Virus genome (UHGV): UHGV-0079576
Strand: one strand, 5' to 3'
Length of the DNA stretch: 25,233 nucleotides
Source: a virus
The notes under the pieces were generated by a model. That model did not search any database, was not told where the DNA came from, and saw only the letters and a list, made by a program, of their open reading frames with translations. A program made the position numbers and the translations under genes. Shown here one piece after another: positions 1 to 25,233 of the stretch. Each line of letters begins with the position of its first letter. Positions within the stretch are counted from its first letter, which is position 1.

Positions 1-184
1 AAGGGCGCGGCTGTCGGATTAAAGCCGCGGGACAAAGTCCATGAAGAAGAATAAGCATCTCTCTCCTCCAGAGAGACGTATTTATATTACTAAGCATTAA
101 AAATGGTTTAAATCCTCAGATTAACCTTAATTTCAGGTAAGTCTTATTTCATTTCTTTGCGTCACGCCCGGCGCACATCAAAAA

Positions 185-269
185 CCACAGAGCCTTTCAG
201 GGGTGAGCTTACGGGATGGTCAGTGTGACTTTCTCTGTGGGCTGGTCACCCCCAGGCGCAGGCTCACCC
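185..269 (+). promoter_or_regulatory. Structured 5' leader upstream of the TerB-like gene with interdigitated inverted repeats
   Basis: Reverse-complementary pairs read directly: ccacagag 185-192 / ctctgtgg 233-240; ggggtga 200-206 / tcacccc 246-252; gggtgagc 201-208 / gctcaccc 262-269. The last two pairings share the same 5' arm and are mutually exclusive. Confidence 0.3.
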
Positions 270-288
270 ACTAAAAGGAAACGTCACG

Positions 289-714
289 ATGTTTGGTATT
301 TTCAAAAAGAAAACCCGCAAGGCTATTACTGAAGTGAAGAAGATGGAGAACCGCGACGCCGTGGAAGCGACCGTCTGGGGCGCATATTCCATTGCATATG
401 CTGACGGTACCTGCGACGCGAAAGAAATCGCAGTGCTGGAGAAAACCATTGCAGCGCTTCCTTCCTTTGCGCCGTTCTCCGGTGAGATTGCCCAGATGAG
501 CGCCAATATCCGCGCCCGTTATGAAGCGTCACCTCGTAGTGCGAATGCTCAGGCTTTGCGTGAACTGGCTGATGTGGCAGGAACCGCCGAAGCGGTTGAT
601 GTGCTGTGCCTGTGTCTGGATATCGCTGACCAGGACGGCATTGGTCCGGATGAAGAAGCACAGCTCAAGAAAATTGCGCAGGCGCTGCAGTTGCCGCTGG
701 AGCAGTATCTGTGA
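289..714 (+). CDS. TerB-family (tellurite-resistance TerB-like) protein, 141 aa
   Basis: ATG at 289; all-helical sequence with two TerB-type motifs (SIAYADGTCDAKEIAVLEK and LCLDIADQDGIGPDEEAQLKKIA); overall resemblance to plasmid TerB recalled from memory. Confidence 0.6.
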   Translation: MFGIFKKKTRKAITEVKKMENRDAVEATVWGAYSIAYADGTCDAKEIAVLEKTIAALPSFAPFSGEIAQMSANIRARYEASPRSANAQALRELADVAGTAEAVDVLCLCLDIADQDGIGPDEEAQLKKIAQALQLPLEQYL

Positions 715-863
715 AAAGTGCGCGCCTTGTGCTGGCTGCCATCCTGCTGTTTCTGGTAGTGGTGGTGGATTTCACCGGACGGCTGATGTCGGTGCTGGCA
801 GATGGTGTGCTGGTGGCAATGGCGCTGGTCGTCCTCCTGCCTTTACTGCGCAAATCTGAATAA
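711..863 (+). CDS. Small hydrophobic membrane peptide (50 aa, two predicted helices), translationally coupled to the TerB-like gene
   Basis: GTG at 711 overlaps the TerB stop (GTGA); GGAG at 699-702 lies 8 nt upstream; translation VKSARLVLAAILLFLVVVVDFTGRLMSVLADGVLVAMALVVLLPLLRKSE; below the ORF-track length cutoff. Confidence 0.4.
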   Translation: MKSARLVLAAILLFLVVVVDFTGRLMSVLADGVLVAMALVVLLPLLRKSE

Positions 864-911
864 CATCACACAAAAGGCATCTGCGGGTGCCTTTGACGGG
901 GTGTTTTTTAC

Positions 912-933
912 GGGCCGCTGGTGGCCCTTTTTT
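912..933 (+). terminator. Putative intrinsic terminator between the TerB module and the holin
   Basis: GC stem gggcc(912-916)/ggccc(923-927), 6-nt loop, then TTTTTT 928-933; a second hairpin aaaggca/tgccttt lies at 873-894. Confidence 0.45.
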
Positions 934-951
934 ATTTACAGGAGAAAAAGT

Positions 952-1344
952 ATGTCTGAACCCTTATCCGGTTCCGGCACGGCTGCGGCGCTCGGCGGGG
1001 CGACGGTATTCGGGCTCTTTACCGGAACGGATTTCGGGATTGTGTTTGGTGCATTTGCGGGAGCGTTGTTTGTGGCAACGATGCCGCAGTCACTTTCAGC
1101 CTGGCGTGTGGCTGCGCATTTTCTGGTGTCGTTCATTGTCGGCGTGCTGGGGGCACGTGTGCTGTCAGCCTGGATTGCATCAAAAACAGGTTATGACGGT
1201 ACATCTGCGGATGCACTTTGTGCAGTGCTGGTGTCAGTGGTGTCGGTGAAGATTCTGTCGTTCATCCACCAGCAGGATATTGCATCACTGGTGTCCGGTG
1301 TGTTTTCCCGCCTGCGGGGTGGAGGAGGCGGCAATGTTAAGTAA
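952..1344 (+). CDS. Putative holin / lysis membrane protein (130 aa, about 3 hydrophobic segments, Gly-rich C-terminus)
   Basis: ATG at 952 with AGGAG 8 nt upstream; hydrophobic stretches; position immediately upstream of the endolysin; the track ORF 802-1344 is treated as an N-terminal over-extension. Confidence 0.55.
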   Translation: MSEPLSGSGTAAALGGATVFGLFTGTDFGIVFGAFAGALFVATMPQSLSAWRVAAHFLVSFIVGVLGARVLSAWIASKTGYDGTSADALCAVLVSVVSVKILSFIHQQDIASLVSGVFSRLRGGGGGNVK

Positions 1345-1609
1345 CCTTCCCGGATTGCTGAATGTGGCGTTATGCACGGTTATCGTGCTGACGCTCTTTT
1401 TTTATCGACGCCGTGATACCAGACATAAGCCGCTGATGTCATGGCTGGCCTGGCTGCTGATGCTGCTGTATGCCTTTGCGCCCCTCAGCTATCTGTGTGG
1501 TCGCCCGTTAGCAACGGGCTGGCTGGAAGTGTTTTTTAACCTGCTGTTCTGCGTGCTGGTGATACGCGCTCGCGGGAACGTCGCAAGAATCTTTCCATTG
1601 TTGAGGTGA
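1334..1609 (+). CDS. Second lysis-associated membrane protein (holin/antiholin-like, 91 aa, 3 predicted TM segments)
   Basis: ATG at 1334 preceded by GGAGGAGG; overlaps the holin 3' end; three hydrophobic helices; stop overlaps the endolysin start region. Confidence 0.5.
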   Translation: MLSNLPGLLNVALCTVIVLTLFFYRRRDTRHKPLMSWLAWLLMLLYAFAPLSYLCGRPLATGWLEVFFNLLFCVLVIRARGNVARIFPLLR

Positions 1610-1611
1610 AT

Positions 1612-1989
1612 ATGTCGGGTAAATTCAGATTTAGTCGTCGCAGCGAAAAGAATCTGGAGGGCGTTAAACCACAGCTGGTTGCTGTCGTTCGCCGTGCGCT
1701 GGAGCTGACGGAGGTTGATTTCGGTATTACGGAAGGGCTGCGCACGAAAGAACGCCAGAAACAGCTGGTTGCGGCAGGGAAAAGCCAGACCATGAACAGC
1801 CGCCACCTGACAGGTGATGCGGTGGATGTTGTGGCTTACGTTGGCAGCCAGGCGTCATGGGACTGGCCTCTGTATGAGAAAATCGCGCAGGCATTTAAGC
1901 AGGCTGCCGCAGAGCTGAAAACCCCCATCGAATGGGGCGGCGACTGGAAAACACTGAAAGACGGGCCTCACTTTCAGCTGAAACGATAA
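1612..1989 (+). CDS. Endolysin, peptidase M15 family (L-alanyl-D-glutamate endopeptidase type)
   Basis: ATG at 1612 with GAGG 5 nt upstream (track ORF starts at GTG 1606); translation resembles the T5-type M15 endolysin (…VKPQLVAVVRRALEL…FGITEGLRT…HLTGDAVDV…GGDW…GPHFQL). Confidence 0.85.
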   Translation: MSGKFRFSRRSEKNLEGVKPQLVAVVRRALELTEVDFGITEGLRTKERQKQLVAAGKSQTMNSRHLTGDAVDVVAYVGSQASWDWPLYEKIAQAFKQAAAELKTPIEWGGDWKTLKDGPHFQLKR

Positions 1990-1996
1990 ATAAGAC

Positions 1997-2034
1997 AAAG
2001 CCCCGGTTGTTGGAGCAATCGGGGCTTTGTGTTT
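1997..2034 (+). terminator. Putative intrinsic terminator after the endolysin
   Basis: 13-bp stem aaagccccggttg(1997-2009)/caatcggggcttt(2016-2028) with a 6-nt loop, followed by gtgttt. Confidence 0.55.
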
Positions 2035-2070
2035 ATGGATTCATTATGTGAATGCGCATGGGGATTATTC

Positions 2071-2268
2071 ATGCCAGTAAAGCCTAACACGACGAAAGAT
2101 AAATTTGGAGATGATCTGATGATAAAAGCAGAAACCACCCCGCAGGGGGCTGATGATGCCGCAAAAATCATCGCGGTATGCCGGGGCATCAGACACATAC
2201 TGACGCCAGTTGCATGGATTATTTGTACCGCACTGGTTGCATACACAACAATTTATTTAAACAGATGA
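2071..2268 (+). CDS. Hypothetical small protein with a C-terminal transmembrane anchor (65 aa; alternative start at 2119)
   Basis: In-frame ATG at 2071; hydrophobic C-terminus ILTPVAWIICTALVAYTTIYL; stop overlaps the next ORF start (ATGA at 2265-2268). Confidence 0.4.
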   Translation: MPVKPNTTKDKFGDDLMIKAETTPQGADDAAKIIAVCRGIRHILTPVAWIICTALVAYTTIYLNR

Positions 2269-2351
2269 GTGCTGATTTTATTCGGGCGGTGGCTTTTGCC
2301 ATTCGTCTTGTGGCGGTCGCTGTTCTGATTTGGGTTGTACGTTGGTGGTGA
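2265..2351 (+). CDS. Hypothetical 28-aa single-helix membrane peptide
   Basis: ATG at 2265 overlapping the upstream stop; translation MSADFIRAVAFAIRLVAVAVLIWVVRWW; stop TGA 2349-2351 lies 1 nt before the next ATG; not in the ORF track (too short). Confidence 0.3.
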   Translation: MSADFIRAVAFAIRLVAVAVLIWVVRWW

Positions 2352-2352
2352 T

Positions 2353-2535
2353 ATGACGCGAAAACACTGGACACACAGAATGCCGCGAACGGCGGCGAAA
2401 TGGGCACTGGTAGCGATACTGGTGCCTTTTTTCCTGGTGGGATGCGTCAGCCTGGATAAAGCGCGCCAGCTTTTCGATACAGCTTCTCAGGTCTGTGAAA
2501 TTGTCGACGGTGTTCGGCAGTGTCTGCAGAACTGA
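2353..2535 (+). CDS. Predicted small lipoprotein (lipobox LVGC; mature part about 30 aa with 3 Cys)
   Basis: ATG at 2353 (alternative ATG at 2380); signal-like KWALVAILVPFFLVGC followed by CVSLDKARQLFDTASQVCEIVDGVRQCLQN; GGTGGTG upstream. Confidence 0.45.
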   Translation: MTRKHWTHRMPRTAAKWALVAILVPFFLVGCVSLDKARQLFDTASQVCEIVDGVRQCLQN

Positions 2536-2706
2536 ACGCCCGAAAGAGCAGAATATTTTGCTGAAAAATGAAGGGTGCGCCAGCGTCCGGAAAGCATGAA
2601 ATTCTGTGTTTGTGGCTACTCAATAAAATAAATTCTTTCTGTCGCCGCGAATACTCAAATGTTGATCAGTGCCCGGTGCGGCGACGGGCTTCGATATCAG
2701 GAGACG

Positions 2707-3006
2707 ATGATGGAAAAAACAGAAAACAAACCGATTGTAATTGGTGCTGATGCTGCTCCGTTTAAGTTTGAGTTGTCTCAACTGGTGGAGATGCGTATCA
2801 GTGATGAATGGGGTGAAGTTAAAGCCCGCGCGCAGTATGCGGATGGCGAAAACCAGTACCTGATCCACTACAAAGCTGCTGATGGTCGTGCCACAACTGA
2901 GTGGTTTGGTGAGTCAATGCTGGAAGCAACAGAAGATGATCGTCATCCTGGTTGTCCGGTATTTGCTGGTATGGAATTACCGAAAGGCGCGGTCGTTACT
3001 GAGTAA
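2707..3006 (+). CDS. Hypothetical small acidic protein (99 aa) directly upstream of cos
   Basis: ATG at 2707 with AGGAG 5-6 nt upstream; no recognisable family from sequence alone. Confidence 0.5.
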   Translation: MMEKTENKPIVIGADAAPFKFELSQLVEMRISDEWGEVKARAQYADGENQYLIHYKAADGRATTEWFGESMLEATEDDRHPGCPVFAGMELPKGAVVTE

Positions 3007-3092
3007 CGGGCATTACAGCAGCCCTTTATGGTGAGGGGCTGCGATAATGCAGGTATTAGAGTGTGCGTAAATGATAATTGCTCCTATTTCCG

Positions 3093-3292
3093 CGGGTCCT
3101 TTCCAGAATCTGAAACACCGGGGGTCTGGGGACGCGCAAAAACGCGCTATTTATGAAAATTTTCAGGGAAAAAGCAGATCCGTTCTTCTTCTGGCTAACC
3201 TGTTGTTTAATAGAATTTTCTTGAAAAAAAGAAAGGATCTGGCAGCGGTGATTTTTCGCTGAAAAAAGCGTTTTGAGATCCTTTCTTCTTTT
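3093..3292. other. cos packaging site: cosQ-like element, predicted cosN nick region, IHF-type AT-rich site and three R-type terminase-binding repeats (cosB)
   Basis: cgggtcctttcc (3093-3104) matches lambda cosQ; CGCTATTTATGAAAATTTTC (3145-3164) is identical to the lambda segment just right of cosN; GATCC(G/T)TTCTTCT occurs at 3177-3192 (direct), 3225-3240 (inverted) and 3277-3292 (direct), mirroring lambda R3/R2/R1; spacing to cosQ places cosN near 3118-3138. Confidence 0.75.
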
Positions 3293-3309
3293 TGTGAGGA
3301 ATATGTGCC

Positions 3310-3858
3310 GTGAAGGTTAACAAAAAGAAACTGGCGGAGATTTTTGAGTGCGATGTCAGAACAATCACTGGCTGGCAAAGTCAGGGGCTGAGAGTTTTGT
3401 CGGGGGGAGGCAAAGGTATCGAGGCCATGTTCAATACTGCAGAAGCCATTGAGTGGTATGCGCAGCGGGAAAAAGATATCGAAAACGAAAAGCTCCGCAA
3501 AGAACTGGAAGATTTGCGTGCGGCTGCAGAATCAGATTTACAACCCGGCACCATTGACTATGAACGCTACCGGCTAACCAAAGCACAGGCTGACGCACAG
3601 GAGCTGAAAAATGCCCGTGAAGAAGGGCTGGTGCTGGAAACGGAATTGTTTACCTTCATTCTGCAACGTGTGGCACAGGAGATTTCGGGGATACTTGTAC
3701 GTGTGCCGCTGACATTACAGCGTAAATATCCGGATATTTCACCGTCACACCTTGATGTGGTGAAAACTGAAATCGCGAAAGCCTCCAATGTTGCAGCTAA
3801 AGCCGGTGAAAACGTGGGCAGGTGGATTGATGATTTCAGACGCACAGAAGGCAGCTAA
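3310..3858 (+). CDS. nu1: Terminase small subunit (lambda Nu1-like)
   Basis: GTG start at 3310; N-terminus [26 protein letters not shown] parallels lambda Nu1 MEVNKKQLADIFGASIRTIQNWQEQG (helix-turn-helix); sits just downstream of cosB. Confidence 0.85.
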
Positions 3859-5746
3859 TGCAGCCGGTGCGATAGCCACAGGGCTTTTATCTCTCAATAT
3901 TCCGGTTCCACTGACGACGGTTCAGTGGGCTGATCAACATTATTATCTGCCGAAAGAATCTTCATACACTCCCGGACAATGGGAAACCCTGCCGTTTCAG
4001 GTTGCCATTATGAACAGCATGGGAAATGACCGGATCCGCACCGTTAATCTGATTAAATCGGCGCGCGTTGGTTACACCAAAATGCTGTTGGGGGTGGAGG
4101 CTTATTTTATTGAGCATAAATCCCGTAACAGTCTGCTTTTTCAGCCAACAGATTCTGCGGCAGAAGATTTCATGAAATCTCATGTTGAGCCAACGATCAG
4201 GGATGTCCCTGCATTGCTGGAGCTGGCTCCATGGTTCGGAAGAAAACATCGTGATAATACACTCACCCTGAAGCGTTTTTCCTCCGGTGTGGGTTTCTGG
4301 TGCCTGGGTGGTGCCGCTGCTAAAAACTACCGTGAAAAATCTGTGGATGTGGTCTGCTATGACGAACTCTCCTCGTTTGAACCGGATGTGGAAAAAGAAG
4401 GTTCGCCGACGCTGCTTGGTGATAAACGCATCGAAGGTTCGGTATGGCCTAAATCCATACGCGGCTCAACGCCAAAAATCAAAGGTTCCTGTCAGATTGA
4501 GAAAGCCGCGAATGAATCTGCGCATTTCATGCGGTTTTATGTCCCTTGCCCTCATTGCGGGGAGGCCCAGTATCTGAAGTTTGGCGATGATGCGACGCCG
4601 TCTGGCCTGAAATGGGAGAAGGGTAAACCGGAAACGGTGTATTACCTGTGTGAACATAATGGCTGTGTGATCCGGCAGTCGGAACTTGACCAGACCGACG
4701 GACGCTGGATTTGTGACAATACCGGGATGTGGACGCGTGATGGCCTGACATTTTACAGCGCCGGTGATGAGGAGATGCCGCCACCGCGCTCAATCTCGTA
4801 CCACATCTGGACGGCGTACAGTCCGTTCACCACCTGGGTGCAGATTGTCTACGACTGGCTGGATGCGCTGAAGGATCCAAACGGTGTTAAGACGTTTATT
4901 AACACCACGCTCGGGGAGCCCTATGAAGAGGCCGTGGCAGAAAAACTGAGCTTTGAGTTGTTGCTGGAAAAAGTCTGCCACTATGGCGCGCAGGTTCCCC
5001 TGCGGGTGGTTTACCTGACCGCCGGGATCGACTCCCAGAAAGATCGCTATGAAATTTATGTCTGGGGCTGGGCTCCCGGCGAAGAAGCCTTTCTGATTGA
5101 TAAGCAAATTATCATGGGGCGACCGGAAGACGAGGACACCCTTAAACGTGTTGATACGGTGATCCGGAAAAAATATCGTCATGCTGACGGTACTGAAATT
5201 TCCATTTCCCGTGTCTGCTGGGATACCGGTGGTATCGACCAGGACATTGTGTATCAGCGTTCCAGGAAACACGGCACTTTTTTTGTGCTTCCCATAAAAG
5301 GGGCATCGGTGTACGGCAAGCCGGTGATCACCATGCCCAAAAAGCGCAACCAGCGTGGTGTGTTTTTGTGTGAGGTGGGCTCCGATACCGTCAAGGAAAT
5401 GCTGTACGCCCGTTTTGCCCTGCCGGTGGTTTCTGCCAGTGAAGCCGCCCCGTATACCTTCCGTTTTCCGGATAACCCCGACATTTTTTCGGAAGAAGAG
5501 GCGCGTCAGATCGTGGCGGAAGAGCTGGTGGAGAAGGTGGTTAATGGCAGGGTGAAACTGCTGTGGGATAAAAAAGGGCGACGCAACGAAGCCCTCGACT
5601 GCCTGGTATATGCCTATGCTGCCCTGCGTATTTCAGTTCAGCGGTGGCAGCTGGATCTTGAAGCACTGGCCCGTGCCAGAAGAGATGAGCAGGACGACGA
5701 TGAGATGAGTCTGGAAGAAATCGCGGCTGCACTGAGTGGAGGATAA
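3830..5746 (+). CDS. A: Terminase large subunit (lambda gpA-like)
   Basis: Strong collinear similarity to lambda gpA (…[27 protein letters not shown]…[14 protein letters not shown]…[13 protein letters not shown]…WDTGGID…); start chosen at ATG 3830 (GGTGG upstream) inside the Nu1 3' end; track ORF begins at 3788. Confidence 0.95.
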
Positions 5747-5749
5747 AGA

Positions 5750-5959
5750 ATGGTTTATACGCATGAAATGCTTTGTGATGCCCGCCGGGCATTACATGAA
5801 CTGATGATCGGACGTGCTGTGGTTTCCGTCAGTAAGGACGGGCGTCAGGTTCAGTATTCGCGGGCGACGATTGGTGAACTACGCCAGTATATTGAAGAGC
5901 TGGAAAGTGCGCTGGGCGTATCCGGACGGCGTCGTGGCCCGGCAGGAGTGGGGCTGTGA
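5750..5959 (+). CDS. W: Head-tail joining / head completion protein (lambda gpW-like)
   Basis: 69 aa; ARRALHELMIGRAVVSVSKDGRQVQYSRATIGELRQYIEELE…RRRGPAG parallels lambda W. Confidence 0.85.
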   Translation: MVYTHEMLCDARRALHELMIGRAVVSVSKDGRQVQYSRATIGELRQYIEELESALGVSGRRRGPAGVGL

Positions 5960-7527
5960 ATGGGGAACTGGTGGATCTTCACGGGCAGCCATTGCGGCAG
6001 AGTATGGGATATTCCGGAGGGGGTACCGGATTTGGCGGGCAGCTTGCGGAATGGTTGCCTGCACCGGAAAGTGCCGACGTGGCGCTCTTACCTTCCATTC
6101 AGCTGGGTAACGCCCGTGCGGATGATCTGGTCCGTAACAACGGTATTGCCGCAAATGCAGTGGAAATTCATAAAGACCATATCGTCGGGCACATGTTTCG
6201 CCTGAGCTACCGGCCCAACTGGCGCTGGCTGGGGATGTCGGAAGCTGATTCGCATGCCTTTATTGAAGATGTGGAGGCGGCGTGGATGGAATATTGCGAT
6301 CCTGTGTTTGGTTCGATGGATGTGGAGGGGCGTCGCTCGTTTACCGAATTTATTCGTGAAGGGGTGGGCGTTCATACGTTTAACGGTGAAATTTTTGTCC
6401 AGCCCGTATGGGATACGGAATCCACGTCATTATTCCGGACGAAATTCAAAACCATCAGCCCGAAACGTGTAAGCACACCCGGTTATGGTACCGGCGATCG
6501 TTTTATGCGTGCCGGGGTGGAAATCAACCGGTACGGAAAAGCACTGGCCTACCATGTTCAGGAAGATGACTGGCCCGGTTACGGTGTCAGCAACTGGACG
6601 CGGATTGCGGCGACGCTGCCCTCCGGGCGACCGGGAATGATCCATGTGTTTCAGCCGCAGGAGGACGGGCAGACGCGCGGGGCCAACCAGTTTTATTCTG
6701 TCATGGAGCGTCTCAAGATGCTCGACACACTGCAGGCCACGCAACTGCAGTCGGCGGTGGTGCGGGCGATGTATGCCGCGACGATTGAATCCACGCTGGA
6801 TTCGGAAAAAGCATTTGAATATATCGCCGGGGTGGGAGATGGCGGTAAAAACCCCCTGAACACCATCATGAAAGGCTACGCGCGTTATTACGCCACCAAT
6901 ACGGTAAAGCTGGGCGGGGTCCGTATTCCGCATCTTTATCCGGGGGATTCACTGAATCTGCAGACAGCGCAGAATGCAGATAATGGTTTCTCTGAACTGG
7001 AAAAGGCGCTGTTACGTTACATCGCTGCCGGACTGGGGGTGTCCTATGAACAGCTTTCCCGTGATTATTCACAGGTCAGTTATTCCAGTGCCAGGGCATC
7101 CGCCAATGAGTCGTGGCGGTATTTTATGGGCAAACGAAAATTTGTGGCCAGCCGGCTGGCATCACAGATGTTTGCTTGCTGGCTGGAGGAAGCTCTTATT
7201 CGCGGTGTGATCCGCCCGCCGAAATCCCGTTTTTCATTCTGGGAGGCCCGTTCCGGATGGTGTCGTGCCGAGTGGATTGGTGCCGGTCGCATGGCGATTG
7301 ATGGCCTTAAGGAAGTGCAGGAATCGGTGATGCGTATTGAAGGTGGTTTAAGCACATACGAGAAGGAGTTGGCCCTGATGGGCGATGACTATCAGGAAAT
7401 ATTCCGCCAGCAACTGCGTGAAAGCCAGGAGCGACAGGCAGCGGGTCTTCCCCGCCCCATCTGGATAAAGGACACGTTTCAGCAGCAGATCCGACAGACA
7501 ACGGGAGAAAAAGGTGATGCGTCGTAA
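5956..7527 (+). CDS. B: Portal protein (lambda gpB-like)
   Basis: 523 aa; GTG start overlapping the W stop; position and size as lambda B between W and C. Confidence 0.85.
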   Translation: MNGELVDLHGQPLRQSMGYSGGGTGFGGQLAEWLPAPESADVALLPSIQLGNARADDLVRNNGIAANAVEIHKDHIVGHMFRLSYRPNWRWLGMSEADSHAFIEDVEAAWMEYCDPVFGSMDVEGRRSFTEFIREGVGVHTFNGEIFVQPVWDTESTSLFRTKFKTISPKRVSTPGYGTGDRFMRAGVEINRYGKALAYHVQEDDWPGYGVSNWTRIAATLPSGRPGMIHVFQPQEDGQTRGANQFYSVMERLKMLDTLQATQLQSAVVRAMYAATIESTLDSEKAFEYIAGVGDGGKNPLNTIMKGYARYYATNTVKLGGVRIPHLYPGDSLNLQTAQNADNGFSELEKALLRYIAAGLGVSYEQLSRDYSQVSYSSARASANESWRYFMGKRKFVASRLASQMFACWLEEALIRGVIRPPKSRFSFWEARSGWCRAEWIGAGRMAIDGLKEVQESVMRIEGGLSTYEKELALMGDDYQEIFRQQLRESQERQAAGLPRPIWIKDTFQQQIRQTTGEKGDAS

Positions 7528-9133
7528 TTTATCGCATATTGCCGCCATGGCATTTAATGAGCCGCTTTTACTGGAACCCGCCTATGCGCGGGTTTTCTTT
7601 TGCGCGCTGGGTAAAGAGATGGGGGCCGGCAGCCTTGCCGTTCCTCAGCAGGCTGTTCAGCTTGATGCTGATGGTATGCAACTGGCGGTGACTGACTATA
7701 TGGCGGGCGGTCAGCGTCCGGCAAAGAGTTACCAGGTGAAGAATGGCATCGCCATTCTGCCGGTGAGCGGCACGCTGGTGCATAAACTGGGTACCCTGCG
7801 GCCTTACTCCGGCATGACTGGCTATGACGGCCTGACGGCCCGCCTTCAGATGGCGGTGAATGATCCGGATGTGCGCGGCATTTTGCTGGATATCGACAGC
7901 CCGGGCGGTCAGGCTGCCGGGGCGTTTGACTGTGCTGACATGATTTACCGCCTGCGGGAACAGAAGCCCGTGTGGGCGCTGTGTAATGACATGGCCTGTT
8001 CAGCCGCCATGTTGCTGGCGGCAGCCTGTACGCGTCGGCTGGTCACGCAGACGGCAAAAATTGGTTCGATTGGTGTGATGATGGCGCACACCAGTTACGA
8101 GAAACAACTGGCACAGGAAGGGGTGGATATCACGCTGATTTACGCCGGGCAGCACAAGGTTGACGGCAACAGTATTCAGGCATTGCCGGCAGGTGTGCGT
8201 GCAGATTTTCAGCGCCGTATTGATGAGGCCCGCCGGATGTTTGTCGACAAAGTGGCGCTTTATACGGGGCTGAGTTCAGAGGCGGTGATGAATACCGAGG
8301 CTGCCGTTTATGACGGTCAGGCAGGCATTGATGCAGGCCTGGCTGATCAACTGATTAATGCTGCAGATGCCGTTGAAGTGATGGTTTCTGCACTGAATGA
8401 CTCTGTTACGAAGGAGAATGCAATGACTGTTAAAAATCTCACCGTTGCTGAAGCGGTGGCCCAGGAAAATCAGCGCGTGATGGGGATCCTGAATTGTCAG
8501 GAGGCGAAAGGGCGCGAGCAACTGGCGCAAATGCTGGCAGGTCAACCTGGAATGACGGTTGAGCAGGCGAAAACGTTGCTGGCTGCTGCGCCGGTTGCCG
8601 GTACTGACAGCACGGGTGATCAGATTATGACGCTGCCGGAAGCAAAGGGGCGTGAGCAACTGGCGCAGATGCTGGCAGGTCAACCGGGGATGACGGTGGC
8701 GCAGGCGAAAGCGTTTCTGGCGGCAGCCCCTGCAGCCGGTGCTGCAGGCACAGGCGATCAGATTATGGCGTTACCAGAAGCAAAAGGGCGTGAACAACTC
8801 GCGCAGGCGCTGGCTGAACAGCCGGGAATGACCGTTGACCAGGCCAAAACGTTACTGGCGGCGGCACCGGTTGCGGGTTCTGCAAGTGTCGGCGAGCAGA
8901 TTATGGCGCTGCCGGAGGCGAAAGGGCGCGAACAACTTGCACAGGCACTGACAGAACAGCCAGGAATGACGGTGGCGCAGGCGAAAACGCTGCTGGCAGC
9001 CGCGCCGGCGGCATCGCAACCGTCACAGGAAACACTTTTTGATCGCTTTATGGCACAGCATGCTGCCAGTGCGGTTTCCGGTGGCGGAACGGCCGGGCGC
9101 GGGGAGGAAGACCTGCTGATGAGTATGCCGTAA
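7517..9133 (+). CDS. C: Prohead protease / minor capsid protein C (S49 peptidase family) with a C-terminal repeat-containing scaffold-like domain
   Basis: ATG at 7517 (GTG at 7514); N-terminal two-thirds is ClpP/S49-like; C-terminal third carries four 46-aa repeats; position as lambda C. Confidence 0.8.
   Translation: MRRNLSHIAAMAFNEPLLLEPAYARVFFCALGKEMGAGSLAVPQQAVQLDADGMQLAVTDYMAGGQRPAKSYQVKNGIAILPVSGTLVHKLGTLRPYSGMTGYDGLTARLQMAVNDPDVRGILLDIDSPGGQAAGAFDCADMIYRLREQKPVWALCNDMACSAAMLLAAACTRRLVTQTAKIGSIGVMMAHTSYEKQLAQEGVDITLIYAGQHKVDGNSIQALPAGVRADFQRRIDEARRMFVDKVALYTGLSSEAVMNTEAAVYDGQAGIDAGLADQLINAADAVEVMVSALNDSVTKENAMTVKNLTVAEAVAQENQRVMGILNCQEAKGREQLAQMLAGQPGMTVEQAKTLLAAAPVAGTDSTGDQIMTLPEAKGREQLAQMLAGQPGMTVAQAKAFLAAAPAAGAAGTGDQIMALPEAKGREQLAQALAEQPGMTVDQAKTLLAAAPVAGSASVGEQIMALPEAKGREQLAQALTEQPGMTVAQAKTLLAAAPAASQPSQETLFDRFMAQHAASAVSGGGTAGRGEEDLLMSMP
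8423..9133 (+). CDS. Nested in-frame scaffold protein (lambda Nu3-like) initiated inside the C gene
   Basis: In-frame ATG at 8423 preceded by AAGGAG (8411-8416); would give a 236-aa product covering the repeat array; analogous to the lambda C/Nu3 in-frame overlap. Confidence 0.4.
   Translation: MTVKNLTVAEAVAQENQRVMGILNCQEAKGREQLAQMLAGQPGMTVEQAKTLLAAAPVAGTDSTGDQIMTLPEAKGREQLAQMLAGQPGMTVAQAKAFLAAAPAAGAAGTGDQIMALPEAKGREQLAQALAEQPGMTVDQAKTLLAAAPVAGSASVGEQIMALPEAKGREQLAQALTEQPGMTVAQAKTLLAAAPAASQPSQETLFDRFMAQHAASAVSGGGTAGRGEEDLLMSMP
8501..9010 (+). repeat. In-frame tandem repeat array, about 3.7 copies of 138 bp (46 aa: EAKGREQLAQ(M/A)LA(G/E)QPGMTV.QAK..LAAAP.AG…QIM.LP)
   Basis: Units begin at 8501, 8639, 8777 and 8915 with high nucleotide identity. 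Confidence 0.85.
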
Positions 9134-9171
9134 GCGATATCCGGAATTCAGATAAATCAGGAGACTAAAAA

Positions 9172-9507
9172 ATGATTAAAACCACCACGGAAAAGCGTGC
9201 GGATGTGTACATTTTTGCCGGAAACGATCCGGCGCATACCGCAAAAGCCACCAGTGGTATCAGTGTCGCCATGCCTGCACTGACGCCACTGATGCTGGAT
9301 GACGCCACCGGTAAACTGGTGGCATGGGATGGTCAGAAAGCCGGAACGGCAGTGGGCGTGCTGGCTCTGGCACTTACCGGAACAGAACCCACGCTGACGT
9401 ACTACAAAAGCGGTACGTTTGCCACTGAGTCGCTGGTCTGGCCTGACTCAGTGGATGCGGTGAAAAAAGCCAACGCATTTGTGGGAAGTGCCATCAGCCA
9501 CGCCTGA
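9172..9507 (+). CDS. D: Head decoration protein (lambda gpD-like)
   Basis: 111 aa; …DPAHTAKATSGISVAMPALTPLMLDDATGKLVAWDG…YYKSGTF… parallels lambda D; AGGAG upstream. Confidence 0.9.
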   Translation: MIKTTTEKRADVYIFAGNDPAHTAKATSGISVAMPALTPLMLDDATGKLVAWDGQKAGTAVGVLALALTGTEPTLTYYKSGTFATESLVWPDSVDAVKKANAFVGSAISHA

Positions 9508-9529
9508 TGGTGAAGTGATTAACTGAAAA

Positions 9530-9558
9530 ACGGGTCGCGATGCGGCCCGTTTGTGTTT
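9530..9558 (+). terminator. Putative attenuating intrinsic terminator between decoration and major capsid genes
   Basis: Stem acgggtcgc(9530-9538)/gcggcccgt(9542-9550) followed by ttgtgttt. Confidence 0.4.
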
Positions 9559-9575
9559 CTGAAGGAAAATAAATT

Positions 9576-10604
9576 ATGGGGTTATTTACCACGCGTCAGT
9601 TACTCGGGTACACCGAGCAGAAAGTGAAGTTTCGTGCGCTGTTTCTGGAGCTGTTCTTTCGTCGCACGATCACTTTCCATACTCAGGAAGTCATGCTGGA
9701 TAAAATTACCGGCAAAACACCGGTTGCGGCGTATGTGTCTCCGGTGGTGTCAGGCAAAGTGCTGCGCAGCCGTGGTGGTGAAACCCGTGTGTTATGTCCC
9801 GGTTATGTAAAACCAAAACACCGCTTTGATTATCAGCAGGCAGTGGAACGTCTTCCGGGAGAAGATCCGGCCCGCCTTAATGACCCGGCTTACCGCCGTC
9901 TGCGTATTCTGACGGACAACCTGAAACAGGAAGAGCAGGCGATTGTGCAGGTGGAAGAAATGCAGGCGGTCAGTGCCGTGTTGCAGGGTAAATACACCAT
10001 GAGCGGCGAGCAGTTTGAGACGGTGGAAGTGGATTTTGGGCGTTCTGTCGCCAATAACATTACGCAGGCTGGCGGACGCGAATGGTCGCAGCAGAATGCT
10101 GACACCTTCGATCCGACGCATGATCTGGATGCGTACTGCGATTTTGCTTCCGGCACCATCAATATCGCGATTATGGACGGCACGGTCTGGCGTATGCTGA
10201 ACGGTTTTAAACTGTTCCGTGAAAAACTGGATACACGCCGTGGCTCCAAATCTGAGCTGGAAACGGCACTGAAAGATCTGGGTTCCGTGGTTTCCTTTAA
10301 GGGCTGGTACGGCGATCTGGCTGTCGTGGTGGCGAAGACAACGTATGTTGACGAAAACGGGGATGAACAGCGTTATCTGCCTGAAGGTACACTGATTCTG
10401 GGAAATACCCAGGCGGAAGGCGTCCGTTGCTATGGTGCCATTCAGGATAATCAGGCGCTGAGTGAAGGGATCACCTCTGCTATTCGTTATCCGAAACACT
10501 GGGAGGAAGTGGGTGATCCTGGTTGTGAATATACCATGACGCAGTCTGCACCTTTGATGGTGCTGCCGGATCCGGATGCGTTTGTGGTGGTTCAGGTGAA
10601 ATAA
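9576..10604 (+). CDS. E: Major capsid protein (lambda gpE-like)
   Basis: 342 aa; collinear with lambda E (…VSPVVSGKVLRSRGGE…PGYVKPKH…DPAYRR…QVEEMQAVSAVLQGKYTMSGE…TRRGSKSELETALKDLG…TMTQSAPLMVLPDPDAFVVVQ). Confidence 0.95.
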   Translation: MGLFTTRQLLGYTEQKVKFRALFLELFFRRTITFHTQEVMLDKITGKTPVAAYVSPVVSGKVLRSRGGETRVLCPGYVKPKHRFDYQQAVERLPGEDPARLNDPAYRRLRILTDNLKQEEQAIVQVEEMQAVSAVLQGKYTMSGEQFETVEVDFGRSVANNITQAGGREWSQQNADTFDPTHDLDAYCDFASGTINIAIMDGTVWRMLNGFKLFREKLDTRRGSKSELETALKDLGSVVSFKGWYGDLAVVVAKTTYVDENGDEQRYLPEGTLILGNTQAEGVRCYGAIQDNQALSEGITSAIRYPKHWEEVGDPGCEYTMTQSAPLMVLPDPDAFVVVQVK

Positions 10605-10609
10605 GACTG

Positions 10610-10635
10610 GGCGGGATATTCCCGCCTTTTTCTTT
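10610..10635 (+). terminator. Putative intrinsic terminator after the major capsid gene
   Basis: Stem ggcggga(10610-10616)/tcccgcc(10620-10626), loop tat, then tttttcttt. Confidence 0.6.
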
Positions 10636-10654
10636 AGCGCACGGGAGAGATGTG

Positions 10655-11020
10655 ATGACAAAAGAGCAGATGACGGAACGCCTTCAGGAGCTGGCAGTGA
10701 TTCTGGGGCGTGAAGCAGATATTTCAGGTTCAAAAGCCGATCTTGAACAGCGCCTGGCGGAATGGGAAGAGGAGGCCGCTGGATTTGATGTGGGGGATAC
10801 AGGGGCGGAAGAGGTGGACAACAACGTATCCGGCGATGGGATGCATTCTGAGCGGGGACTCGTTCGGGTGCGCATGCTGAAAACGGCACATATGCCAGCC
10901 TGTGATGCAGCGACAGGAAAGATGTTGATGTTCGCCCGGGCCTCCAGTGTTGTGCTGGTTAATGAAGCTGCCGTTCCTGCATTACTGGCGGACGGTCTGG
11001 CAGAAAAAATCCGGGAGTGA
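10655..11020 (+). CDS. DNA-packaging / head accessory protein (lambda FI-like)
   Basis: ATG at 10655 (GTG 10652); N-terminus MTKEQMTERLQELAVILGRE… parallels lambda FI MTKDELIARLRSLGEQLNRD…; position after E. Confidence 0.55.
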   Translation: MTKEQMTERLQELAVILGREADISGSKADLEQRLAEWEEEAAGFDVGDTGAEEVDNNVSGDGMHSERGLVRVRMLKTAHMPACDAATGKMLMFARASSVVLVNEAAVPALLADGLAEKIRE

Positions 11021-11424
11021 TGATGTTCGATAATCTGTTCGATCAGGCCATGAGTGATGCGGATGACATCATCCTGGATACGATGGGGACGGAAATCAGC
11101 ATATATCCTGGCGGCACGGAAAGAAAAATCCGTGCCGTTTTCGATGCCCCGGCAGATAACACCGGGATGAACACTGGCAGCGGCGAAATTCGTGATACTG
11201 CGCCTGTGTTATTTACCCGGAGTGCATGGGCCGCCGGTCTGAAAAAATATGACAGGGTCATGATCCACGGCGAACCCTACCAGGTAGTCGATCCCGGCTG
11301 GGATGAGTCAGGCACTGCGGGTCAGGGTGTGATTACCATCACCCTCGCGCGGGGAGAGCCGGGGAGAAATACACCTTCCGCGCCGGAACGACCGAGTAAA
11401 CGTTATGGCAGTCAGAGAGCATGA
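11020..11424 (+). CDS. FII: Head-tail joining protein (lambda FII-like)
   Basis: N-terminus MMFDNLFDQAMSDADDII… parallels lambda FII MADFDNLFDAAIARADETI…; start overlaps the FI stop. Confidence 0.7.
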   Translation: MMFDNLFDQAMSDADDIILDTMGTEISIYPGGTERKIRAVFDAPADNTGMNTGSGEIRDTAPVLFTRSAWAAGLKKYDRVMIHGEPYQVVDPGWDESGTAGQGVITITLARGEPGRNTPSAPERPSKRYGSQRA

Positions 11425-12127
11425 ACGAAGCAGTGCCCGGCAGCGACGGCTGGCACGAAACCTCGTCGTCGATATTGATGAAGATGAGGTGCTGAAAATT
11501 ATCGCTAAACTGGGCGGTTCAAAAAGCCAGATCCGTAAAGCCTGGGGCGTGGCACTGAAAAGAGCTTCGTCTGCACTGCGGATGAAGGCTATGGCAGAGT
11601 TTAAAAAACAGGTTGCCCCACGCAGTCAGAAAATGATCAAAAAGCGTGTTCTGCATAATTTTGTCATTCGTCGTAACGGTGATGAGTTTGATGAGGCGAA
11701 GGTGTGGTTTGGTCTGAATGCCATCAAAGTACGTGATCTGCGCGGACGCATAAGTGGGGGACGACGCGGCGAACGTCATCAGTTGCGCGATGAGCGGGGA
11801 CGTTTTGCACCAGCTTCCCACCGCAGGAAGGCGCGGGAGATCCGTTTTAAACCTTCCGGGGAATCCCTGCCTGTCACCACCTGGTCAACGGATGATGCCT
11901 TCATCAACCAGTTCGAAACGGAAAATCGTAACGGACGTATATCAAAAAGGAAAACGATACTGGTCCGACAGGCATCCGGACGACGGAGGGTGCGTGAAGC
12001 GGAAATTGATATTTATGAAGCCATGCTGAACCGTATAGAGGATTTTGTTTTTCCGGATGCGGAAGCACTGATCCTGAAAAATTTTGAGCATGAACTGAAA
12101 TTCCGGGTATTTAAGGGGCTGGAGTGA
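11405..12127 (+). CDS. Putative neck / tail-completion protein (lambda Z-like by position and weak similarity)
   Basis: 240 aa, basic, overlaps the FII 3' end; weak resemblance to lambda Z in mid-region and C-terminus; assignment tentative. Confidence 0.4.
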   Translation: MAVREHERSSARQRRLARNLVVDIDEDEVLKIIAKLGGSKSQIRKAWGVALKRASSALRMKAMAEFKKQVAPRSQKMIKKRVLHNFVIRRNGDEFDEAKVWFGLNAIKVRDLRGRISGGRRGERHQLRDERGRFAPASHRRKAREIRFKPSGESLPVTTWSTDDAFINQFETENRNGRISKRKTILVRQASGRRRVREAEIDIYEAMLNRIEDFVFPDAEALILKNFEHELKFRVFKGLE

Positions 12128-12690
12128 TGGAGCCATTGATGATGGGAGCCTGGCATCAGGCGGTGATTGACAGTCTGAAACAAATTCCCTGGGTGGAAGA
12201 TGCCGATGAATACCCGGAAAAAGTGACGCAACTGGTGACGCCTGCCGTGTTTGTGGATGTACCTGGCTGGGACAAGACTCAGTTTGCCGACGGGCAGACG
12301 CGGGTCACGTTGAAATGTGATCTGTTTGTGGTGACAGACCGGGCCGGAAAGACGGAAAACGTGCCAAAACCGCAGATTTTTGCCCGTTGCCTGGCGATGG
12401 ATTTGTCTGACTGGATTGAGGGGGCCACGTTCGGGCTGGATAACGTTGATCCGGCTGTTTTTATTGATGCAGAGGTGGATACCTTCGACCGGCTTCTGGA
12501 TGACTACATCGTTTTCCGTGTTTCTTTCGAACAGGATATTCCTGTCGGGGAAGATCCGTTCGCGGTTCCGGCAGGTGCGCCATTACAGGAAGTCTGGCTG
12601 GGGAAAGTTCCGGAAACTGGCAAGAGACATGAGCGGGATTATCGTCTTATCTGGAAAACCGAGGGCACTGGCAATGAGTCTGGCGGATGA
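12127..12690 (+). CDS. Putative tail terminator / tail completion protein (lambda U-like fold by weak similarity)
   Basis: ATG at 12127 overlapping the upstream stop (TGATG); pattern WHQAVIDSLKQ…TPAVFVDVPGW…RVTLKCDLFVV…DYIVFRVSF resembles the lambda U layout. Confidence 0.4.
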   Translation: MEPLMMGAWHQAVIDSLKQIPWVEDADEYPEKVTQLVTPAVFVDVPGWDKTQFADGQTRVTLKCDLFVVTDRAGKTENVPKPQIFARCLAMDLSDWIEGATFGLDNVDPAVFIDAEVDTFDRLLDDYIVFRVSFEQDIPVGEDPFAVPAGAPLQEVWLGKVPETGKRHERDYRLIWKTEGTGNESGG

Positions 12691-13297
12691 AGTGGCAGAG
12701 TTACGCCGCAGGGTGGCGGATATGGTGCGGCGTGGGGTGGTGGAGGAAGTGATACCGGGTAGTCCGGTGATGGTTCGGGTGGATATCGGGGATGTGCTTT
12801 CGCCGCCGTTACCCTGGATTCAGGTGCAGTCCGGGCGCTACATGCAGGTCAGTAATTATCCGGCTCCCGGCGATGCCGTTACGGTGATATCGGAGGCGGG
12901 CGATCTGCGTAACGGTCGGGTGTATCCGGGGGCCAATATTGACGCTATCCCTGTCCCTGAGGGCAGTAAATACGAACATGTTATTTTGTTTGATACCGGA
13001 ACGGAAATCCGTTACGACCGTAAGGCTAATGCCCTGTCCATCACGCTGGCTGAAGGCGGTAGCTATAAAATTACCGGCAAGGGAACCCTGGACGGTCCGG
13101 TAGAAATCACAGACACCCTGACCGTACAGGGTAAAGCAACCATGAATACTGAAGCGGTAATTAAGGCGGATCTGACGGTCGGTGGTGAGGTTTCTGATCA
13201 TTACGGAACGATGAGTCAAATCCGGCTTGTCTATAACGGTCACAATCACCGGGGCGACAGTGGTGGCAGCACCGGACAGCCTGGTCAGCAAATGTAA
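12674..13297 (+). CDS. V: Baseplate spike / central hub protein (P2 gpV-like)
   Basis: ATG at 12674 inside the upstream gene's 3' end; N-terminus MSLADEVAELRRRVADMVRRGVVEEV and C-terminal HNHRGDSGGSTGQP parallel P2 V (…HTHKHPGDSGGTTGSP); the track's 12380 start is rejected. Confidence 0.75.
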   Translation: MSLADEVAELRRRVADMVRRGVVEEVIPGSPVMVRVDIGDVLSPPLPWIQVQSGRYMQVSNYPAPGDAVTVISEAGDLRNGRVYPGANIDAIPVPEGSKYEHVILFDTGTEIRYDRKANALSITLAEGGSYKITGKGTLDGPVEITDTLTVQGKATMNTEAVIKADLTVGGEVSDHYGTMSQIRLVYNGHNHRGDSGGSTGQPGQQM

Positions 13298-13330
13298 TCT
13301 CCTTTTCAGTTTTTTTCCGGAATAAACAAC

Positions 13331-13687
13331 ATGATTGGTATTGATTCAGCCACCGGCAGATATCTGCACGGTAACGAACATCTGCGCCAGTCCGTCACCG
13401 ATATTTTGTCAACGCCGGTCGGCAGCCGGGTCCTGCTCAGGGAATACGGCAGCAGACTGTTCAGTCTGCTTGATAACCCACAGGATGATTTCACGCGGGT
13501 GAGAATTGTCCGTGAAACGGCAACCGCCCTTGAACGCTGGGAACCCCGCCTGACCCTCCGGCGGGTGGAGGTGACGTGGACAGGAGCAGGGAGCGCCTGG
13601 CTGACGCTTGTCGGGGTGAACAACGAAACTCAGGACATGATTCGACTCGAGGAGATAAAAATTGGCAATGTCTCAGGCAATCATTGA
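13331..13687 (+). CDS. W: Baseplate wedge protein (P2 gpW / gp25-like)
   Basis: 118 aa; …SVTDILSTPVGSRVLLREYGSRLFSLLDNPQ…LERWEPRLTL… parallels P2 W. Confidence 0.8.
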   Translation: MIGIDSATGRYLHGNEHLRQSVTDILSTPVGSRVLLREYGSRLFSLLDNPQDDFTRVRIVRETATALERWEPRLTLRRVEVTWTGAGSAWLTLVGVNNETQDMIRLEEIKIGNVSGNH

Positions 13688-14576
13688 TCTGTCCGCGATA
13701 CCGGTACCGGATGCTGTGGAAGTGCCGGATACCGCAATGCTCGTCTCTCAGATAGTGGCGAAGTATCAGGAGGTGGATACGTTGTTTTCAGCACTGGTGG
13801 AATCTGATCCTGCTTATAAATGGGCGGAGGCACTGGCTTTTCGGGTGGCGCTGATGCGCCAGCAAATAAATGATGCAGTTCGTGCAGTACTGCTTGCCAG
13901 TGCCGGTGGGAACGATCTGGATCAGGTTGGCGCGAATTATCAGGTACAGCGGCTGGTAATTACCCCTGCAGACGACAGCACCATTCCGCCCACGCCGGCG
14001 GTGTATGAAGATGATGACGCCTTTCGCGAACGCATTCAGTTGTCATGGGCACGGCTCAGCACCGCTGGCGCGAAAAATGCGTACCACTATTTTGCACAAA
14101 GTGCTGATCCTGATGTGCTGGATGTGAAAGCCTACGGGCCGGAAACGCATTCGCAGGAAGGGCGGGTTTTTCTTTATGTGTTATCCCGGTCAGGAAATGG
14201 CACCGCATCACAACCCCTGCTGGATAAGGTGGCAGCATCAGTCAGTGATGATGAAACCCGTCCCCTGACGGATTTTGTCAGTGTCCGGGCGGCAGAAATT
14301 ATTCCCTACGACGTGGTGGCGAATATTCATATTCCCTACGGACTGGATGGTGAACTGGTAATGGCAAATGCCCGTAAGGCGCTGCAGTCTTACACTGACA
14401 GTGTCCACAGGATTGGTTCAGTGGCATCCCGTTCCGGCATGGATGGTGCACTGCACCAGACCGGGGTGATTACGGTGAATCTGACCTCTCCTGCCAGTGA
14501 TATCGTTCCTGCGATGGGGCAGGCACCGTGGTGCCGTAAGGTAACACTGAACAAGGTGGAGACAACCGATGAATGA
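13668..14576 (+). CDS. J: Baseplate assembly protein (P2 gpJ-like)
   Basis: Collinear with P2 J (AIIDLSAIPVPDAV…LLASAGGNDLDQVGANYQVQRLVITPADDSTIPPTPAV…); ATG at 13668 (track start is TTG 13662). Confidence 0.9.
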   Translation: MSQAIIDLSAIPVPDAVEVPDTAMLVSQIVAKYQEVDTLFSALVESDPAYKWAEALAFRVALMRQQINDAVRAVLLASAGGNDLDQVGANYQVQRLVITPADDSTIPPTPAVYEDDDAFRERIQLSWARLSTAGAKNAYHYFAQSADPDVLDVKAYGPETHSQEGRVFLYVLSRSGNGTASQPLLDKVAASVSDDETRPLTDFVSVRAAEIIPYDVVANIHIPYGLDGELVMANARKALQSYTDSVHRIGSVASRSGMDGALHQTGVITVNLTSPASDIVPAMGQAPWCRKVTLNKVETTDE

Positions 14577-16980
14577 CGATATCAGGAGCATACTGCCGAT
14601 CAATGCCAGCCGGGCAGAGCGGGTGGTGGACTGTGTCGCCGGAGATATGTTGGCAGACATAGCTGTCTGTCTGATCCGCTATGTGAAAAATCCCGATTTA
14701 TGTCCTGCTGAATTGCTGCCATGGCTGGCCTGGGAAATGGCAGTAGATACCTGGAATGAACACTGGACGGAGGTGGAAAAACGTTCTGCTATAAAGCGTG
14801 CCGCCTATATCCATCGCCACAGAGGGACTAAAGCGGCGCTGATGGCGTCGCTGGCTGACAGTCCGTTCCGGTCGCAGATTGTGGAATGGTATGAGCAGAC
14901 GCCGCCTGGTGATCCCTATACCTTCCGGTTGAATGTGGAGCAGAAGGACTTGCCTGTCCTGATGAGTGACCACCAGGATCTGAAACATGCCGTATTACGT
15001 GCCAAAAATCTGCGTAGCTGGTTCAGTATTCATGTTTATGGGGGCTGCCAGGGGAACGGATACAGCTATGGGTATGTGACAGCGACGGAAAAGATGAAAA
15101 ACAGGATACTGCCGTCAGAAATACAGTTGTCATCAGACAACTTACGACTGGCCCCTGGAGACGTTGTTTCTGTGCAGGTGACGGTGCTACCACTGATTGC
15201 TGATTCCCGCGTATTTTCTGTACAAATCGAAAATGACAGTGTGGCCGCGATAAGTGTTTCTGGTGATGTGGTTACTCTGACAGGGAAACAGTCTGGTCGA
15301 ACTACAGTCGTCGTATCAACGGTAAATGGAGTGGTTGCCAGACTGCCGGTAAGTGTTGTGTCGGTTGTTCAGGTTATTATCCGGGCAGATAACGCCAGCA
15401 TGCCACTGTTTTTTATCGATCCCCAGGATAACGACTTCACTATTGATTATGGTGATGGACTGGACAGCAGAGATTATGTGATTAAGGAGGATGTGGTCAA
15501 AGCTACCCGCACATTGCCGGTCGGAGAAGAAATTACACTGACGATTAAGGGCGCGGAAAGTCTGACATTCTACACCCCGAAGGCAGTAAACAACACCAAT
15601 CCACTCCTGGAGATCATCCGCGTCAGTGGTTCCAGAAAAGACATGTCGTGGTTTGCGAATCTGCAGTGGGCATTGCGAAAAATTCACGCAGGTTCTTTTG
15701 ATAATCTGCCTCACGTACTTTCATTTGAGAATGCCTTTAGGGGGTGTTCGTCTCTTCATGAATTACCTGAAAATCTTTTTGCCAGGTGCGAAGCTGTGGT
15801 GAATTGGTCTGGTGTATTCTATGGGTGCTCTGCCCTGACAGACATCCCACATTTATTTGCGACAAAATCAAGCGCGAACATACTTTCAAAACTGTTTTGT
15901 GGCTGTTCGGAGATCGTCCGGGTCCCGGAGACATTATTCGCTGGTATGGAGAATGCATTGACTTTTGAAAATGCTTTTTCCGGGTGTGAGAAGATGGTTA
16001 ATGCCCCCGCTATTCCAGCTCACAGACTTCAGAATTTTTACAGGGCGTTTTCTGGGTGTTGTAATCTTGCGGAACTCCCGGCGATATTTGGGGAGCAGAA
16101 CGAAAACGACGCATCATCAATTGATTTGTCCTGTGCGTTTTATGGTTGCCGAACACTGACAACCATTCCCGGTGGCTGGGCGGATGTTATCAGAAGCAGA
16201 ATTGCGCATATTGATGGCATATTTAATGAGTGTGACAGTATACGCAGTATACCTGCGCGATTGTTTTCTGGAGCAGATAAGCTTCGTTCTGCTAATAATG
16301 CGTTTTACAACTGCCACAGTATTACCCATGTTGGCGATGGTTTATTCGAGGGATGTCAGAAGCTGACAGGGATAAACGGGGTGTTTTATAACTGCAAATC
16401 ACTGGAAAGCATTGGTGACAGACTTTTTTCCGGGTGTGTGTCAGTTAAATCGGCATCAGAAACGTTTGCTAACTGTAATATTTCGACTGAGATCGGTGAA
16501 GGGACTTTTTCTGGTTGTACATCTCTGATATCAATGAATTCCGTTTTTGCAAATTGCAGAAAACTTATTATGTTACCGGCTGACACATTCAGAGGATGTA
16601 TTTCGCTGAAAGATGTGTCTTATATTTTTTCGAATTGCAATGCATTAACAAAGATTCAGGGGGAACTATTTGCAGACTGCCCACTTACCGTGAGCAGAGG
16701 CATGTTCAGATGGTGTTCGTCATTGATTAAGGTTCCTTGTGGGGTGATTAATCATCGGGAAAGTAGTGTCGACATGACCGAAATGTTTCGTGAGTGCACA
16801 TTATTGGCAATGGACATTAATGATATATTCCCGGATGTGTTTGCTGAAAAATGCAATCTGTCATATTTGTTTTTCCAGTGCAGCAATGTAACAGGCAGTA
16901 AGTCAGAATTTATGGCAAAGTTTCCGGATCCGGTATCTGTTGCTAATGCGTTTAATTATTGTTCGTTACTTACAGACTGA
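14569..16980 (+). CDS. I: Baseplate protein gpI fused to a C-terminal Ig-like (Big_2-type) domain and a long Cys-containing leucine-rich-repeat (BspA-like) domain; 803 aa
   Basis: First ~175 aa collinear with P2 gpI (…NPDLCPAELLPWLAWEMAVDTWNEHWTEVEKRSAIKRAAYIHRHRGTKAA…PPGDPYTFRLNV…); then an Ig-like beta-rich segment (VVSVQVTVLPL…VTLTGKQSGRTTVVVSTVNGVV); from ~15720 about 20 repeats of F-x-G-C-x-x-L-x-x-I/V-P; single uninterrupted ORF. Confidence 0.85.
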   Translation: MNDDIRSILPINASRAERVVDCVAGDMLADIAVCLIRYVKNPDLCPAELLPWLAWEMAVDTWNEHWTEVEKRSAIKRAAYIHRHRGTKAALMASLADSPFRSQIVEWYEQTPPGDPYTFRLNVEQKDLPVLMSDHQDLKHAVLRAKNLRSWFSIHVYGGCQGNGYSYGYVTATEKMKNRILPSEIQLSSDNLRLAPGDVVSVQVTVLPLIADSRVFSVQIENDSVAAISVSGDVVTLTGKQSGRTTVVVSTVNGVVARLPVSVVSVVQVIIRADNASMPLFFIDPQDNDFTIDYGDGLDSRDYVIKEDVVKATRTLPVGEEITLTIKGAESLTFYTPKAVNNTNPLLEIIRVSGSRKDMSWFANLQWALRKIHAGSFDNLPHVLSFENAFRGCSSLHELPENLFARCEAVVNWSGVFYGCSALTDIPHLFATKSSANILSKLFCGCSEIVRVPETLFAGMENALTFENAFSGCEKMVNAPAIPAHRLQNFYRAFSGCCNLAELPAIFGEQNENDASSIDLSCAFYGCRTLTTIPGGWADVIRSRIAHIDGIFNECDSIRSIPARLFSGADKLRSANNAFYNCHSITHVGDGLFEGCQKLTGINGVFYNCKSLESIGDRLFSGCVSVKSASETFANCNISTEIGEGTFSGCTSLISMNSVFANCRKLIMLPADTFRGCISLKDVSYIFSNCNALTKIQGELFADCPLTVSRGMFRWCSSLIKVPCGVINHRESSVDMTEMFRECTLLAMDINDIFPDVFAEKCNLSYLFFQCSNVTGSKSEFMAKFPDPVSVANAFNYCSLLTD

Positions 16981-16992
16981 TAAGGAGAATGT

Positions 16993-18381
16993 ATGCCATC
17001 AGGACTGACGTTAACAATACAAGGAGCAGCCGAAATTGAATCGGCTTATCAGACTGGTCAGGTGGTTACGATCACTCATGTACTGACGGGGGATGGTGGC
17101 GGTAAAACGTTACCATCAACACCTGATGAGATGGCTTCAATGTCGGCATTGTTGGGGCAATTTGGTCAGGAAGTGTTTTCTGAAGGTAAGGTTGAGCAGG
17201 GATTTATCAGTGGTGACATTGTCATTGACTGTAAAAAATATCCCGGAAGAACCTTGCGTGAGCTGGGAATGGTTAGCAGCAGCGGTACGCTGATTGCTTA
17301 TGGTCGTTATCCCGACACGTATTTACCGGCGCAGACTGATTCTGTTATCAAAGAAGTTATACTGACAATGGTTCTGGCGCTTACCCACACCCAGAATGTG
17401 ACGCTGGAGATTGATCCTGAAAGGGCCATTATTACCCAGGAAACAGGTGACAGGCGTTATCTGCAACGAAAAAACAATCTTTCAGATGTGGAAGACAATG
17501 ACGAAGCAATTGATAACCTCGGATTAAAACCCACGGTAGACAAGGCAAAAAATGCCGTTCAGCGTGATGGTGACACCATGAGCGGGGAACTGAAAATCCA
17601 TGGTGTGAATGCGCTGAGGATTTTCAACGAAGCTTTTGGTCTGATTTTTCGTCGTTCGGAAGAGTGCCTGCACCTTATCCCTACCAGTGAAGGTCAGGGT
17701 GAAAATGGCGATATTGGCCCCCTGCGTCCGTTCACCATAAATTTGCGGACGGGTGAGATATCCATGTCGCACAAAGTGTCTGTTGGCGGTGGTTCTCAGG
17801 TGAATGGTGCATTGGGTATCGGCGTTCTGAACGCACTGGGCGGTAACTCAATTGCTCTCGGAGATAACGATACAGGTATAAAACAAAACGGCGACGGCAT
17901 TCTGGATGTTTATGCGAATGGACAGCATGTATTTCGTTTTCAGAATGGGGTGGCAATAGCGTTAAAAAATATTCAGGCCGGAAATGCCAGGAAATTTACG
18001 CTATCCAGCACTAACGAATCTGCGAAAAATGCAACGTTTAATTTATGGGGGCATTCATCCAGACCCGTAGTTGTTGAACTTGGTGATGATTCAGGCTGGC
18101 ATTTTTACAGCCAGAGGAATACAGATAACAGCATCACGTTCGCTGTAAACGGACAGGTAGTGCCATCAAATTATGGAAACTTTGATGCCCGTTACCAGAT
18201 GAAAACAGGGATCGTACAGGATGTGCGACTGGGGAGTGCGGTTGGGATTGGGCGTGGAGGGAATGCACCATCAGGCCATTTGCTGAGCGGTGTTGATGGT
18301 GGCGAAAGCGTGGACTGGGCGAATGCCCGCCCGGTGCAGGTTCTGATTAATGGCGTCTGGCGGAATGTAGCGAGTTTGTAA
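16993..18381 (+). CDS. H: Tail fibre protein (P2 gpH-like N-terminal domain, divergent C-terminal receptor-binding part)
   Basis: 462 aa; AAGGAG RBS; N-terminus …VTITHVLTGDGGGKTLPSTPD…RELGMVSSSGTLIAYGRYP… parallels P2 H (…ITTMAVGDGGGK…RELGLYDDAGTLIAVANMA…). Confidence 0.75.
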   Translation: MPSGLTLTIQGAAEIESAYQTGQVVTITHVLTGDGGGKTLPSTPDEMASMSALLGQFGQEVFSEGKVEQGFISGDIVIDCKKYPGRTLRELGMVSSSGTLIAYGRYPDTYLPAQTDSVIKEVILTMVLALTHTQNVTLEIDPERAIITQETGDRRYLQRKNNLSDVEDNDEAIDNLGLKPTVDKAKNAVQRDGDTMSGELKIHGVNALRIFNEAFGLIFRRSEECLHLIPTSEGQGENGDIGPLRPFTINLRTGEISMSHKVSVGGGSQVNGALGIGVLNALGGNSIALGDNDTGIKQNGDGILDVYANGQHVFRFQNGVAIALKNIQAGNARKFTLSSTNESAKNATFNLWGHSSRPVVVELGDDSGWHFYSQRNTDNSITFAVNGQVVPSNYGNFDARYQMKTGIVQDVRLGSAVGIGRGGNAPSGHLLSGVDGGESVDWANARPVQVLINGVWRNVASL

Positions 18382-18383
18382 TT

Positions 18384-18929
18384 ATGATGCATTTAAAAAA
18401 TATTTCTGTTCAGAACCCTAAAACGATTGAGCAATACCAACTGGCACGACAGCATAAATTTTTATTGTGGCTGTTCTCAGAGGATGGTCAGGAATGGCAC
18501 GAAGCTCAGGAAAAATTTCAGCCAGACACACTCAAAGTGATTTATGTCAAAACGGGAGAAGTCGTCTGGGTCGGGAAAAATATCACATCGGTTTGCCCGG
18601 AAAATAAAAGCGTAATTGAACTGCCGGACATTACCGCGAATCGTCGTATTGCAGCGTCAGGCTACTGGTTTTACCGCAATGATGAATTTGTTTTCGACTA
18701 CAAATTAAAAGCAGAAGACGAACGCGATGCTCTGTTAAAGCAGGTCAGTATCGTGACCAGCGAGTGGGAAAAAGACCTGCAACTTGGGTTAATCAGCGAC
18801 GAAGATAAAGAAAAGCTGAAGGCGTACCGTATTTACGCAAAGAAATTGCAGATGATGGATTTCAGCAATATTTCGGATAAGGCCACTTACAACAATATCG
18901 TCTGGCCTGAGCCACCACAAAATATCTGA
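18384..18929 (+). CDS. Tail fibre assembly protein (Tfa-type chaperone)
   Basis: 181 aa immediately after the fibre gene; C-terminal …YNNIVWPEPPQNI motif typical of Tfa; low GC. Confidence 0.75.
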   Translation: MMHLKNISVQNPKTIEQYQLARQHKFLLWLFSEDGQEWHEAQEKFQPDTLKVIYVKTGEVVWVGKNITSVCPENKSVIELPDITANRRIAASGYWFYRNDEFVFDYKLKAEDERDALLKQVSIVTSEWEKDLQLGLISDEDKEKLKAYRIYAKKLQMMDFSNISDKATYNNIVWPEPPQNI

Positions 18930-18948
18930 AAAAGAAATGAATTATCTG

Positions 18949-18971
18949 ACCGCCTTAAGGGCGGTTTTTTT
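18949..18971 (+). terminator. Intrinsic terminator between fibre assembly gene and sheath gene
   Basis: Stem accgcc(18949-18954)/ggcggt(18960-18965), loop ttaag, then TTTTTTT. Confidence 0.6.
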
Positions 18972-18984
18972 ATGGGAGAAATGT

Positions 18985-20460
18985 ATGTCCGGATTACATG
19001 GTGTTGAAACCATTGAACTGACGACAGGCACGGTTGCCGTGCAGACCATCTCCACGGCTGTAATTGGCCTGGTGGGGACCGCGCCGGACGCCTCCGGTGG
19101 TGTGTGTGCTTCCGGTACAGCCGGTTCGTGGCTGCTGGGAACGGCGCTGGATTTTACGGCGAAACAGGAAGGTAGGGCTGGCAATAATATTTCGGTTGTT
19201 GCTGTCGCTGCCACAAAGCAAAGCGCGCAGACAGCGGCTTCGCTGGAAGGTTCGACCCTGATGATAACGCTGGGTACGGATGAACGCAGCCAGGTTAACA
19301 CCACGGTGGCTTGTGTGATTGAGGTGGTGAATGCACTGGGTGATTCGCCAGTGACAGTGGCGGTCAGTCCACTGAATGCAGAGGGTGCAGAAAATAATGT
19401 GGTGTCGCCGTTCAGTCTGACCTTATCCGGCGGAGAGGATGAGGCGTTTCCGGTTAATACACCGGTGGTGGTGGCGGGGGCGTTAACTCAGGCCGGGAAA
19501 CTGGGCGCAGCCGGGACATTATATCCGGCCCTGCGTGATATTTTTGACCAGACAGGTGCGCTGGTGATTGTGGTGCGTGCGGAAAGCAAAACGAAGGCAA
19601 AGGAAGCAGAACAGCGCGCGGCAGTCATTCGGGCAATGGAAGCCCTGATGGAAAGCAAAGGAAAAACGGGCTACCAGCCGCGCATTCTTATCGCTACTGG
19701 TTACAGTGAGGATGATGGCGTGGCAAAGGCGCTGGAAACGTACGCAGCGAAGTTACGGGCCGTGGCCTATATAGACTCCCCCTCAATGGCAACGCCGCAG
19801 GATGTGGTTCAGCGACGTGCGTCCTTTGGCGGGCGTGTGGAGCTGCTGCGTCCGCGCGTGTCAGTGATGGATGACAGCGGGCAGACGGTATTTCGTCCGT
19901 ATTCAGCACGAGCTGCAGGGCTACGTGCCCGTATTGATTACGAAAAAGGATGGTGGTGGTCCAAGTCAAACCAGGACGTGATGAATATCACTGGACTGGA
20001 GCAGGTTGACACATTTATTCTCGGAGAGCAGAACTGCACAGTAAACCTGCTGAACATGGAAAATATCTCCACCATTATTCGCCACGACGGTTTTAAACAC
20101 TGGGGGAACCGTCTGTGCTCATCCCACAGTCAGTGGCGTTTTGAGCCGGTACGCCGTACAGCAGATGTGATTGAAGACAGCATTCAGGAGGCCATGCTGC
20201 CTTATGTCGATCGGCCGCTTGATCGGGATGTGGCAGAAGACATTCTTGGCAGTATTAATGCCTATATGCGCCAGCTTAAAAATCTGGGCGCGATCCACGG
20301 AGGCAGTGCCTGGCTGAATGATGAACTGAATACAGCAGAAACCCTGGCGGCAGGGCAGTTGTATATTGATTATGACTTTGGGCCGAAGTCACCACTGGAG
20401 CGTCTGACACTGCGGGCGATGATTAACAATAAACTGGCGCTGGAGGAGCTGACAGTATGA
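18985..20460 (+). CDS. FI: Tail sheath protein (P2 FI-like)
   Basis: ATG at 18985 with GGGAG 6 nt upstream, downstream of the terminator; collinear with P2 FI (MSGLHGVETIEL…AVIGLVGTA…RARIDYEKGWW…TIIRHDGFKHWGNR…AGQLYIDYDFGPKSPLERLTLR); track start 18937 lies upstream of the terminator. Confidence 0.95.
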   Translation: MSGLHGVETIELTTGTVAVQTISTAVIGLVGTAPDASGGVCASGTAGSWLLGTALDFTAKQEGRAGNNISVVAVAATKQSAQTAASLEGSTLMITLGTDERSQVNTTVACVIEVVNALGDSPVTVAVSPLNAEGAENNVVSPFSLTLSGGEDEAFPVNTPVVVAGALTQAGKLGAAGTLYPALRDIFDQTGALVIVVRAESKTKAKEAEQRAAVIRAMEALMESKGKTGYQPRILIATGYSEDDGVAKALETYAAKLRAVAYIDSPSMATPQDVVQRRASFGGRVELLRPRVSVMDDSGQTVFRPYSARAAGLRARIDYEKGWWWSKSNQDVMNITGLEQVDTFILGEQNCTVNLLNMENISTIIRHDGFKHWGNRLCSSHSQWRFEPVRRTADVIEDSIQEAMLPYVDRPLDRDVAEDILGSINAYMRQLKNLGAIHGGSAWLNDELNTAETLAAGQLYIDYDFGPKSPLERLTLRAMINNKLALEELTV

Positions 20461-20975
20461 TTACGGGTGAAAAAAAACTGTTGCGCGCGTGGGCGTTATT
20501 TCTTCCTGGCGGGATCCGTCTTCAGGGGGCACATGAATACACGCCGCCTGCCATTAATATCACGACAGTGGATATCAAAACCGGCGCAATGGATGCACCG
20601 GTAGCAGTGGATGATGGCATGGAAGCACTGACCTGCTCATTTAAAATTTATGGCTACGATGTTGCCATGCTGACTCTGCTGGGGTTGCAGGCTGGACTTT
20701 ATTCACCGGAGATCGTTGTTCGTCAGGCTTACCGGGTGGGGAATGCGACCAGCGGACAGGTGGAAACCCTGCAGGGGATGATCACCAGTATCACCCCGGA
20801 TGCGCGCCCGGCAACATCACAGGCTGAGGCTTCGGTGACGGTGGAAATGTCACTGAGTTATTACCGTCAGGCTGTCGACGGTCTGGAAACCATCTGCATT
20901 ATTCCGGAGGAATTTGTGCGTCGTATTAACGGCGTTAATGTTCTGTCGGATCTGAAAAAAATTATCCGGGTTTAA
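20457..20975 (+). CDS. FII: Tail tube protein (P2 FII / Mu-type tube family)
   Basis: 172 aa directly after the sheath gene (ATGA overlap); size and position as a myophage tube. Confidence 0.8.
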   Translation: MITGEKKLLRAWALFLPGGIRLQGAHEYTPPAINITTVDIKTGAMDAPVAVDDGMEALTCSFKIYGYDVAMLTLLGLQAGLYSPEIVVRQAYRVGNATSGQVETLQGMITSITPDARPATSQAEASVTVEMSLSYYRQAVDGLETICIIPEEFVRRINGVNVLSDLKKIIRV

Positions 20976-20994
20976 TCCCGGCATCCTGTCATTC

Positions 20995-21022
20995 AGGCGG
21001 CTCAGGCCGCCTTTTCTTTTTT
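20995..21022 (+). terminator. Intrinsic terminator between tube gene and tail chaperone gene
   Basis: Stem aggcggc(20995-21001)/gccgcct(21006-21012), loop tcag, then ttttctttttt. Confidence 0.6.
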
Positions 21023-21036
21023 AAAAGGAGACGATT

Positions 21037-21339
21037 ATGTCGGAAAAAAACAGTGTTCCCGCCAGCAGTGTGGAAATTGTGTTATCCGTGCCGTATGTCA
21101 CCGCATCAGGACAGACGATCACGCATGTCACCATGCGTGCGCCTACCGTCCGCGATCGTCTGTTGCATCGCCGGAGTACCAAACCGGAAGCAGAGGCTGA
21201 TCTGGATATGATTGCCGGTCTGTGCGGGATGGACGCGGCGGACATGATGAACATGGAAGCGTGTGATTACCTGACCCTGGAGCGGCAGTTCAATGTTTTT
21301 TTGCTGCCGCCGGTCCGGCGGAAGAAGAAAGCATCCTGA
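21037..21339 (+). CDS. E: Tail assembly chaperone (P2 gpE-like), zero-frame product
   Basis: 100 aa; AAGGAG RBS; position between tube and tape measure; contains slippery heptamer near its 3' end. Confidence 0.7.
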   Translation: MSEKNSVPASSVEIVLSVPYVTASGQTITHVTMRAPTVRDRLLHRRSTKPEAEADLDMIAGLCGMDAADMMNMEACDYLTLERQFNVFLLPPVRRKKKAS

Positions 21340-21476
21340 CGGCGATACGGCGCGCCGGTGCCTGGTTCGGGTGGTCTCCGGGAGATGTGATGGCGCTGCC
21401 GTATACGGATTTTGTGGCAATGATGCTGGCGGAGTCGGAAGAGAGGAAGCGATGTTATGGCAACGGTGGGCGATAA
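21037..21476 (+). CDS. E': Frameshift-extended chaperone (P2 E+E'-like) by programmed -1 frameshift at T-TTT-TTG (21297-21303)
   Basis: Heptamer T TTT TTG in the E frame; the -1 frame is open from 21303 to stop TAA 21474-21476, overlapping the tape-measure start; GC-rich palindrome ccgccgg/ccggcgg (21307-21321) begins 4 nt downstream. Confidence 0.55.
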
Positions 21477-23109
21477 CCTTAAAGCGAATATCCGGATCGG
21501 AGGTTCGATAGATCCGTCGTGGAAAAAATCGGTTGATGGACTGAAGCACGGATTATCAGGGGCAACACAGGAAGTGGCTCGCCTGACACGCCAGCAGGAC
21601 GTACTGAAACGAAAAATTCAGGCTGGTGTACTGGCAGGACAGGATATTACCGAACTGCGAAAGCAGTATGAAAAGCTGGGCAGAAAAATTCATGATGCCA
21701 CCGGGGAACAGGATAAATTTAACCGTAAGCTGGCGCGGGCAGAACGTCTGGAACGCTGGAAAGGACGGGCCGGGACGGTTCTTAAAACCGGGCTGGGGCT
21801 TTCGGTTGGTTCCGGACTGACGCTGGCAGCCGGTGCCGGCGCGGTACTGAACCGGAATGCGGAAACGGCAGAGCGGTCAGGGATAGCCCGGAGTTACGGG
21901 GTGGATTATGAAACCTATGCGGCGTGGGATTCACTGGGCCGGCAGATGGGGTTAAACGGCGAAAACATCGGTGATCTGTTTGAGGAATACCGGAACAAGG
22001 TTTTTGACGATGATAATGGTGCCAAGGACAAAGGAGCCATTCAGGACGTATTCGGTAAACTTGGGCTGAAAGCGGGTGTAATGGTCGGAAAAAACAACCA
22101 GGAGCAGGTCGAGTTTTTGTTTGAACGCTTACTGCAGGTGGAGAATGAGCAGCAGGCTGCGGGGATGGCAGATGCGTTATTTGGTGGTGAAGCCAATAAA
22201 ATCCTGACCTGGATGCGTCTGTCAGGAAAGACCTTCCAGGAACTTATCAGTGAGCAGAAACGCTATAACCTGGTGACAAAGGAAGGGGCTGATGGCGCAG
22301 TTCAGGGGCATGTGGCGTTGTCAAATTTCCGTTATGTTCTGAGTTCTTCAATTGATGAAATCAGCGGACAGCTGGGTAATGAACTTGCTCCACATATTCA
22401 ACAGGTGACGGATGACCTTGCGGCCTGGTTTAAGAATGGTGGGCTGGAAAAAATCCGGGCATTTATCCGTGATGATGCCCTGCCGGCGCTGATCGACATG
22501 GCTGCGTGGATGTGGAAATTTGGAAAAGTTCTTGCCGGAATAACGCAGAAAGCCATTGAGTGGGGGCTGGCGGATGATCCGCGAGAGGACCGACGAGAAG
22601 TGCTGGAATATCTGGCAAAAATGGGGTCGCCGGAGCTGGCGAGAGCGGTAGCGCAGAAAAACGGTCAGGGGGAGTGGTTTGATGAACTGCTCAGGCAAAA
22701 TCCGGAGCTGACGAAACAGGTTGTACAGGCCTATAAAGACACTCGCGGTTATCTCCCCTGGAATCATGATGATAAAAAGTTTGATGCTTTTCTCGACCCT
22801 TTGTTGGGGCCGAAAGAAGAACCTGATTTTAAGGCGATAAAAGAGAAATCCCGCACCTACATTGACGGACTTCCTGCAGCAGATCATGGGCAGGGTAATT
22901 CGGACCCTCTCTCGGCTCTTCAGTATACCCCCGGCAATATCAGCCAGGTGGAAGTAAAACCCACGTATCAGATACGAGCGGAATTTAACATCACCCAGAA
23001 GCCCGACGAGGATGCCGGACAACTGGCAGACAGGGTAATGAGAAATCTGGGAGATATTAATTTTGGTCAGCGTTCCCGCATGACCGATGGTGATGCATTC
23101 TGGGGGTGA
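21457..23109 (+). CDS. T: Tail tape measure protein (P2 gpT-like)
   Basis: 550 aa, coiled-coil-rich N-terminus, Gly/Ala-rich hydrophobic segment (TGLGLSVGSGLTLAAGAGAV); position after E/E'. Confidence 0.9.
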   Translation: MATVGDNLKANIRIGGSIDPSWKKSVDGLKHGLSGATQEVARLTRQQDVLKRKIQAGVLAGQDITELRKQYEKLGRKIHDATGEQDKFNRKLARAERLERWKGRAGTVLKTGLGLSVGSGLTLAAGAGAVLNRNAETAERSGIARSYGVDYETYAAWDSLGRQMGLNGENIGDLFEEYRNKVFDDDNGAKDKGAIQDVFGKLGLKAGVMVGKNNQEQVEFLFERLLQVENEQQAAGMADALFGGEANKILTWMRLSGKTFQELISEQKRYNLVTKEGADGAVQGHVALSNFRYVLSSSIDEISGQLGNELAPHIQQVTDDLAAWFKNGGLEKIRAFIRDDALPALIDMAAWMWKFGKVLAGITQKAIEWGLADDPREDRREVLEYLAKMGSPELARAVAQKNGQGEWFDELLRQNPELTKQVVQAYKDTRGYLPWNHDDKKFDAFLDPLLGPKEEPDFKAIKEKSRTYIDGLPAADHGQGNSDPLSALQYTPGNISQVEVKPTYQIRAEFNITQKPDEDAGQLADRVMRNLGDINFGQRSRMTDGDAFWG

Positions 23110-23111
23110 AC

Positions 23112-23600
23112 ATGGTGGATTTACTGGGCTGGGGCGTAAACCGGCTTGAGCGTGAAGCATGGGACGCGGTGGGCTCATTAACGGATGTCGCCTCCCGCGT
23201 CATGCTGTCGTTTGGTGAGTTTGAATTCAGTATTGATACGGCAGCCTATAACGCCATGAAGCGCACTATGGAATGGCGATGGGATGAACAGCAACTTATC
23301 GGAAAAAACGACCTGCTGCAGTATACCGGTAAGGGGGCCAGAACAATAACCCTTGAAGGTATGGTGCATGCGGGATTTCGTGACGGTGTGGGAATGGATG
23401 CCCTTGATACACTGGTTCAGATGGTGGATGACAATCCGGCTCCGCATCTTCTGGTTTCGAGCACAGGTGATGTGATGGGGTATTTTGTGGCAACTGCCTA
23501 TTCAGATAACACCACGTCCTTTCTTCCCGGCGGTGCGCCGAAGAACAAAACGTTCACACTGGAGCTGAAATACTATGGCGAAAAACTGGCGGACCACTGA
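23112..23600 (+). CDS. U: Tail protein (P2 gpU-like)
   Basis: ATG at 23112 (GTG 23106 overlaps the tape-measure stop); size and position as P2 U between T and X/D. Confidence 0.75.
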   Translation: MVDLLGWGVNRLEREAWDAVGSLTDVASRVMLSFGEFEFSIDTAAYNAMKRTMEWRWDEQQLIGKNDLLQYTGKGARTITLEGMVHAGFRDGVGMDALDTLVQMVDDNPAPHLLVSSTGDVMGYFVATAYSDNTTSFLPGGAPKNKTFTLELKYYGEKLADH

Positions 23601-23793
23601 CGGCGATATGCTGGATGATATCTGTCAGAGACACTATGGCAGTGCCGGACTTAACCAGTCACTGGCAGCGGTACTGGAGGCTAATCCGGGGATTGCTGAC
23701 TTTGGTCCGGTGTATCCCGCAGGGGTGGAAATCGTGTTGCCGGACTGGACATATGAGCCGGAAGAGGAGGAGGCGTTTCAGTTATGGGACTGA
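23575..23793 (+). CDS. X: Tail protein X (P2 gpX-like, LysM-type)
   Basis: 72 aa; …GDMLDDICQRHYG…LEANPGIADFGPVYPAGVEIVLPD parallels P2 X (…GDTLDAICVRYYG…LAANPGLAELGAVLPHGTAVELPD). Confidence 0.8.
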   Translation: MAKNWRTTDGDMLDDICQRHYGSAGLNQSLAAVLEANPGIADFGPVYPAGVEIVLPDWTYEPEEEEAFQLWD

Positions 23794-24884
23794 ATGAATA
23801 TCAGCCTGATTTCAGTCTGACAGCGGAAGGTAATGATATCACAAAGGCCATAAAGCGGGGGCTGGCAGAACTGCGTTATACCGATAATGGTGCGGCCACA
23901 AAGCGATCCGATGAACTGATGGTAACGCTGTTCAGCGAGACGATGGCGCTACCTCCGAAAGGTGCGGTATTAACGCTGGGGCTGGGATTTAATGGAAATC
24001 TGGTAAATAAAGGCAGCTTTACCGTCTGTCAGGTGGCAAGCGGTGGCCCTCCCCGCCGGATCACCATTTATGCCACCGCAGCCCCCATGAATGCGTCCAG
24101 ACATGGCGCGGATGTGACCGCACTGAAAACCCGCGCCTTCAGCGATATCACGCTGGGCGACCTGGTAAAAACCATCGCCACTGAAAATAATCTGGTGGCG
24201 CGGGTTTCACCATCGCTTGCTGATATTCGTATCTCCTGGGAGATGCAGTCGTCAGAATCAGACGCAGCCCTCCTGTCCCGGCTTGCAGGCGTGTATGGTG
24301 CCACCAGTAAACCGACGAACGGTTACTGGTTATTTCTGGAGTATGGTGCATCGCAGAGTACAGGCGGAAGAGATACCCCAGTGATGACCATCACACCGGA
24401 TATGGTGTCAGACTGGGATTACCGGGAGGGCGAACGACAGGGTGCTGCGGGTAGTGGGAAGGGAGACAAAAAGAATGGGAAAGTGGGTGTCCGATATTTT
24501 GATACCCGTGACGGACGCACACGAGAAGTTAAAGTGGATGTGGAGTCTACAGACAAGCGGCATCCGTTTACCCAGCCTGACCAGGGCACAGCAAAACACT
24601 GTGCAGACTCGAAAGTTAAACGCGTGCAGAGAGCCGGACGCCAGATGACGATAACGCTACCGTGCAGACCGGCACTGCTGAAAGCGGGAGCAGAGATGCG
24701 TTTTATCACGCAGGGGTTTGGAGTACGGGAAGATCATAACTGGCAGGCAGAGTCAGTGGAGTTTTCACTGGCACCAGGGCAGGGGTTTGCGCTGAATCTG
24801 TCGCTGGCTACCGATATTTCCGCGAAAGGGAAGGCCTCAGGGAAGAAGAAAGCGGATAAAAAGGGCGTGAATTATTTTGGTTAG
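23784..24884 (+). CDS. D: Tail protein D (P2 late control gene D-like)
   Basis: 366 aa; …LGDLVKTIATENNLVARVSPSLADIRISWEMQSSESDAALLSRLAG… parallels P2 D …LGAIVKAIATRNRLEASVAPSLAGIKIPHIDQSQESDAKFLTRLAE…. Confidence 0.85.
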   Translation: MGLNEYQPDFSLTAEGNDITKAIKRGLAELRYTDNGAATKRSDELMVTLFSETMALPPKGAVLTLGLGFNGNLVNKGSFTVCQVASGGPPRRITIYATAAPMNASRHGADVTALKTRAFSDITLGDLVKTIATENNLVARVSPSLADIRISWEMQSSESDAALLSRLAGVYGATSKPTNGYWLFLEYGASQSTGGRDTPVMTITPDMVSDWDYREGERQGAAGSGKGDKKNGKVGVRYFDTRDGRTREVKVDVESTDKRHPFTQPDQGTAKHCADSKVKRVQRAGRQMTITLPCRPALLKAGAEMRFITQGFGVREDHNWQAESVEFSLAPGQGFALNLSLATDISAKGKASGKKKADKKGVNYFG

Positions 24885-24908
24885 TGTTTTCTGTATCAGG
24901 TAATAAAA

Positions 24909-25233
24909 ATGGCTGTATTAATTTCAGGTGTGCTGACTGATGGCGCGGGACTCCCCATGTCCGGATACCATATTCTTCTGAAAGCCAGGCAGAATACATC
25001 TGCAGTGGTCATGAGAACGGTGGCTGCAGTGGTGACAGGGGCGGCAGGAGAATATGCCTTTGAGGCTCAGACCGGAAAATATGATGTATATCTTCGGTCG
25101 TGCATTGAAAGAGAATATTGTGTCGGTGACATTTCAGTTTATGAAGACTCCAGACCCGGCACGCTGAACGACTTCCTTACCGCCCTTGATGAAGACGACC
25201 TGAAGCCGGATGTGGTGAAGCGTTTTGAGGAAA
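24909..25233 (+). CDS. stf: Side tail fibre protein, N-terminal part only (lambda Stf / prophage tail-fibre N-terminal domain); runs off the window
   Basis: MAVLISGVLTDGAGLPMSGYHILLKARQNTSAVVM…YDVYL…ISVYEDSRPGTLNDFLTALDEDDLKPDVVKRFE parallels lambda Stf MAVKISGVLKDGTGKPVQNCTIQLKA…YSVIL…ITVYEDSQPGTLNDFL…EDDARPE. Confidence 0.75.
   Translation, partial: MAVLISGVLTDGAGLPMSGYHILLKARQNTSAVVMRTVAAVVTGAAGEYAFEAQTGKYDVYLRSCIEREYCVGDISVYEDSRPGTLNDFLTALDEDDLKPDVVKRFEE

Follow-up and report, generated by a model that had tools for sequence, protein, structure and literature searches.

What a TerB-family gene and a short ORF for a hydrophobic peptide do just ahead of the holin genes of a prophage, and how they are expressed, is the question raised by the stretch of DNA analysed here (the window: 25,233 nucleotides of the virus genome UHGV-0079576, one strand; all features described below lie on the plus strand). 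Our analysis points to a late-operon cassette in which a leader RNA would occlude the ribosome-binding site of the first gene, and in which two coupled products, TciA and TciB, would act at the envelope. We regard this as the best overall explanation and give it a probability of about 0.6.

A conserved gene pair

The first gene, tciA (289-714), starts with ATG and encodes a TerB-family protein of 141 aa. A Pfam profile search matches it to TerB (PF05099) with 32.3 bits against a gathering cut-off of 24.4 (E=1.3e-7), it falls into PHROG 632 (E=4e-65), and it shares 86.5% identity with TciA of phage P1 over all 141 residues (100% coverage). The twin TerB-like motifs that an earlier note had seen in this ORF hold up well. 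In an alignment of 22 sequences from diverse relatives they appear as A38-D39-G40...E46 and A113..D116-G117...E122, with D39, E46, A113 and G117 invariant and A38, G40, D116 and E122 at least 90% conserved. A profile of the 22 relatives reaches the solved TerB structure 2JXU (E=9.5e-18, positions 10-137) and also 2OU3 (COG3793; E=1.9e-5); the single TciA sequence as query reaches neither. AlphaFold2 gives a six-helix bundle, of medium quality with a pLDDT of 75.6 and a single good model among the five, and a Foldseek search of the PDB with this model returned nothing at E<=0.001, the best related entry being 2h5n with a TM of 0.43. Calls of TciA with an N-terminal extension, for example P0128, were treated as artefacts; the extension falls within the RNA element described below and is not conserved.

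The second gene, tciB (711-863), starts with GTG and encodes a DUF3927 peptide of 50 aa. Its GTG overlaps the tciA stop by 4 nt (GTGA), and its Shine-Dalgarno sequence GGAG lies within the 3' end of tciA (699-702), 8 nt before the GTG; all of these features, previously noted, can be read directly in the sequence. A Kyte-Doolittle scan finds two hydrophobic stretches, at about residues 5-19 and 25-45 with DFTGR between them, in agreement with the two-helix hydrophobic peptide proposed earlier. The matches to DUF3927 (PF13064; 54.5 bits against a cut-off of 25, E=1.2e-14) and to PHROG 1470 'TciB-like' (E=3e-23) define TciB as a typical member: the match is full-length, the size is the same, the motif VDFT(G/S)..MSVLADGVLV....WPL(L/I)K is present, and no difference from the family was found. 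The family has no demonstrated function. Relatives recovered by HMM search include P1 TciB (E=2.4e-16 against the TciB family HMM), a protein of SP-076 and ChrisDB gp7.

The two ORFs travel together, as a co-occurrence check suggested in the earlier note now shows. An intact tciB directly follows the TerB gene in 80/80 close loci, in 72 of 73 JLK-type loci and in 52 of 64 more distant viral loci, and the 4-nt overlap is kept in all 80 close loci and in 71 of the 72 TciB-positive JLK-type loci. Variable sites in tciB are distributed 27/17/35 over the codon positions, and its other two frames are mostly closed. Judged by the profile scores above, both ORFs are more than chance, and tciB is a real gene; the prediction that TciB is a small membrane peptide, translationally coupled to TciA, is supported. 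The identification of 289-714 as a TerB-family homologue of P1 TciA, and of 711-863 as TciB, is close to certain on sequence grounds. We gave no weight as interaction evidence to P0182, a 196-aa fusion of TerB and DUF3927 seen only once, on one contig, with a frameshift-like junction.

DNA matching tciAB is present in 602 of 5,426 complete E. coli genomes, and the pair is kept in P1/P7, in phage-plasmids, in the virulent N4-like phage SP-076 and in the jumbo phage ChrisDB. Its presence in virulent N4-like and jumbo phages means that the pair is not specifically a lysogen module. The annotation of tciA-tciB(-tciC) in the P1 record AF234172 is presumably that of Lobocka et al. (2004). In P1, as in the window, a DUF3927 TciB lies directly downstream of TciA with overlapping stop and start, tRNA genes or remnants are nearby, and function is assigned 'by homology' only. 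The two settings differ, however, in that P1 has a third gene, tciC, and no structured leader, the latter also being lacking in P7. Moreover, the P1 pair lies in a plasmid prophage, where the C1-operator-controlled ban promoters flank it on one side and ban, in the same orientation, on the other, and it would probably belong to the ban operon, whereas the window pair occupies the slot between Q and the holin in a lambdoid prophage.

The standalone pairing, which the earlier note did not recognise as described, is thus that of P1; PGAP/RefSeq annotates both genes, the pair has Pfam and PHROG families of its own, and the P1 pair is discussed in several papers (PMC9603915, PMC6799933, PMC10695390). 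It is transcribed in lytic P1vir infection (bioRxiv 10.64898/2025.12.28.696737), and a CRISPRi screen found tciA, tciB and tciC to be dispensable (PMC10695390). In this literature, functional testing goes no further than that dispensability in P1, and no phenotype, including tellurite, is reported. As a gene pair, therefore, the window adds little: one more copy of a common, annotated phage cargo. Its distribution over virulent phages, the P1 ban stretch and late operons points to a role in phage development rather than in lysogenic conversion.

With respect to TerB of the terZABCDE operon (2JXU, Klebsiella pneumoniae), TciA belongs to the same Pfam family and has the same duplicated A-D-G...E acidic motif. 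It differs in standing alone, without TerZ, TerA, TerC, TerD or TerE, its neighbours being the leader, tciB, terminators and holins, and in having a 50-residue peptide as partner in place of the multi-pass TerC.

The late-operon setting

Downstream of tciB, a first terminator-like hairpin with a U-run occupies 862-909 (the fold of 861-955 has -30.9 kcal/mol, z = -2.4). A terminator scan recovers a second, intrinsic-terminator-like hairpin with a T-tract at 912-933, formed by GGGCC-GCTGGT-GGCCC (912-927) followed by TTTTTTATTT; here, too, the earlier note had read a hairpin, T-tract and holin ribosome-binding site correctly. The latter (GGAG, 941-944) precedes the first holin gene (952-1344, ATG at 952; Pfam Phage_holin_8, E=8e-23), after which come a second holin gene and an M15 endolysin gene. 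There is no tciC: the gap between tciB and the holin gene consists of 88 nt of hairpins without an ORF. Many more E. coli prophages share the 912-933 stretch than carry tciAB.

PasA and PasC sRNAs are reported to adjoin holin genes, near TerB genes, in EPEC prophages (bioRxiv 10.64898/2026.05.13.724894). The 864-951 spacer was rejected as either of them, since the probe sequences are not found in the window even with three mismatches and PasA lies on the opposite strand.

In a near-identical prophage of E. coli M8, a gene for a Q-like protein (PHROG 753, E=2e-75) and an STnc100-type late leader RNA (107 bits) lie about 1.6-3 kb upstream of what is base 1 of the window, and in phage JLK-2012 the gene order is Q, tRNAs, tciA, tciB, a nanS-like esterase gene and S-R-Rz. 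In Stx phages, stx occupies the same slot between Q/late promoter and lysis genes. The earlier placement of the pair in a cargo slot between the late leader and the holin is upheld as regards the interval between a Q-type antiterminator/late promoter and the lysis genes, although the late leader itself lies outside the window. A simple scan found no sigma-70-like promoter in 1-2000. The window has no tRNA genes, tRNA-like pieces being located upstream, outside it. Window positions 152-933 are best explained as one accessory-gene cassette, comprising leader, tciA and tciB, that a lambdoid E. coli prophage carries in its late operon.

A structured leader RNA upstream of tciA

Directly 5' of tciA lies a leader of about 130 nt (~152-288), matched by the covariance model R1 with 152.9 bits (E~1e-41); the boundary of its similarity to other phages is at ~159. 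It is found before tciA in 80/80 close loci and has one copy in the window. That 152-288 is conserved as a structured RNA had been passed over in the earlier note.

The element opens with the hairpin P0, in which 159-163 pair with 170-174 around the loop ACGCCC (164-169). Four of its five pairs are changed on both sides, 99% of alignment cells are paired, and its stem versions include GCGCC/GGCGC, CACATC/GATGTG, TCTGTC/GACAGA and ATGCGT/ACGCAT. The P0 loop (165-169) in turn pairs with 254-258, which reads AGGCG here and GGGCG in most relatives, to form the pseudoknot PK1. Across the leader family, PK1 is found in at least nine complementary versions at one position (CGCCC/GGGCG, CGCUC/GAGCG, GGCUC/GAGCC, UCUCAC/GUGAGA, CGCAC/GUGCG, UCGCA/UGCGA, UGCCC/GGGCA, CCGC/GCGG and CCGCA/UGCGG), and cognate partners average 4.9 Watson-Crick pairs as compared with 3.3 for non-cognate ones. 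Helix P1 joins 185-192 (CCACAGAG) to 233-240 (CUCUGUGG); three of its pairs are changed on both sides, 97% of cells are paired, and versions include CCGUAGAG/CUCUACGG, CCGCAGA/UCUGCGG, GAGAG/CUCUC, CCGAG/CUCGG and CCACCGA/UCGGUGG.

The long helix P3 pairs 193-210, which begins with the anti-Shine-Dalgarno CCUUU (193-197), with 260-278, which ends with the tciA Shine-Dalgarno AAAGG (274-278). In a broad alignment of 24 sequences (A5), double-sided changes affect 11 of its 14 pairs, with 97% of cells paired, a covariation that derives from divergent, model-aligned members in an alignment that leans towards the model. Among tciA-type leaders, the Shine-Dalgarno/anti-Shine-Dalgarno part (P3a) and the P3 core barely vary, and the pairing there is conserved rather than covarying. 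Helix D (213-221 with 244-252) has 76-87% of cells paired in the tciA-type alignment; in A5, all nine pairs are changed on both sides and 83% are paired. It overlaps with a small alternative hairpin, P2 (218-222 with 226-230), which is 96% paired and shows no covariation. P1 and a fully extended P3 with D are sterically exclusive, nucleotides 192 and 193 being adjacent, and the element is therefore probably a two-state switch. In addition, the covariation of P0 and PK1 implies that transcripts would come from upstream of base 159.

An unbiased MAFFT alignment of 39 distinct leader sequences (A2) has 93.6% of cells paired, against 37-55% when the partners are slid, with double-sided changes in 12 of 40 pairs and a covariation score reached by none of 500 shuffles. 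In the model-fitted A5, double-sided changes occur in 25 of 31 pairs and 93.4% of cells are paired (37-52% when slid). RNAalifold on its own recovers P0 and the Shine-Dalgarno-containing P3. Searches of Rfam 15, including C4, IsrK, STnc100 and riboswitches, gave nothing relevant to the leader at E<=10 (140-300) and no leader family in 1-3000 at E<=1, and we found no published description of this RNA.

The block could alternatively be an element at the DNA level, such as a recombination linker where modules meet or a protein-binding site, or else a short coding region. In this regard, it lies exactly at a mosaic boundary, with BLAST similarity to other phages starting at ~159, and PPyecE_EH1910 has 159-356 at 92% identity, though its TciA is only 45% identical; furthermore, a 38-codon ORF exists at 216-332. 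Against this stand the compensatory double changes in both alignments and the helices that divergent copies keep despite unrelated sequence. Read from the opposite strand, the many G-U pairs in the helices would become A-C mismatches, and R1 gives the minus strand 14 bits, about one tenth of the ~153 of the plus strand. As for the ORF, inspection of individual sequences suggests that it is not preserved in ChrisDB-type and rha-type leaders; lying within the RNA element and not being conserved, it was treated as an artefact. We consider a DNA-level or coding explanation hardly credible and the leader very probably a structured RNA. From the position of P3 we infer a regulatory role that includes hiding the tciA ribosome-binding site, and control through that site is likely, though graded below the existence of the fold.

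The leader resembles ribosome-binding-site-occluding leaders and translational riboswitches in that a helix pairs with the Shine-Dalgarno sequence. In T4, the mRNA of the homing endonuclease I-TevI has a leader that occludes its ribosome-binding site, and both kinds of leader precede accessory or potentially harmful genes in strongly transcribed operons, homing endonucleases among them. The window element is nevertheless far more elaborate, with five helices that include a long-range loop pseudoknot, it is common to unrelated downstream genes, and it matches no Rfam family.

The leader in other phages

The architecture is not confined to tciA: in P22, phi80, epsilon34 and Stx phages, divergent copies stand in front of rha, ant, KilA-N, HNH and GIY-YIG genes. 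Its end coincides exactly with the Ant start codon in YYZ-2008 and with that of the GIY-YIG nuclease gene in epsilon34. The leaders of rha, ant and GIY-YIG genes likewise match no Rfam 15 family at E<=5. Conversely, tciA homologues without the leader occur in P1/P7, PhiR41-type phage-plasmids, SP-076, ZY21, AF and BUCT194, four of which also carry tciB; the leader is thus not needed for TciAB function.

Proposed model and alternative explanations

These findings allow us to propose a model for the cassette. It would be read as part of the Q-antiterminated late transcript, while unmodified polymerase would be halted at the flanking terminators. By occluding the ribosome-binding site, the leader would hold down the translation of tciA or make it conditional, and TciB would be produced through coupling whenever TciA is. 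In ter operons, TerB is reported to associate with the membrane protein TerC, and TciB may tether TciA to the inner membrane in a similar manner; a membrane complex of TciA and TciB is predicted at about even odds. Such a complex might act on the envelope in phage development, for instance by countering superinfection or insults that form pores or collapse the PMF, a biological role that we put forward as a doubtful proposal.

The pair may instead serve lysogenic conversion, giving the host of a resident prophage superinfection exclusion or protection against colicins or tellurite. It is frequent in E. coli prophages, and the terminator-like hairpins that bracket the cassette are reminiscent of morons; passages of PMC9603915 and PMC6799933 quote the historical ties of the ter operon, to which TerB belongs, with phage inhibition and colicin resistance. 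Of the features of a moron, the terminators after the genes (862-909 and 912-933) are seen; the simple sigma-70 scan of 1-2000, however, detected no promoter of its own, and the covariation of P0 and PK1 would place the transcript start upstream of base 159. Neither TciA nor TciB matches any of the 5,027 defence models of PADLOC-DB 2.0 at E<=1, so that the superinfection-exclusion module expressed from the prophage, as envisaged in the earlier note, finds no support in promoter or defence-model searches. In P1 the pair lies between the C1-operator-controlled promoters and ban and is transcribed lytically, virulent N4-like and jumbo phages carry it without forming lysogens, and the other ter genes, held necessary for activity according to a view quoted in a passage of PMC8421299, are absent. 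Lysogenic conversion is thus unlikely. A role in lysis timing, as an antiholin-like factor or PMF stabiliser working with the adjacent holins, would fit a small two-segment membrane peptide encoded immediately upstream of two holin genes in a late operon. In P1/P7, the phage-plasmids, SP-076 and ChrisDB, however, the pair is near tRNA or early genes and far from the lysis genes, and PPyecE_EH1910 and JLK-2012 have an esterase gene between it and the holin gene, which makes this role improbable.

As to the leader, it might work like c4 of P1/P7, the CI RNA of P4 or IsrK of Gifsy-1, where a processed upstream sRNA pairs with downstream sites, including the ribosome-binding site, as a phage-specific 'immunity' determinant. 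The points of resemblance are several: an upstream loop is complementary to sites near the ribosome-binding site, the complementarity covaries between phages, and the PK1 versions are mutually incompatible, with the preference for cognate pairing given above, as is typical of specificity determinants. In line with this notion, many of the controlled genes are antirepressor-like (Rha, Ant, KilA-N), and the P1 ant operon is controlled by c4 through such logic, according to a reference cited in a passage of PMC3632133. On the other hand, the interacting segments all lie within about 130 nt in a compact element that ends at the start codon, the single copy in the window leaves no trans target here, TerB and homing endonuclease genes are also among those controlled, and the Rfam C4 and IsrK models match neither this leader nor those of rha, ant and GIY-YIG genes up to E 5-10. 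A c4-like mode of action is accordingly quite improbable, less so than one in lysis timing, and the leader that gates the ribosome-binding site in cis within the late-operon cassette is preferred.

A wider reading of that leader is possible, and we offer it tentatively: it may represent a previously unrecognised, widespread class of phage RNA, a bistable, doubly pseudoknotted and signal-responsive translation gate on late-operon accessory genes, with a cassette-specific pair of loop and target. The genes gated in this manner would comprise tciA, rha, the antirepressor-like ant and KilA-N genes, and HNH and GIY-YIG homing endonuclease genes, and candidate triggers would be, for example, a ligand, a protein of phage or host origin, or folding kinetics under antiterminated RNA polymerase. 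What makes the leader of interest is that a compact, strongly covarying fold is present in phage genomes as intensively studied as those of P22, phi80 and the Stx phages and is missing from Rfam 15, and that it links accessory genes previously without known common control. It would also offer an experimental handle on how phages keep hitch-hiking genes in check where late-operon transcription is very strong. Among the genes preceded by such leaders in Stx phages are antirepressor-like ones that adjoin the toxin/lysis region. Finally, the leader gives reason to think that the rha start sites annotated for P22 and phi80 are incorrect.

A structured leader upstream of tciA

The region deserves notice for its first 130 bases: these are part of a strongly covarying structured-RNA family, apparently undescribed, which stands before accessory genes in numerous lambdoid phages, P22, phi80 and Stx phages among them. 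Similarity to other phages sets in sharply at base ~159. In PPyecE_EH1910, identity reaches 92% over 159-356, yet TciA is just 45% identical. The alignment of upstream regions shows a conserved stretch of ~130 nt preceding tciA, with compensatory changes, whose range extends from lambdoid phages of E. coli and Klebsiella to the Erwinia jumbo phage ChrisDB.

The leader contains conserved helices that take in the Shine-Dalgarno (SD) sequence of tciA. An explicit helix model was tested against 39 distinct leaders aligned with MAFFT (alignment A2). On the plus strand it comprises helix P0 (159-163 with 170-174), the pseudoknot PK1 (P0 loop, 165-169, with 254-258), helix P1 (185-192 with 233-240), helix P3 (193-210 with 260-278), in which CCUUU (193-197) pairs with the SD AAAGG (274-278), and helix D (213-221 with 244-252). 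Paired cells make up 93.6% of A2, a share that falls to 37-55% once the 3' partners have been slid along by 1-3 columns; both-sided changes are seen in 12 pairs, and the covariation score is reached by none of 500 shuffles. RNAalifold, to which the helix model was not supplied, recovers P0 and the long P3 with the SD, together with extra covarying pairs (A199-U272, replaced by G-C in 8 sequences; 210-260, A-U in 19 and U-A in 15). Additionally, the leader is strand-specific, with many G-U pairs and a score of 153 bits on the plus strand versus 14 on the minus strand under a covariance model built from A2.

The leader as a family

In late operons the leader recurs upstream of accessory genes that are unrelated. 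The covariance model detects it upstream of tciA in all 80 close loci, and gives no match upstream of tciA in P1, P7, PhiR41, SP-076, ZY21, AF or BUCT194. Divergent copies found with the same model precede KilA-N genes in pPE4 (53 bits) and JLK-2012 and, at 46 and 26 bits, the HNH endonucleases of two metagenomic phages; a further copy occurs in locus L038 (58 bits). In BLAST searches with the divergent copies, the pPE4-type leader appears in 235 phage records and the type of locus L135 in 75, among them Stx1a and Stx2a phages, phi80, Sf101, epsilon34, P22, ES18, BTP1 and HK544. These leaders follow the lysis genes or, in the case of the Stx1 phage YYZ-2008, separate R from Rz; in phi80 and epsilon34 the element is directly 3' of an annotated terminator. 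Its 3' end falls precisely at the Ant start codon in YYZ-2008 and at that of the GIY-YIG nuclease in epsilon34.

The annotated rha starts within the leader both in P22 (locus position 975; L239, NC_002371, element 901-1049) and in phi80 (locus position 693; L240, element 594-734). In these phages the leader ends at an SD-preceded ATG, at ~1044 and ~729 respectively, and the annotation probably makes both rha genes too long.

Among the divergent copies, the architecture is retained in other sequence. PK1 occurs with the loop/partner versions CGCCC/GGGCG, CGCUC/GAGCG, GGCUC/GAGCC, UCUCAC/GUGAGA, CGCAC/GUGCG, UCGCA/UGCGA, UGCCC/GGGCA, CCGC/GCGG and CCGCA/UGCGG, the mean number of Watson-Crick pairs being 4.9 for cognate versus 3.3 for non-cognate combinations. 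The P3 core likewise varies (GGGUGAGCC/GGCUCACCC, AUGAACCUCG/CGAGGUUCAU), with an 18-bp form in P22 and an unbroken 22-bp form including the SD in an Stx2a phage. In A5, a broader alignment for which 24 family members were fitted to the model, both-sided changes affect 25 of 31 pairs and 93.4% of cells are paired, compared with 37-52% in slid controls; this alignment is biased towards the model, and A2 and the PK1 series are therefore given more weight. No family in Rfam 15 matches the tciA leader or those of its divergent relatives that were tested, and the literature search returned no description of it.

A truncated leader, reduced to P0 plus the 5' strand of P1 (32 bits), lies ~500 nt upstream of a complete tciA leader in a metagenomic phage (L136, 794-890), which suggests recombination at leader elements.

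Possible working of the leader

The leader probably restrains translation of the first gene, or makes it conditional, through occlusion of the ribosome-binding site. P1 adjoins P3 without a linker (192/193) and has its partner strand inside the apical loop formed by the P3 + D hairpin, so that P1 and the fully extended P3 + D would be mutually exclusive; D would also compete with a small hairpin, P2. Given these exclusions, the RNA looks bistable: an SD-free state could combine P1, P2 and possibly the core of P3 in an H-type pseudoknot, and an SD-hidden state the full P3 + D helix. Alternatively, the element could act in a c4/CI/IsrK-like control in which the P0 loop is the specificity determinant, a notion favoured by the diversity of PK1 and by the antirepressor-like cargo; against it stand the absence of an Rfam C4 or IsrK match and the compactness of the leader element.

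The tciA and tciB genes

The gene tciA (289-714, plus strand) begins with ATG and encodes 141 aa. Its stop overlaps, as GTGA, the GTG start of tciB (711-863, plus strand), which has a GGAG (699-702) 8 nt upstream and encodes 50 residues, with DFTGR between two hydrophobic stretches. The earlier note's description of the two ORFs, and of the hairpin with T-run and the holin ribosome-binding site that follow, is borne out by the sequence.

That note had also proposed TerB-family membership, with a profile search as the check. In that search TciA exceeds the Pfam TerB cut-off (32.3 bits; cut-off 24.4) and matches PHROG 632 (E=4e-65). Moreover, a profile of 22 diverse relatives hits the solved structure of Klebsiella TerB (2JXU) at E=9.5e-18; among these relatives the duplicated A-D-G...E motif varies little or not at all. 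On these matches the product is assigned to the TerB family. An AlphaFold2 model (six-helix bundle; disordered, basic N-terminus, MFGIFKKKTRK; pLDDT 75.6) gave no significant Foldseek match and thus contributes nothing decisive. TciB is a typical DUF3927 member: it scores 54.5 bits against Pfam DUF3927 (cut-off 25) and, with E=3e-23, matches PHROG 1470 ('TciB-like inhibition of cell division or resistance to colicin'). Its ORF, though small, evolves like a gene, with variable sites of 27/17/35 by codon position and with 175 synonymous versus 189 non-synonymous codon differences. The identity of both genes and their coupling geometry are among the points that the analysis shows.

Three gene calls in this region were set aside: a 38-codon ORF (216-332) within the leader RNA and P0128 (165 aa), a TciA extended N-terminally through it, look like a frameshift or gene-calling artefact, as does P0182 (196 aa, one contig), a TciA-TciB fusion.

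TciA is 86.5% identical to its P1 counterpart, and the pair is tciA-tciB of P1. There the order is tciA, tciB (54 aa), tciC (35 aa) and a tRNA gene; the window lacks tciC. The pairing, which the earlier note took to be undescribed, is thus an ordinary, already-annotated cargo pair: PGAP names the two products in the prophage of mouse E. coli strain M8, which is 99.9% identical to the window, 'tellurite resistance TerB family protein' and 'DUF3927 family protein', and several papers mention the genes. They appear as unexplained cargo in the variable region of P1-like phage-plasmids (PMC9603915) and, called 'morons', in D6-like elements (PMC6799933), and are non-essential in a CRISPRi screen of P1 (PMC10695390). 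Neither protein matches a PADLOC defence model.

DNA matching window 150-950 is contained in 602 of 5,426 complete E. coli genomes. TciB lies directly behind TciA in all 80 close viral loci, in 72 of 73 loci of the JLK-2012 type and in 52 of 64 of the ChrisDB type; the loci that lack it all have a TciA of at most 45% identity and contigs of non-enterobacterial appearance. P7 and ~108-kb phage-plasmids likewise carry the pair, as do the virulent N4-like Salmonella phage FSL SP-076 and ChrisDB; Pseudomonas phage ZY21 has it truncated.

tciA or tciAB adjoins tRNA genes in unrelated phages, comprising plasmid prophage, lambdoid, jumbo and Pseudomonas phages: P1 (L005), P7 (L089), JLK-2012 (L006), ChrisDB (L091) and ZY21 (L092). 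The M8 prophage (L008) carries tRNA-like remnants just upstream of the window (5036-5186, 5837-5918). 'Actinobacillus phage vB_Apl-pPE4' (L001, PP818812.1), with a second leader copy upstream of its KilA-N gene, shares ~90% DNA identity with E. coli prophage sequence over leader, tciAB, holins and endolysin; Actinobacillus as its host looks doubtful.

Genomic context and expression

The M8 prophage carries, in order, a DUF968 protein, RusA, a Q-like antiterminator (PHROG 753, E=2e-75), an STnc100-type RNA, iraM on the opposite strand, the tRNA-like remnants, the tciAB cassette and the lysis genes; in JLK-2012 the order is Q, three tRNAs, tciA, tciB, a nanS-like esterase and S-R-Rz. The proposed slot between late promoter and lysis genes is borne out by both orders, the late leader itself lying outside the window. 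Between the Q-like gene and the cassette, ~1.2-1.8 kb before window base 1, lie the STnc100-family RNA (107 bits) and then the anti-adaptor gene iraM (L008 4207-4420 and 4459-4785); the former is most likely the late-promoter leader.

Two tandem terminator-like elements on the plus strand separate tciB from the holin: a predicted hairpin with U-run (862-909) and a GC-rich hairpin (912-927) followed by a T-run (912-933 in all). The region 862-933 was considered as PasA or PasC and is neither. The 860-950 stretch is common to many more E. coli prophages than have tciAB. The holin gene (Phage_holin_8 in Pfam; plus strand, GGAG 941-944, ATG 952) is followed by a Phage_holin_3_7 holin and an M15 endolysin.

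Expression from the prophage, as the earlier note envisaged, is unsupported: the scan of window 1-2000 found no sigma-70-like promoter. A role of tciAB in phage development rather than lysogenic conversion is favoured, since the P1 tci genes are situated between the C1-operator-controlled ban promoters and ban, they are transcribed in P1vir lytic infection (bioRxiv 10.64898/2025.12.28.696737), and the pair occurs in virulent phages. TciB could serve as an inner-membrane anchor for TciA, and the putative complex may work on the envelope in infection, either excluding superinfecting phages or colicins or stabilising the membrane ahead of holin triggering.

Directly 3' of the endolysin gene, window 1991-2114 gives sub-threshold Rfam matches to His_leader (minus strand, E=0.089) and sar RNA (plus strand, E=0.47), which probably reflect chance or a terminator region.

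Follow-up and report, generated by a model that had tools for sequence, protein, structure and literature searches.

A conserved small lipoprotein gene at the spanin position of a phiP27-like Escherichia coli prophage encodes a candidate orphan o-spanin-like protein

It is an open question how the outer membrane of the host is broken by phages whose spanin is missing or incomplete. In the spanin catalogue of Kongari et al. (2018), a spanin was absent from 13% of the genomes, and a lipoprotein without a linked i-spanin was recorded in 31 genomes (PMC6139136). Phage phiP27 was entered in the same catalogue as a 'separated' two-component spanin system. Its o-spanin, a homologue of the lipoprotein analyzed here (ORF3), was described as a singleton with a 30-residue periplasmic part of 83% helix, and a 64-aa ORF at 20348–20542 was listed as its i-spanin (PMC6139136). 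Thus, an ORF3 homologue has already been catalogued bioinformatically, and the situation of a lone lipoprotein has already been recognised (PMC6139136). ORF3 offers a tractable E. coli case of the general question, with a gene of 60 codons that is common in sequenced strains.

The window, by which we mean the whole 25,233-nt stretch of DNA analyzed here (UHGV virus genome UHGV-0079576), is a phiP27-like E. coli prophage. The surrounding 45 kb constitute a prophage from integrase through tail genes, positions 1990–2720 match the E. coli M8 chromosome at 100% identity, and the lysis region is approximately 93% identical to that of the Stx2e phage phiP27. The features of the lysis region, all on the plus strand, were as follows.

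952–1344, plus strand: putative holin of 130 aa, first gene of the lysis cassette (Phage_holin_8, Pfam E value 7.9e-23; PHROG 198, 'holin')
1334–1609, plus strand: second putative holin, 91 aa with three transmembrane segments (Phage_holin_3_7, Pfam E value 1.5e-22; PHROG 217, 'holin')
1612–1989, plus strand: M15 metallopeptidase endolysin, 125 aa, without signal sequence (Pfam Peptidase_M15_4; PHROG 465 endolysin, E value 1.3e-74)
1997–2034, plus strand: GC-rich terminator-like hairpin, −28.5 kcal/mol by folding, followed by U-rich UUUGUGUUU
2071–2268, plus strand: ORF1, 65 aa, with a hydrophobic stretch at residues 43–61 and a basic N-side flank, RGIRH
2265–2351, plus strand: ORF2, 28 aa, a single hydrophobic helix, overlapping the ORF1 stop in ATGA and lacking a Shine-Dalgarno sequence of its own (PHROG E value 3.3e-6)
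2353–2535, plus strand: ORF3, 60-aa prolipoprotein encoded by the conserved final gene of the cassette, at the spanin position (phrog_7528, E value 2.9e-38 over the full length)
2353–2442: predicted signal peptide of ORF3
2402–2433, plus strand: terminator-like hairpin found by consensus scan, with an 11-bp stem, a 4-nt loop and a T6 tract, within the signal-peptide codons of ORF3 (ALVAILVPFF)
2434–2445: lipobox LVGC of ORF3 (L28-V29-G30-C31)
2443–2445: predicted lipid-modified Cys31
2443–2532: mature part of ORF3, 30 aa
2494–2496: invariant Cys48
2521–2523: invariant Cys57

An earlier reading made from the sequence only had described two membrane proteins and an M15 endolysin, followed by three mini-ORFs joined through an ATGA overlap and a one-base gap; the first would carry a C-terminal transmembrane segment, the second a single helix, and the third a lipobox LVGC with a 30-aa, three-cysteine mature part. 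All of these elements were confirmed, and the two membrane proteins matched holin families in both Pfam and PHROG. The cassette had also been said to lack an Rz/Rz1-type pair, and a canonical spanin pair elsewhere in the phage had been named as the observation that would speak against the reading; none was found in the 45 kb of prophage. The ORF1, ORF2, and ORF3 proteins had no match among Pfam, NCBIfam, and PADLOC families, and the PHROG matches of the set were to families of unknown function only.

To determine the coding status of the three ORFs, codon alignments were taken from approximately 140 related loci, and pN/pS was compared between the frame of each ORF and its two off-frames. The in-frame values were 0.12 for ORF1 (8 unique sequences), 0.23 for ORF2 (9 unique sequences), and 0.22 for ORF3 (40 unique sequences), with 0.11 for the endolysin as a control, whereas the off-frames gave 1.2–2.3 and contained stops. 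These results demonstrate that ORF1, ORF2, and ORF3 are real coding genes under purifying selection in their own frame only. A lack of coding-frame conservation had been set beforehand as a possible refutation, and the three ORFs passed this test.

The ATG of ORF3 lies one base past the ORF2 stop, and the final codons of ORF2 supply the Shine-Dalgarno-like GGTGGTGA. The signal sequence comprises a basic n-region, a 13-residue hydrophobic core, and the lipobox, and the mature part has cysteines at positions 31, 48, and 57, a net charge of −1, and no hydrophobic segment, and it ends in VRQCLQN. It contains no proline at all, in agreement with the sequence-only description of a lipoprotein that is not proline-rich. 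Among 21 family members, residue +2 was Val, Ala, Thr, Ser, Gly, or Glu and never Asp; the predicted signal fits a lipoprotein without an inner-membrane retention residue at this position, and ORF3 would be lipidated and located in the outer membrane. A start at ATG 2380, as annotated by PGAP (51-aa product), was rejected because the N-terminus RKHWTHR is retained at the protein level and many homologues have T, V, or I in place of the second Met, so that ATG 2353 is taken as the start on comparative grounds. G30, C31, C48, and C57 were invariant down to 35% identity. In a profile search of 1.8 billion representatives, the family was small (23 clusters at 50% identity, all enterobacterial), every relative was a small lipoprotein of the same type, and no link to any known family was detected. 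The profile gave only chance or low-complexity matches against PDB sequences, and phrog_7528 is itself annotated as 'unknown function'. The AlphaFold2 model, built from a 21-sequence alignment, was one long helix of low confidence (pLDDT 64), too weak to build on, and the helical state of the mature part is a prediction.

The genomic position of ORF3 was examined by scoring 80 viral contigs that encode it for the content between endolysin and ORF3. Nothing lay in between in 28 loci, where ORF3 started 14 nt past the endolysin stop, and in 43 the intervening gene encoded a full-length phrog_1115/4493 small membrane protein of 37–57 aa. ORF1-ORF2 were found as in the window in four loci, other inserts in four (phiP27 itself included), and one contig was cut and not scorable. 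Where small ORFs were inserted, ORF3 was the next conserved gene after them, and in every locus examined it was located in or beside the lysis cassette, downstream of the endolysin. Nearly all subfamily-1 loci carried a Phage_holin_8 gene 5′ of ORF3. The cassettes of distant family members were of other composition: one had a lambda-S-type holin and an M15 endolysin with ORF3 at a spacing of 3 nt (L098), and another had a single holin and a GH108 endolysin with overlapping genes (L096). Overall, ORF3 was accompanied either by Phage_holin_8 plus Phage_holin_3_7 or by a lambda-S-type holin, and by M15 or GH108 endolysins, and the neighboring modules for packaging and tail differed between phages. 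ORF3 is thus the fourth, conserved member of a lysis cassette of holin(s), endolysin, and lipoprotein that is widespread among enterobacterial prophages. Many of these prophages carry the gene, Stx2e, Stx2k, and LT-II converting phages among them.

The relationship of ORF3 to canonical spanins was evident in a pair of sister prophages (L117 and L120), which share an upstream p1115 gene, a short ORF1, and ORF2 and then carry ORF3 in one and embedded Rz/Rz1 in the other. The junction before the two alternatives was identical (TGATATG, ...TGGTGGTGATATG). Because ORF3 and Rz/Rz1 are exchanged at the same junction, ORF3 occupies the spanin slot, which bears out the earlier suggestion that the lipoprotein lies where a spanin would be expected. 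No second lysis-type lipoprotein was present within 4 kb in any of 94 ORF3 loci, and no Rz was detected within 4 kb of any of 72 further intact ORF3 copies, using two Rz queries and a generic lipobox scan. Wherever ORF3 was found together with spanin-type genes, its copy was decayed. Phage GER2 carries Rz/Rz1, and its homologue of ORF3 contained three in-frame stops; in two further loci (L115/L116), which possess a separate endolysin-holin cassette with an N-terminal transmembrane protein and an overlapping lipoprotein, ORF3 had lost the lipobox glycine and carried a frameshift. Four of 76 testable additional ORF3 copies were decayed without an Rz nearby. According to a survey covering 279 Stx phages, only two lacked Rz, and a metallopeptidase endolysin occurred in two phages, confined to cluster C (PMC8136144). 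The two Rz-less phages and the two with the metallopeptidase would be the same phages.

Small phage lipoproteins with conserved cysteines are also known to act as Bor, Cor, and Llp. ORF3 could accordingly be a lysogenic-conversion or exclusion lipoprotein like Bor, Cor, or T5 Llp, which masks a receptor or alters the cell surface and has no role in lysis, with lysis proceeding without an outer-membrane step. In addition to the precedent of such cysteine-containing lipoproteins, the interval from endolysin to terminase forms a moron hot spot (ORF1, LT-II genes, and bor), and a terminator-like hairpin lies inside ORF3 itself. This hairpin (2402–2433) is the most conserved nucleotide block among distant ORF3 homologues and is more stable than 99.5% of synonymous recodings; ORF3 codons 18–26 showed almost no synonymous variation, and Rfam returned sub-threshold terminator-like matches only. 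However, ORF3 is co-oriented with the endolysin at operon-like spacing (14 nt, 3 nt, or overlap), whereas morons typically have their own signals. A receptor blocker should track the tail genes, but ORF3 stays with the lysis cassette as the tail and packaging modules change, and it swaps with Rz/Rz1 at the same junction and decays beside spanin-type genes. Moreover, bor is present in addition to ORF3 in eight loci, downstream on the opposite strand; in lambda, bor likewise follows Rz/Rz1 on the opposite strand. We therefore regard a conversion or exclusion role as quite improbable.

The two small ORFs that precede ORF3 in the window had a different distribution. ORF1, which has a Shine-Dalgarno-like GGGGA 6 nt before its ATG, is probably tail-anchored with a cytoplasmic N-domain, as the positive-inside rule would predict. 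Its homologues (35 clusters of 49–71 aa, all hypothetical) were confined to Escherichia and Salmonella and also stood by themselves at other sites in other phages, for instance amid baseplate genes or behind tail-fibre genes. A matching GC-rich hairpin was located 35–45 nt upstream of the ORF1 homologues in four of five contexts (the window, L109, L108, and L138) and was missing in the fifth (L130), and the hairpin was absent from a locus in which ORF3 directly follows the endolysin (L007). Since it travels with ORF1 homologues and is absent where ORF3 directly follows, the hairpin at 1997–2034 belongs to ORF1 and not to the endolysin, contrary to its earlier description as the endolysin terminator. 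ORF1 is therefore a mobile moron, with the hairpin as its 5′ boundary moving along with it. A kinship of ORF1 with Lcc6, a lysis factor of 65 aa from Shewanella phage LambdaSo, was also weighed and dismissed, since the helix of Lcc6 is N-terminal and its genome position differs.

ORF2 aligned to profile positions 24–54 of 56, 55–80 of 90, and 32–51 of 67 in the phrog_4493/3246/1115 profiles, whereas full-length members of these families (37–67 aa) matched end to end. Judged by these alignments, ORF2 appears to be a truncated member that keeps the C-terminal membrane helix and lacks the N-terminal part. The 37-aa form of the family is indexed in 4369 blocks of a public collection. It followed a holin-holin-M15 cassette in all 10 places inspected, and an ORF3-sized gene of 51 or 60 residues was called after it in nine of them, with none called in the tenth (L149). 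A divergent subtype (L107) showed the same ATGA-coupled truncation after ORF1, which indicates that the ORF1-ORF2 arrangement is maintained and is not a one-off accident. The last codons of ORF2 (RWW-stop) supply the Shine-Dalgarno sequence for the next gene, be it ORF3 or Rz. Two other readings of the ORF2 frame were set aside. The 57-aa extension annotated in some phages was rejected because, in the overlap at 2179–2262, the ORF1 frame is the one under selection (pN/pS 0.11 versus 1.19). A −1 frameshift from ORF1 into ORF2 at T_TTA_AAC was judged less likely than stop-start coupling because the divergent subtype keeps the ATGA and lacks the heptamer.

The three ORFs had originally been proposed to form one functional set, either an atypical spanin equivalent or a membrane toxin with its immunity partner. 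Their starts and stops are tightly coupled, all three products are membrane-directed, and the trio is unchanged in approximately 10 viral loci. Nevertheless, each part occurs without the others: ORF3 stands alone after the endolysin in 28 of the 80 loci, ORF1 is found by itself in tail regions, and ORF1-ORF2 precede Rz/Rz1 in at least 11 loci. The last observation also means that ORF1-ORF2 are not specific partners of ORF3. In addition, the set has no PADLOC match, and ORF1 is predicted to face the cytoplasm and not the periplasm. The proposal of a single unit was therefore abandoned as highly improbable. We suggest instead that ORF1 and ORF2 are insertions between endolysin and ORF3, in which ORF2 would be the leftover helix of a small-protein gene whose 5′ part was replaced by ORF1. 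ORF2 would be translated by stop-start coupling and would provide the ribosome-binding site for ORF3, and the two products are most likely small inner-membrane accessory proteins.

It is possible to regard ORF3 as an ordinary o-spanin whose partner has escaped recognition, for example one of the two 'holins' or the upstream peptide of the phrog_1115/4493 family with an N-out/C-in topology. The cataloguing of phiP27 as a 'separated' system with this very lipoprotein is in favor of such an assignment, the two invariant periplasmic cysteines recall the disulfide bonds of spanins, and a type I inner-membrane protein has been raised as a possible i-spanin by Kongari et al. (PMC6139136). A phrog_1115/4493 protein, with an acidic N-tail and a basic C-end that would suit N-out insertion, lies directly upstream of ORF3 in 43 of the 80 loci. 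On the other hand, small membrane proteins of this kind also precede complete Rz/Rz1 pairs, the 28 loci with nothing between endolysin and ORF3 leave no place for one, and no single type of holin is shared across the family. Together, the periplasmic parts of such a pair would measure approximately 60 residues, the shortest combined length in the catalogue (PMC6139136).

The i-spanin listed for phiP27 was also considered and looks spurious. It begins with TTG, matches no PHROG family, and runs antisense to an ORF of 90 aa with an end-to-end phrog_36812 match; the window lacks it, and the phiP27 insert at that spot was found in only two of the 80 loci (L054 and L057). These features led us to reject it as the real partner and to read the entry as a probable false positive. 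A scan for type II membrane proteins, the kind expected of an i-spanin, returned no candidate from this prophage or from the whole genome of phiP27, and no credible lipoprotein other than ORF3 was found in the 45 kb of prophage. The resemblance to an o-spanin that the sequence-only reading had noted therefore stands as far as the slot and the cysteines are concerned; it had already been published for phiP27 (PMC6139136), and the partner that it would call for was not found. Taken together, an ordinary two-component spanin with an overlooked inner-membrane subunit appears unlikely.

The explanation that we favor, and to which we assign an even chance of being correct, is that ORF3 is an orphan o-spanin-like lipoprotein that serves the outer-membrane step of lysis in place of Rz/Rz1, without an inner-membrane partner encoded by the phage. 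Its proposed role in lysis is drawn from its position and from its mutual exclusivity with spanin genes. ORF3 would expose a 30-residue, proline-free, and probably helical peptide with two invariant cysteines. The holin and endolysin would remove the murein, and ORF3 would then perform or trigger the rupture of the outer membrane. A peptide of 30 residues is too short to bridge the periplasm; acting alone, it would thus have to work after the loss of murein or perturb the outer membrane directly. As candidate mechanisms, disulfide-linked ORF3 oligomers might make the two membranes unstable or fuse them when the inner one comes to press on the outer, or ORF3 might cause a perturbation like that of colicin lysis proteins. 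Against this explanation, mature ORF3 is unlike the characterised o-spanins, being free of proline, 30 residues long, and without cationic amphipathic character, and it has to be asked what would hold back a lone outer-membrane lipoprotein as long as the murein is intact. The four decayed copies with no Rz nearby also count against it. A highly divergent partner encoded at a distant site, or one supplied by the host, may exist.

If the orphan lipoprotein is self-sufficient, it could represent a third class of outer-membrane disruptor besides the spanins and the disruptin, namely a lipid-anchored peptide of approximately 30 residues with conserved disulfide cysteines and no phage inner-membrane partner. 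We put this forward tentatively, as a possibility that is more doubtful than not. ORF3 of this kind might fuse or destabilise the membranes after murein loss, or it might switch on a host factor such as OMPLA, like the colicin lysis proteins, and the conserved signal peptide may take part. Should ORF3 work alone, it would be a new minimal membrane-disrupting module, the two-component assignment of phiP27 would be corrected, and it would become clear how Stx2e, Stx2k, and LT-II converting phages, together with their toxins, are released. Should it fail alone, the search for a non-canonical inner-membrane partner would narrow to a few small genes.

Among the known systems, Bor, Cor, and T5 Llp are, like ORF3, small phage outer-membrane lipoproteins, and Llp has structural disulfides. 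Their genes are expressed in the prophage or early in infection and are linked to tail or receptor functions or lie on the opposite strand, whereas ORF3 is operon-coupled to the endolysin. The type 10 secretion cassettes (ChiWXYZ and YenLC) were rejected as analogues because both spanin components are present there.

Colicin lysis proteins and entericidin B are very small lipoproteins with mature parts of approximately 25–33 residues and a lipobox L-x-G/A-C, and they permeabilise or lyse the envelope alone, the release proteins doing so through OMPLA; a further trait of the release proteins is a signal peptide that is both stable and active. The mature size and lipobox type of ORF3 recall these proteins, and its conserved signal peptide recalls that of the release proteins. 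In contrast to ORF3, they have no additional conserved cysteines and are encoded in colicin operons or on the chromosome and not in a phage lysis cassette. A Pfam scan to an E value of 1 gave no Lysis_col or entericidin match for ORF3, and the resemblance may serve as a lead.

The unimolecular spanin T1 gp11 resembles ORF3 in that one gene serves the outer-membrane step and begins with a lipoprotein signal. However, T1 gp11 has a C-terminal inner-membrane transmembrane domain and a periplasmic domain of approximately 90 residues, and ORF3 has neither.

The o-spanins, represented by lambda Rz1 and its relatives, share with ORF3 the small size, the lipoprotein nature, a gene that closes the lysis cassette and occupies the same slot and junction, and the periplasmic cysteines. 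ORF3 differs from them in that a cognate i-spanin gene is lacking from the window, the 45-kb prophage, and the phiP27 genome, and in its proline-free, predicted helical mature part of 30 residues. It showed no similarity to spanin families in Pfam, NCBIfam, or PHROG. Because no i-spanin is present, ORF3 does not fit the definition of a two-component spanin.

The disruptin phiKT gp28 is a cationic, antimicrobial-peptide-like protein with no signal or lipid anchor, whereas mature ORF3 has a charge of −1 and is preceded by a lipoprotein signal. The likeness between the two lies in the function proposed: phiKT gp28 is a small non-spanin protein that replaces the spanins in a spanin-less E. coli phage, as we propose for ORF3.

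The signal-peptide codons of ORF3, the predicted prolipoprotein gene in the spanin slot, encode a terminator-like hairpin followed by a T6 tract within the stretch that reads ALVAILVPFF. The hairpin is listed here with two decayed copies of ORF3 from related phages.

Hairpin and decayed copies of ORF3
Window 2402-2433: terminator-like hairpin and T6 tract, ORF3 codons 17-27, 11 bp, loop GCGA
L151 3477-3680: decayed ORF3 copy of phage GER2, with in-frame stops
L115 3241-3516: decayed ORF3 copy, lipobox glycine lost and a frameshift

The hairpin is the most conserved nucleotide block of the gene, even among ORF3 homologues at 38-58% protein identity, and synonymous variation is near absent in its codons. 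Its stability exceeds that of 99.5% of synonymous recodings. The hairpin may act as an intragenic terminator or attenuator, which without Q antitermination would limit ORF3 expression.

Canonical or candidate spanin genes are also carried by both phages with a decayed ORF3. In L228, an ORF1-ORF2-ORF3 locus on the same contig as the related locus L100, Cys31, the predicted lipidation site, is replaced by Gly and the remainder of ORF3 is intact, which makes this copy a naturally occurring lipobox-null variant.

At the end of ORF1, the heptamer T_TTA_AAC (window 2256-2262) lies in the correct phase, and ORF2 occupies the -1 frame relative to ORF1 at this site. A -1 frameshift there would yield a fusion protein of approximately 93 aa with two helices, and the heptamer is identical across 30 loci. 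Stop-start coupling nevertheless appears more likely than frameshifting for the passage from ORF1 to ORF2, because the related locus L107 lacks the heptamer yet keeps the ATGA overlap.

The genes flanking the cassette and the insertion sequences of the prophage are as follows.

Flanking genes and IS elements
Window 289-863: 141-aa TerB-family protein, overlapped by a 50-aa two-helix protein of DUF3927, just 5' of the holin
Window 2707-3006: conserved 99-aa soluble protein, phrog_1935 (unknown function), 3' of ORF3
Window 19030-21618: IS66-family element
L091 (surrounding prophage sequence) 12519-14935: second IS66-family element, upstream of the window

The TerB-family/DUF3927 pair holds the same position in many related cassettes (L006, L007, L095, and L142-L150). 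In approximately half of the related loci, the phrog_1935 protein follows ORF3, ahead of HNH or terminase genes. Its gene is preceded by a 170-bp spacer similar to the sequence 3' of the lysozyme gene in the related locus L005, a resemblance that marks a mosaic joint. The prophage is interrupted by two IS66-family elements, one of which separates the gene for tail-fibre assembly from that for the tail sheath; it may therefore be defective.

Two published ORF calls in phiP27 (L001) bear on the lipoprotein gene and its supposed partner.

Published ORF calls in phiP27
L001 3747-3941 (phiP27 20348-20542): published 'i-spanin', a TTG ORF
L001 4029-4184: gene L32, GenBank call, overlapping the lipoprotein gene in a different frame

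The published 'i-spanin' is antisense to a 90-aa ORF with PHROG support and is probably spurious. The phiP27 lipoprotein gene is wholly unannotated because L32 was called in the other, overlapping frame.

Toxin genes adjoin the same cassette at differing sites. In the LT-II prophages (L009, L092, and L093), the toxin genes form an insertion that separates the endolysin from the ORF2/ORF3 position; 3' of the toxin genes of Rac-SA53 and SerU-LTIIb, neither ORF3 nor Rz is annotated. In the Stx2e and Stx2k phages (L001 and L002, respectively), the stx genes instead precede the holin genes.

Follow-up and report, generated by a model that had tools for sequence, protein, structure and literature searches.

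The window analysed here is a stretch of 25,233 nt from a virus genome (UHGV-0079576), and all coordinates refer to it unless another sequence is named. Positions 3093-3292 carry a cosQ element, a predicted cosN, an I2 segment and three R repeats with an IHF-like I1 site among them (Table 1). Immediately downstream, where a Nu1-like gene had been predicted, lies the gene of a Nu1-family small terminase subunit (TerS), followed by that of a gpA-family large subunit (TerL). The N-terminus of TerS, a winged helix-turn-helix, is homologous to the solved DNA-binding domains of lambda gpNu1 (PDB 6hn7 and 1j9i). Past the terminase genes, the gene order runs through gpW, a lambda-family portal and homologues of C, D, E and FI into P2-like contractile-tail genes. 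This union of a P2-like tail module (baseplate V/W/J/I, sheath, tube) with head genes of the lambda type (Nu1, A, W, B, C, D, E, FI) was noted in 11405-25233.

Upstream of cosQ, the slot between the endolysin gene and cosQ (2071-3006) holds small hypothetical ORFs only, of which the ORF at 2710-3006 gave no Pfam match; in SerU-LTIIb (L003, KU052038, 5219-6679) the same slot is occupied by LT-IIb enterotoxin genes. At 289-714, in the late region just upstream of the holin genes, a TerB-family (tellurite-resistance-like) gene and a DUF3927 gene were found, which look like accessory genes. Scans of the cos region for promoters, terminators and Rfam families returned no match, and the absence of promoter-like or terminator-like sites fits late transcription running straight through cos.

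Table 1. Features of the cos region and adjoining terminase genes. Class B is the group of cosN sites described in the text; sites and ends are predicted by comparison.
Feature	Coordinates	Strand	Remarks
cosQ heptamer GGGTCCT	3094-3100	+	inside 12-mer 3093-3104 = lambda 48472-48483; termination signal for packaging
cosQ-cosN spacer	3105-3122	+	18 nt (19 in lambda, 21 and Gifsy-1); ends in class-B left flank CACCGGG
Predicted cosN 5' overhang GGTCTGGGGACG	3123-3134	+	lambda register, natural hybrids, symmetry axis, diversity profile
Hypervariable core, overhang positions 3-9	3125-3131	+	inside predicted cohesive end
Class-B right flank CGCAAAAACG (lambda: CGCGGGTTTT)	3135-3144	+	invariant in class-B loci retrieved by a pattern not covering the flank
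I2 segment	3145-3164	+	20/20 vs lambda 23-42; IHF-like core TATGAAAATTTTC at 3152-3164
cosB R3 GATCCGTTCTTCT	3177-3189	+	putative TerS binding site, Gifsy-1 type; lambda R3 register; R/helix covariation
I1, IHF-like TAACCTGTTGTTT	3196-3208	-	1 mismatch to WATCAANNNNTTR; homologous to I1 annotated at 74-86 in phage 21
cosB R2, inverted, GATCCTTTCTTTT on minus strand	3227-3239	-	R-pattern and repeat searches
cosB R1, direct, GATCCTTTCTTCT	3277-3289	+	R-pattern and repeat searches
TerS gene, Nu1 family, 182 aa, GTG start	3310-3858	+	Pfam PF07471, E=3.4e-85
TerL gene, gpA family, 638 aa	3830-5746	+	Pfam PF05876 + PF20454

The site had originally been recognised from lambda motifs, and on alignment with lambda cos both the cosQ 12-mer and the I2 20-mer proved exact. 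The 12-mer CGGGTCCTTTCC, taken for the cosQ core, is present as a single copy in the window and includes the 7-bp cosQ, which is also annotated in the phage 21 record OL657228 and conserved in related loci. The 20-mer CGCTATTTATGAAAATTTTC is likewise a single copy identical to lambda, but it does not adjoin cosN as had been proposed; it is the I2 segment, begins 10 bp to the right of the overhang and stands in register with R3. In this order and with 35-45 nt between them, the two motifs occurred a single time in the window and never in 100 shuffles. Anchored on I2, window positions equal lambda positions plus 3122, a register that holds for I2, R3 and I1, with the R3 core TCCGTTCTTCTTC matching the lambda 57-69 register base for base. 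In a global MAFFT alignment with lambda cos, a 1-bp difference in cosQ-cosN spacing put cosQ out of register, and anchored registers were used instead. In these, GGGTCCT lies 29 bp before the predicted nick, compared with 30 bp in lambda and 21 and the approximately 30 bp typical of a cosQ.

Exact matches to GATCCKTTCTTYT fall on the three R repeats of Table 1, in (+), (-) and (+) orientation, for a chance expectation of 0.07, and a repeat search recovered the same direct and inverted arms as the R-pattern scan. The direct-inverted-direct order given in the original prediction is therefore right, although the middle repeat departs by one base from the consensus quoted there. R3, I1, inverted R2 and R1 stand at lambda-like positions, the layout of a complex cosB, at which binding by TerS is putative. 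The predicted likeness to lambda R3/R2/R1 applies to arrangement and register; the R sequence itself is of the Gifsy-1 type.

The R repeats follow the form AGATCC(G/T)TTCTT and match neither lambda (GTTTCCGTTCT) nor phage 21 (TGTCGGTACTTCTCG), and their R3 core AGATCCGTTCTTCTT is identical in R3 of Gifsy-1. Correspondingly, the helix region of TerS (CDVRT.T.WQS) is close to that of Gifsy-1 (CDVRTVTAWQSQGL), the equivalent segments being VDPRTIERWQSQGL in phage 21 and ASIRTIQNWQEQGM in lambda. From about 3434 onwards the TerS gene has 92% DNA identity to gene 1 of phage 21, which makes TerS a mosaic whose DNA-binding domain is of the Gifsy-1 type and whose C-terminus is of the 21 type, the two being joined near this position; what is 21-like at this locus is the TerS C-terminus together with the ATPase half of TerL. 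In about 80 loci, each of five R-sequence types is matched by its own type of TerS helix, the window combining a Gifsy-type R with a Gifsy-type helix, and this natural covariation supports the R repeats as TerS binding sites.

On these comparisons, 3093-3292 is read, with a probability of roughly 85%, as the cos site of a prophage of the lambda family that is about 46 kb long and has lambda/21-type head genes and a contractile tail. As the cos of a lambdoid prophage the site is ordinary; its variant cosN is moderately interesting.

The cos region is 100% identical in the mouse E. coli genomes M8, RSHH22 and SK6988, and the whole window is 99.4% identical to M8. In SK6988 the relative lies between potC and potB and is IS-free and about 46.4 kb long, with integrase, early, lysis, head, tail and terminase genes annotated as intact. 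The M8 relative contains two IS66-family insertions (L007 39030-41618 and 12519-14935), both absent from SK6988. The window is without the tail insertion (site at about 18990), and the site of the early-region insertion is outside it. The tail insertion shortens the sheath ORF (473 aa in M8, 491 aa in the SK6988 annotation, 507 aa in the window) and brings the M8 prophage to about 51.6 kb; this copy may have become defective or may exceed the length that can be packaged. These insertions, and the fact that among the isolated phages of the collection searched none matched this head/tail combination over more than 30% of the query, lend some weight to the view that the site is a cos by descent only, fallen out of use in a defective prophage from which no virion ends would arise. 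This is improbable, although it is the strongest of the alternatives, since the window lacks the tail insertion and has a sheath ORF of 507 aa, and the SK6988 copy appears complete. Moreover, strong conservation across loci sets cosQ, the cosN flanks, I2 and the R sites apart from variable neighbouring DNA, which argues for continuing selection on the class of sites (class B, below) to which this one belongs.

The original prediction overlooked that the cohesive end itself is not lambda-like, 6 of its 12 bases being identical to lambda. In the window the interval from cosQ to I2 is 40 nt long (41 in lambda, 21 and Gifsy-1) and reads CACCGGG GGTCTGGGGACG CGCAAAAACG, with the lambda overhang GGGCGGCGACCT absent. 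Conserved features reported for lambda-like cosN sites are GGGC at the start and a CG flank on each side (PMC4669245), and a passage in PMC9303873, citing Vahanian 2017, describes the left half and the CG flanks of cosN as conserved. The canonical arrangement, a 12-bp overhang starting GGGC(GG) between two CG flanks, is not found here, the left flank being GG and the site reading GG^GGTCTGGGGACG^CG. The predicted nicks, 3122^3123 on the top strand and 3134^3135 on the bottom strand, are 12 bp apart and both inside the bracket of 3118-3138 that had been derived from lambda spacing; the 12-nt length of the overhang is assumed from family membership.

Support for this frame, which is that of lambda, comes from the unchanged spacing to I2 and R3, from natural hybrids, from a dyad axis and from covariation. 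Class-B loci have 18 nt between cosQ and cosN and canonical loci have 19, apart from two single loci, L087 (19) and L053 (20). L087 joins a canonical left flank, CCACG, with 19-nt spacing directly to GGTCTGGGGACG, whereas L016 joins a class-B left flank with 18-nt spacing to GGGCGGCGACCT; in L086 and L092, class-B flanks enclose GGGCGGCAGACG in the same frame. L087 and L016, both IMG/VR contigs, are reciprocal hybrids with their junction exactly at the predicted top-strand nick, as would be expected if packaging sometimes begins and finishes at different cos types. The best dyad axis runs between overhang positions 6 and 7, with a class-B mean of 4.16 of 8 pairs (other axes at most 3.13); the partial symmetry amounts to 4 of 8 pairs in the window itself and to 5.0 at the same axis in canonical sites. 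Overhang positions 4 and 9 covary, as C-G in 22 unique sequences and A-T in 4, with C-C in 5 exceptions.

The same cos could instead be nicked 2 bp further to the left, as CG^GGGGTCTGGGGA^CG with the overhang at 3121-3132. The window does contain CG (3119-3120), 12 nt and a second CG (3133-3134), and such a frame would retain the flanks reported as conserved in lambda-like cosN (PMC4669245). It would, however, place cosN 2 bp farther from I2 and R3, although cosN-cosB spacing is critical in lambda (PMC9026076), and would leave symmetry in the flanks only (2.61 of 8 pairs, compared with 4.16). The CG flank of L087 directly adjoins GGTCTG, GGGCGG is placed in the lambda frame by L086, L092 and L016, and position -2 varies in class B (G, A or C). 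The left-shifted nicks are accordingly considered unlikely, and the lambda frame is retained below.

Related sites were gathered by three pattern scans, and a cos-anchor regular expression aligned 103 loci together with lambda and 21. The flanks of the window's cosN are common to 40 of these loci (31 unique sequences), referred to here as class B, and six further independent places in five RefSeq E. coli genomes, fetched later, show the same pattern. Within the 40 loci, 15 different 12-mers occupy the overhang in the lambda frame. The commonest is that of the window, GGTCTGGGGACG, and the others include GGTCATAGCACG, GGTCATGGGACG, GGACGGCAGACG, GGTACGCGTACG, GGTAGGCATACG and GGGCGGCAGACG; L101 is a related site with a different right flank and GGTACGGGTACG. 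Nucleotide diversity (pi) was computed on 21 class-B loci retrieved by a pattern not covering cosN, and was 0.416 at overhang positions 3-9, 0.000 at positions 1-2 and again at 10-12, 0.011 at positions 13-29 and about 0.08 in the downstream cosB at positions 68-200. In another pattern-retrieved set, positions 13-41 are invariant partly by construction. Canonical sites retrieved by the same pattern vary only at positions 7-12, with 5 variants in 58 loci. Class B thus breaks the published rule of a conserved left half and CG flanks, having GG^GGTC in place of the canonical CG^GGGC.

Of 5426 complete E. coli genomes, 83 contain class B, with 105 places in all, whereas the species-representative genomes gave 0 matches to the Gifsy-type cosB pattern or to the class-B pattern; the class was seen in E. 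coli-type data. None of the phage-collection records has its ends at a class-B cosN, the only two class-B records there being SerU-LTIIb (a partial prophage) and vB_EcoM-705R4, with the site internal in both, and none of the metagenome and IMG/VR contigs ends at such a site. A literature text search with six class-B overhang strings returned unrelated primers only; the main survey of cosN variation (Vahanian et al., 2017, Virology 509:140) may already list the class. The idea that co-resident prophages carry different overhangs was not supported, the two copies in STEC383 sharing one overhang. In vB_EcoM-705R4 (L112, ON470624, 3000-3115) a class-B cosQ-cosN with overhang GGTCGGTAGACG is followed by different DNA with neither I2 nor R repeats, and a different small terminase gene begins about 65 bp past the overhang, so that another downstream region and another TerS gene can also be attached to the class-B module.

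The class-B site is associated with the C-terminal part of TerL. The ATPase half of the window's TerL is 95% identical to gp2 of phage 21, whereas the nuclease half is divergent and specific to class B; in 40-residue bins, identity to gp2 is 87-100% over the first 240 or so residues and 57-82% from about residue 280 on. The 20 closest class-B loci have 10 different overhangs between them, yet their TerL proteins share no less than 97.7% identity. In all 26 of 26 class-B loci, spanning four cosB/TerS types, the nuclease half is 91.5-100% identical to that of the window, and this persists where the ATPase half falls to 83%, whereas in canonical loci (n=35) the nuclease half is only 60-80% identical even where the ATPase half reaches 95-96.5%. 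The cosN class (3105-3144) co-segregates with the nuclease/portal-binding half of TerL (4830-5746) and not with the TerS, cosB or ATPase segments. As the exchanged TerS/cosB/ATPase segment lies between the two, the association suggests functional coupling of enzyme and site; it could also reflect shared descent of the head module.

Two further accounts of the segment fare poorly. It might be protein-coding, with an incidental likeness to cos: an ORF of 63 aa spans 3071-3262, and its counterpart is annotated in SerU-LTIIb (KU052038) as a CDS, 'NU1-like protein'. This is very improbable, as RefSeq places no gene here in M8 or SK6988, conservation tracks the cos subsites with the 7-bp hypervariable block inside the ORF, and the lambda motifs match exactly and in register at the DNA level; the CDS of KU052038 overlying cos is probably a mis-annotation. 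Finally, that a PICI-like satellite uses this cos to exploit a helper terminase can be practically dismissed: PICIs do place a lambda-like cosQ and cosN ahead of a small gene for a DNA-binding protein (PMC9026076), but in place of the rpp replacing terS, R3-only cosB and missing structural genes of an Rpp-dependent PICI, the window has a Nu1-family TerS of full length whose TerL-binding C-terminus is of the 21 type, together with a gpA-family TerL, complete sets of head and tail genes, three R repeats and I1.

For the lambda-type cos, the following mechanism is proposed by homology with lambda, 21 and Gifsy-1. The Nu1-type TerS would bind R3, R2 and R1 while IHF bends the DNA at I1, and this assembly would position the gpA-type TerL on cosN, where it would make the staggered nicks 12 bp apart and leave GGTCTGGGGACG as a 5' overhang. 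Packaging would then proceed rightwards, terminase genes first, and stop at the next cos on reading cosQ, cosN and I2. The virion map put forward in the original prediction follows from this gene order on comparative grounds: the terminase genes would be at the left end, and the lysis genes with the small ORFs of the slot upstream of cosQ at the right end of any virion that this prophage is inferred to produce. Specificity would be modular, a Gifsy-1-type cosB with its TerS DNA-binding domain being combined with a class-B cosQ-cosN-I2 unit. In this unit only GG...ACG and the flanks would be fixed, overhang positions 3-9 would vary freely, and the whole would travel with the allele of the TerL nuclease half.

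For a prophage type found repeatedly in E. coli from animals and humans, the site sets the virion map, in which the terminase genes would be packaged first and the slot upstream of cosQ last. Nature has in effect linked near-identical gpA-type enzymes to 15 overhangs and so tested how little of cosN has to be read by the nuclease, and class B contradicts the generalisation that the first overhang bases and both CG flanks are conserved. The association of the cosN class with the nuclease half of TerL, against a free exchange of cosB and the TerS domain, points to two separately evolving recognition modules in one packaging site. A tentative proposal, held with rather less than even confidence, is that the class-B cosN forms a distinct and undescribed branch of lambda-type cohesive-end sites, in which an allele of the gpA nuclease domain reads only the flanks (GG...ACG and CGCAAAAACG) and the cosB/I2 geometry, leaving the seven central bases free to change; these do change far faster than the DNA around them. 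If true, many mutually non-cohesive sticky-end 'alleles' would exist among otherwise near-identical prophages, and the rule of selection on the left half of the lambda-family cohesive end would be overturned; it would then be asked whether sticky-end diversity is tolerated or selected, for example through end incompatibility between competing phages or satellites.

Compared with known systems, the site shares with lambda cos the cosQ 12-mer, the I2 20-mer, the register of R3-I1-R2 (inverted)-R1 and the downstream Nu1/gpA genes with their Nu1/A-style overlap. It differs from lambda in the overhang (GGTCTGGGGACG compared with GGGCGGCGACCT, the left half differing at positions 3 and 5), in the left flank (GG compared with CG), in a cosQ 1 bp closer to cosN, in the R sequence (AGATCC... 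compared with GTTTCC...) and in the TerS helix (RTITGWQS compared with RTIQNWQE), and the two TerL proteins are 64% identical. With the Salmonella phage Gifsy-1 it shares an identical R3 core, and the two are alike in R2 and R1, in cosQ and I2 and closely so in the TerS DNA-binding domain, whereas Gifsy-1 has a canonical cosN, GGGCGGCAGCGT, with a TTACG left flank and 19-nt cosQ spacing, and a different TerS C-terminus; nuclease halves in Gifsy-1-type loci are 75-80% identical to the window's. The TerL-binding C-terminal part of TerS is nearly identical to that of phage 21 (gp1/gp2), and the TerL ATPase half, cosQ and I2 are also alike, but the R sequence TGTCGGTACTTCTCG and the helix RTIERWQS of phage 21 are missing from the window, 21 has the cosN of lambda, and the nuclease halves are 72% identical. 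The simple cos sites of N15 and the PICIs resemble it in a lambda-like cosQ and cosN and in tolerating cohesive-end variants (that of N15 departs from lambda at positions 9 and 12), but they have a single R3 and lack I1, R2 and R1, and their natural variants change only the right half of the overhang.

Follow-up and report, generated by a model that had tools for sequence, protein, structure and literature searches.

Tandem repeats inside a head gene pose the question of what they are kept for, and this question is raised by a gene for a head maturation protease and scaffold situated at 7514-9133 (+ strand) of the window, as we will call the whole stretch of 25,233 nucleotides analyzed. Since its frame also contains an ATG preceded by a Shine-Dalgarno (SD) sequence, it has to be asked whether a second protein starts within the same gene. 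The observations are best explained as a whole by a C/Nu3-type gene with two products and a four-module array whose modules bind a partner in the procapsid, an explanation that we consider probable.

The gene and the layout of its repeats

The gpC-like gene encodes 539 amino acids (start GTG 7514 or ATG 7517 in the list of open reading frames), and its 5' end overlaps the end of the portal gene. An S49 (SppA-like) peptidase domain was found by Pfam (Peptidase_S49, PF01343, E = 1.3e-33, 116.5 bits vs a cut-off of 24.9), its best stretch covering residues 147-291 (7952-8386, + strand); residues 78-290 match SppA in the PDB sequence search (3rst_A, E = 3.8e-16), the whole frame matches PHROG 53 “head maturation protease” (2e-218), and in the alignment phage 21 and lambda both keep the serine S163 (…CSA…). 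The upstream neighbor is a lambda-family portal gene (Phage_portal_2, 1.9e-95, 5956-7527), and downstream lie a gpD-like decoration gene (HDPD, 8.7e-22, 9172-9507) and a gpE-like capsid gene (Phage_cap_E, 2.7e-64, 9576-10604). This combination of domain and neighbors bears out the original prediction of a gpC-like gene of the lambda C/Nu3 type; the protein has 68% identity with gp5 of phage 21 and 58% with gpC of lambda, and the locus is the head gene, of C/Nu3 type, of an E. coli prophage that is lambdoid and phage-21-like.

The arrangement is a variant of a long-known one, and no new system. Phage 21 genes 5/6 (GenBank M81255; complete genome OL657228) have the same order of portal, protease/scaffold, decoration and capsid, with about 74% nucleotide identity to the gene described here, and lambda C/Nu3 (J02459) likewise joins an S49 protease to a C-terminal scaffold region, with in-frame internal initiation of the scaffold. 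Near-identical E. coli genes are annotated in RefSeq as “S49 family peptidase,” a label that leaves out the putative nested scaffold product. E. coli strain M8 carries a prophage of this type with 99.6% identity.

The predicted in-frame array of 138-bp (46-aa) units was confirmed in the C-terminal third of the gene: Tandem Repeats Finder reported 3.7 copies at 8500-9008 (period 138, 78% matches, 1% indels, score 543), and a second repeat search gave three 236-nt copies spaced 138/138, with identities of 79% and 77%. All features of the array lie on the + strand. A short lead-in helix (QRVMGILNC, 8471-8497) is, according to the alignments, the counterpart of the “DQIMAL” segment found before each later unit, and positions 2-8 of the profile, in this region, are conserved across the family. 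Unit 1 (8498-8635) comprises 46 aa, that is, a 32-aa core (QEAKGREQLAQMLAGQPGMTVEQAKTLLAAAP) followed by a 14-aa linker and short helix; it is followed by units 2 (8636-8773) and 3 (8774-8911), and by unit 4 (8912-9007), which consists of the core only and ends the repeat. The four unit HMM matches in the 539-aa protein (residues 329-359, 375-405, 421-451 and 467-497, respectively) score 60.8-65.5 bits. After the last unit comes a non-repeated C-terminal tail (…ETLFDRFMAQH…EEDLLMSMP, 9008-9130, from the alignments), modeled with helices of low confidence (model residues 49-57 and 73-76); its counterpart is …MFEHFMANH…KMLMAMP in phage 21 and, in part, …ALDRLM…NDLLNTPV in lambda, and the clade of the present gene differs from phage 21 in having an ending of its own, …LLMSMP.

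The repeats themselves are already known as a feature. Phage 21 carries the same in-frame repeats of about 140 bp, with the same motif, annotated as “Tri1/Tri/Tri3 box” with unknown function (M81255); these boxes (2448-2551, 2588-2698 and 2729-2842 of that locus) coincide with motif units at 2450, 2600 and 2741. Phage 21 has three units with a core nucleotide identity of 58-66%, vs four units with 76-83% in the present gene. A literature search for “Tri box” returned nothing relevant.

The core module and its candidate partner

Each unit contains the motif I-L-x-L-P-E-A-K-G-R-E-x-L-A-x-x-L-A-x-x-P-G-M-T-V-x-x-A-K-x-L-L-A-A-A-P, which is the conserved core motif of the scaffold region in lambda Nu3/gpC; lambda shares it (ENSRIMGILNCEEAHGREEQARVLAETPGMTVKTARRILAAAP) as a single copy, in front of which lies a stretch of low complexity, about 50 residues long, with no counterpart here. 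A search of 1.84 billion representatives with the unit profile returned 412 proteins. Among the best matches, 55 of the 58 long proteins are single-copy, their motif ending 44 residues (median) before the C-terminus. In the protein described here, a looser form (…I-L-x-[LC]-x-E-A-K-G-R-E-x-L-A-x-x-L-A…P-G-M-[TS]-V-x-x-A-[KR]-x-x-L-A-A-A-P) is present near the C-terminus. Across Proteobacteria, no other part of the entire Nu3/gpC scaffold region is as conserved as the 32-residue core. As a side observation, the motif also occurs in a stand-alone Bradyrhizobium protein, whose neighborhood is an integrase-linked element lacking any S49 gene; the adjoining 296-aa protein has no family match.

In the AlphaFold models, the array is predicted as beads on a string, with helical modules (pLDDT ~75-83) joined by low-confidence linkers (pTM 0.28), and each module would consist of a short helix, a helix-loop-helix of about 32 residues and a linker of about 14 residues. 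A PDB sequence search with the scaffold part gave chance-level matches only (bL12, E = 0.075; SelB, 0.91), and comparison of the module with solved scaffold domains showed no significant sequence or fold match. A helix-hairpin-helix (HhH) or DNA-binding reading, prompted by the segment “PGMTVxQAKxLL” and by weak matches to T2SSK, Bac_DNA_binding and RuvA, was also considered and rejected; HhH Pfam families do not match the scaffold, the predicted 236-aa scaffold protein is acidic (pI 4.8, net charge -7.4), and the T2SSK score (PF03934, 28.7 bits) is a sum over repeats in which all single stretches fall below the threshold.

By analogy with better-known scaffolds, we infer that the module binds another component of the procapsid, the likeliest being the major capsid protein (gpE-like), each copy acting as an independent binding unit. 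[quoted passage not shown] A small helix-loop-helix close to the C-terminal end of an acidic scaffold that is otherwise extended or disordered is a trait of P22-type scaffolds and is predicted here as well, and the direction of T=7 HK97-fold capsid assembly (PMC11565965) would be a common role. The P22-type coat-binding domain is without detectable sequence or fold similarity to the module, and the analogy thus rests on position and predicted secondary structure. In contrast to the P22-type domain, the module occurs in tandem copies, one of the two predicted products joins it to a protease, and an additional tail comes after it.

The strongest alternative is that the modules serve self-association of the scaffold, or attach it to the portal or to the protease domain, and that the tail is the capsid-binding element. 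Besides its interactions with C and B, lambda Nu3 self-associates (compilation, PMC3224144); the module is not situated at the extreme C-terminus, where the capsid-binding element of other phages is usually located (PMC11565965), and in enterobacterial clades the last module is followed by a tail (FxxFM…DLLxxP) that is separate from it and conserved. Nonetheless, in distant homologues, alpha-proteobacterial and others, the module is conserved and the tail is not, which indicates that the module, rather than the tail, tracks the family-wide function, and the AlphaFold models, at their pTM of 0.28, contain no packing between modules. We therefore regard this alternative as unlikely.

If the modules do bind the capsid protein, it is possible, as a tentative extension, that a chain with 2-5 independent modules on flexible linkers bridges several capsid subunits. 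Tandem copies would then give a multivalent scaffold and a multivalent protease, with partial redundancy between units, and multivalence would replace the oligomerization used by single-module scaffolds such as lambda Nu3.

The probable nested start at 8423

The in-frame ATG at 8423 is present as predicted, 6 nt after an SD sequence AAGGAG (8411-8416, + strand), and opens a nested frame of 236 aa (8423-9133, + strand; 24.0 kDa), a putative Nu3-like scaffold that would begin at Met-304 with (M)TVKNLTVAE. Its SD:anti-SD pairing energy (-8.8 kcal/mol) is the strongest among the 48 in-frame internal start codons, and exceeds those of the gpC-like gene's own start (-7.4), the gpD-like gene (-7.4) and the gpE-like gene (-5.7 kcal/mol). 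The start aligns with the annotated start of phage 21 gene 6, a nested scaffold gene with an internal ribosome-binding site and ATG at the same position, of which it is the positional homologue; the Nu3-like reading of the original prediction is thereby supported at the level of sequence. In lambda, where in-frame overlap of C and Nu3 has been described (Shaw and Murialdo, 1980, cited in PMC8508860), the homologue is an AGGAGG-ATG at 5342, whereas GenBank places the Nu3 start at 5132, and a nested “head scaffolding protein” is annotated in N15.

It could be argued that the internal ATG is unused, that only the full-length protease-scaffold fusion is made, and that coding alone accounts for the SD-like sequence. 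Single-gene fusions of this kind without a separate scaffold are known in P2, as cited in PMC8508860; as far as that description goes, P2 gpO likewise combines, within one gene, a protease at the N-terminus with a scaffold domain at the C-terminus, and is set apart by its single product and by having no tandem motif array. Against this stand the annotated nested genes of lambda, phage 21 and N15, the rank of the SD at 8411-8416 as the strongest of the gene, and its conservation: an SD motif (AGGAG/GGAGG/AAGAGG), 5-8 nt upstream, and the invariant in-frame ATG are kept in 82/82 phage-21-like loci, through five different amino-acid contexts at the SD (KEN, QEN, QED, GGT, KED). An unused ATG is thus very unlikely, and the start at 8423 is probably used to make a separate scaffold product.

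With both starts in use, the full-length product, of 58 kDa, would be an S49 serine protease with a C-terminal scaffold region, and ribosomes starting at 8423 would produce just the last 236 residues, which would form the abundant scaffold protein. Since the scaffold region is common to both products, the protease would enter the growing procapsid along with the scaffold.

Divergence, copy number and significance of the units

The units had been described as near-identical, which does not hold at the DNA level. Over the full 138 nt, units 1-3 are 76-80% identical to each other and 61-63% to unit 4; the 96-nt cores are 76-83% identical, and the longest in-register exact runs between units reach only 8-21 nt. 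The protein cores are 84-94% identical. Among units, identity is 93, 92 and 52% at the first, second and third codon positions, and 28/32 first, 28/32 second and 8/32 third core positions are invariant; for the 32-residue core, dN is 0.04-0.10 vs a pS of 0.45-0.69, with dN/dS of about 0.03-0.15. The fall to 52% at third positions identifies the units as old duplicates kept by protein selection: in the repeat array, selection acts on the protein and not on the DNA.

The number of units among relatives, counted in IMG/VR loci and complete genomes, ranges from 1 to 5, complete E. coli chromosomes included: the module is present once in lambda, twice in loci L017 and L018, three times in the phage-21 types and PapRG-04-4, four times in the type of gene studied here, and five times in L014 and STEC313. 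The examples with 2, 4 and 5 copies all come from prophages, and the 4-copy type was found in no deposited phage genome. In an even sample of 60 E. coli genomes with this gene type, about 55 have the 4-copy form in a colinear arrangement. Capsid proteins are 97-99% identical across 2-, 3-, 4- and 5-copy prophages, and copy number is thus labile in evolution. L014, three of whose units are 100% identical, has flanks (2.5 kb) at least 99.9% identical to those of L017, the difference between the two being exactly three units, although the 2 copies in L017 could have arisen during genome assembly, by collapse of an array like that of L014. The expectation that repeat number changes is in this way borne out among relatives; the proposed recombination between near-identical units is not for this array, as its diverged units make a poor recombination substrate. 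Unequal recombination in the phage-21-like clade may have multiplied the module, which is single in lambda and most relatives; in the present array, synonymous divergence of the units would stabilize copy number.

These data also bear on the suggestion that the repeats are a flexible Ala/Gln-rich spacer, with the setting of scaffold length as their sole role. The composition (Ala 21.6%, Gln 10.6%, Gly 9.7%) and the low model confidence in the linkers between cores agree with it, as does the occurrence of 2 to 5 copies beside nearly identical capsid proteins, which implies that changes in scaffold length are tolerated. In the same sense, a 2011 paper by Medina et al. reportedly calls lambda Nu3 intrinsically disordered in its title. 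The core does not behave as a spacer: it is under the strong purifying selection described above, is predicted to be helical (pLDDT ~80), and is conserved family-wide, with ten positions (E9, A10, G12, R13, A17, L20, A21, A31, L35, P39) 93-99% conserved over 157 motif instances from diverse bacteria. The retention of a sequence motif argues against a pure spacer, a reading that we find highly improbable; the spacer-like character looks limited to the linker of about 14 Ala/Gly/Ser/Thr residues between cores. A role of the repeats as DNA or RNA, the Tri boxes being cis sites for protein binding or regulatory RNA and the protein repeat incidental, has a negligible probability and was rejected, CII sites included, on the codon-position statistics together with the lack of any TTGYN6TTGY match in the 25,233-nt window, even though the phage 21 record lists the boxes as repeat_region features of unknown function and a later annotation of that phage has two CII-site pattern matches in the same area; nor did a promoter/terminator scan of 7400-9700 give anything above shuffles.

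The preferred reading, with conserved modules that probably bind a procapsid partner, leaves the accepted picture of lambdoid head assembly unchanged, and its significance is modest. It identifies the unexplained Tri boxes of phage 21 as tandem copies of a single conserved core module of the lambda gpC/Nu3 family, and the conserved internal start bears on which ATG is the true start of lambda Nu3. Furthermore, the occurrence of 1-5 copies beside an almost constant capsid protein offers a natural series for questions on the partner and the valency of the module; if multivalence proves true, the 2-, 3-, 4- and 5-copy variants would be a test series relating valency to how faithfully, and with what kinetics, T=7 capsids assemble.

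Gene identity and the predicted internal start

The 539-codon ORF at 7514-9133 (+) is a C/Nu3-type gene of a lambdoid prophage. This identity is established here by a Peptidase_S49 domain at residues 147-291 of the 539-aa product (1.3e-33), the neighbouring lambda-family portal (1.9e-95), lambda gpD-type decoration protein (8.7e-22) and gpE-type major capsid protein (2.7e-64) (all Pfam), a match to PHROG 53 “head maturation protease” (2e-218), and similarity to phage 21, the nearest deposited phage (~74% of nucleotides identical across the first 64% of the gene), and then to lambda (~70%). A solved SppA resembles the protease part (3.8e-16), and the C-terminal 236 residues match the PHROGs “head scaffolding protein” and “capsid assembly protein”. 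In E. coli chromosomes the gene occurs in nearly identical form (up to 99.6%), where its sole annotation is “S49 family peptidase”. Separately, an 11-bp G+C-rich hairpin (AAACGGGTCGCGATGCGGCCCGTTT) with GTGTTTCTGA after it lies at 9528-9552 (+), in the short space that separates the gpD-like gene from the gpE-like one; it may act as a partial terminator or affect mRNA stability within the late operon. The CII-site pattern TTGYN6TTGY has no match on either strand of the 25.2 kb (shuffles expect 5.6 ± 2.4).

The nested C/Nu3 arrangement is established (Shaw and Murialdo, 1980, as cited in PMC8508860); it is annotated likewise in N15, and gene 6 of phage 21, the Nu3 homologue, is nested in gene 5 (GenBank M81255). 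Here, the in-frame ATG at 8423, 6 nt downstream of AAGGAG (8411-8416), opens a nested frame of 236 codons. In both phage 21 records gene 6 has its own ribosome-binding site (GGAGG), and its ATG aligns with 8423. Across 82 IMG/VR and reference loci of phage-21-like clades, AGGAG, GGAGG or AAGAGG stands 5-8 nt 5' of an invariant in-frame ATG, so that the original prediction's ribosome-binding context is conserved in relatives; the codons of the motif encode varying residues (KEN, QEN, QED, GGT, KED), a pattern that selection on a ribosome-binding site, not on the protein, would produce. Anti-SD pairing at 8423 (-8.8 kcal/mol) is the strongest among the 48 in-frame internal start codons, and stronger than at the gene's own start and at the decoration- and capsid-gene starts of the window. 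Together, the gene 6 homology, the conserved SD-ATG and the strength of the pairing support the predicted Nu3-like start, which would be used in this prophage. In lambda (J02459, locus L003; 5328-5344) tctcAGGAGGgcgaATG stands at the corresponding site; its ATG at 5342, the positional homologue of the phage 21 gene 6 start and of 8423, is in frame 4 nt after a perfect AGGAGG, and its product would have 131 residues (13,394 Da). The GenBank Nu3 CDS starts at 5132 (201 aa) with a poor SD upstream; from sequence comparison, this database start may lie too far upstream.

The repeat array: divergence, selection and copy number

In the window, Tandem Repeats Finder returned a single strong array (8500-9008; 3.7 copies with period 138, matches 78%, indels 1%, score 543), a second repeat search gave three copies of 236 nt at intervals of exactly 138 nt (identity 79 and 77%), and the ORF contains the array in frame, its translation showing four units of 46 residues that begin at 8498, 8636, 8774 and 8912. 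The array itself is thus borne out, although the units, predicted to be near-identical, share only 76-80% of nucleotides among units 1-3 over 138 nt, 61-63% with unit 4, and 76-83% in the 96-nt cores, the longest exact runs in register being 8-21 nt.

Identity between the four cores is 93, 92 and 52% at first, second and third codon positions (invariant columns 28/32, 28/32 and 8/32), with pS (fraction of synonymous sites differing) of 0.45-0.69 and dN of 0.04-0.10; in the protease part, for comparison, the window and its relative L009 agree at 85% of third positions. Across these two lineages units mostly group by position (u4/u4 85%, u1/u1 84%, window u3 with L009 u2/u3 89-90%), with possible local conversion or duplication (window u1/u2 83%, L009 u2/u3 92%). 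Constraint at the protein level is shown by these data, according to which selection acts on the protein and the duplications are old. The codon-position pattern, the pS and dN values and the unit grouping count against a mere flexible spacer, as had been proposed, and exclude a cis element acting as DNA or RNA.

Copy number, counted with a core-motif HMM in 83 loci and the window, is labile, in agreement with the variability foreseen: one copy in lambda, two in L017 and L018, three in 67 phage-21-type loci, four in 13 window-type sequences (the window and 12 loci) and five in L014. The three internal units of L014 are 100% identical, and it differs from L017 by exactly three units, the 2.5-kb flanks on both sides being at least 99.9% identical; the two copies of L017 may result from a collapsed assembly. 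The range is confirmed in complete chromosomes, with five units in STEC313 (NZ_CP041433.1, 584-aa gene, three units 91-96% identical) and three in PapRG-04-4 (NZ_CP049201.1, 492-aa gene). In an even sample of 60 E. coli genomes with this gene type, about 55 match the 754-nt query colinearly (85-99.7% identity): the four-copy form is the usual one in E. coli, and it was absent from the deposited phage genomes searched. Over 240 residues, two-, three-, four- and five-copy prophages share 97-99% of their capsid-protein sequence, so a change in copy number does not go with another capsid protein.

Two further variants were observed. In H100-H105 (E. coli 08-00022 and OkiPb strains), 676 nt match 685 nt of the query (window 8449-9133), which suggests that this sub-lineage has lost 9 nt, in frame, from the array or its linkers. 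P0054, P0055, P0057, P0058, P0060 and P0078, phage-21-type scaffold ORFs from several independent protein clusters, share an out-of-frame tail (…RRRLNSWLPARE) after unit 1 or 2; frameshifted scaffold genes therefore recur in databases, probably from defective prophages or sequencing errors in the repeat.

The core module in the family and its proposed role

The arrangement belongs, with four copies, to a type already known from lambda C/Nu3 and the phage 21 Tri boxes: phage 21 gene 6 carries repeat_regions “Tri1 box”, “Tri box” and “Tri3 box” (M81255, each “function unknown; putative”), whose coordinates coincide with its three motif units. In a three-way protein alignment the motif is single in lambda gpC (ENSRIMGILNCEEAHGREEQARVLAETPGMTVKTARRILAAAP), whereas phage 21 has three copies and the window four. 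The array is shown to be a multiplication of the family's core module.

AlphaFold2 modelled the 236-aa product (20 sequences; mean pLDDT 66.8, pTM 0.28) with a short helix, a one-turn helix and a helix-loop-helix per unit (pLDDT ~75-83) and low-confidence linkers; a second model, of the last unit and tail (26 sequences), gave the same module (pLDDT ~80) and a weakly predicted tail. A relationship to tandem HhH proteins or Pfam T2SSK, suggested by weak matches, was rejected: the product is acidic (pI 4.8, net charge -7.4), and the whole-protein T2SSK score (PF03934, window 8423-9130; 28.7 bits, cut-off 24.2) arises only because weak matches are summed over four repeats, no single stretch passing. 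Automatic annotation could thus give multi-copy scaffolds a wrong T2SSK label.

Searched against 1.84 billion representative proteins, the four-unit profile matched 412 at E ≤ 0.001. The best 150 include 58 long proteins (≥380 aa, the size of a protease-scaffold); 55 of these carry a single copy, which ends a median of 44 residues short of the C-terminus; some shorter matches are stand-alone or internally called scaffold ORFs. E9, A10, G12, R13, A17, L20, A21, A31, L35 and P39 are 93-99% conserved (157 instances), and distant homologues keep the module and not the tail after it. On this evidence, tandem multiplication is peculiar to the enterobacterial phage-21-like clade. Also observed was a Bradyrhizobium locus (L084 5001-5600; GCA_023073215.1, JADPJC010000168.1), where a 199-aa stand-alone protein with the Nu3 core motif lies within an element with integrase, HTH_17 and DUF6074, followed by a 296-aa protein without family match and a PhageMin_Tail protein. 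No S49 protease was found within 5 kb; the element is perhaps a small prophage, or a satellite, that encodes a scaffold-like protein of its own.

Each module would act as a separate binding unit whose most likely partner is the capsid protein, a reading that fits the Nu3-E, Nu3-C and Nu3-Nu3 interactions reported in lambda (PMC3224144). As the main rival, the modules would serve self-association or portal or protease docking, the conserved tail being the capsid-protein binder. The array would be common to the full-length protease and to the scaffold made from the internal start, so that both would enter the procapsid through shared contacts. That 2-5 copies are tolerated alongside one and the same capsid protein suggests partial redundancy among the modules.

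Follow-up and report, generated by a model that had tools for sequence, protein, structure and literature searches.

The window, by which we mean the whole 25,233 nt stretch of DNA analysed here, carries the genes Nu1-A-W-B-C-D-E-FI-FII, two genes annotated as 'hypothetical', and V-W-J-I-fibre-G-sheath-tube-E/E'-T-U-X-D, in that order and all on the plus strand, as judged by Pfam and PHROG matches (Table 1). Every gene named in an earlier, sequence-only reading of this DNA was found to be present and intact in the order it gave.

Table 1. Features of the window and the basis of each assignment; identities are to the equivalent proteins.
Feature	Position	Strand	Basis
Nu1 small terminase subunit	3310..3858	+	Pfam Phage_Nu1 3e-85; 88% aa to phage 21
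gpA large terminase subunit	3830..5746	+	Pfam GpA_ATPase and GpA_nuclease; 82% aa to phage 21, 65% to lambda
gpW head-tail adaptor	5750..5959	+	Pfam gpW 4e-25; 47-50% aa to phage 21 and lambda
gpB portal, lambda family	6004..7527	+	Pfam Phage_portal_2 2e-95; 74% aa to phage 21
gpC S49 prohead protease/scaffold	7517..9133	+	Pfam Peptidase_S49; 61% aa to phage 21
gpD head decoration protein	9172..9507	+	Pfam HDPD 9e-22; 74% aa to phage 21
gpE major capsid protein	9576..10604	+	Pfam Phage_cap_E 3e-64; 82% aa to phage 21
FI DNA-packaging chaperone	10655..11020	+	Pfam Packaging_FI 2e-14; 42% aa to phage 21
FII head-closure (stopper) protein	11020..11424	+	Pfam Phage_attach 6e-13; PHROG 82 'Hc1' 8e-30
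Putative head-cassette crossover zone, 3' end of FII	11341..11390	+	blastn against L012; in-register alignment
Predicted gpZ-type tail completion protein (Ne1/TCP), 240 aa, tail module	11405..12127	+	PHROG 27; Pfam matches of relatives; hhalign
Predicted tail terminator/collar, gpU fold with C-terminal extension, 183 aa	12139..12690	+	profile match to 6u5f; Foldseek
Baseplate spike/assembly protein V	12674..13297	+	PHROG 9992 2e-24; Pfam Phage_base_V, weak
Baseplate W (gp25-like)	13331-13687	+	Pfam GPW_gp25; 40% aa to P2
Baseplate J	13662-14576	+	Pfam Baseplate_J; 41% aa to P2
gpI fused to Big_2 and BspA-type LRR extension, 803 aa	14569..16980	+	Pfam Tail_P2_I 1e-33, LRR_5 2e-9
Tail fibre (H)	16993-18381	+	Pfam Phage_tail_fib, tail-collar fibre; 51% aa to P2 H
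Fibre assembly protein G	18384-18929	+	Pfam Caudo_TAP; 36% aa to P2 G
Tail sheath	18985-20460	+	Pfam Phage_sheath_1/1C; 37% aa to P2, 60-62% to yong2 and Chris1
Tail tube	20457-20975	+	Pfam Phage_tube; 22% aa to P2
Tail chaperone E and candidate -1 frameshift product E'	21037..21476	+	Pfam Phage_TAC_7
Tape measure T	21457-23109	+	P2-order position
U	23106-23600	+	Pfam Phage_P2_GpU; 33% aa to P2
X	23575-23793	+	Pfam Phage_tail_X; 43% aa to P2
D hub	23784-24884	+	Pfam Phage_GPD; 39% aa to P2

The head proteins have 74-88% amino acid identity to those of phage 21-type siphoviruses, with the exception of gpW (47%) and gpC (61%), and this similarity begins to decay within FI. At the nucleotide level, identity to phage 21 is 91-96% across the Nu1 region (3450-3900), the 96% maximum being reached within Nu1/A, and gpW forms a divergent island (48-53% nucleotide identity) between A and B, the products of which are 82% and 74% identical to those of phage 21. 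Similarity to lambdoid siphovirus prophages detectable by megablast stops at the gpE stop codon, at 10604. No protein of the window matched the P2 head and packaging genes Q, P, O, N, M and L in a search against the P2 genome, nor are any of the non-contractile tail genes V-G-T-H-M-L-K-I-J of lambdoid siphoviruses found in the window. A prophage of E. coli B19374 has a phage 21-type head (61-87% amino acid identity except for W, at 48%; about 76% at the nucleotide level) together with lambdoid non-contractile tail genes.

Downstream, a P2-type module of baseplate, sheath, tube and tape measure genes is present in the P2 order. The V protein falls below the Pfam cut-off (E 0.0099; 16.6 bits against 23.8), and is 27% identical to P2 gpV and 52-55% identical to its equivalents in the phages yong2 and Chris1. 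In most close relatives it is the gpI part alone of the large gpI fusion that is conserved. The tail chaperone gene E contains a slippery run of seven T residues at 21295-21301, after which the -1 frame stays open; a 72 aa ORF at 21293-21511 was rejected as E', being in the +1 frame whereas the frame open past the run is the -1.

We consider it probable (roughly 85%) that the window covers the late region of a prophage of E. coli, a temperate myovirus in which a lambda-type head and a lambda-order tail-side neck are joined to a P2/R-pyocin-type contractile tail. It is unlikely that the locus is instead a decaying or domesticated element, such as a tailocin with leftover head genes, rather than a functional hybrid phage. 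In favour of such decay, the terminator is a member of the collar family of the R2 pyocin (see below), IS66 insertions occur in the tail region of the E. coli M8 copy and certain related GenBank records extend to only around 20 kb. However, none of the 25 structural ORFs in the window is disrupted and their overlaps are translationally coupled, the E/E' slippery site is preserved, and lysis and terminase genes are present; furthermore, about 27 near-identical copies are found in IMG/VR, on contigs of up to around 40-68 kb, and the layout is common to the isolated phages yong2, Chris1, Valp1 and HM795. The prophage could be defective.

The two neck genes between FII and V

The first of the two 'hypothetical' genes is placed between FII (Hc1), which it overlaps by 20 nt, and the terminator gene. 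Its 240 aa product gave a match (E=5.4e-28) to PHROG 27, a family labelled 'tail completion or Neck1'. The protein itself has no Pfam match at E<=1, but the Pfam family Minor_tail_Z (PF06763) is detected in three of seven aligned relatives, at best with a value of 4.7e-12. An alignment of the family matched lambda Z in hhalign (E=4.5e-4 over 148 columns), and did not match P2 R/S or lambda U. Searching the PDB with the single sequence returned no match, and lambda gpZ is itself without any PDB entry. These profile matches suggest that the 240 aa protein is a divergent tail completion protein of the lambda gpZ type. It is known that the gpZ-type fold consists of paired long helices, lying side by side, and a small beta-sheet (PMC11784142, PMC11661146), and that the representative in phage 80-alpha lies within the neck, where it rests on both the tape measure and the end of the DNA (PMC11661146).

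The second gene, between the Z-like completion gene and V, encodes 183 aa, or 188 aa if started at the GTG codon at 12124. As a single sequence the protein has only a weak match in the PDB (E=0.11), whilst its family profile matches 'Collar PA0615' of the R2 pyocin (6u5f) with E=4.1e-20, across residues 4-172 of 183. An AF2 model, with a pLDDT of 73 and low confidence over the C-terminal 45 residues, gave 35 Foldseek matches at E<=1e-3, nearly all to chains from the neck or terminator of phages and tail-like particles: they include 6u5j and 6u5f, the Mu terminator 9khy, lambda gpU (3fz2, 3fzb and 8iyd), T5 p142 and T4 gp15. The entries 8bcp and 6tba are among those matched. The fold shared with gpU, p142 and gp15 has a beta-sheet with helices at its flanks. 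There were no P2-family chains among the top 50. Profile and model both point to a gpU-fold tail terminator, and PA0615, the collar of the R2 pyocin, is its closest solved relative.

In the sequence-only reading these two genes had been called weakly Z-like and U-like, calls that are supported by PHROG 27, by Minor_tail_Z in the relatives, by the pyocin collar profile and by the gpU-fold model. Two genes labelled 'hypothetical' in RefSeq, one of them within PHROG 1072 ('unknown function'), can accordingly be given the putative names of gpZ-type completion protein and PA0615-type terminator, and the R2 pyocin collar is now tied to a family of complete prophages.

It appears quite improbable that the neck proteins are instead of the P2 gpR/gpS type, with everything from 11405 onwards being a plain P2 tail module devoid of any lambda-type component. 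A very remote common origin with P2 R/S is plausible, because R and S have an equivalent function and position in P2, directly upstream of V, P2 R is labelled as a tail terminator in RefSeq, and P2 gpS has been assigned, by published profile comparisons, to the Ne1 superfamily along with lambda gpZ (PMC4362835). However, hhalign comparisons of both family alignments with P2 R, S and L gave E values of 0.14 to 0.69, against 4.5e-4 for the Z-like family with lambda Z, relatives match Minor_tail_Z, and the Foldseek top 50 for the terminator contains pyocin, Mu and lambda chains instead of those from P2. Even with the limit raised to E 1, tblastn of the neck proteins against the P2 genome found nothing significant (E 0.053 and 0.50 for the 240 aa and 188 aa proteins, respectively). 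Between Z/U and P2 R/S, an alternative that the earlier reading had itself raised, the signals are of the lambda type, namely the gpZ family and the gpU fold, and none points to P2 R or S.

Recombination seams and an element with a different head

The IMG/VR locus L012 is 98.9% identical to the window at the nucleotide level from 11341 rightward (blastn), and the match starts at the same point within FII across 82 E. coli genomes. Leftward of the crossover zone, back to 3165, the head cassette of L012 is unrelated to that of the window, being of the ClpP-capsid fusion type; the lysis genes of the two are 92% identical, such that the unrelated head cassette sits between these genes and 11341. 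Because an otherwise near-identical locus bears an unrelated head cassette to the left of this zone, a crossover is placed at 11341-11390. The left-hand seam appears to lie inside FI, at around 10650-10800, where nucleotide identity to the phage 21 lineage is 64%, falling to about 35% beyond. Such alignments make an exchange of the head cassette between this prophage and phage 21-like siphoviruses probable, whilst on the same tail a sister element bears another kind of head cassette, the ClpP-capsid fusion. Two head cassettes on a single 99%-identical tail, with a crossover within about 50 nt of FII, represent a natural experiment on head-tail compatibility.

The mosaicism of head and tail is consequently genuine and close to the interval in which it had been proposed, with the two halves fitted at the neck, but the seams appear to be at 10650-10800 and 11341-11390. 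The overlap of the terminator and V reading frames, where the switch of modules had been placed, is real, spanning 17 nt (12674-12690), as is also the case in the RefSeq annotation of a 98.9% identical prophage in E. coli M8; it marks, however, only the start of BLAST-level similarity to P2 itself, with V at 27%. No break in identity was found at 12674-12690 in any comparison made. Neither do the proteins encoded at 11405-12690 behave as the proposed point of adaptation: both go with the tail and are 100% identical in L012 although its whole head cassette differs, and the signs of bridging are found instead in FII, immediately to the left.

A recent, unusual recombination at 12674-12690, putting a lambda head and neck onto a P2 tail with the 240 aa and 188 aa proteins as newly adapted bridges, is highly improbable: whilst BLAST similarity to P2 does begin at V, neither neck protein matches P2 or lambda by BLAST, and the terminator and V genes do overlap, the adjacency of these two genes (mostly with the overlap) is kept in six phages, and FII, the Z-like gene and the collar gene lie side by side in 40 of the 42 Pseudomonas loci (described below), the closest solved relative of the terminator is the collar of a contractile tail, and both neck proteins are unchanged in the differently headed L012.

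FII and the proposed assembly of the particle

Of lambda and phage 21, FII is matched by lambda only, at 33% identity, and it is 32-34% identical to the proteins of yong2 and Chris1. The FII of lambda holds gpW at its N-helix and the gpU ring at its beta-hairpin and C-terminal loop (PMC10721106). When these segments are compared, each comprising 17-23 positions in an alignment of non-independent sequences at around 30% identity, identity over the N-helix is 57% to lambda and 17-22% to L012 and yong2; over the hairpin it is 6-12% to lambda and phage 21 and 35-47% to phages with this tail, and over the C-loop 87% to L012. Hence FII looks bipartite, with an N-helix that follows lambda-type heads, and a hairpin and C-terminal loop that follow this tail family; it is likely to be the true adaptor between a lambda-type gpW/portal and the terminator of a contractile tail. 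Alternatively, its conserved C-terminus may just be the tail side of the crossover, without functional meaning.

By analogy with the solved structures of lambda, 80-alpha and the R2 pyocin, the DNA-filled head would be closed by gpW and then by a hexamer of gpFII. The tail would be built on a baseplate of V, W, J, I, D, U and X around the tape measure T, and capped by a hexamer of the 183 aa terminator with its gpU-like core atop the tube; we infer that the C-terminal extension of the terminator, a low-confidence region of the model, probably touches the final ring of the sheath, as the pyocin collar does. The 240 aa gpZ-like protein would complete the tail lumen. FII would then dock onto the terminator, and the contact of these two proteins would therefore be the functional interface of the 'lambda' and 'P2' parts. 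The evolutionary seams likewise appear to fall in and around FII and FI, and not at the terminator/V overlap.

More tentatively, and with some doubt on our part, gpFII might be a bipartite plug in which the N-helix co-varies with gpW, and the hairpin and basic C-loop with the terminator, 11341-11390 being a recurrent crossover patch. If true, this 3' patch of FII would let unrelated heads, of the lambda D/E type and the ClpP-capsid fusion type, swap onto one tail, and a bipartite FII would constitute a rule of head-tail compatibility at the sequence level that is both testable and engineerable. As a corollary, the collar of R-type pyocins, perhaps even their whole tail, may come from a lineage of myoviruses with lambda-type portals, and not from P2-like Peduoviridae.

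Distribution and comparison with known systems

The colinear series of gpA, (gpW), lambda-family portal, FII, gpZ-like protein, PA0615-like terminator, V/W/J/I and sheath/tube is found in the window as in a wider hybrid lineage. The same A-W-portal-...-FII-Z-terminator-V order is present in six phages from alpha-, beta- and gamma-proteobacteria, namely yong2 (Hafnia), Chris1 (Citrobacter), Valp1 (Vibrio), HM795 (Burkholderia), vB_EcoM-569R10 (E. coli) and WO (Wolbachia), five of which keep the terminator/V overlap. Among 42 Pseudomonas-group prophage loci, chosen solely by similarity to PA0615, FII, the Z-like gene and the collar gene directly adjoin one another in 40, followed by baseplate W, J and I, and 38-39 have gpA terminase and a lambda-family portal upstream. 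The lineage uniting the lambda-type head set, the gpZ/gpU-fold neck and the P2/R-pyocin-type tail is widespread in bacteria.

A myovirus with a gpW-type adaptor, Hc1 and Tc1 was catalogued as early as 2014 (PMC4362835), and the literature on Wolbachia WO treats head and baseplate as a single contiguous unit (PMC3173496, PMC9203015). Nothing useful was found in searches of the literature for the pairing of a lambda-like head with a P2-like tail, or for yong2. When the whole window was compared with a phage collection by megablast, no phage spanned the head/tail joint; the only matches were those of the head to phage 21 and lambda, and of the lysis genes to phiP27-like phages. Querying a collection of one genome per species with a single terminator sequence recovered no related loci. 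VP882, VHML and HAP-1-type phages, considered as candidate relatives, were absent from the tblastn matches to either neck protein.

The head is of the lambda/phage 21 type and the tail of the P2 type, in keeping with the sequence-only reading, but the same layout already exists in other phages. The joint is thus not a new one, as the arrangement occurs in many unclassified phages and in Wolbachia WO, if not in one famous genus. The pairing of a lambda-type head with a contractile tail is real but already known, and the window belongs to a hybrid lineage; the 'lambda head on a P2 tail' is a conserved and phylogenetically broad layout, and no one-off recombinant.

Lambda and phage 21 have the same gene order as the window through to the terminator position, with a gpW adaptor, FII stopper, gpZ-family protein and gpU-fold terminator. 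In the window, however, FI and FII are strongly diverged and the 240 aa Z-like protein is detectable only by profile, whilst the terminator is 183 aa rather than the 131 aa of lambda and is nearer to the collars of contractile tails. The lambda V-G-T-H-M-L-K-I-J tail is replaced by one with sheath, tube and baseplate. With the P2 (Peduoviridae) tail, the window shares the orders V-W-J-I-H-G and FI-FII-E/E'-T-U-D, at 22-51% amino acid identity, and the slippery T-run in E; it differs in the relocation of X, in the 620 aa Ig/LRR extension of gpI and in showing no separate P2-style operons broken by lysis or non-essential genes.

The R2 pyocin of P. aeruginosa has a terminator (PA0615; 6u5f/6u5j) alike in full-length profile and fold, with around 21% identity in structural alignment, but unlike the window it is without a head, FII or a gpZ-like gene. 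In the window X lies between U and D, a U-X-D order that we take to match the PA0615-PA0628 gene order of the R2 pyocin. The relatives of PA0615 in other pseudomonads lie within whole prophages that have gpA terminase and a lambda-family portal.

Along with L012, yong2 and Chris1 have the closest sequenced neck and tail (41% for the Z-like protein, 47-52% for the terminators of yong2 and Chris1). Unlike the window, all three have heads that use a ClpP-protease/major capsid fusion and a cement protein, together with a small terminase of the DUF1441 type, and in yong2 and Chris1 the block from sheath to D lies ahead of W-J-I. WO, Valp1, HM795 and vB_EcoM-569R10 share gpA, gpW, the lambda-family portal, gpC, gpD, the gpE-type capsid, the FII-like and gpZ-like proteins, the terminator, V, W, J and I with the window, yet are merely 23-63% identical to it; WO and Valp1 have an extra PAAR gene after V, and the tail genes of WO are elsewhere in its genome.

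Gene content of the late region

The structural genes all lie on the + strand, and those named in the sequence-only reading were recovered in the order it had given, each matched in Pfam and PHROG scans; because every assignment has its own independent profile match, this agreement is far above chance. The overlap it described between V and the open reading frame ending at 12690 also stands, the two sharing 17 nt. A prophage of E. coli M8, adjoining potB/pepT, is 98.9-99.3% identical to the window, and of 5426 complete E. coli genomes, 82 have the joint region (10600-13700), in every case on the chromosome. In the M8 prophage, the fibre assembly and sheath genes are separated by an IS66-family element (28431-31019 of that locus), where the window copy has no insertion, and a second IS66-like element is found upstream; elsewhere the two are 99% identical.

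Head, neck and tail genes of the window with their profile matches
Feature	Position	Strand	Match
Nu1		+	Pfam 3e-85
gpA		+	Pfam ATPase and nuclease domains
gpW	5750-5959	+	Pfam 4e-25
lambda-family portal		+	Pfam 2e-95
S49 protease		+	Pfam
gpD		+	Pfam
gpE	stop codon at 10604	+	Pfam 3e-64
FI	10655-11020	+	Pfam
FII/Phage_attach	11020-11424	+	Pfam
240-aa Z-like protein	11405-12127	+	PHROG 27
183-aa terminator	12139 (RefSeq start)-12690; 188 aa from GTG at 12124	+	PHROG 1072
V	start 12674	+	Pfam/PHROG
W (gp25-like)		+	Pfam/PHROG
J		+	Pfam/PHROG
P2 gpI domain protein	14569-16980	+	Pfam/PHROG
tail-collar fibre; fibre assembly protein		+	Pfam/PHROG
sheath; tube; E chaperone		+	Pfam/PHROG
P2 gpU; X; D	X, 23575-23793	+	Pfam/PHROG

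Within the tail chaperone gene E, a T7 run (AATGTTTTTTTGC) is found at 21295-21301, and the -1 frame (21267-21476) is open to around 21476, past the point (21457) where the tape-measure gene starts; this is consistent with programmed E/E' frameshifting of the P2 kind, for which the run is a candidate site. A 72-aa ORF at 21293-21511 is in the +1 frame and probably spurious. In gpI, the P2 tail protein I domain spans residues 9-149, and a C-terminal extension of around 620 aa combines an Ig-like domain (Big_2) with leucine-rich repeats of the BspA type. As most close IMG/VR relatives conserve only the first ~22% of the protein (~90%), corresponding to the gpI part, the extension acts as a swappable cassette, its presumed role being receptor binding. 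X sits between U and D in the window, as it does in the phages yong2, Chris1, Valp1 and HM795; in P2 it adjoins the head completion gene.

Identity of the two neck proteins

The Pfam scan gave no match for either of the two 'hypothetical' neck proteins themselves. The 240-aa protein matches the PHROG annotated 'tail completion or Neck1 protein' at 5e-28, three of its seven aligned relatives match Pfam Minor_tail_Z (best 4.7e-12), and lambda gpZ aligns with the family alignment over 148 columns (E=4.5e-4); on the strength of these matches it is filed as a putative, divergent gpZ-type tail completion protein. Its AlphaFold model (pLDDT 71) consists of a beta region with long terminal helices, and a structure search with this model returned no convincing solved relative, as expected given that lambda gpZ has no PDB entry and the only solved gpZ-type protein, that of 80-alpha, is much shorter (PMC11661146). 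The 80-alpha protein lies inside the neck, where it rests on the N-termini of the tape measure and on the end of the DNA (PMC11661146), a location that fits the co-inheritance of the Z-like protein with the tail in the window.

The 183-aa protein matches a PHROG without an assigned function. A profile of its 14-sequence family matched the R2 pyocin 'Collar PA0615' (6u5f) over its full length at E=4e-20, and a structure search with its model (pLDDT 73) ranked the pyocin collar first and the phage Mu terminator next, with lambda gpU, T5 p142, the GTA terminator and T4 gp15 among the later matches. This profile match and these model-based similarities identify it as a predicted gpU-fold tail terminator of the contractile-tail subtype. 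It is around 50 residues longer than lambda gpU; the extra C-terminal segment, modelled with low confidence, probably touches the last sheath ring, by analogy with the pyocin collar. In a library of 1.84 billion proteins, 353 representative clusters belong to this family (E<=1e-3).

The guess that these proteins were Z-like and U-like held up. The alternative raised with it, that both are of the P2 R/S type, finds no support: neither family alignment matched P2 R, S or L, and that of the 240-aa protein did not match lambda U either. Published profile comparisons do, however, group P2 gpS and gpZ in one remote superfamily, Ne1 (PMC4362835).

Head exchange and the proposed role of FII

The boundaries were mapped through three independent comparisons: with phage 21 and an E. 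coli B19374 prophage, with the phages yong2 and Chris1, and with 38 IMG/VR loci retrieved by terminator similarity. The B19374 prophage has a phage 21-type head (61-87% aa identity except W, at 48%; ~76% nt) on a lambda-type siphovirus tail. In the first comparison, amino acid identities were 88% for Nu1, 82% for A, 47% for W, 74% for B, 61% for C, 74% for D, 82% for E and 42% for FI, with no similarity from FII onward. Nucleotide identity to phage 21 is 91-96% over 3450-3900 and 60-86% through E; it is 64% over the opening 150 nt of FI and reaches background past ~10800. Of the megablast matches, which come from 3849 E. coli genomes, none extends beyond the E stop codon.

The high identity of Nu1 and the 5' end of A to phage 21, well above that of the remaining head, suggests that the cos/terminase-specificity segment may have been exchanged very recently. 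gpW forms a divergent island, with 47-50% aa identity to every comparator and 48-53% nt identity to phage 21, whose A and B, on either side, show 82% and 74% identity to those of the window; among close relatives it is also more variable (86-100%) than adjacent genes. gpC (7517-9133) has 538 aa, compared with ~500 aa in phage 21, and within its scaffold/Nu3 part a stretch at ~8850-9000 is indel-rich and aligns poorly. The lysis region (289-3165), containing a TerB-family gene, two holins, an M15 endolysin and small ORFs, matches that of the Stx2e phage phiP27 at 91-93% nt identity and an Actinobacillus phage at 90.7%; judged by sequence, this module has a history distinct from those of the head and the tail.

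On the tail side, the closest neck and tail relatives are Hafnia phage yong2 and Citrobacter phage Chris1, in which identity is only 23-25% for the terminase and portal and rises from 32-34% in FII to 41% in the Z-like protein, 47-52% in the terminator, 52-55% in V and 60-62% in the sheath. Whilst 27 of the 38 IMG/VR loci are near-identical in both halves, one, L012, has 98.9% nt identity from 11341 to the end of the locus, with Z-like and terminator proteins 100% identical to the window's and lysis genes 92% identical to 1113-3165, but an unrelated intervening head cassette. This encodes a DUF1441 small terminase, a ClpP-protease/capsid fusion and a cement protein, along with a gpA-type terminase (25% aa), lambda-family portal (23%) and FII (41%). 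In-register alignment puts the crossover at 11341-11390, within the last 27 codons of FII; L012 matches start at the same point in the 82 E. coli genomes, one of which, strain A19, has an L012-type head on the window-type tail. No comparison shows an identity break at 12674-12690, and the switch proposed there is not upheld, unlike the gene content, order and overlap.

In E. coli NY1601 (NZ_CM135959, H156), an L012-type head (ClpP-capsid fusion and cement protein) shows 97% identity as far as the opening bases of FII, where it is joined to other sequence and diverges; the 5' end of FII is thus probably a second breakpoint that recurs.

In lambda FII, the N-terminal helix seats the gpW barrel, and binding to the gpU ring is through a beta-hairpin and the C-terminal loop (PMC10721106). 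When these segments were mapped on an alignment of ten FII proteins, the window's N-helix had 57% identity to lambda but 17-22% to L012, yong2 and Chris1; the identity of its hairpin was 6-12% with lambda and phage 21, against 35-47% with carriers of this tail, and that of its C-loop was 87% with L012 (Fisher p ~0.001-0.004 for these contrasts, between short segments of non-independent sequences). FII looks like a bridging piece, with one end facing the head and the other the tail. Assembling these parts, themselves identified by homology, on the analogy of solved structures, the N-helix would seat gpW on the head side and the hairpin and C-loop would bind the terminator ring. The Z-like protein and terminator behave as tail components.

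Spread of the architecture and relation to known systems

A colinear set running from gpA, gpW and the lambda-family portal through FII, Z-like, terminator, V, W, J and I to sheath and tube is found in many hosts: besides yong2 and Chris1, the phages Valp1 (Vibrio), HM795 (Burkholderia), vB_EcoM-569R10 (E. coli) and WO (Wolbachia) have it, and five of these six keep the terminator/V overlap. Among 42 loci from Pseudomonas and related bacteria, selected solely by similarity to PA0615, FII, the Z-like gene and the collar are contiguous in this order in 40, with gpA terminase and the lambda-family portal upstream in 38-39 and W, J, I and sheath downstream in 39-41. The WO head and connector/baseplate genes have already been handled as one unit (PMC3173496, PMC9203015), and a 2014 neck classification lists a myovirus with a gpW-type adaptor (PMC4362835). 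By the condition that the sequence-only reading itself set, this layout marks a known hybrid lineage rather than a new joint; the observation in that reading is confirmed in part, and its interpretation supported in part.

The Pseudomonas PA0615 homologues (40-47% aa; L051-L092) lie within whole prophages, not tailocin clusters, and are preceded by genes for gpA terminase, a lambda-family portal, FII and a gpZ-like protein. Their residence in prophages of this layout is a hint that this lambda-portal lineage, and not P2-like phages, may have given rise to the pyocin collar and possibly to the entire pyocin tail.

The new findings are modest. Two 'hypothetical' proteins receive functional names, an exchange of head cassettes is mapped to a crossover in the 3' end of FII, and near relatives of the R2 pyocin collar are seen to reside in complete prophages of this lineage. 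In its workings the element resembles a lambda neck set on a pyocin/P2-type tail. With no P2 head genes and no R/S signal, it falls outside the Peduoviridae; lacking a V-G-T-H tail, it does not belong to the lambdoid siphoviruses. It is instead a member of a broad, poorly named lineage that includes phage WO.

Follow-up and report, generated by a model that had tools for sequence, protein, structure and literature searches.

Related Baseplate Proteins and Accessory Modules

In P2-like phages and related temperate myophages, host recognition is generally credited to the gpH-type fibre alone. The wedge protein gpI and its equivalents, T4 gp7 and pyocin PA0619, lie at the baseplate periphery, which is the site where receptor-binding proteins (RBPs) attach (PMC10811340), and one such BW3 protein is present in each (BW2)2-BW3 heterotrimer (PMC10457771, PMC10811340). 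P2-type and pyocin BW3 proteins are about 176-196 aa long, whereas the 803-aa protein described here adds 628 residues with binding folds that are unrelated to the core. Great length is shared by T4 gp7, with 1032 aa and peripheral domains vs. 242 aa for XM1 gp17 (PMC10457771), however, its extra domains hold other baseplate proteins, and none of the sequence or structure searches that we ran linked the extension to T4 gp7.

Additions to conserved baseplate proteins are known from other phages. The “evolved” proteins of siphophages (evoDit, evolved Tal/MTP) carry exchangeable carbohydrate-binding modules (CBMs) on the baseplate or tail (PMC9128512, PMC7291167), and they share with the present protein the combination of a conserved baseplate block and optional, swappable modules that aid adsorption beside the main RBP. 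They differ in that evoDit belongs to another morphotype and has CBM folds inserted within a Dit hexamer core, whereas the 803-aa protein has a BW3 core with leucine-rich repeats (LRRs) grafted at its C-terminus. The DUF7941 peripheral-baseplate proteins of Goslar (Chimalliviridae) contain LRR/beta-helix domains for which host recognition has been proposed, speculatively according to the authors. Here too predicted LRR-type domains are held at the baseplate periphery by an N-terminal module, although the DUF7941 anchor is unrelated, Goslar is a jumbo phage, and we liken the two by description only.

The closest counterpart is gp35, annotated “tail protein I”, of Klebsiella phage ST16-OXA48phi5.4 (Peduoviridae, Reipivirus), which has the same succession of Tail_P2_I, Big_2, beta-sandwich and LRR_5/DUF285 domains and is approximately 39% identical across 93% of the query. 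PHROG 9915, which shares this architecture, matches at E 1e-244. The Klebsiella protein is longer (1008 aa) and has more coils; a conserved DYxDIPxxW tail forms its C-terminus, and a 70-aa ORF comes next downstream. Its genome is truly P2-like, whereas in the prophage analyzed here the tail is P2-like and the head lambda-like. The fusion had originally been thought not to be a described phage architecture. This stands for the literature searched, in which we found no paper describing a gpI-LRR fusion, but not for the databases, where it is abundant (Klebsiella clusters, IMG/VR, PHROG 9915) under the labels “phage tail protein I” or, in PHROG 9915, “unknown function”. The fusion is common, though not already characterized.

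The Baseplate Locus and Its Long gpI Gene

The gene lies in the 25,233-nt virus genome UHGV-0079576, the whole of which is referred to here as the window. Its features, in window coordinates, are as follows.

13331-13687: GPW_gp25 (gpW) gene
13662-14576, plus strand: Baseplate_J (P2 gpJ/T4 gp6-like) wedge protein, with which gpI forms the (J)2-I heterotrimer in related baseplates (Pfam Baseplate_J E 4.5e-23; phrog_4226, phrog_6)
14569-16980, plus strand: whole 803-aa ORF with ATG start, comprising gpI core, Ig-like domain, beta-sandwich and LRR solenoid
14569-15093, plus strand: gpI core, residues 1-175, baseplate wedge anchor equivalent to BW3, the T4 gp7 N-terminal part and pyocin Tri2 PA0619 (Tail_P2_I E 1e-33; TIGR01634; PA0619 profile match)
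15094-15363, plus strand: Big_2-type Ig-like domain, residues 176-265
15364-15648, plus strand: second small beta-sandwich or LRR N-terminal cap, residues 266-360, with a conserved FTIDYGDG motif
15649-16977, plus strand: BspA-type LRR solenoid, residues 361-803, about 15.5 coils from residue 388 (nt 15730) (LRR_5 E 2.9e-10; repeat stack; AF2; Foldseek; PDB profile matches)
16423-16428, plus strand: T6 homopolymer within the LRR coding region
16993-18381, plus strand: canonical tail-collar fibre (P2 gpH-like), 462 aa (Phage_tail_fib N-terminal domain E 3.6e-18; phrog_6859)
18384-18929, plus strand: tail fibre assembly chaperone (Caudo_TAP E 8e-24; phrog_136)

The start of the 803-aa ORF overlaps the 3' end of the Baseplate_J gene and the fibre gene begins 12 nt past its end, in a gene order (gpV-gpW-gpJ-gpI-fibre-assembly protein) that is of the P2 type. 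This synteny downstream of gpW and gpJ is shared with P2 gpI, pyocin R2 Tri2 and T4 gp7, and the N-terminal 175 residues are by their likeness to these proteins a bona fide BW3 member. Pfam Tail_P2_I (PF09684) spans residues 9-149 with 116.6 bits vs. a cutoff of 20.6, the NCBIfam tail_P2_I equivalog TIGR01634 scores 93.6 bits vs. 30.05, and the family profile matches pyocin R2 Tri2 PA0619 (6u5b_0) at E 2.6e-26, with a Foldseek match to the same structure at E 6.5e-5. In the single-chain AF2 model the gpI core is poorly modeled (pLDDT 45-75).

The prediction that gpI continues into the downstream domains in one open frame was borne out in independent assemblies. Full-length copies that are 99.6% identical are found in three complete E. 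coli genomes (M8, RSHH22, SK6988), and the frame is also unbroken in the IMG/VR contig L010 (99% identical). No frameshift separates gpI from the extension; the junction has neither a separate start codon nor a spacer, and all long forms read on in register past ATEK175. Damaged copies do occur: in L009, an IMG/VR contig that is 99% identical, the T6 run is T7 and the protein is truncated at residue 626, and in two others (L025 and L026) the gene is split inside the Big_2 domain. Such copies would suit an assembly or frameshift artefact joining gpI to the next gene, or a non-functional remnant. This explanation is, however, refuted as regards an artefact, and has a negligible probability as a whole, in view of the intact independent copies, the continuous junction, the very high AF2 confidence for the extension and the recurrence of the one-ORF architecture in at least 40 distinct loci from several genera. 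The 803-aa fusion gene is not an artefact, nor is the fusion rare overall, since the frame is intact in independent genomes and the architecture recurs across genera. The exact allele of the window comes from mouse-gut E. coli.

The Ig-Like Domain and the LRR Solenoid

The domain order proposed at the outset, gpI followed by an Ig-like domain and a BspA-type LRR domain, is correct. Of the two profile matches expected in the extension, LRR_5 was obtained with 40.6 bits (37.8 bits for the full protein) vs. a cutoff of 27.7. The window sequence alone does not reach the Pfam gathering threshold for Big_2 (16.1 bits vs. 22.8), but residues 176-265 adopt a beta-sandwich fold of the Ig type that is homologous to that of known Big_2 domains.

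The LRR region forms a regular solenoid with a conserved hydrophobic scaffold, and its repeats fall in the range of about 23-27 residues expected of BspA-type LRRs. Each coil of about 27 residues consists of a 14-residue and a 13-residue half-repeat that resemble each other (naFxgCxsLxxiPx and xLFxgCxxlxsax). Residues 390-798 contain 22 F-x-x-C anchors, which make up about 15.5 coils. The first coil starts at residue 388 (nt 15730), in agreement with the position from which the repeats had been read, about nt 15720, while the figure of about 20 repeats gives way to 15.5 bipartite coils. AF2 modeled the whole extension as a single chain with pLDDT above 90. The family profile matched solved LRR proteins in the PDB, including 4gt6, 4fs7 and TpLRR, at E 1e-24 to 1e-11; by Foldseek the closest solved LRR is 4gt6 (E 4.5e-5), a surface protein of a gut commensal bacterium, and many phage proteins with BspA or 26-residue repeats also match the solenoid.

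These bipartite repeats of about 26-27 residues with an F-x-x-C-x-x-L scaffold are those of the BspA-type LRR and PARCEL proteins (DUF285, TIGR02167), such as PDB 4gt6. Members of that group are secreted or lipid-anchored on the bacterial cell surface, whereas the 803-aa protein has no signal sequence and is predicted to be tethered to the baseplate. The window protein itself falls below the threshold for the PARCEL repeat TIGR02167 (13.8 bits vs. 30) and has no DUF285 match at E<=1, but its homologues P0023 and P0044, with 29.9 and 42.5 bits, exceed a threshold of the DUF285/TIGR02167 type. PARCEL-type repeats are prone to horizontal transfer and variable at hydrophilic positions (PMC2996958). 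Within the family, five cysteines of the repeat motif are either invariant or conserved at 90% or more. The cysteine-rich repeats had been taken as a sign of an extracellular binding surface, a view that we do not share: because the cysteines belong to the conserved scaffold motif F-x-x-C-x-x-L and virions assemble in the reducing cytoplasm, they would not point to a disulfide-rich extracellular surface. The protein repeats have diverged at the DNA level. A diversity-generating retroelement target or contingency locus was also considered and rejected, as 14569-18929 contains no significant DNA repeats and only the T6 run.

Distribution and Exchange of the Module

Long gpI fusions are rare in E. 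coli, being present in 4/5426 complete genomes. The same architecture is found in prophages of Klebsiella, Salmonella, E. albertii and Trabulsiella and in one classified P2-like phage, with two Klebsiella protein clusters comprising 1551 and 877 members. A strict-motif contig scan, the counts of which are lower bounds, returned at least two species representatives and at least 49 viral (IMG/VR) contigs. Megablast of the 803-aa ORF against 50,697 phage records gave no match, and relatives emerge only at the protein level.

The module is optional even among close relatives. Most members of the same prophage lineage lack it, and in the 90% cluster all others among the members listed are 196 aa long. 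The 196-aa gpI of related prophages diverges directly after residue 175 (ATEK175), and the extension therefore represents a 1.93-kb indel (window 15096-17022). Among E. coli relatives, identity is 85-92% in the gpI core and about 40% in the LRR, and strain 401651 shows 85.7% identity in the flanking fibre DNA whereas DNA similarity in the LRR is undetectable. Aa identity to the nearest relative is at most 65%, a level at which dS would saturate. The cassette is furthermore shared by two anchors that do not align with each other: the full-length cassettes of a Tail_P2_I-anchored Klebsiella phage protein and of a Phage_Wedge1-anchored protein, located after Baseplate_J in an E217-like prophage, are 39% identical over 852 aa, and more Wedge1-anchored copies were found in contigs L046 and L056. 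At the Klebsiella and E217-like loci, a conserved 70-aa ORF lies between the cassette and a downstream fibre gene; this ORF was looked for in the whole window and is absent.

Taken together, the clean indel after residue 175 and the occurrence of the same cassette on another wedge anchor uphold the proposal that the extension is horizontally exchanged, and the region contains a mosaic, fast-evolving module among host-range genes. The Ig-sandwich-LRR cassette is, on the best reading of these comparisons, an optional and exchangeable module. The low GC content originally given as the sign of acquisition is less specific. The hand counts were exact (63.3% at 14581-14640 and 36.7% at 16501-16560) and the drop is real, from 53.0% in the gpI core to 42.8% in the LRR, but because the fibre (47.9%) and assembly (42.5%) genes are also low, the stretch of low GC spans the entire 15.1-18.9 kb cassette and is not confined to the extension, and in other hosts the drop is small or absent.

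Proposed Function and Alternative Explanations

We propose, with a probability of roughly 0.55, that the 803-aa protein is an “evolved” wedge protein carrying an accessory adhesion module on the baseplate rim. The gpI core with two gpJ copies would be built into each of the six wedges, and a self-contained cassette would have been grafted where the short gpI ends, with the Big_2 Ig-like domain and second beta-sandwich as a stalk and the BspA-type LRR solenoid of about 440 residues as a putative binding surface. Six monomeric copies per virion would then stand at the baseplate periphery beside the six trimeric fibres and mediate an accessory, probably reversible adhesion to a bacterial cell-surface component. 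This could raise adsorption efficiency or change host range, and the module may be swapped like other host-range determinants. Our analysis contributes the domain anatomy, intact frame, optional presence, mosaic boundaries, faster divergence and portability over two anchor families; rim position and one-per-wedge stoichiometry come from work on related baseplates (PMC10811340, PMC10457771). Since gpI is the rim protein where RBPs attach, a peripheral accessory binding role seems most reasonable (PMC10811340); the exposure of the extension on the virion, its binding function and its ligand are inferred.

In favor of adhesion, LRR and Big_2 are both folds classically used for binding, the closest solved LRR (4gt6) is a bacterial cell-surface protein, and LRR modules recur in the tail proteins of other phages, with host recognition speculatively proposed for those of Goslar. 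Against it, classical myophage RBPs are trimeric, whereas the extension would be monomeric, and the faster divergence could partly be relaxed constraint on a decorative domain. The frameshifted near-identical copy and the lineage members without the module show that it is dispensable, which suits an accessory role but suits marginal usefulness too.

The same folds may have other partners. In oral and gut bacteria, proteins of the BspA family bind to matrix proteins of the host. The module of Ig-like and LRR domains could likewise bind mucin glycans, extracellular matrix or another non-bacterial gut ligand, keeping virions where hosts are dense, as has been proposed for Ig-like capsid decorations, without recognizing a bacterial receptor. 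The mouse-gut origin of the allele, the gut commensal source of 4gt6 and the many phage structural proteins decorated with Big_2 Ig-like domains, including lambda gpV, fit this account. It is nevertheless an unlikely one, as structurally similar LRR proteins occur in phages from non-mucosal settings (marine cyanophages, Bacillus phage G, Erwinia and Vibrio jumbo phages), and the module belongs to the baseplate rim and a host-range cassette rather than to the capsid or tube, and travels with a fibre-region gene, the 70-aa ORF.

That association with fibre genes could also be read differently, with the extension acting as a fibre docking platform, holster, regulator or shield that modulates baseplate triggering and binds no ligand. 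The attachment of fibres at gpI/BW3 (PMC10811340), the extra domains of T4 gp7 that hold peripheral proteins (PMC10457771) and the order of cassette, 70-aa ORF and fibre at the Klebsiella and E217-like loci would be in keeping with such a role. However, fibre N-termini are homologous (78-86% nt identity) between short-gpI and long-gpI prophages, which means that fibres can attach without the extension; the two cassette-bearing lineages have non-homologous downstream fibres, and an LRR of about 40% identity beside a conserved fibre is hard to square with a co-evolving docking interface. We regard this role as improbable too. Docking for a second fibre locus was rejected, because this locus is present in RM9088, which has a short gpI, and absent from 401651, which has a long one, and is therefore independent of the extension.

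A bolder version of the adhesion proposal is that the cassette constitutes a new class of receptor-binding device, a monomeric LRR within the trigger-transmitting wedge protein, in which ligand binding by gpI would help to fire the contractile tail and which could be plugged onto any myophage wedge anchor; alternatively its ligand might be non-bacterial (animal mucosal). We offer this as a speculative and rather doubtful idea.

Significance and Further Observations

If the proposed adhesion role is true, an LRR module in a rim protein would be a second, overlooked determinant of host range or adhesion. The module occurs in Klebsiella prophage sequences by the thousand and in some prophages of E. 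coli and Salmonella. Such a role would bear on the prediction of prophage and tailocin host range and on the engineering of pyocin- or P2-type particles, and the junction after residue 175 together with the tolerance of two unrelated anchors suggests a natural grafting site. The role of LRR folds in phage adsorption is almost unexplored, and prophages that are otherwise near-identical but naturally carry a short, long or frameshifted allele provide ready-made comparisons. Homologous LRR modules are also found in “tail protein” genes adjoining the fibre genes of Phapecoctaviruses, as well as in jumbo phages.

An intact fusion

The original prediction held that the P2-type baseplate wedge protein gpI continues in one open frame into a leucine-rich-repeat (LRR) extension, and this arrangement is confirmed, with the following genes at the locus:

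13662..14576, Baseplate_J gene, 3' end overlapped by the gpI fusion ORF
14569..16980, + strand, gpI fusion, single ORF of 803 aa
16993..18381, tail-collar fibre gene, starting 12 bases past the gpI fusion stop
18384..18929, Caudo_TAP assembly gene, after the fibre gene

Pfam places Tail_P2_I at residues 9-149 (E 1e-33) and LRR_5 at residues 564-705 of the window protein, which scores 93.6 bits against the NCBIfam tail_P2_I equivalog. The ORF is kept in one frame, at 99.6% identity and under the annotation "phage tail protein I," in three complete genomes (mouse E. coli M8, RSHH22, and SK6988). The IMG/VR contig L010 also has a one-frame ORF, and the exact window protein is recorded from 6 contigs. 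These copies rule out an assembly or frameshift artefact for the window allele. It is not a pseudogene either, even though damaged copies occur among its relatives. The T6 run at window 16423-16428, in the LRR coding region, is T7 in the 99%-identical contig L009 (IMGVR_UViG_2913112809_000003; 3206-5086), and the resulting frameshift ends the protein at residue 626; the extra T is a sequencing error in the homopolymer or else a mutation that naturally knocks out the LRR module. In the metagenomic viral contigs L025 (3046-6316) and L026 the homologous gene is broken within the Big_2 domain: a 263-aa ORF stops mid-domain, and past its stop codon lie a GGAGG Shine-Dalgarno-like sequence and an ATG from which an 811-aa ORF resumes the domain. 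The anchor part in these two contigs has no Tail_P2_I or Wedge1 match.

Domain architecture

An AlphaFold2 model built on 32 homologues is confident (pLDDT >90) from residue ~180 to the C-terminus. The gpI core is at just 45-75; low confidence is to be expected there, because the model leaves out the partners of this wedge protein. The core (residues 1-175) matches pyocin R2 Tri2/PA0619 by family profile (E 2.6e-26). Beyond the Ig-like Big_2 domain, a second beta-sandwich is confidently predicted (pLDDT ~93) at residues 266-360; it contains a conserved FTIDYGDG motif, in which D296 is invariant and G297 is ≥90% conserved. Residues 388-803 form a solenoid of ~15.5 coils of ~27 residues, as counted by stacking on F-x-x-C anchors, rather than the predicted 20 or so repeats. 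Each coil consists of two similar halves, naFxgCxsLxxiPx and xLFxgCxxlxsax, which explains why 22 anchors are present yet true coils are fewer. By profile and fold the solenoid resembles BspA-type LRR surface proteins (4gt6, 4fs7) and generic LRRs, and it has further matches in dozens of phage proteins, none of them studied, that carry the label "BspA" or "26-residue repeat." The thresholds of DUF285 and TIGR02167 (PARCEL) are reached by homologues but not by the window protein. The LRR part holds 27 of the 31 cysteines, which had been taken to suggest an extracellular binding surface. That argument is weak, as 22 of the 27 belong to the repeat scaffold motif, and 5 of these are invariant or ≥90% conserved in the family as a whole. 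The likeliest reading is that they are repeat core residues and not the sign of a disulfide-rich extracellular surface.

An optional and portable module

The extension is an optional, mosaic module. Related prophages of this lineage have a gpI of 196 aa. In one of them, RM9088, DNA identity to the window ends at window 15095 (the last core base) and restarts at 17023 within the fibre gene, so that the extension amounts to a 1.93-kb indel. Short and long gpI proteins are collinear through the invariant ATEK175 and diverge thereafter. In the 90% cluster holding the window protein, the representative and all other members listed are 196 aa and lie on hundreds of contigs, and the extension is detectable by DNA in only 4 of 5426 complete E. 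coli genomes. The fourth of these, strain 401651, has an 861-aa gpI with a core ~92% identical to that of the window, whereas its LRR is ~40% identical with no detectable DNA-level match; its adjoining fibre gene is 85.7% identical. Across the E. coli relatives, core identity is 85-92% vs. ~40% for the LRR. Neither DNA-level repeats nor a DGR-like template was found.

The low GC of the extension had been read as the mark of an acquired module. The two 60-nt hand counts are exact (63.3% and 36.7%) and the step is real (core 53%, LRR 43%), but it is not specific to the extension, continuing through the fibre (48%) and assembly (42.5%) genes. Elsewhere it is only ~5 points (strain 401651, Klebsiella phage) or nil (a low-GC E217-like prophage). 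It thus reflects mosaicism of a host-range cassette and is not an LRR signature.

The same unit is found on another anchor. In an E217-like enterobacterial prophage (L004), Baseplate_J is directly followed by the gene for a 1147-aa protein whose N-terminal domain is Phage_Wedge1/DUF2612 in place of Tail_P2_I. Its residues 300-1146 align end-to-end with residues 192-1003 of a Klebsiella gpI (39% identity, 852 columns), starting exactly at the Big_2 domain, with no alignment between the anchors. It follows that two or more different wedge proteins have received a self-contained Ig-sandwich-LRR unit, in each case at the same structural position. Two further Wedge1-anchored versions occur, in L046 and L056. 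A conserved ~70-aa ORF after the cassette is homologous in both lineages (48% identity; 10003-10215 in the P2-like Klebsiella phage locus L005, 11448-11672 in L004), but the fibre genes that come next are unrelated. It directly follows the LRR-bearing wedge gene in most of the loci L007-L057, is absent from the window, and has no Pfam match; its product may serve the cassette as a chaperone or adaptor.

No description of the gpI-LRR fusion was found in the literature searched, in keeping with the original prediction, but the fusion is neither rare nor uncatalogued: it is common in databases and uncharacterised. About 50 cluster representatives sharing this architecture (546-1049 aa) turned up in a large protein search. 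Their sources are E. coli, E. albertii, Salmonella, Klebsiella (with clusters of 1551 and 877 members), and Trabulsiella, and all are named solely "phage tail protein I." PHROG 9915 ("unknown function") matches the window protein at 1e-244. The fusion is present in 14 deposited Klebsiella phage records, including ST16-OXA48phi5.4 (Peduoviridae, Reipivirus; gp35, 1008 aa), and a strict-motif scan found it in at least 49 IMG/VR contigs, mostly of 37-40 kb.

Proposed role

In published structures, proteins of the gpI type (BW3, T4 gp7, pyocin PA0619) lie on the outer edge of the baseplate, with one in each (gp6-like)2-(gp7-like) heterotrimer, and the papers name them as the site where RBPs attach (PMC10811340; PMC10457771). 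Given this position and stoichiometry, a C-terminal graft on gpI would be displayed six times on the baseplate rim. The extension is also optional, diverges fast, is portable, and consists of classical binding folds. Taken together with such display, these features are best explained if it is an accessory device for adhesion to the bacterial surface, with a probability of roughly 0.55. Adherence to mucus or an animal ligand is possible considering the mouse-gut source and the Ig-like domain, but this reading loses weight because phages from marine and soil settings and phages of plant pathogens have similar LRR proteins. Three findings speak against a role in fibre docking or as an adaptor: fibre N-termini are common to short-gpI and long-gpI prophages, the downstream fibres differ between cassette-bearing lineages, and the second fibre locus is present with a short gpI (RM9088) and absent with a long one (401651).

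The nearest concepts to an accessory adhesion device are the "evolved" Dit/Tal proteins of siphophages, which bear carbohydrate-binding modules (PMC9128512; PMC7291167), and the LRR-bearing peripheral proteins of phage Goslar, whose proposed role is speculative. The gpI fusion would belong to a known kind of arrangement, in which an accessory binding module is attached to a baseplate protein; its architecture is genuine and hints at a function. Of the predicted baseplate-anchored LRR device, the observation stands and the interpretation is supported in part only.

Prophage context

The prophage is a hybrid of a lambda-like head/packaging module (gpW-like joining protein, portal, S49 protease, decoration protein, major capsid, FI) and a P2-like contractile tail (window 1-25233; the M8 prophage locus L001; L059). 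Chromosomal sites differ among relatives, the M8 prophage adjoining potB/pepT and that of 401651 adjoining ydfJ. A second tail-fibre locus begins at window 24909, after the gene D homologue, and runs off the window end (24909-25233), giving the prophage two fibre loci plus the LRR module. In M8 this locus encodes a "prophage tail fiber N-terminal domain" protein and an assembly protein, and among relatives it varies independently of gpI length. The M8 prophage is otherwise 99.4-99.8% identical to the window and carries an IS66-family element (tnpA/tnpB/tnpC; L001 20430-23134) between the fibre assembly and sheath genes, which the window lacks (18929-18990); another IS66-like element interrupts the second fibre gene of RM9088.

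Within the S49 peptidase/scaffold-type head gene (7514-9133, 539 aa), 3.7 copies of a 138-nt tandem repeat (78% matches; window 8500-9008) correspond to protein repeats of 46 residues in the region of the head maturation protease/scaffold. Escherichia phage ukendt (Phapecoctavirus; L006 4021-6693) encodes an 890-aa "tail protein" whose C-terminal region is ~29% identical to the window LRR module, and which adjoins tail fibre and colanic-acid-degradation genes in phAPEC8-like lytic phages. Similar LRR-module matches are seen in Bacillus phage G gp353 and in Klebsiella/Erwinia jumbo phages.

Follow-up and report, generated by a model that had tools for sequence, protein, structure and literature searches.

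The low-GC stretch in the tail operon of an E. coli prophage: a swappable host-recognition part of a P2-type tail

Genes and domains at the locus

The window, that is, the whole stretch of 25,233 nucleotides that was analysed, comes from an E. coli prophage whose head genes are lambda-type and whose tail is P2-type and contractile. This prophage family includes about 78 complete E. coli genomes with flanks 92–94% identical; the relative L001 is 99.4% identical to the window, and the closest genomes are those of mouse-gut E. coli. In the tail operon, gpI (14569–16980) lies directly after the gpJ (gp6-like) gene (J, 13662–14576, Baseplate_J) and before the fibre gene, which begins at 16993. The features of the segment are as follows.

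14569..15096, plus strand: conserved N-terminal wedge domain of gpI, residues 1–176 (Pfam Tail_P2_I, Tri2 match)
15097..16980, plus strand: C-terminal extension of gpI, residues 177–803 plus stop, 627 residues (LRR_5, AlphaFold2, Foldseek, phrog_9915, breakpoints)
about 15109–15372, plus strand: Big_2-like Ig domain of the extension (Foldseek)
about 15373–15663, plus strand: beta-sandwich of the extension
about 15664–16977, plus strand: BspA-type LRR solenoid of the extension (LRR_5, AlphaFold2, Foldseek)
16993..18381, plus strand: tail fibre, 462 aa (Pfam Phage_tail_fib, tblastn)
17008–17439, plus strand: N-terminal collar/baseplate-attachment domain of the fibre (Pfam Phage_tail_fib)
17898–18342, plus strand: fibre stretch swapped relative to the relative L004 (breakpoints)
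18384..18929, plus strand: tail-fibre assembly chaperone, 181 aa (Pfam Caudo_TAP, phrog_136)
18948..18975, plus strand: intrinsic-terminator-like hairpin (GACCGCC-TTAA-GGGCGGT) with a T-run; 8-pair stem, 5 G-C pairs
18985..20460, plus strand: tail sheath gene, 491 aa, 55.1% GC, a flank gene (Pfam sheath domains)
14978..19017, no strand: low-GC block (maximum-likelihood two-breakpoint fit; the same single segment by recursive segmentation)

The gpI protein (803 aa) is a wedge protein of the P2 I and pyocin Tri2 type. Pfam Tail_P2_I matches its residues 9–149 (E 1e-33, 116.6 bits against a cutoff of 20.6), and the pyocin R2 protein Tri2, PA0619 (chain 6u5b_0), is matched both by phmmer (E 1.6e-18) and by Foldseek. 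This N-terminal domain is 85–92% identical across most E. coli variants. P2 I has 176 aa and the family relatives have 196 aa, a size range into which the protein of the window does not fall; size is not strictly defining, however, because gp7/gpI-like wedge proteins, which connect to fibres or spikes, range from 177 aa in pyocin to 1032 aa in T4 gp7 (PMC10457771, PMC10996793).

The extension belongs to phrog_9915 (E 1e-244). In the AlphaFold2 model of residues 181–803, block pLDDT values are 77–98 and mostly above 85, with residues 361–803 mostly above 90; Foldseek relates the model to the Ig domains of Big_2 and lambda gpV and to BspA-type LRR proteins of phages. The LRR part is of BspA type both by profile (Pfam LRR_5, 37.8 bits against a curated cutoff of 27.7) and by its solenoid fold, BFVD matches to BspA/LRR proteins reaching E values down to 1e-18. 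gpI-LRR is polymorphic: sequences from E. coli and related enterobacteria include five or more types that differ in length or sequence, their LRR parts being 27–68% identical. The fusion also occurs at further E. coli loci, in prophages of Enterobacteriaceae and in gp35 of the Klebsiella phage ST16-OXA48phi5.4, always with a fibre next and, in the E. coli loci, with a chaperone gene after the fibre. From N to C along gpI, identity is 88/74/76/68/62% to the protein P0001 and 90/60/52/38/41% to an 860-aa type. In the LRR part the conserved motif F-x2-C-x2-L returns with a period of about 26 residues, and it is the F/C/L core of the repeats that is invariant in the alignment. As judged from these alignments, gpI-LRR is conserved at its N-terminus and variable at its C-terminus, as receptor-binding proteins are, and the divergence gradient, together with a conserved core and a variable surface, points indirectly to a possible ligand-binding or adhesin role for the LRR domain. 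The literature yielded no functional study of the gpI-LRR fusion. The long form also replaces the last 19 residues of short gpI, which may affect fibre docking.

The fibre carries Phage_tail_fib on residues 6–149 (E 4e-18, 66.4 bits against a cutoff of 23), a collar domain that aligns with P2 H and its relatives. By tblastn its C-terminal part (residues 160/173–462) is homologous to phiP27 L54 (72.6%), P2 H (51.5%) and P1 S (52%), and the gene is 73% identical in nucleotides to positions 14191–14556 of P2, in H. Only 3 nt past the fibre stop, the chaperone gene begins; its product matches Caudo_TAP (E 8e-24, 84.7 bits against a cutoff of 22.1) and shares amino-acid identities of 87.7% with phiP27 L55, 66.5% with that of Actinobacillus phage pPE4 and about 42% with U of Mu, D108 and P1.

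Size, limits and source of the GC step

A maximum-likelihood search over all two-breakpoint segmentations places the low-GC block at 14978–19017, with 45.2% GC inside and 53.4% outside (log-likelihood gain 44.8 nats), and non-overlapping 300-nt windows inside and outside differ at p = 1.7e-7 (Mann-Whitney), so that the step is significant and more than chance. The lowest-GC 3880-nt stretch of the window begins at 15094. A sequence-only reading had put the block at 15050–18929, which lies within about 70–90 nt of the unbiased fit; that stretch has 45.4% GC and the remaining window 53.3%, with 53.7% in the left flank (11000–15049) and 53.3% in the right flank (18930–23000). The size of the step had been overstated. 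The four 60-nt samples on which that reading rested (36.7% and 40.0% inside, 63.3% and 70.0% outside) are exact but are extreme picks from windows whose standard deviation is 7.5 points across the window; they imply a drop of 25–30 points, whereas the measured step is about 8 points and the flanks, at 53–55% overall, are not represented by values of 63–70%.

The block is bounded on one side by a domain junction, in frame, and on the other by the terminator of the operon. On the left, the Tail_P2_I match stops at residue 149 and homology to short gpI at residue 176–178 (nt 15095), and the gpI N-domain is essentially outside the block and flank-like in composition (52.8% GC, GC3 0.60). On the right, the chaperone stop at 18929 is followed by the terminator-like hairpin, which is kept, with loop variants, in all seven relatives examined and forms the right limit of the variable region. 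The end of the gpI-like domain and the terminator thus stand as the boundaries that the sequence-only reading had named. For the sheath gene, the PGAP start in L001 and the upstream RBS GGGAGA give 18985, and the mechanical ORF start at 18937 is rejected.

Within the block, GC falls to 44.3% in the gpI extension (42.6% and GC3 0.40 in its LRR part), 47.9% in the fibre gene (GC3 0.45) and 42.5% in the chaperone gene. The deficit divides about equally into −4.4 points from amino-acid composition and −4.1 points from synonymous usage. It might be asked whether low GC is only a by-product of repeats and fibres rich in N, S, F, I and K, together with weak codon selection in low-abundance tail proteins, with no history of transfer at all. 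We regard this as improbable. Amino-acid composition does account for about half of the deficit and for most of that of the chaperone (−9.2 of −11.4 points; GC2 only 0.29), and the low-GC pattern recurs in every homologous cassette examined, the relatives having 44–46% GC in the chaperone and 50–52% in the fibre, while their J and sheath genes have 55–58%. However, GC3 drops from 0.53–0.62 in the flanks to 0.40–0.49 in the block, and the synonymous effect, present in all three block genes, amounts to −2.2 to −5.4 points, more negative than in any of the 18 flanking genes (−1.2 to +2.1). Flank-like GC3 is seen in the gpI N-domain, J and W, although these baseplate proteins are just as low in copy number, and the comparative breakpoints described below prove recombinational exchange. 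Since the AT shift is partly synonymous, a different evolutionary history fits better than protein composition alone, and weaker codon selection could contribute part of it.

Independent assortment of modules among relatives

Under recursive segmentation of the whole window, the low-GC block comes out as one segment with no compositional split inside; its sub-modules are defined solely by comparative breakpoints. Most relatives examined have a 196-aa gpI without the extension, which occurs in only 3 of the roughly 78 genomes. The breakpoints of the extension, at 15095 and 17023, are clean and identical in four short-gpI relatives, and relative to L002 and L007 the stretch 15096–17022 is an indel; these two lack the extension, yet carry the same fibre and chaperone at 86–92% identity, a divergence similar to that of the flanks. 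In L004, which has an extension 68% identical, the C-terminus of the fibre is a different one, the breaks lying at 17897 and 18343, and in L006 and L008 yet another stretch is swapped, giving a third fibre C-terminus. From these indels and swaps it follows that at least three sub-modules assort independently; the gpI extension, the fibre C-terminus and the chaperone are not co-inherited as a block.

These breaks show recombination in alignments with relatives, and the segment is indeed a receptor-recognition block, compositionally distinct and recombinationally mobile within the tail operon. What they contradict is its acquisition as one unit. Entry of all 3.9 kb, with gpI extension, fibre and chaperone together, in a single horizontal transfer from a lower-GC donor would fit the contiguous low-GC segment with no subdivision by composition, the synonymous AT shift in all three genes, the occurrence of the wider LRR_5/DUF285 family mostly in gut Clostridia and Bacteroidota, and the relatedness of fibre and chaperone to Actinobacillus phage genes. 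Presence of the extension is nevertheless independent of fibre type, extension-less relatives have diverged in fibre and chaperone to a degree similar to that of the flanks, and P2 shows the same GC pattern without any extension. Nor does a donor emerge: the nearest non-phage LRR relatives, surface proteins of gut Clostridia and Bacteroidota, are only 25–31% identical, the search having found none above 31% in amino acids, and the block edges carry no repeats or mobility genes. We thus consider a single transfer very unlikely; of the acquisition reading, compositional distinctness and mobility survive, the single unit does not, and the lower-GC donor is left unsupported.

Relation to known systems and proposed interpretation

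The gene order J–I–fibre–chaperone–terminator is that of the P2 H-G, Mu S-U and P1 S-U cassettes, which also share the conserved attachment N-terminus and variable C-terminus of the fibre, the Caudo_TAP chaperone and mosaic sharing among phages. In P2, V/W/J/I have 56–60% GC, the C-terminal part of H 47.6%, G 43.8% and FI/FII 56%, so that the dip at the fibre C-part and chaperone is common to both; in the window it begins one gene earlier, because gpI carries the 627-residue extension. As P2 has the same pattern, low GC is best seen as a general and standing property of the shared fibre gene pool, and not as evidence of a recent event in the phage of the window; an AT-rich history of this pool seems likely. 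The window further differs from P2 in its shorter fibre (462 aa versus 669 aa) and in having the sheath gene directly after the terminator, where P2 has a moron (fun/Z) and a separate promoter, and from Mu and P1 in that it lacks an invertible segment, no significant inverted repeats being found.

The closest match among isolated phages is L54/L55 of phiP27, with 87% nucleotide identity over 17469–18867; the likeness covers the C-terminal two thirds of the fibre and the chaperone, whereas the tail backbone and the fibre N-terminus differ and the gpI-like protein is short (591 nt). Nucleotide identity is 88% for Rac-SA53 and 94% over 149 nt for an Actinobacillus phage, and these three otherwise unrelated phages have nothing but the fibre and chaperone stretch in common with the window.

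For the gpI extension, the nearest counterpart is 'tail protein I', gp35 of the Klebsiella phage ST16-OXA48phi5.4 (Peduoviridae, Reipivirus; phrog_9915), in which Tail_P2_I is likewise followed by Ig and then BspA-type LRR, the gene lies between J and a collar fibre, and the extension is again below flank GC (51.0% versus 56–61%). Identity is 56% in the gpI core and 33.6% in the extension; gp35 is longer (1008 aa versus 803 aa), an extra small ORF precedes the fibre of the Klebsiella phage, and its backbone is that of a true P2-like phage, unlike the window with its lambda-type head genes. Pyocin R2 Tri2 (PA0619), to which the gpI N-domain is homologous, T4 gp7 and XM1 gp17 are the single-copy subunit of the (gp6)2-gp7 wedge module, a subunit that joins a fibre or spike and passes on the trigger (PMC10996793, PMC10457771). 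None of these solved members has an LRR solenoid, and the extensions of T4 gp7 are unrelated structural baseplate domains. The repeat family is that of the BspA-family LRR surface proteins (Pfam LRR_5/DUF285) of Bacteroidota, Clostridia and Mollicutes; here, however, the LRR is fused to a virion baseplate protein, without the BACON, Mfa, dockerin or lipoprotein partner domains of the database matches.

The low-GC stretch is the swappable host-recognition part of this P2-type tail, real but ordinary. We think it quite probable that the block is a hypervariable host-recognition segment, a mosaic whose modules, three or more in number, recombine independently and are drawn from an AT-richer shared pool. 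The pool would be common to unrelated enterobacterial (and Pasteurellaceae) phages and intrinsically AT-richer than the conserved tail-machinery genes, and the sharp GC step would result from repeated exchange at joints that are conserved, namely where the gpI core ends, in the collar domain of the fibre, and at the stop of the chaperone gene or the terminator. The trimeric collar fibre would fit the baseplate by its N-terminus and carry a C-terminus of the P2 H / P1 S / phiP27 L54 family, with the Caudo_TAP chaperone as its cognate partner; as in cassettes of the P2 H/G type, the fibre trimer would need this chaperone to fold, and host range would be set by the fibre. The 1.9-kb extension, fused in frame at residue 177, would be displayed once per wedge, and hence six times per virion, at the site of fibre docking and of trigger entry into the baseplate; it may serve there as an auxiliary adhesin or receptor-binding domain that is monomeric and needs no chaperone.

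More speculatively, the ligand of the extension could be mucus or glycans derived from the host instead of a receptor on bacteria, given that its LRR relatives are surface adhesins of gut bacteria and the closest genomes are those of mouse-gut E. coli. We tentatively suggest that the Ig and BspA-LRR extension of gpI may form a class of its own among phage receptor-binding devices, a monomeric, chaperone-free adhesin on the single-copy, trigger-relaying wedge subunit. If so, P2-type tails would gain a second host-range determinant, one that swaps independently of the fibre.

Composition and layout of the tail region

The layout of the tail region follows from Pfam and PHROGs matches, read alongside the RefSeq annotation of a prophage with 99.4% identity from mouse E. 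coli RSHH22. The upstream head genes are of lambda type (S49 protease, decoration protein, gpE-like capsid and FI), which, together with the P2-type tail, makes this a lambda-head/P2-tail hybrid prophage.

Features of the tail region
13662-14576, gpJ (Baseplate_J)
14569-16980, gpI (803 aa)
16993-18381, collar fibre (462 aa)
18384-18929, Caudo_TAP fibre-assembly chaperone (181 aa)
18948-18975, hairpin with T-run
18985 (start), sheath gene (491 aa)

An upstream ATG at 18937 was rejected as the sheath start, as its reading frame runs from upstream across the hairpin and PGAP starts the gene at the in-frame ATG 18985 in near-identical genomes.

The mean GC content of the window is 52.1%. The sequence-only reading had proposed a low-GC cassette at 15050-18929 on the strength of four 60-nt counts, and all four were exact on recounting (36.7, 40.0, 63.3 and 70.0%); they are, nevertheless, extreme picks, given that GC varies between 60-nt windows with a standard deviation of 7.5 points. 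Measured over its full length, the cassette has 45.4% GC against 53.3% in the remainder of the window, with adjoining flanks at 53.7% and 53.3%, so that the step exists, but amounts to about 8 points rather than the 25-30 suggested. A maximum-likelihood scan of every two-breakpoint segmentation, which did not take the proposed limits as input, returned 14978-19017 (45.2% GC inside, 53.4% outside; gain 44.8 nats). Recursive segmentation of the whole window yielded four segments, one of them this same block without further split, and 300-nt non-overlapping windows differed between inside and outside (Mann-Whitney p = 1.7e-7). By all three measures the step is real and well placed. Sub-blocks within it were not resolved by composition-only segmentation, and its sub-modules rest on comparative breakpoints.

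Origin of the low GC content

Codon usage of 18 flanking genes was used to compute the expected GC. The amino-acid sequences of the cassette predict 49.6%, compared with 54.0% for the pooled flank and 45.5% observed; thus, about 4.4 points are attributable to amino-acid composition and 4.1 points to synonymous choice. For the flank genes, synonymous effects stay between -1.2 and +2.1 points. The leucine-rich repeat (LRR) part of gpI has a GC3 of 0.40, the fibre 0.45 and the chaperone 0.49, compared with 0.53-0.62 for neighbouring genes, and the cassette genes bear a differing mutational signature.

As evidence for the lower-GC donor first proposed, the low GC counts only in part. Phage P2 has the same pattern: 56-60% GC in V, W, J and I, 47.6% in the C-terminal part of H, 43.8% in G and 56% in FI/FII. 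In all relatives examined, the chaperone has 44-46% and the fibre 50-52%, whereas the J and sheath genes of the same relatives have 55-58%. Since the pattern recurs in P2 and in every relative examined, the low GC is a lasting feature of a pool of fibre genes that many phages share, and does not record an acquisition by this phage that could be dated. In the search for a donor, 5.8 billion proteins gave no non-phage match above ~31% identity, and a scan of genome contigs with the extension gave only LRR relatives at 25-31%, in metagenome-assembled genomes of gut Clostridia and Bacteroidota. The closest non-phage LRR relatives, only 25-31% identical, are surface proteins of BspA type in gut Clostridia, Bacteroidaceae and Prevotella, and an ancient origin of the LRR part in lower-GC bacteria would be compatible with this.

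The observation, as first put, repeats textbook knowledge: in P2, Mu and P1-type phages, fibre and chaperone genes make up a mosaic module, richer in AT, which is traded horizontally. The fibre C-terminus and chaperone of the window are members of the classical P2 H-G / Mu S-U / P1 S-U family; their closest isolated-phage match is phiP27 (87% nucleotide identity), and an Actinobacillus phage carries relatives at 62% and 66% amino-acid identity. A low-GC mosaic fibre cassette is already of a known kind, and near-identical sequence is present in RefSeq. Elsewhere in the window, 1796-1982 and 2352-3058 have 92% and 95.8% nucleotide identity to the phiP27 lysis-region genes L30-L33, and are another mosaic segment common to the window and this otherwise unrelated Stx2e phage.

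Mosaic structure and its boundaries

Out of 5426 complete E. coli genomes, about 78 harbour the prophage family, with flanks at 92-94% nucleotide identity, while the gpI extension of the window is found in only three of them, all from mice. In four relatives with a short gpI (L002, L006, L007 and L008), the extension is absent, homology breaking at 15095 and restarting at 17023. Two of these, L002 and L007, have the window's fibre and chaperone along their full length, with 86-92% identity in most of the fibre; L006 and L008 have the N-terminal half of the fibre in common with the window, but past 17948 the C-terminal stretch is replaced, and homology is regained at 18371 and 18163, respectively. 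Of the relatives with a long gpI, L004 has the extension at 68% amino-acid identity, is collinear to 17897, and rejoins at 18343 after a different fibre C-terminus, while L005 has an 861-aa gpI, with an LRR part ~40% identical, and a fibre of 336 aa. Extension type, fibre C-terminus and chaperone thus assort independently, which contradicts the proposal that the whole block was acquired as one unit; its receptor-recognition function and recombinational mobility were judged correctly. The recombination joints lie where the gpI core ends, inside or downstream of the fibre collar domain, and where the chaperone gene stops and the terminator follows. Repeats flanking the block, whether direct or inverted, and an invertible segment of the Mu G / P1 C type were also sought, which gave short chance-level matches only. 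The three mouse E. coli prophages match the window at 98.9% identity from the head-tail joining genes to the gpI N-terminus (11000-15049) and, within 15050-23000, at 99.6-99.9% over the cassette and 99.8% from sheath to tape measure; this unevenness hints that another recent recombination boundary lies upstream of the cassette.

At the right edge, only 9 nt separate the hairpin and T7 from the sheath ATG downstream, and the T-run adjoins the ribosome-binding site (GGGAGA; 18948-18984), leaving no room for a promoter. A sigma-70 promoter scan gave no excess (6 found, 7.9 expected from shuffles). The hairpin is kept in every relative examined, with the loop variants TTAA, TGA and TTTAA. Either late transcription must read through it, fitting lambda-type antitermination, or it serves as an attenuator or mRNA-stabilising element. 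In E. coli M8 (NZ_CP019953.1; locus L009, 7932-10750), an IS66 element (tnpA/tnpB/tnpC) lies 14 nt into the sheath reading frame, at window position ~18998, following ATGTCCGGATTACA, with GGATTACA duplicated on the other side. The annotated M8 sheath is shortened to 473 aa, and that prophage copy is thus probably tail-defective.

The gpI extension as a candidate receptor-binding arm

The left edge of the block is a domain junction within gpI. Residues 1-176 form a Tail_P2_I domain homologous to pyocin R2 Tri2 (PA0619; E 1.6e-18), of flank-like composition (GC 52.8%, GC3 0.60). The whole of P2 gpI is 176 aa and that of family relatives 196 aa; the latter aligns with the window gpI up to ...YGYV(T/M)ATEK, after which a tail of 19 residues completes it. 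In the window, 627 residues take the place of this tail. A programmed frameshift at the junction (ATG AAA AAC), giving short and long gpI, was discarded, the heptamer being non-canonical and the -1 frame lacking a nearby stop.

AlphaFold2, run on a 20-sequence alignment, confidently models the extension as a Big_2-like Ig domain with a further beta-sandwich and a long solenoid (block pLDDT 77-98 over residues 181-803; mostly >85, and mostly >90 in the LRR part). The solenoid matches Pfam LRR_5 of BspA type, scoring 37.8 bits where the cutoff is 27.7. Foldseek hits include Big_2 and lambda-gpV Ig domains from the PDB and, from BFVD, numerous phage proteins named 'BspA family leucine-rich repeat'; when solved structures were searched by sequence, the extension gave generic LRR matches only, and no structure of the extension itself. 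Identity to other long-gpI variants declines from N- to C-terminus: core 88%, Ig 74%, middle 76%, LRR-a 68% and LRR-b 62% against P0001, and ~90%, 60%, 52%, 38% and 41% against the 860-aa type. The invariant columns of the LRR region are evenly spaced F/C/L core residues. The LRR thus combines a conserved scaffold with variable surfaces, as expected for a binding domain under diversification; DNA-level tandem repeats, sought there as a source of variation, were not found.

The gpI-LRR fusion is common in Enterobacteriaceae prophages, where protein searches return clusters with hundreds of members; numerous entries named 'phage tail protein I', 775-1050 aa long, come from E. coli, Salmonella and Klebsiella. 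Annotations of the fusion say no more than 'tail protein I' or, for phrog_9915, 'unknown function'; the window gpI itself matches phrog_9915 at E 1e-244. The same architecture is already in databases as gp35 of Klebsiella phage ST16-OXA48phi5.4; literature searches directed at this phage and at LRRs in gpI, phage tails and receptor-binding proteins yielded no functional study of the architecture.

In the (gp6)2-gp7 wedge module, the single-copy gp7/gpI-like subunit is the attachment point of fibres or spikes, and the contraction signal enters the baseplate there (PMC10996793, PMC10457771). Six Ig-LRR arms would project from the baseplate periphery beside the fibres, acting as an auxiliary adhesin or receptor-binding domain. 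A monomeric LRR solenoid would need no trimerisation chaperone, which would suit fusion to a single-copy wedge subunit, while fibre and chaperone would function as in P2. The long gpI is followed by fibre and chaperone in every E. coli locus examined and by a fibre in the Klebsiella phage; as the fibre is retained, the extension would add to it and not replace it. Two further reading frames were noted between gpI and fibre, one of 70 aa (43% GC) before the collar fibre of the Klebsiella phage (locus 7487-7699) and a 93-aa call in one E. coli locus (L003, 8422-8703), which may reflect a frameshifted fibre. A second tail-fibre gene begins right after gpD (24909-25233) and extends past the window end; it matches phrog_2636 (tail fiber N-terminal part, E 1e-57), has 74% nucleotide identity to phiP27 L56, and is named 'prophage tail fiber N-terminal domain-containing protein' in RefSeq relatives. 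With it, the phage may carry up to three host-recognition devices.

Overall, the finding is an ordinary one with one moderately interesting uncharacterised component. The low-GC cassette is of interest chiefly as a clean case in which the step is quantified and the breakpoints are exact. The gpI-LRR fusion is the part that deserves specialist attention, lying where receptor signals enter the baseplate and varying like a receptor-binding protein. If it is indeed a second host-range determinant, it would bear on the prediction of prophage host range and on the engineering of tailocins and P2-like phages.

Follow-up and report, generated by a model that had tools for sequence, protein, structure and literature searches.

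The window, by which is meant the whole stretch of 25,233 nt analysed here, is an E. coli prophage. This prophage is temperate and of the myovirus type, and it combines lambda-like head genes (gpA terminase, lambda-family portal, S49 protease and capsid E) with P2-like genes for a contractile tail (baseplate J and I, fibre, sheath, tube, chaperone, tape measure, gpU, gpX and gpD); a search of NCBIfam returned no match for any product. The window is collinear with E. coli strains RSHH22 and SK6988 at 99.5%, strain M8 also matches, and the locus described below is present in 74 of 5,426 complete E. coli genomes. A DNA search of the phage collection with this locus gave no match, and the lineage is known only as prophages; at the protein level, its relatives among phages are distant, namely, Hafnia phage yong2, Citrobacter phage Chris1 and the Mu-like phages PhiKM and KP12.

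Three further features concern the tail module as a whole. The sheath ORF gives 507 aa from its first ATG (18937), and the start chosen by RefSeq in the M8 homologue lies 102 nt later (19039 in the window) and gives 473 aa. In M8, an IS66 element (tnpA/tnpB/tnpC; positions 1-1956 of locus L001) lies immediately upstream of the sheath gene, which corresponds to the region just upstream of 18937 in the window; this element is absent from the window, RSHH22 and SK6988. The P2 gpI-like baseplate protein (14569-16980, 803 aa) has a C-terminal BspA-type leucine-rich-repeat region (PF13306, PF13855) after its Tail_P2_I domain, a fusion that is unusual for a baseplate wedge protein and that may provide an extra receptor-binding module.

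The tail tube gene (20457-20975, plus strand; PF04985 Phage_tube, E 3e-22) lies directly upstream of the tail assembly chaperone gene, an E-like zero-frame ORF (21037-21339, plus strand) with a translation of 100 aa. Residues 14-89 of this product match PF10109 (Phage_TAC_7) with an E-value of 6.7e-12 and 45.7 bits against a cut-off of 25; this family is described as ‘tail assembly chaperone E/41/14’ (E, gp41 and gp14). The same product matches the tail protein family phrog_166 in PHROGs (E 2.7e-23), and RefSeq names its M8 counterpart ‘phage tail assembly protein’. On the other side is the gene for the tape-measure protein (21457-23109, plus strand; an ORF of 550 aa with its ATG at 21457), a candidate that matches phrog_3654 and, weakly, six tape-measure families of PHROGs and for which some E. 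coli relatives carry the annotation ‘phage tail tape measure protein’. Homologues of gpU, gpX and gpD follow downstream of it. The chaperone gene is thus placed, as in P2-type tail modules, between a contractile-tail tube gene and a tape-measure gene. Between the tube and chaperone genes is a terminator-like hairpin (20995-21022; AGGCGGCTCAGGCCGCCT then TTTCTTTTTT), which is kept in eight of eight E. coli relatives and which is possibly an attenuator that lowers the expression of the chaperone, the tape-measure protein and the distal tail proteins relative to that of the sheath and tube.

A slippery heptamer, T_TTT_TTG, occupies positions 21297-21303 (plus strand) of the chaperone gene, where it takes in the whole of codons Phe88 and Leu89 and, ahead of them, the final T of Val87. 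Position 21298 opens a zero-frame codon, which confirms the phasing, and the heptamer lies 12 codons before the chaperone stop in a run of seven T (21296-21302); its bases and phase are those given by the earlier note on this DNA. It is the proposed site of a tandem -1 slippage. A count over 26 plus-strand ORFs (7,422 codons) in the window gives 24 in-phase heptamers of the form XXXYYYZ, among which that at 21297-21303 has the longest open -1 run (57 codons, whereas 19 of the remaining 23 have at most 14), and it is one of only two for which the -1 frame extends beyond the zero-frame stop. The other is A_AAG_GGC at 24860-24866, six codons before the end of the gpD-like gene and with 24 open -1 codons; it is a poor slippery sequence, probably present by chance. 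A second in-phase heptamer within the chaperone gene, A_AAA_AAC (21045-21051, codons 3-5), was rejected: its 49 open -1 codons end inside the gene, it is lost in two relatives (L006 and L008), and its presence is probably fortuitous. A search of Rfam revealed no known frameshift element, the only match being a chance isrK-like one below the threshold.

The -1 frame is open from 21267 to a TAA at 21474-21476. Counted after the G re-read at 21303, it provides an E'-like extension (21303-21476, plus strand) of 57 sense codons plus the TAA, which falls 20 nt into the tape-measure gene, so that the earlier statement of a frame open for 57 codons and ending just inside that gene was correct. Joining 21037-21303 to 21303-21473 gives a predicted E+E'-like frameshift fusion (21037-21476, plus strand) of 146 aa, in which ...QFNVFL would be followed by the translation of the extension, AAAGPAEEESILTAIRRAGAWFGWSPGDVMALPYTDFVAMMLAESEERKRCYGNGGR, and for which the predicted tryptic junction peptide is QFNVFLAAAGPAEEESILTAIR. 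The extension is reachable only by frameshifting; there is no ATG, GTG or TTG in the -1 frame between 21267 and 21378, a span that covers most of its conserved part.

Database searches with the extension by itself gave no match in Pfam or PHROGs, and a PDB sequence search with the whole fusion gave nothing meaningful. When the extension was searched with HMMER against 1.8 billion predicted proteins, only a handful of short, mis-called fragments were recovered, and this near-absence is what would be expected of a frame that gene callers cannot reach; long, repetitive proteins that also appeared in the search were judged spurious because they match low-complexity parts. In the RefSeq records inspected, the 100-aa product is the only one annotated, with nothing in 21340-21456 apart from a 45-aa call in some relatives (see below). 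A +1-frame ORF (21293-21511, 72 aa, MFFCCRRSGG...), whose ATG immediately precedes the T run and which overlaps with the extension, was set aside as non-coding, the variable sites (21/6/6) falling on its first codon positions.

The coding status of the extension was assessed using a close set of eight E. coli relatives with 90-96% identity (nine sequences with the window, at 90-100%), whose alignment is free of indels all the way from the beginning of the chaperone gene to within the tape-measure gene. The -1 frame has 57 codons in all eight, so that no stop interrupts it in any close relative, and in one of them (L008), the zero-frame stop comes four codons earlier with the -1 frame untouched. 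Upstream of the heptamer, the variable columns are distributed 10/4/45 over zero-frame codon positions 1/2/3; in 21340-21456, the region that is ‘intergenic’ in RefSeq, they are distributed 6/6/21 over positions 1/2/3 of the -1 frame. This switch of the variable third position from the zero frame to the -1 frame indicates that the frame under purifying selection changes at the heptamer. On these comparisons, the -1 frame is coding and under purifying selection.

A more distant set of nine enterobacterial loci (eight distinct sequences), with a chaperone identity to that of the window of 51-83%, was obtained from Salmonella, Trabulsiella, Citrobacter, Cedecea, Dryocola and three metagenomic lineages. 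All of these loci have a homologous -1 extension of 54-64 aa that ends at the tape-measure start, and all of these extensions have in common the core RRxGAWFGWxPxEhhxhP..F....DE..ER. Their identity to the extension in the window is 37-61%, as compared with 51-83% for the N-terminal domain, and the two parts are about equally conserved. Both the heptamer and the -1 ORF, the conservation of which the earlier note had proposed to check, are kept in every relative examined in the two sets.

One explanation of this layout would do without recoding: the -1 ORF could be an independent small gene with an internal start or simply an open, non-coding spacer. In some E. coli relatives, the -1 frame indeed contains a 45-aa ORF that PGAP lists separately as a ‘hypothetical protein’, and in the window an SD-like GGGAG precedes GTG 21379 and ATG 21382 (21379-21384). 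However, the ATG behind the PGAP call is ACG in the window, and a start at 21382 would leave out the most conserved part, RRAGAWFGWSPG. There is no conserved start codon in the extension, that of Dryocola lacking any Met codon and that of Cedecea having its Met at a different position, and protein-level conservation starts directly at the heptamer in all lineages, while the third-position periodicity excludes a non-coding spacer. A small gene or spacer is, on this evidence, very improbable.

Another explanation is that the two frames are the remains of a decayed gene, or a sequencing artefact, in which what was once a single longer ORF has been split by a homopolymer indel in the T run. Homopolymers are prone to indels, and one short contig (L030, a 975-bp metagenomic read-assembly contig and the source of P0017) has T6 after an ATG together with several further frame breaks. 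This contig was set aside as uninformative, however, and 74 complete E. coli genomes have the two frames in this layout, as do the nine more distant loci (eight distinct sequences) and phage P2; both frames are under purifying selection. Decay or artefact is accordingly even harder to credit than an independent small gene or a spacer.

Relatives beyond these two sets show other arrangements. Hafnia phage yong2 (L029, about 2750-2935), the closest relative among isolated phages, has a homologous -1 extension, in place of which its record annotates a separate 39-aa ORF; at the degenerate site, GTT TTT ATG, there are just five T and a canonical heptamer is lacking, and a stronger SD-like sequence, GAGGAGG, lies some 10 nt upstream of it. 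Slippage in yong2 might involve the P site only. In Pseudomonas relatives of the chaperone (L013-L024, about 1690-1900 in each locus; 26-34% identity), a conserved extension of 37 aa (...LGFSxAEIMxMxxxDMxWWLTD) is in the +1 frame, and the zero frame ends in CTT TGA or TTT TGA in 10 of the 12 loci, which resembles the prfB +1 shift site, and in CTG TAA in two P. entomophila loci. In Escherichia phage PhiKM (L027) and Klebsiella phage KP12 (L028), the extension is at 2680-2900 and is annotated in neither record; this arrangement is consistent with the -2 shift that has been reported for Mu (PMC5009743).

The heptamer itself is unchanged in the eight E. coli relatives, among which GTTTTTTTG is invariant, and T_TTT_TTG or T_TTT_TTA is present at the homologous codon in all nine of the more distant loci (eight distinct sequences). 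In 12 aligned sequences, Phe88 is always TTT, and codon 87, which encodes V, A, D or N, nevertheless always ends in T (GTT, GCT, GAT or AAT); the other residues that are invariant across the 12 sequences have saturated synonymous sites, with 2-5 codons per residue. The constancy of Phe88 as TTT and of the final T of codon 87 points to selection on the heptamer itself.

A run of T could act at the level of transcription rather than translation. In that case, RNA polymerase would add one U at the T7 run (21296-21302), and the fusion would then be made by standard translation. The site is a homopolymer of seven T, a one-base insertion would open the same frame, and RNA polymerase is known to slip on A/T runs in bacteria (PMC5009743). 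In the well-documented bacterial cases of polymerase slippage, however, the runs are of about nine (PMC5009743), and here the run is only T6 in Trabulsiella, Dryocola, L031-L034 and P2, yet the phase T_TTT_TTR is always kept. Since phase matters for ribosomes only, its retention while the run varies between T6 and T7 argues for a ribosomal event and against polymerase slippage; moreover, the P2 event at the same heptamer has been described as translational (PMC3091744). Polymerase slippage is therefore very unlikely too, if somewhat less so than the two explanations considered above.

The reading that we prefer, and to which we give a probability of roughly 90%, is that ribosomes undergo a programmed -1 frameshift in the gene for the tail assembly chaperone, leading to a fusion of the E+E'/G-GT type. 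Most ribosomes would read 21037-21339 and produce the 100-aa chaperone, which is presumably the short, more abundant product. A minority would slip back by one base at the heptamer: with tRNA-Phe on UUU (21298-300) in the P site and tRNA-Leu on UUG (21301-303) in the A site, both tRNAs would re-pair on UUU UUU, and reading would resume at GCU (21303), so as to yield a minor fusion of 146 aa that ends at the TAA (21474-76). Tandem slippage of tRNA-Phe and tRNA-Leu on U_UUU_UUG is most likely, as opposed to slippage in the P site only; that slippage takes place, like its efficiency, is something we infer. By analogy with lambda G/GT and P2 E/E+E' (PMC5009743, PMC3091744), both products would bind and coat the tape-measure protein via their common N-terminal domain, and the domain encoded in the -1 frame would recruit the tube protein. 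By the same analogy, the slip frequency would set the ratio of the two products, neither of which would stay in the finished tail. Such a role of the two products in assembly is extrapolated from these two phages.

Programmed frameshifting is often helped by a stimulator, and the earlier note had proposed for this function a GC-rich palindrome beginning 4 nt downstream of the heptamer. The palindrome is real (21307-21321, plus strand; CCGCCGGTCCGGCGG, a perfect 7+1+7), and it starts at the fourth nucleotide, which leaves a spacer of 3 nt. The usual spacing between a heptamer and a 3' stimulatory structure is 5-9 nt, and with a spacer of 3 nt, a large part of the stem would already have entered the ribosome while the heptamer is being decoded. 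As RNA, the palindrome gives a hairpin of no more than 6 bp around a 3-nt loop, to which two flanking pairs are added. It folds with -11.4 kcal/mol (z = -2.0), as do or better 11 of 200 shuffled sequences, and longer windows around it contain no unusual structure (z +0.07 and +1.55). Across 10 lineages, 65% of the cells are paired, which is equalled by 121 of 500 shuffles. In the relatives, the palindrome decays to 2-4 bp without covariation, the inner pairs are mostly broken, and only the two outer C-G pairs are invariant across the 10 lineages; RNAalifold keeps three invariant pairs and no more. The conserved bases of the palindrome also encode conserved residues in both frames. Folding, shuffling and the alignment of the relatives likewise revealed no stable, conserved structure 5-9 nt downstream of the heptamer. 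Too close to the heptamer, barely better than shuffled sequences and not conserved, the palindrome is probably not a conserved stimulator, and that part of the earlier proposal is not supported. P2 and P2-like phages of Burkholderia have been reported to lack a 3' structure (PMC3091744).

A better candidate lies upstream. The sequence GGAG (21279-21282, plus strand), within the codons CTG GAG of Leu81-Glu82, is 14 nt 5' of the heptamer. Glu82 is encoded by GAG in 12 of 12 sequences and Leu81 by CTG in 11 of 12, unlike other invariant residues, for which 2-5 synonymous codons are used, and CTGGAG is seen in all lineages. The effective spacing for -1 stimulation by SD-like sequences has been reported to be 9-14 nt (PMC5009743), so that GGAG, with an SD core of only 4 nt, is at the outer edge of this range. 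Its conservation at the level of the codon suggests that GGAG is a candidate Shine-Dalgarno-like stimulator.

The locus is a hitherto unannotated case of the well-known chaperone frameshift device. It again confirms that long-tailed phages conserve the chaperone frameshift, and it changes no concept; its only mildly new point is the conservation of the upstream GGAG at the nucleotide level. Its value lies in annotation, since the fusion is missing from the RefSeq records inspected, which either leave 118 nt seemingly non-coding or call a spurious 45-aa protein.

The closest known system is that of P2, with its E/E+E' genes in the FETUD operon, where the order of the genes is the same: sheath, tube, chaperone, tape measure, U, (X) and D. 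Experiments have established the P2 shift (PMC3091744 and PMC5009743, which cite Christie 2002 and Xu 2004). The N-terminal domain of P2 E+E' also matches PF10109 (47.8 bits in the same model). The P2 heptamer, TTTTTTG, is at codon 84 of 91 as compared with codon 88 of 100 here, with heptamer and phase identical, and the -1 extension of P2 has 57 codons, which is equal to that of the window. The products are of 91 and 142 aa in P2 and of 100 and 146 aa in the window, and the fusions are collinear; the overlap between the stop and the tape-measure gene is 8 nt in P2 (with gene T) and 20 nt in the window. There are also differences: the pairwise similarity between P2 E+E' and the fusion of the window is not significant (BLASTP E 2.6), the head module of the window is lambda-like rather than P2-like, gpX lies between U and D in the window, unlike in P2, and the CTGGAG 14 nt upstream of the heptamer, which is conserved in the lineage of the window, is absent from P2.

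The similarity between the extensions themselves is faint. That of the window has no match to PF06528, the P2 GpE/E' domain, although five related extensions have sub-threshold matches to it that are in register (E 0.009-0.45; 10.5-16 bits against a cut-off of 23), and this is the only family that recurs. Using hhalign, a profile of 15 extensions aligned with P2 E' over the FxWxPxE core (P 6.4e-5, 64% probability). It is therefore likely, as far as profiles can tell, that the extension belongs to the E' domain family; here it is too divergent for PF06528, and a profile built from the extension alignment (A4) would widen detection.

The logic is also that of lambda G/GT, in which a chaperone gene between the genes for the major tail protein and the tape-measure protein undergoes a -1 slip near its 3' end, and in which, as proposed here, two products with a common N terminus are made in a fixed ratio (PMC5009743). 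Lambda is, however, a siphovirus, and neither its slippery sequence nor its G and T proteins have any sequence relationship to their counterparts in the window; moreover, the efficiency of the P2-type shift is reported to be 2-3 fold above that of lambda (PMC5009743). Only for P2 and lambda has it been established that the two products are both synthesised in vivo and both required to assemble tails (PMC3091744, PMC5009743). The earlier note had matched the locus to the chaperone frameshifts of both phages, and this match is upheld by the position of the gene, the PF10109 domain, the phase of the heptamer, the relatives and the identical layout in P2.

A third comparison is with E. coli dnaX, in which an internal SD-like element lies 5' of a heptamer of the form X_XXY_YYZ, a device that is possibly also used here. 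In dnaX, the heptamer is A_AAA_AAG, the SD is at 10 nt, and there is a strong, well-spaced 3' stem-loop, whereas the window has an SD core of just 4 nt at the limit of the range and a 3' hairpin that lies too near the heptamer and lacks conservation. It is conceivable, though on balance doubtful, that, unlike P2, which is believed to depend on its heptamer alone, this enterobacterial lineage also uses the conserved upstream GGAG as a dnaX-like stimulator, and that the PF10109 family then reaches its E'-like domain by three routes: a -1 shift here, a +1 shift at YTT_TGA in Pseudomonas tailocin-like loci and a +1/-2 shift in Mu-like phages. If this were true, the family would be a natural test set for the evolutionary exchange of the direction of the shift.

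Follow-up and report, generated by a model that had tools for sequence, protein, structure and literature searches.

An intact lambda Stf-type fibre gene after the P2-type tail genes of a lambdoid Escherichia coli prophage, probably encoding a second set of fibres

We analyzed a 25,233-nt stretch of virus genome UHGV-0079576 (the window), which ends inside an open reading frame that begins just after a P2-type tail gene, D. At the level of sequence, homology confirms that this frame is the start of a genuine and intact gene of the lambda Stf family, with a match well above chance. In our reading, to which we assign a probability of about 0.7, it is an intact gene of 465 codons, second-to-last in a lambdoid late operon, and it gives the phage an accessory second set of fibres. 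The gain is a correct annotation: this prophage family encodes two complete sets of fibre and chaperone, so a prediction of host range from one fibre gene would be wrong.

The start of the Stf-type gene

The features at the end of the window are:

23784..24884, + strand: gpD-like tail/baseplate hub gene, the last of the P2-type block FI-FII-E-T-U-X-D (PF05954, tblastn, PGAP)
24885..24908, + strand: D-Stf intergenic spacer of 24 nt, with an AGG(A) Shine-Dalgarno sequence (sequence, alignment)
24909..25233, + strand: 5' end of stf, codons 1-108 of 465 (PF08400, match to 9e7m, AF2 with Foldseek)

The gpD-like gene ends with a TAG stop codon at 24882-24884. Its hit to PF05954 (E = 1.8e-6, 27.8 bits) is slightly under the cut-off of 30.1 bits. 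In tblastn searches, it was 30% identical to D of phiCTX and 50% identical to a tail protein of Hafnia phage yong2, and it also matched gpD of Chris1. PGAP names it "late control protein / VgrG-Pvc8 family."

The initial annotation, which was made without database searches, had noticed an open reading frame at 24909 after the D gene and had compared its first 108 residues to the N-terminal domain of Stf. Both observations hold up. There is an ATG at 24909, 24 nt past the stop of the gpD-like gene, and it opens a frame of 108 codons that runs to the end of the window. These 108 amino acids match positions 1-108 (of 134) of the Pfam profile PF08400, "Prophage tail fibre N-terminal," with E = 2e-48 and 164 bits (the cut-off for this profile is 26.6 bits). 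When the full-length protein of 465 amino acids (described below) is used instead, the match covers residues 1-132 and profile positions 1-132 of 134 (E = 3.9e-50), and phmmer finds similarity between the full-length protein from E. coli M8 and residues 1-93 of the solved Stf chain of Ur-lambda, 9e7m (E = 3e-18). An AF2 model of the window's N-terminus (pLDDT 72) has six strands and a helix, and its top match in Foldseek is 9e7m as well (TMq 0.73, E = 5.9e-9, 48% identity). In this model, 24909..25233 encodes the N-terminal anchor (or "collar") domain, predicted to be a six-strand beta-sandwich with a helix.

The Shine-Dalgarno sequence in the window is weak (AGG at 24898-24900, 8 nt before the ATG of stf), and relatives carry AGGA. 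In an alignment of the spacer with three members of the family, CAGGAAATAAAAATG is conserved. A scan of the + strand for terminators found none between D and stf, so with just 24 nt between the two genes, stf is expected to lie on the same late transcript as the tail genes.

The complete gene, its chaperone, and the attachment site

Positions 23784-25233 of the window are 100% identical to prophages of three E. coli isolates from mice (M8, RSHH22, and SK6988), and the window as a whole is 99.5% identical to these prophages. As the initial annotation had expected, the gene extends beyond the window. In all three prophages, stf is an intact coding sequence of 1398 bp that encodes 465 amino acids (WP_129541826.1). 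In M8, it lies at:

16126-17523 of locus L001: full stf, 465 aa (annotation of the M8 prophage)

The protein has the PF08400 anchor, a coiled-coil shaft that is rich in alanine and glutamine, a collar (PF07484), and a needle tip with HxH motifs, in that order. When it is compared to 2xgf, the receptor-binding tip of T4 gp37, the alignment spans its C-terminal 194 amino acids (residues 272-465; E = 3e-58). The tip has five HxH motifs, and there are deletions opposite the middle of the gp37 tip.

The initial annotation had suggested looking downstream for truncation or decay of the gene and for a cognate Tfa. The fibre gene is intact, and it is followed by tfa, an ORF of 200 amino acids that overlaps the stop codon of stf by 4 nt and matches PF02413 (E = 1.3e-28). 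Directly 3' of tfa, a hairpin with a 10-bp GC-rich inverted repeat can be seen in the sequence (it has a loop of 10 nt, and the terminator scan did not flag it). The 3' end of the host gene potB is about 200 bp beyond the hairpin. A 14-bp att core, CACCTTCTTATTCA, is present on the potC side and on the potB side of the prophage (about 5556-5569 of locus L004 and about 18339-18352 of L001). On the potB side, the core is outside stf-tfa, roughly 215 nt beyond the stop codon of tfa, and hence stf-tfa is part of the prophage.

The integration point is the overlap of the potB stop codon and the potC start codon. From our reading of the sequence, integration swaps the last three codons of potB (ELE becomes SEIDN), and the integrated prophage cuts potC off from its upstream partner.

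A lambdoid prophage with a P2-type contractile tail

In the annotation of M8, the element is a lambdoid prophage that lies between potC and potB. Its early and lysis genes include int, xis, exo, cI/cro-like and O/P-like genes, RusA, and lysis genes. Its head genes are of the lambda type (Nu1, A, W, B, C, D, E, FI, and FII), and lambda-type gpFII was recognized by homology to PDB 1k0h (E = 6.6e-8). The gpFII-like gene is at 11017-11424 of the window. These are joined to a P2-type set of tail genes, in the order V-W-J-I-H-G-FI-FII-E-T-U-X-D, followed by Stf-Tfa. The order of the tail genes is supported by Pfam for J, I, H, and G, and by PGAP names for V, W, sheath, tube, E, U, X, and D. With Pfam searches of the window and the annotation of M8, we found no homologues of gpV, gpM, or lambda J in the phage; the tail is of the P2 type and contractile. 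There is no break in GC content at the boundary between D and stf-tfa. As in lambda, the late operon ends with the pair stf-tfa, by attR, which is the normal position of these genes in a lambdoid prophage. The initial annotation was right that a Stf gene follows a P2-type D, but the element should not be taken for a P2 phage with an extra gene; it is a lambdoid prophage with a P2-type tail module.

When we compared D plus Stf, and the entire window, to 50,697 phage records with megablast, the only matches were to head genes of the lambda/21 type, at about 77% identity, which excludes an isolated phage of the same family among these records. The isolated phages whose gpD is most similar, yong2 (L002) and Chris1 (L003), have lambda-type heads and P2-type tails and no Stf. 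Their tail genes are in the order V, then FI-FII-E-T-U-X-D, then W-J-I-H-G, so the block from FI to D has moved relative to the baseplate block in one of the lineages.

We also noticed some other features of these elements. M8 has an IS66-family element (7534-10122 of L001) between the chaperone and sheath genes, at a site that corresponds to 18929/18937 of the window. The annotated sheath coding sequence in M8 is shortened, while the sheath gene is intact (507 aa) in the window, RSHH22, and SK6988. Genes for a TerB-family protein and a DUF3927 protein (289-714 of the window and neighbours) immediately precede the holin genes and look like moron cargo. We take this position to be the slot that holds stx in Stx phages.

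The first fibre and an extended gpI

The tail module encodes a first fibre, its chaperone, and a long gpI:

14569..16980, + strand: gpI baseplate wedge with a C-terminal extension of about 650 aa that includes BspA-type LRRs (PF09684 at residues 9-149, PF13306 at residues 564-705)
16993..18381, + strand: first fibre, P2 H-type, with a PF12571 N-terminus for attachment to the baseplate (PF12571, BLASTP)
18384..18929, + strand: chaperone of the first fibre, gpG/Tfa type (PF02413 with E = 8e-24, BLASTP)

Both the P2 H-like fibre and the LRR-extended gpI were recognized in the initial annotation, and the domain hits bear this out. Their accessions are WP_129541819.1 for the H-type fibre and WP_129541818.1 for gpI-LRR. 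Residues 160-462 of the fibre are 73% identical to the fibre L54 of phiP27, with an insertion of 56 amino acids, and the chaperone is 88% identical to L55 of phiP27. Judging from these alignments, the fibre is a chimera of a P2 H N-terminus and a distal part like that of L54. P2-type and Mu-type tails are trading fibre cassettes.

The gpI protein has 803 amino acids, instead of the usual 196 or so. The DNA for its extension is found in just 3 of 5426 complete genomes of E. coli, all of them mouse isolates. About 25 protein clusters from E. coli, Salmonella, and Klebsiella combine PF09684 with PF13306, with or without Big_2 (775-1049 aa). More remote matches to the extension are BspA-like LRR proteins, several of which are from metagenome collections. 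We know of no characterization of an LRR-extended gpI. That each particle carries up to three receptor-recognition devices is unproven, and gpI-LRR is a candidate for the third.

Conservation, selection, and loss

Of the 5426 complete genomes of E. coli, 71 (72 records) have D and the Stf N-terminus next to each other, with a nucleotide identity of about 87%, and 54 carry at least 80% of the 25-kb window. About 1% of complete genomes of this species contain a member of the prophage family. Its members use different attachment sites (potB/potC, uspF/ompN, and near zinT), and in the members that we examined at these three sites, the order U-X-D-Stf-chaperone is retained. Across the family, Stf has 465, 489, or 790 amino acids, and the chaperone is either Tfa or DUF4376. 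Variation of this kind is what one typically sees in receptor-binding proteins on which host-range selection acts.

Over the 108 codons of the anchor domain, dN/dS is 0.06-0.08 within the family and 0.14 in comparison to phiP27 and Rac-SA53. As judged by these codon comparisons, the anchor domain is under purifying selection.

There are also losses. In strain A10 (10121-10966 of L008), Stf is a truncated pseudogene, and in strain 401651 (L015), at the ydfJ site, the element ends with D and has no Stf-Tfa. These two cases imply that the second fibre is dispensable or can be lost. Several fragments of Stf N-termini in public databases are misnamed "shikimate transporter" (proteins P0033, P0042, P0075, P0080, and P0087). 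Assemblies often break within Stf genes, so most database entries for the PF08400 domain are partial.

How the second fibre might be made and attached

We propose that the Stf-type fibre would be produced late, from the transcript that also encodes the tail, and would form trimers with the help of Tfa. It would then be added to the virion as a second, accessory set, making adsorption faster or broader in the way that Stf does for Ur-lambda, while the P2 H-type fibre on the baseplate would stay the primary fibre. From the selection on the anchor domain and the conserved gene order, we infer that the Stf-type fibre is probably incorporated into the virion. The anchors might dock at an exposed ring of the neck.

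On the tail of Ur-lambda, the place where the last gpV tube ring meets gpM is encircled by a collar of twelve N-terminal domains of Stf, which touch these two proteins via the loop between strands beta4 and beta5. The Stf fibres, four trimers in all, bind to OmpC and make adsorption faster (PMC12617516). When anchors from contractile-tail contexts are compared among themselves, they share 57-96% identity, and their identity to siphophage anchors is 37-56%. (The siphophage set, where the anchor follows J, is lambda, phiSTEC1575-Stx2k, L017, and L018. The grouping was seen on about 12 contexts, with the loci compared in pairs.) The 24 anchor positions that discriminate the two groups are all within residues 4-76, concentrated in the loops beta3-beta4 and beta5-beta6 and in the beta4-beta5 hairpin. 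Changes at these positions, which include the hairpin that makes the contacts in lambda, fit with a different docking surface in the contractile-tail group. Also, the equivalent end of the tube in a contractile tail is presumably covered by the sheath and the baseplate. With no homologue of gpV or gpM, and with the tube end probably buried, the docking site of lambda would not be available.

A candidate for another site comes from XM1, a Vibrio myophage with a contractile tail. Its gp40 (PDB 7kjk), a trimeric collar spike, has an N-terminal beta-sandwich and a helical coiled-coil segment. The spike is held at the neck by its N-terminal domains, which are attached, as six trimers, to the connector gp4 and to the tail terminator gp5 (bioRxiv 10.1101/2021.12.18.469577). 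The N-terminal domain of gp40 and the Stf anchor are just 21% identical, with E = 0.003 from a single sequence and E = 3e-4 from a profile. In Foldseek, our N-terminal model matches 7kjk with TMq 0.67 and E = 6.6e-6 (at 21% identity). The two domains are likely to be remotely homologous, which does not imply that they bind the same site. XM1 gp40 is the only solved myophage relative of the Stf anchor, and attachment at the neck is established for XM1 alone. By analogy, it is quite possible, if somewhat short of an even bet, that the Stf anchor docks at an exposed neck ring as gp40 does. We more tentatively suggest that the PF08400 fibres of contractile-tailed temperate phages of enterobacteria could be a distinct clade that docks at the connector and terminator rings of the neck, and not at the tail tip. 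If so, these phages, including the Stx2e phage phiP27, would have two levels of adsorption, with long gp37-tipped fibres at the neck and other fibres at the baseplate, and a single small domain would have been recruited to attach fibres at one end of a tail or the other. We also looked for a docking partner that is conserved among the window phage, phiP27, and Rac-SA53. None was found, as their neck and baseplate proteins belong to different PHROG families, and we dropped the idea of a shared partner.

Alternative explanations

The two fibre sets might instead be at the same end of the particle, with the anchors arranged as a ring, or as six trimers, around the edge of the P2-type baseplate or where the sheath meets the baseplate. 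We consider this rather unlikely, but it deserves serious weight: in phiP27, Rac-SA53, and Mu-type prophages, the Stf-type gene is right after the genes for the baseplate, the first fibre, and Tfa, and the gene position in Mu-type prophages is explained as well by baseplate docking as by neck docking. Furthermore, the same domain sits at the tail tip in lambda (PMC12617516), and tips of the T4 gp37 type usually act at the end that is closer to the cell. On the other hand, there is no counterpart of gpV or gpM, the junction that would be equivalent is probably buried in a contractile tail, and the only solved homologue from a myophage is at the neck. Also, the baseplate proteins of the P2, Mu, and Rac-SA53 types are from different families, yet the anchors are 77-96% identical. 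An arrangement that seems very improbable to us is a branched fibre, with the Stf anchor bound to the first (H-type) fibre or to a chaperone that is retained on it, rather than to the body of the tail. This would account for why three phages with unrelated tail modules (the window phage, phiP27, and Rac-SA53) have in common the distal part of the first fibre, the first chaperone, and the type of anchor. But ordinary mosaic exchange of neighbouring cassettes explains this co-occurrence as well, and the association is not general: in L010, the anchor is 67% identical but the chaperone is 31% identical, and in STEC309, the anchor is 93% identical but the chaperone is 69% identical. We therefore discarded the coupling of the anchor type to the first fibre or its chaperone.

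It is also conceivable, though improbable, that stf-tfa is left over from a lambdoid ancestor that took up a P2-type tail, in which case the fibre would be expressed but could not attach, and the genes would be cargo for recombination. The position of stf-tfa is exactly that of a lambdoid phage, laboratory lambda is viable without Stf (PMC12617516), and stf has been lost or turned into a pseudogene in two members of the family (401651 and A10). Against this, dN/dS in the anchor domain is 0.06-0.14, and a distinct group of anchors is confined to contractile-tail contexts and is spread over three unrelated tail modules. Most of the relatives have intact ORFs, with C-terminal parts that were exchanged and chaperones that match. 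As for whether stf-tfa belongs to the element at all, it is at the extreme end, adjoining the host's potB, and could be the remnant of another lambdoid prophage that was formerly at the same attachment site. We rejected this idea and give it almost no credence: the 14-bp att core is outside stf-tfa, the 24-nt spacer after D is free of terminators, the GC content has no break, and the junction of D and Stf recurs at three other chromosomal sites. Our preferred reading remains that stf-tfa is a working part of the prophage and encodes an accessory second set of fibres.

Comparison with known systems

The initial annotation had implied that a second, Stf-type fibre was a novelty, which was an overstatement, as phiP27, Rac-SA53, and many prophages with Mu-type tails have one. 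The anchor domains from phages that are most similar to the window's are those of L56 from phiP27 and tail3 from Rac-SA53, at 77% identity, and these two are nearly identical to each other (96%). Both of these phages are temperate and contractile-tailed, and both have a first fibre, a chaperone, a Stf-type fibre, a chaperone, and then attR. The layout in vB_Apl-pPE4 is the same. Anchor domains that are 57-69% identical to the window's occupy the same position behind the baseplate in E. coli and Salmonella, where the baseplate is of the Mu type, and in Cronobacter, where it is of the Rac-SA53 type. Second fibres of the Stf type in temperate contractile-tailed coliphages are thus already in the databases, though they are unstudied: our literature search for PF08400 fibres in myophages did not find any papers. 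The lambda Stf anchor has been seen only on the tail tip of a siphophage, yet contractile-tailed prophages without gpV and gpM carry it widely, and in them it is under selection. Locating the anchor on an inducible member of the family would show how this modular anchor is re-used, and would aid the design of chimeric fibres for engineered phage particles.

phiP27 (L56/L57), Rac-SA53 (tail3/tail4), and the Mu-type prophages resemble the window phage in that their late operon closes with a Stf-type fibre and its chaperone. They differ from it in the placing of the first fibre set, which comes immediately before the second (fibre-Tfa-Stf-Tfa), downstream of a baseplate of the Mu type or another type; in the window phage, the P2 order places FI-FII-E-T-U-X-D between the two sets. 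The C-terminal parts of their Stf proteins are unrelated to that of the window phage. XM1 gp40 differs at the C-terminus too, as it ends in a tailspike, whereas the Stf of the window phage ends in a fibre tip of the gp37/Stf type. The tip is 52-63% identical to the gp37-type tips of T-even phages, Gifsy-1/2, Fels-1, and P2-like Salmonella phages. Because of the deletions relative to gp37, receptor specificity cannot be transferred from gp37 to Stf, and the chaperone is of the lambda Tfa type.

P2 itself has an H-type fibre and a G-type chaperone after gpI, just as in the window, but the Stf anchor domain is different, and P2 has no structural gene after D, where stf is. With lambda's Stf and Tfa, the window phage shares the anchor domain, the coiled-coil shaft, the collar and the HxH tip, the downstream Tfa, and the location on the attR side. 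Lambda Stf has about 774 amino acids; the fibre of the window phage is shorter, at 465 amino acids, has a shortened tip with five HxH motifs, and belongs to a phage with a contractile tail.
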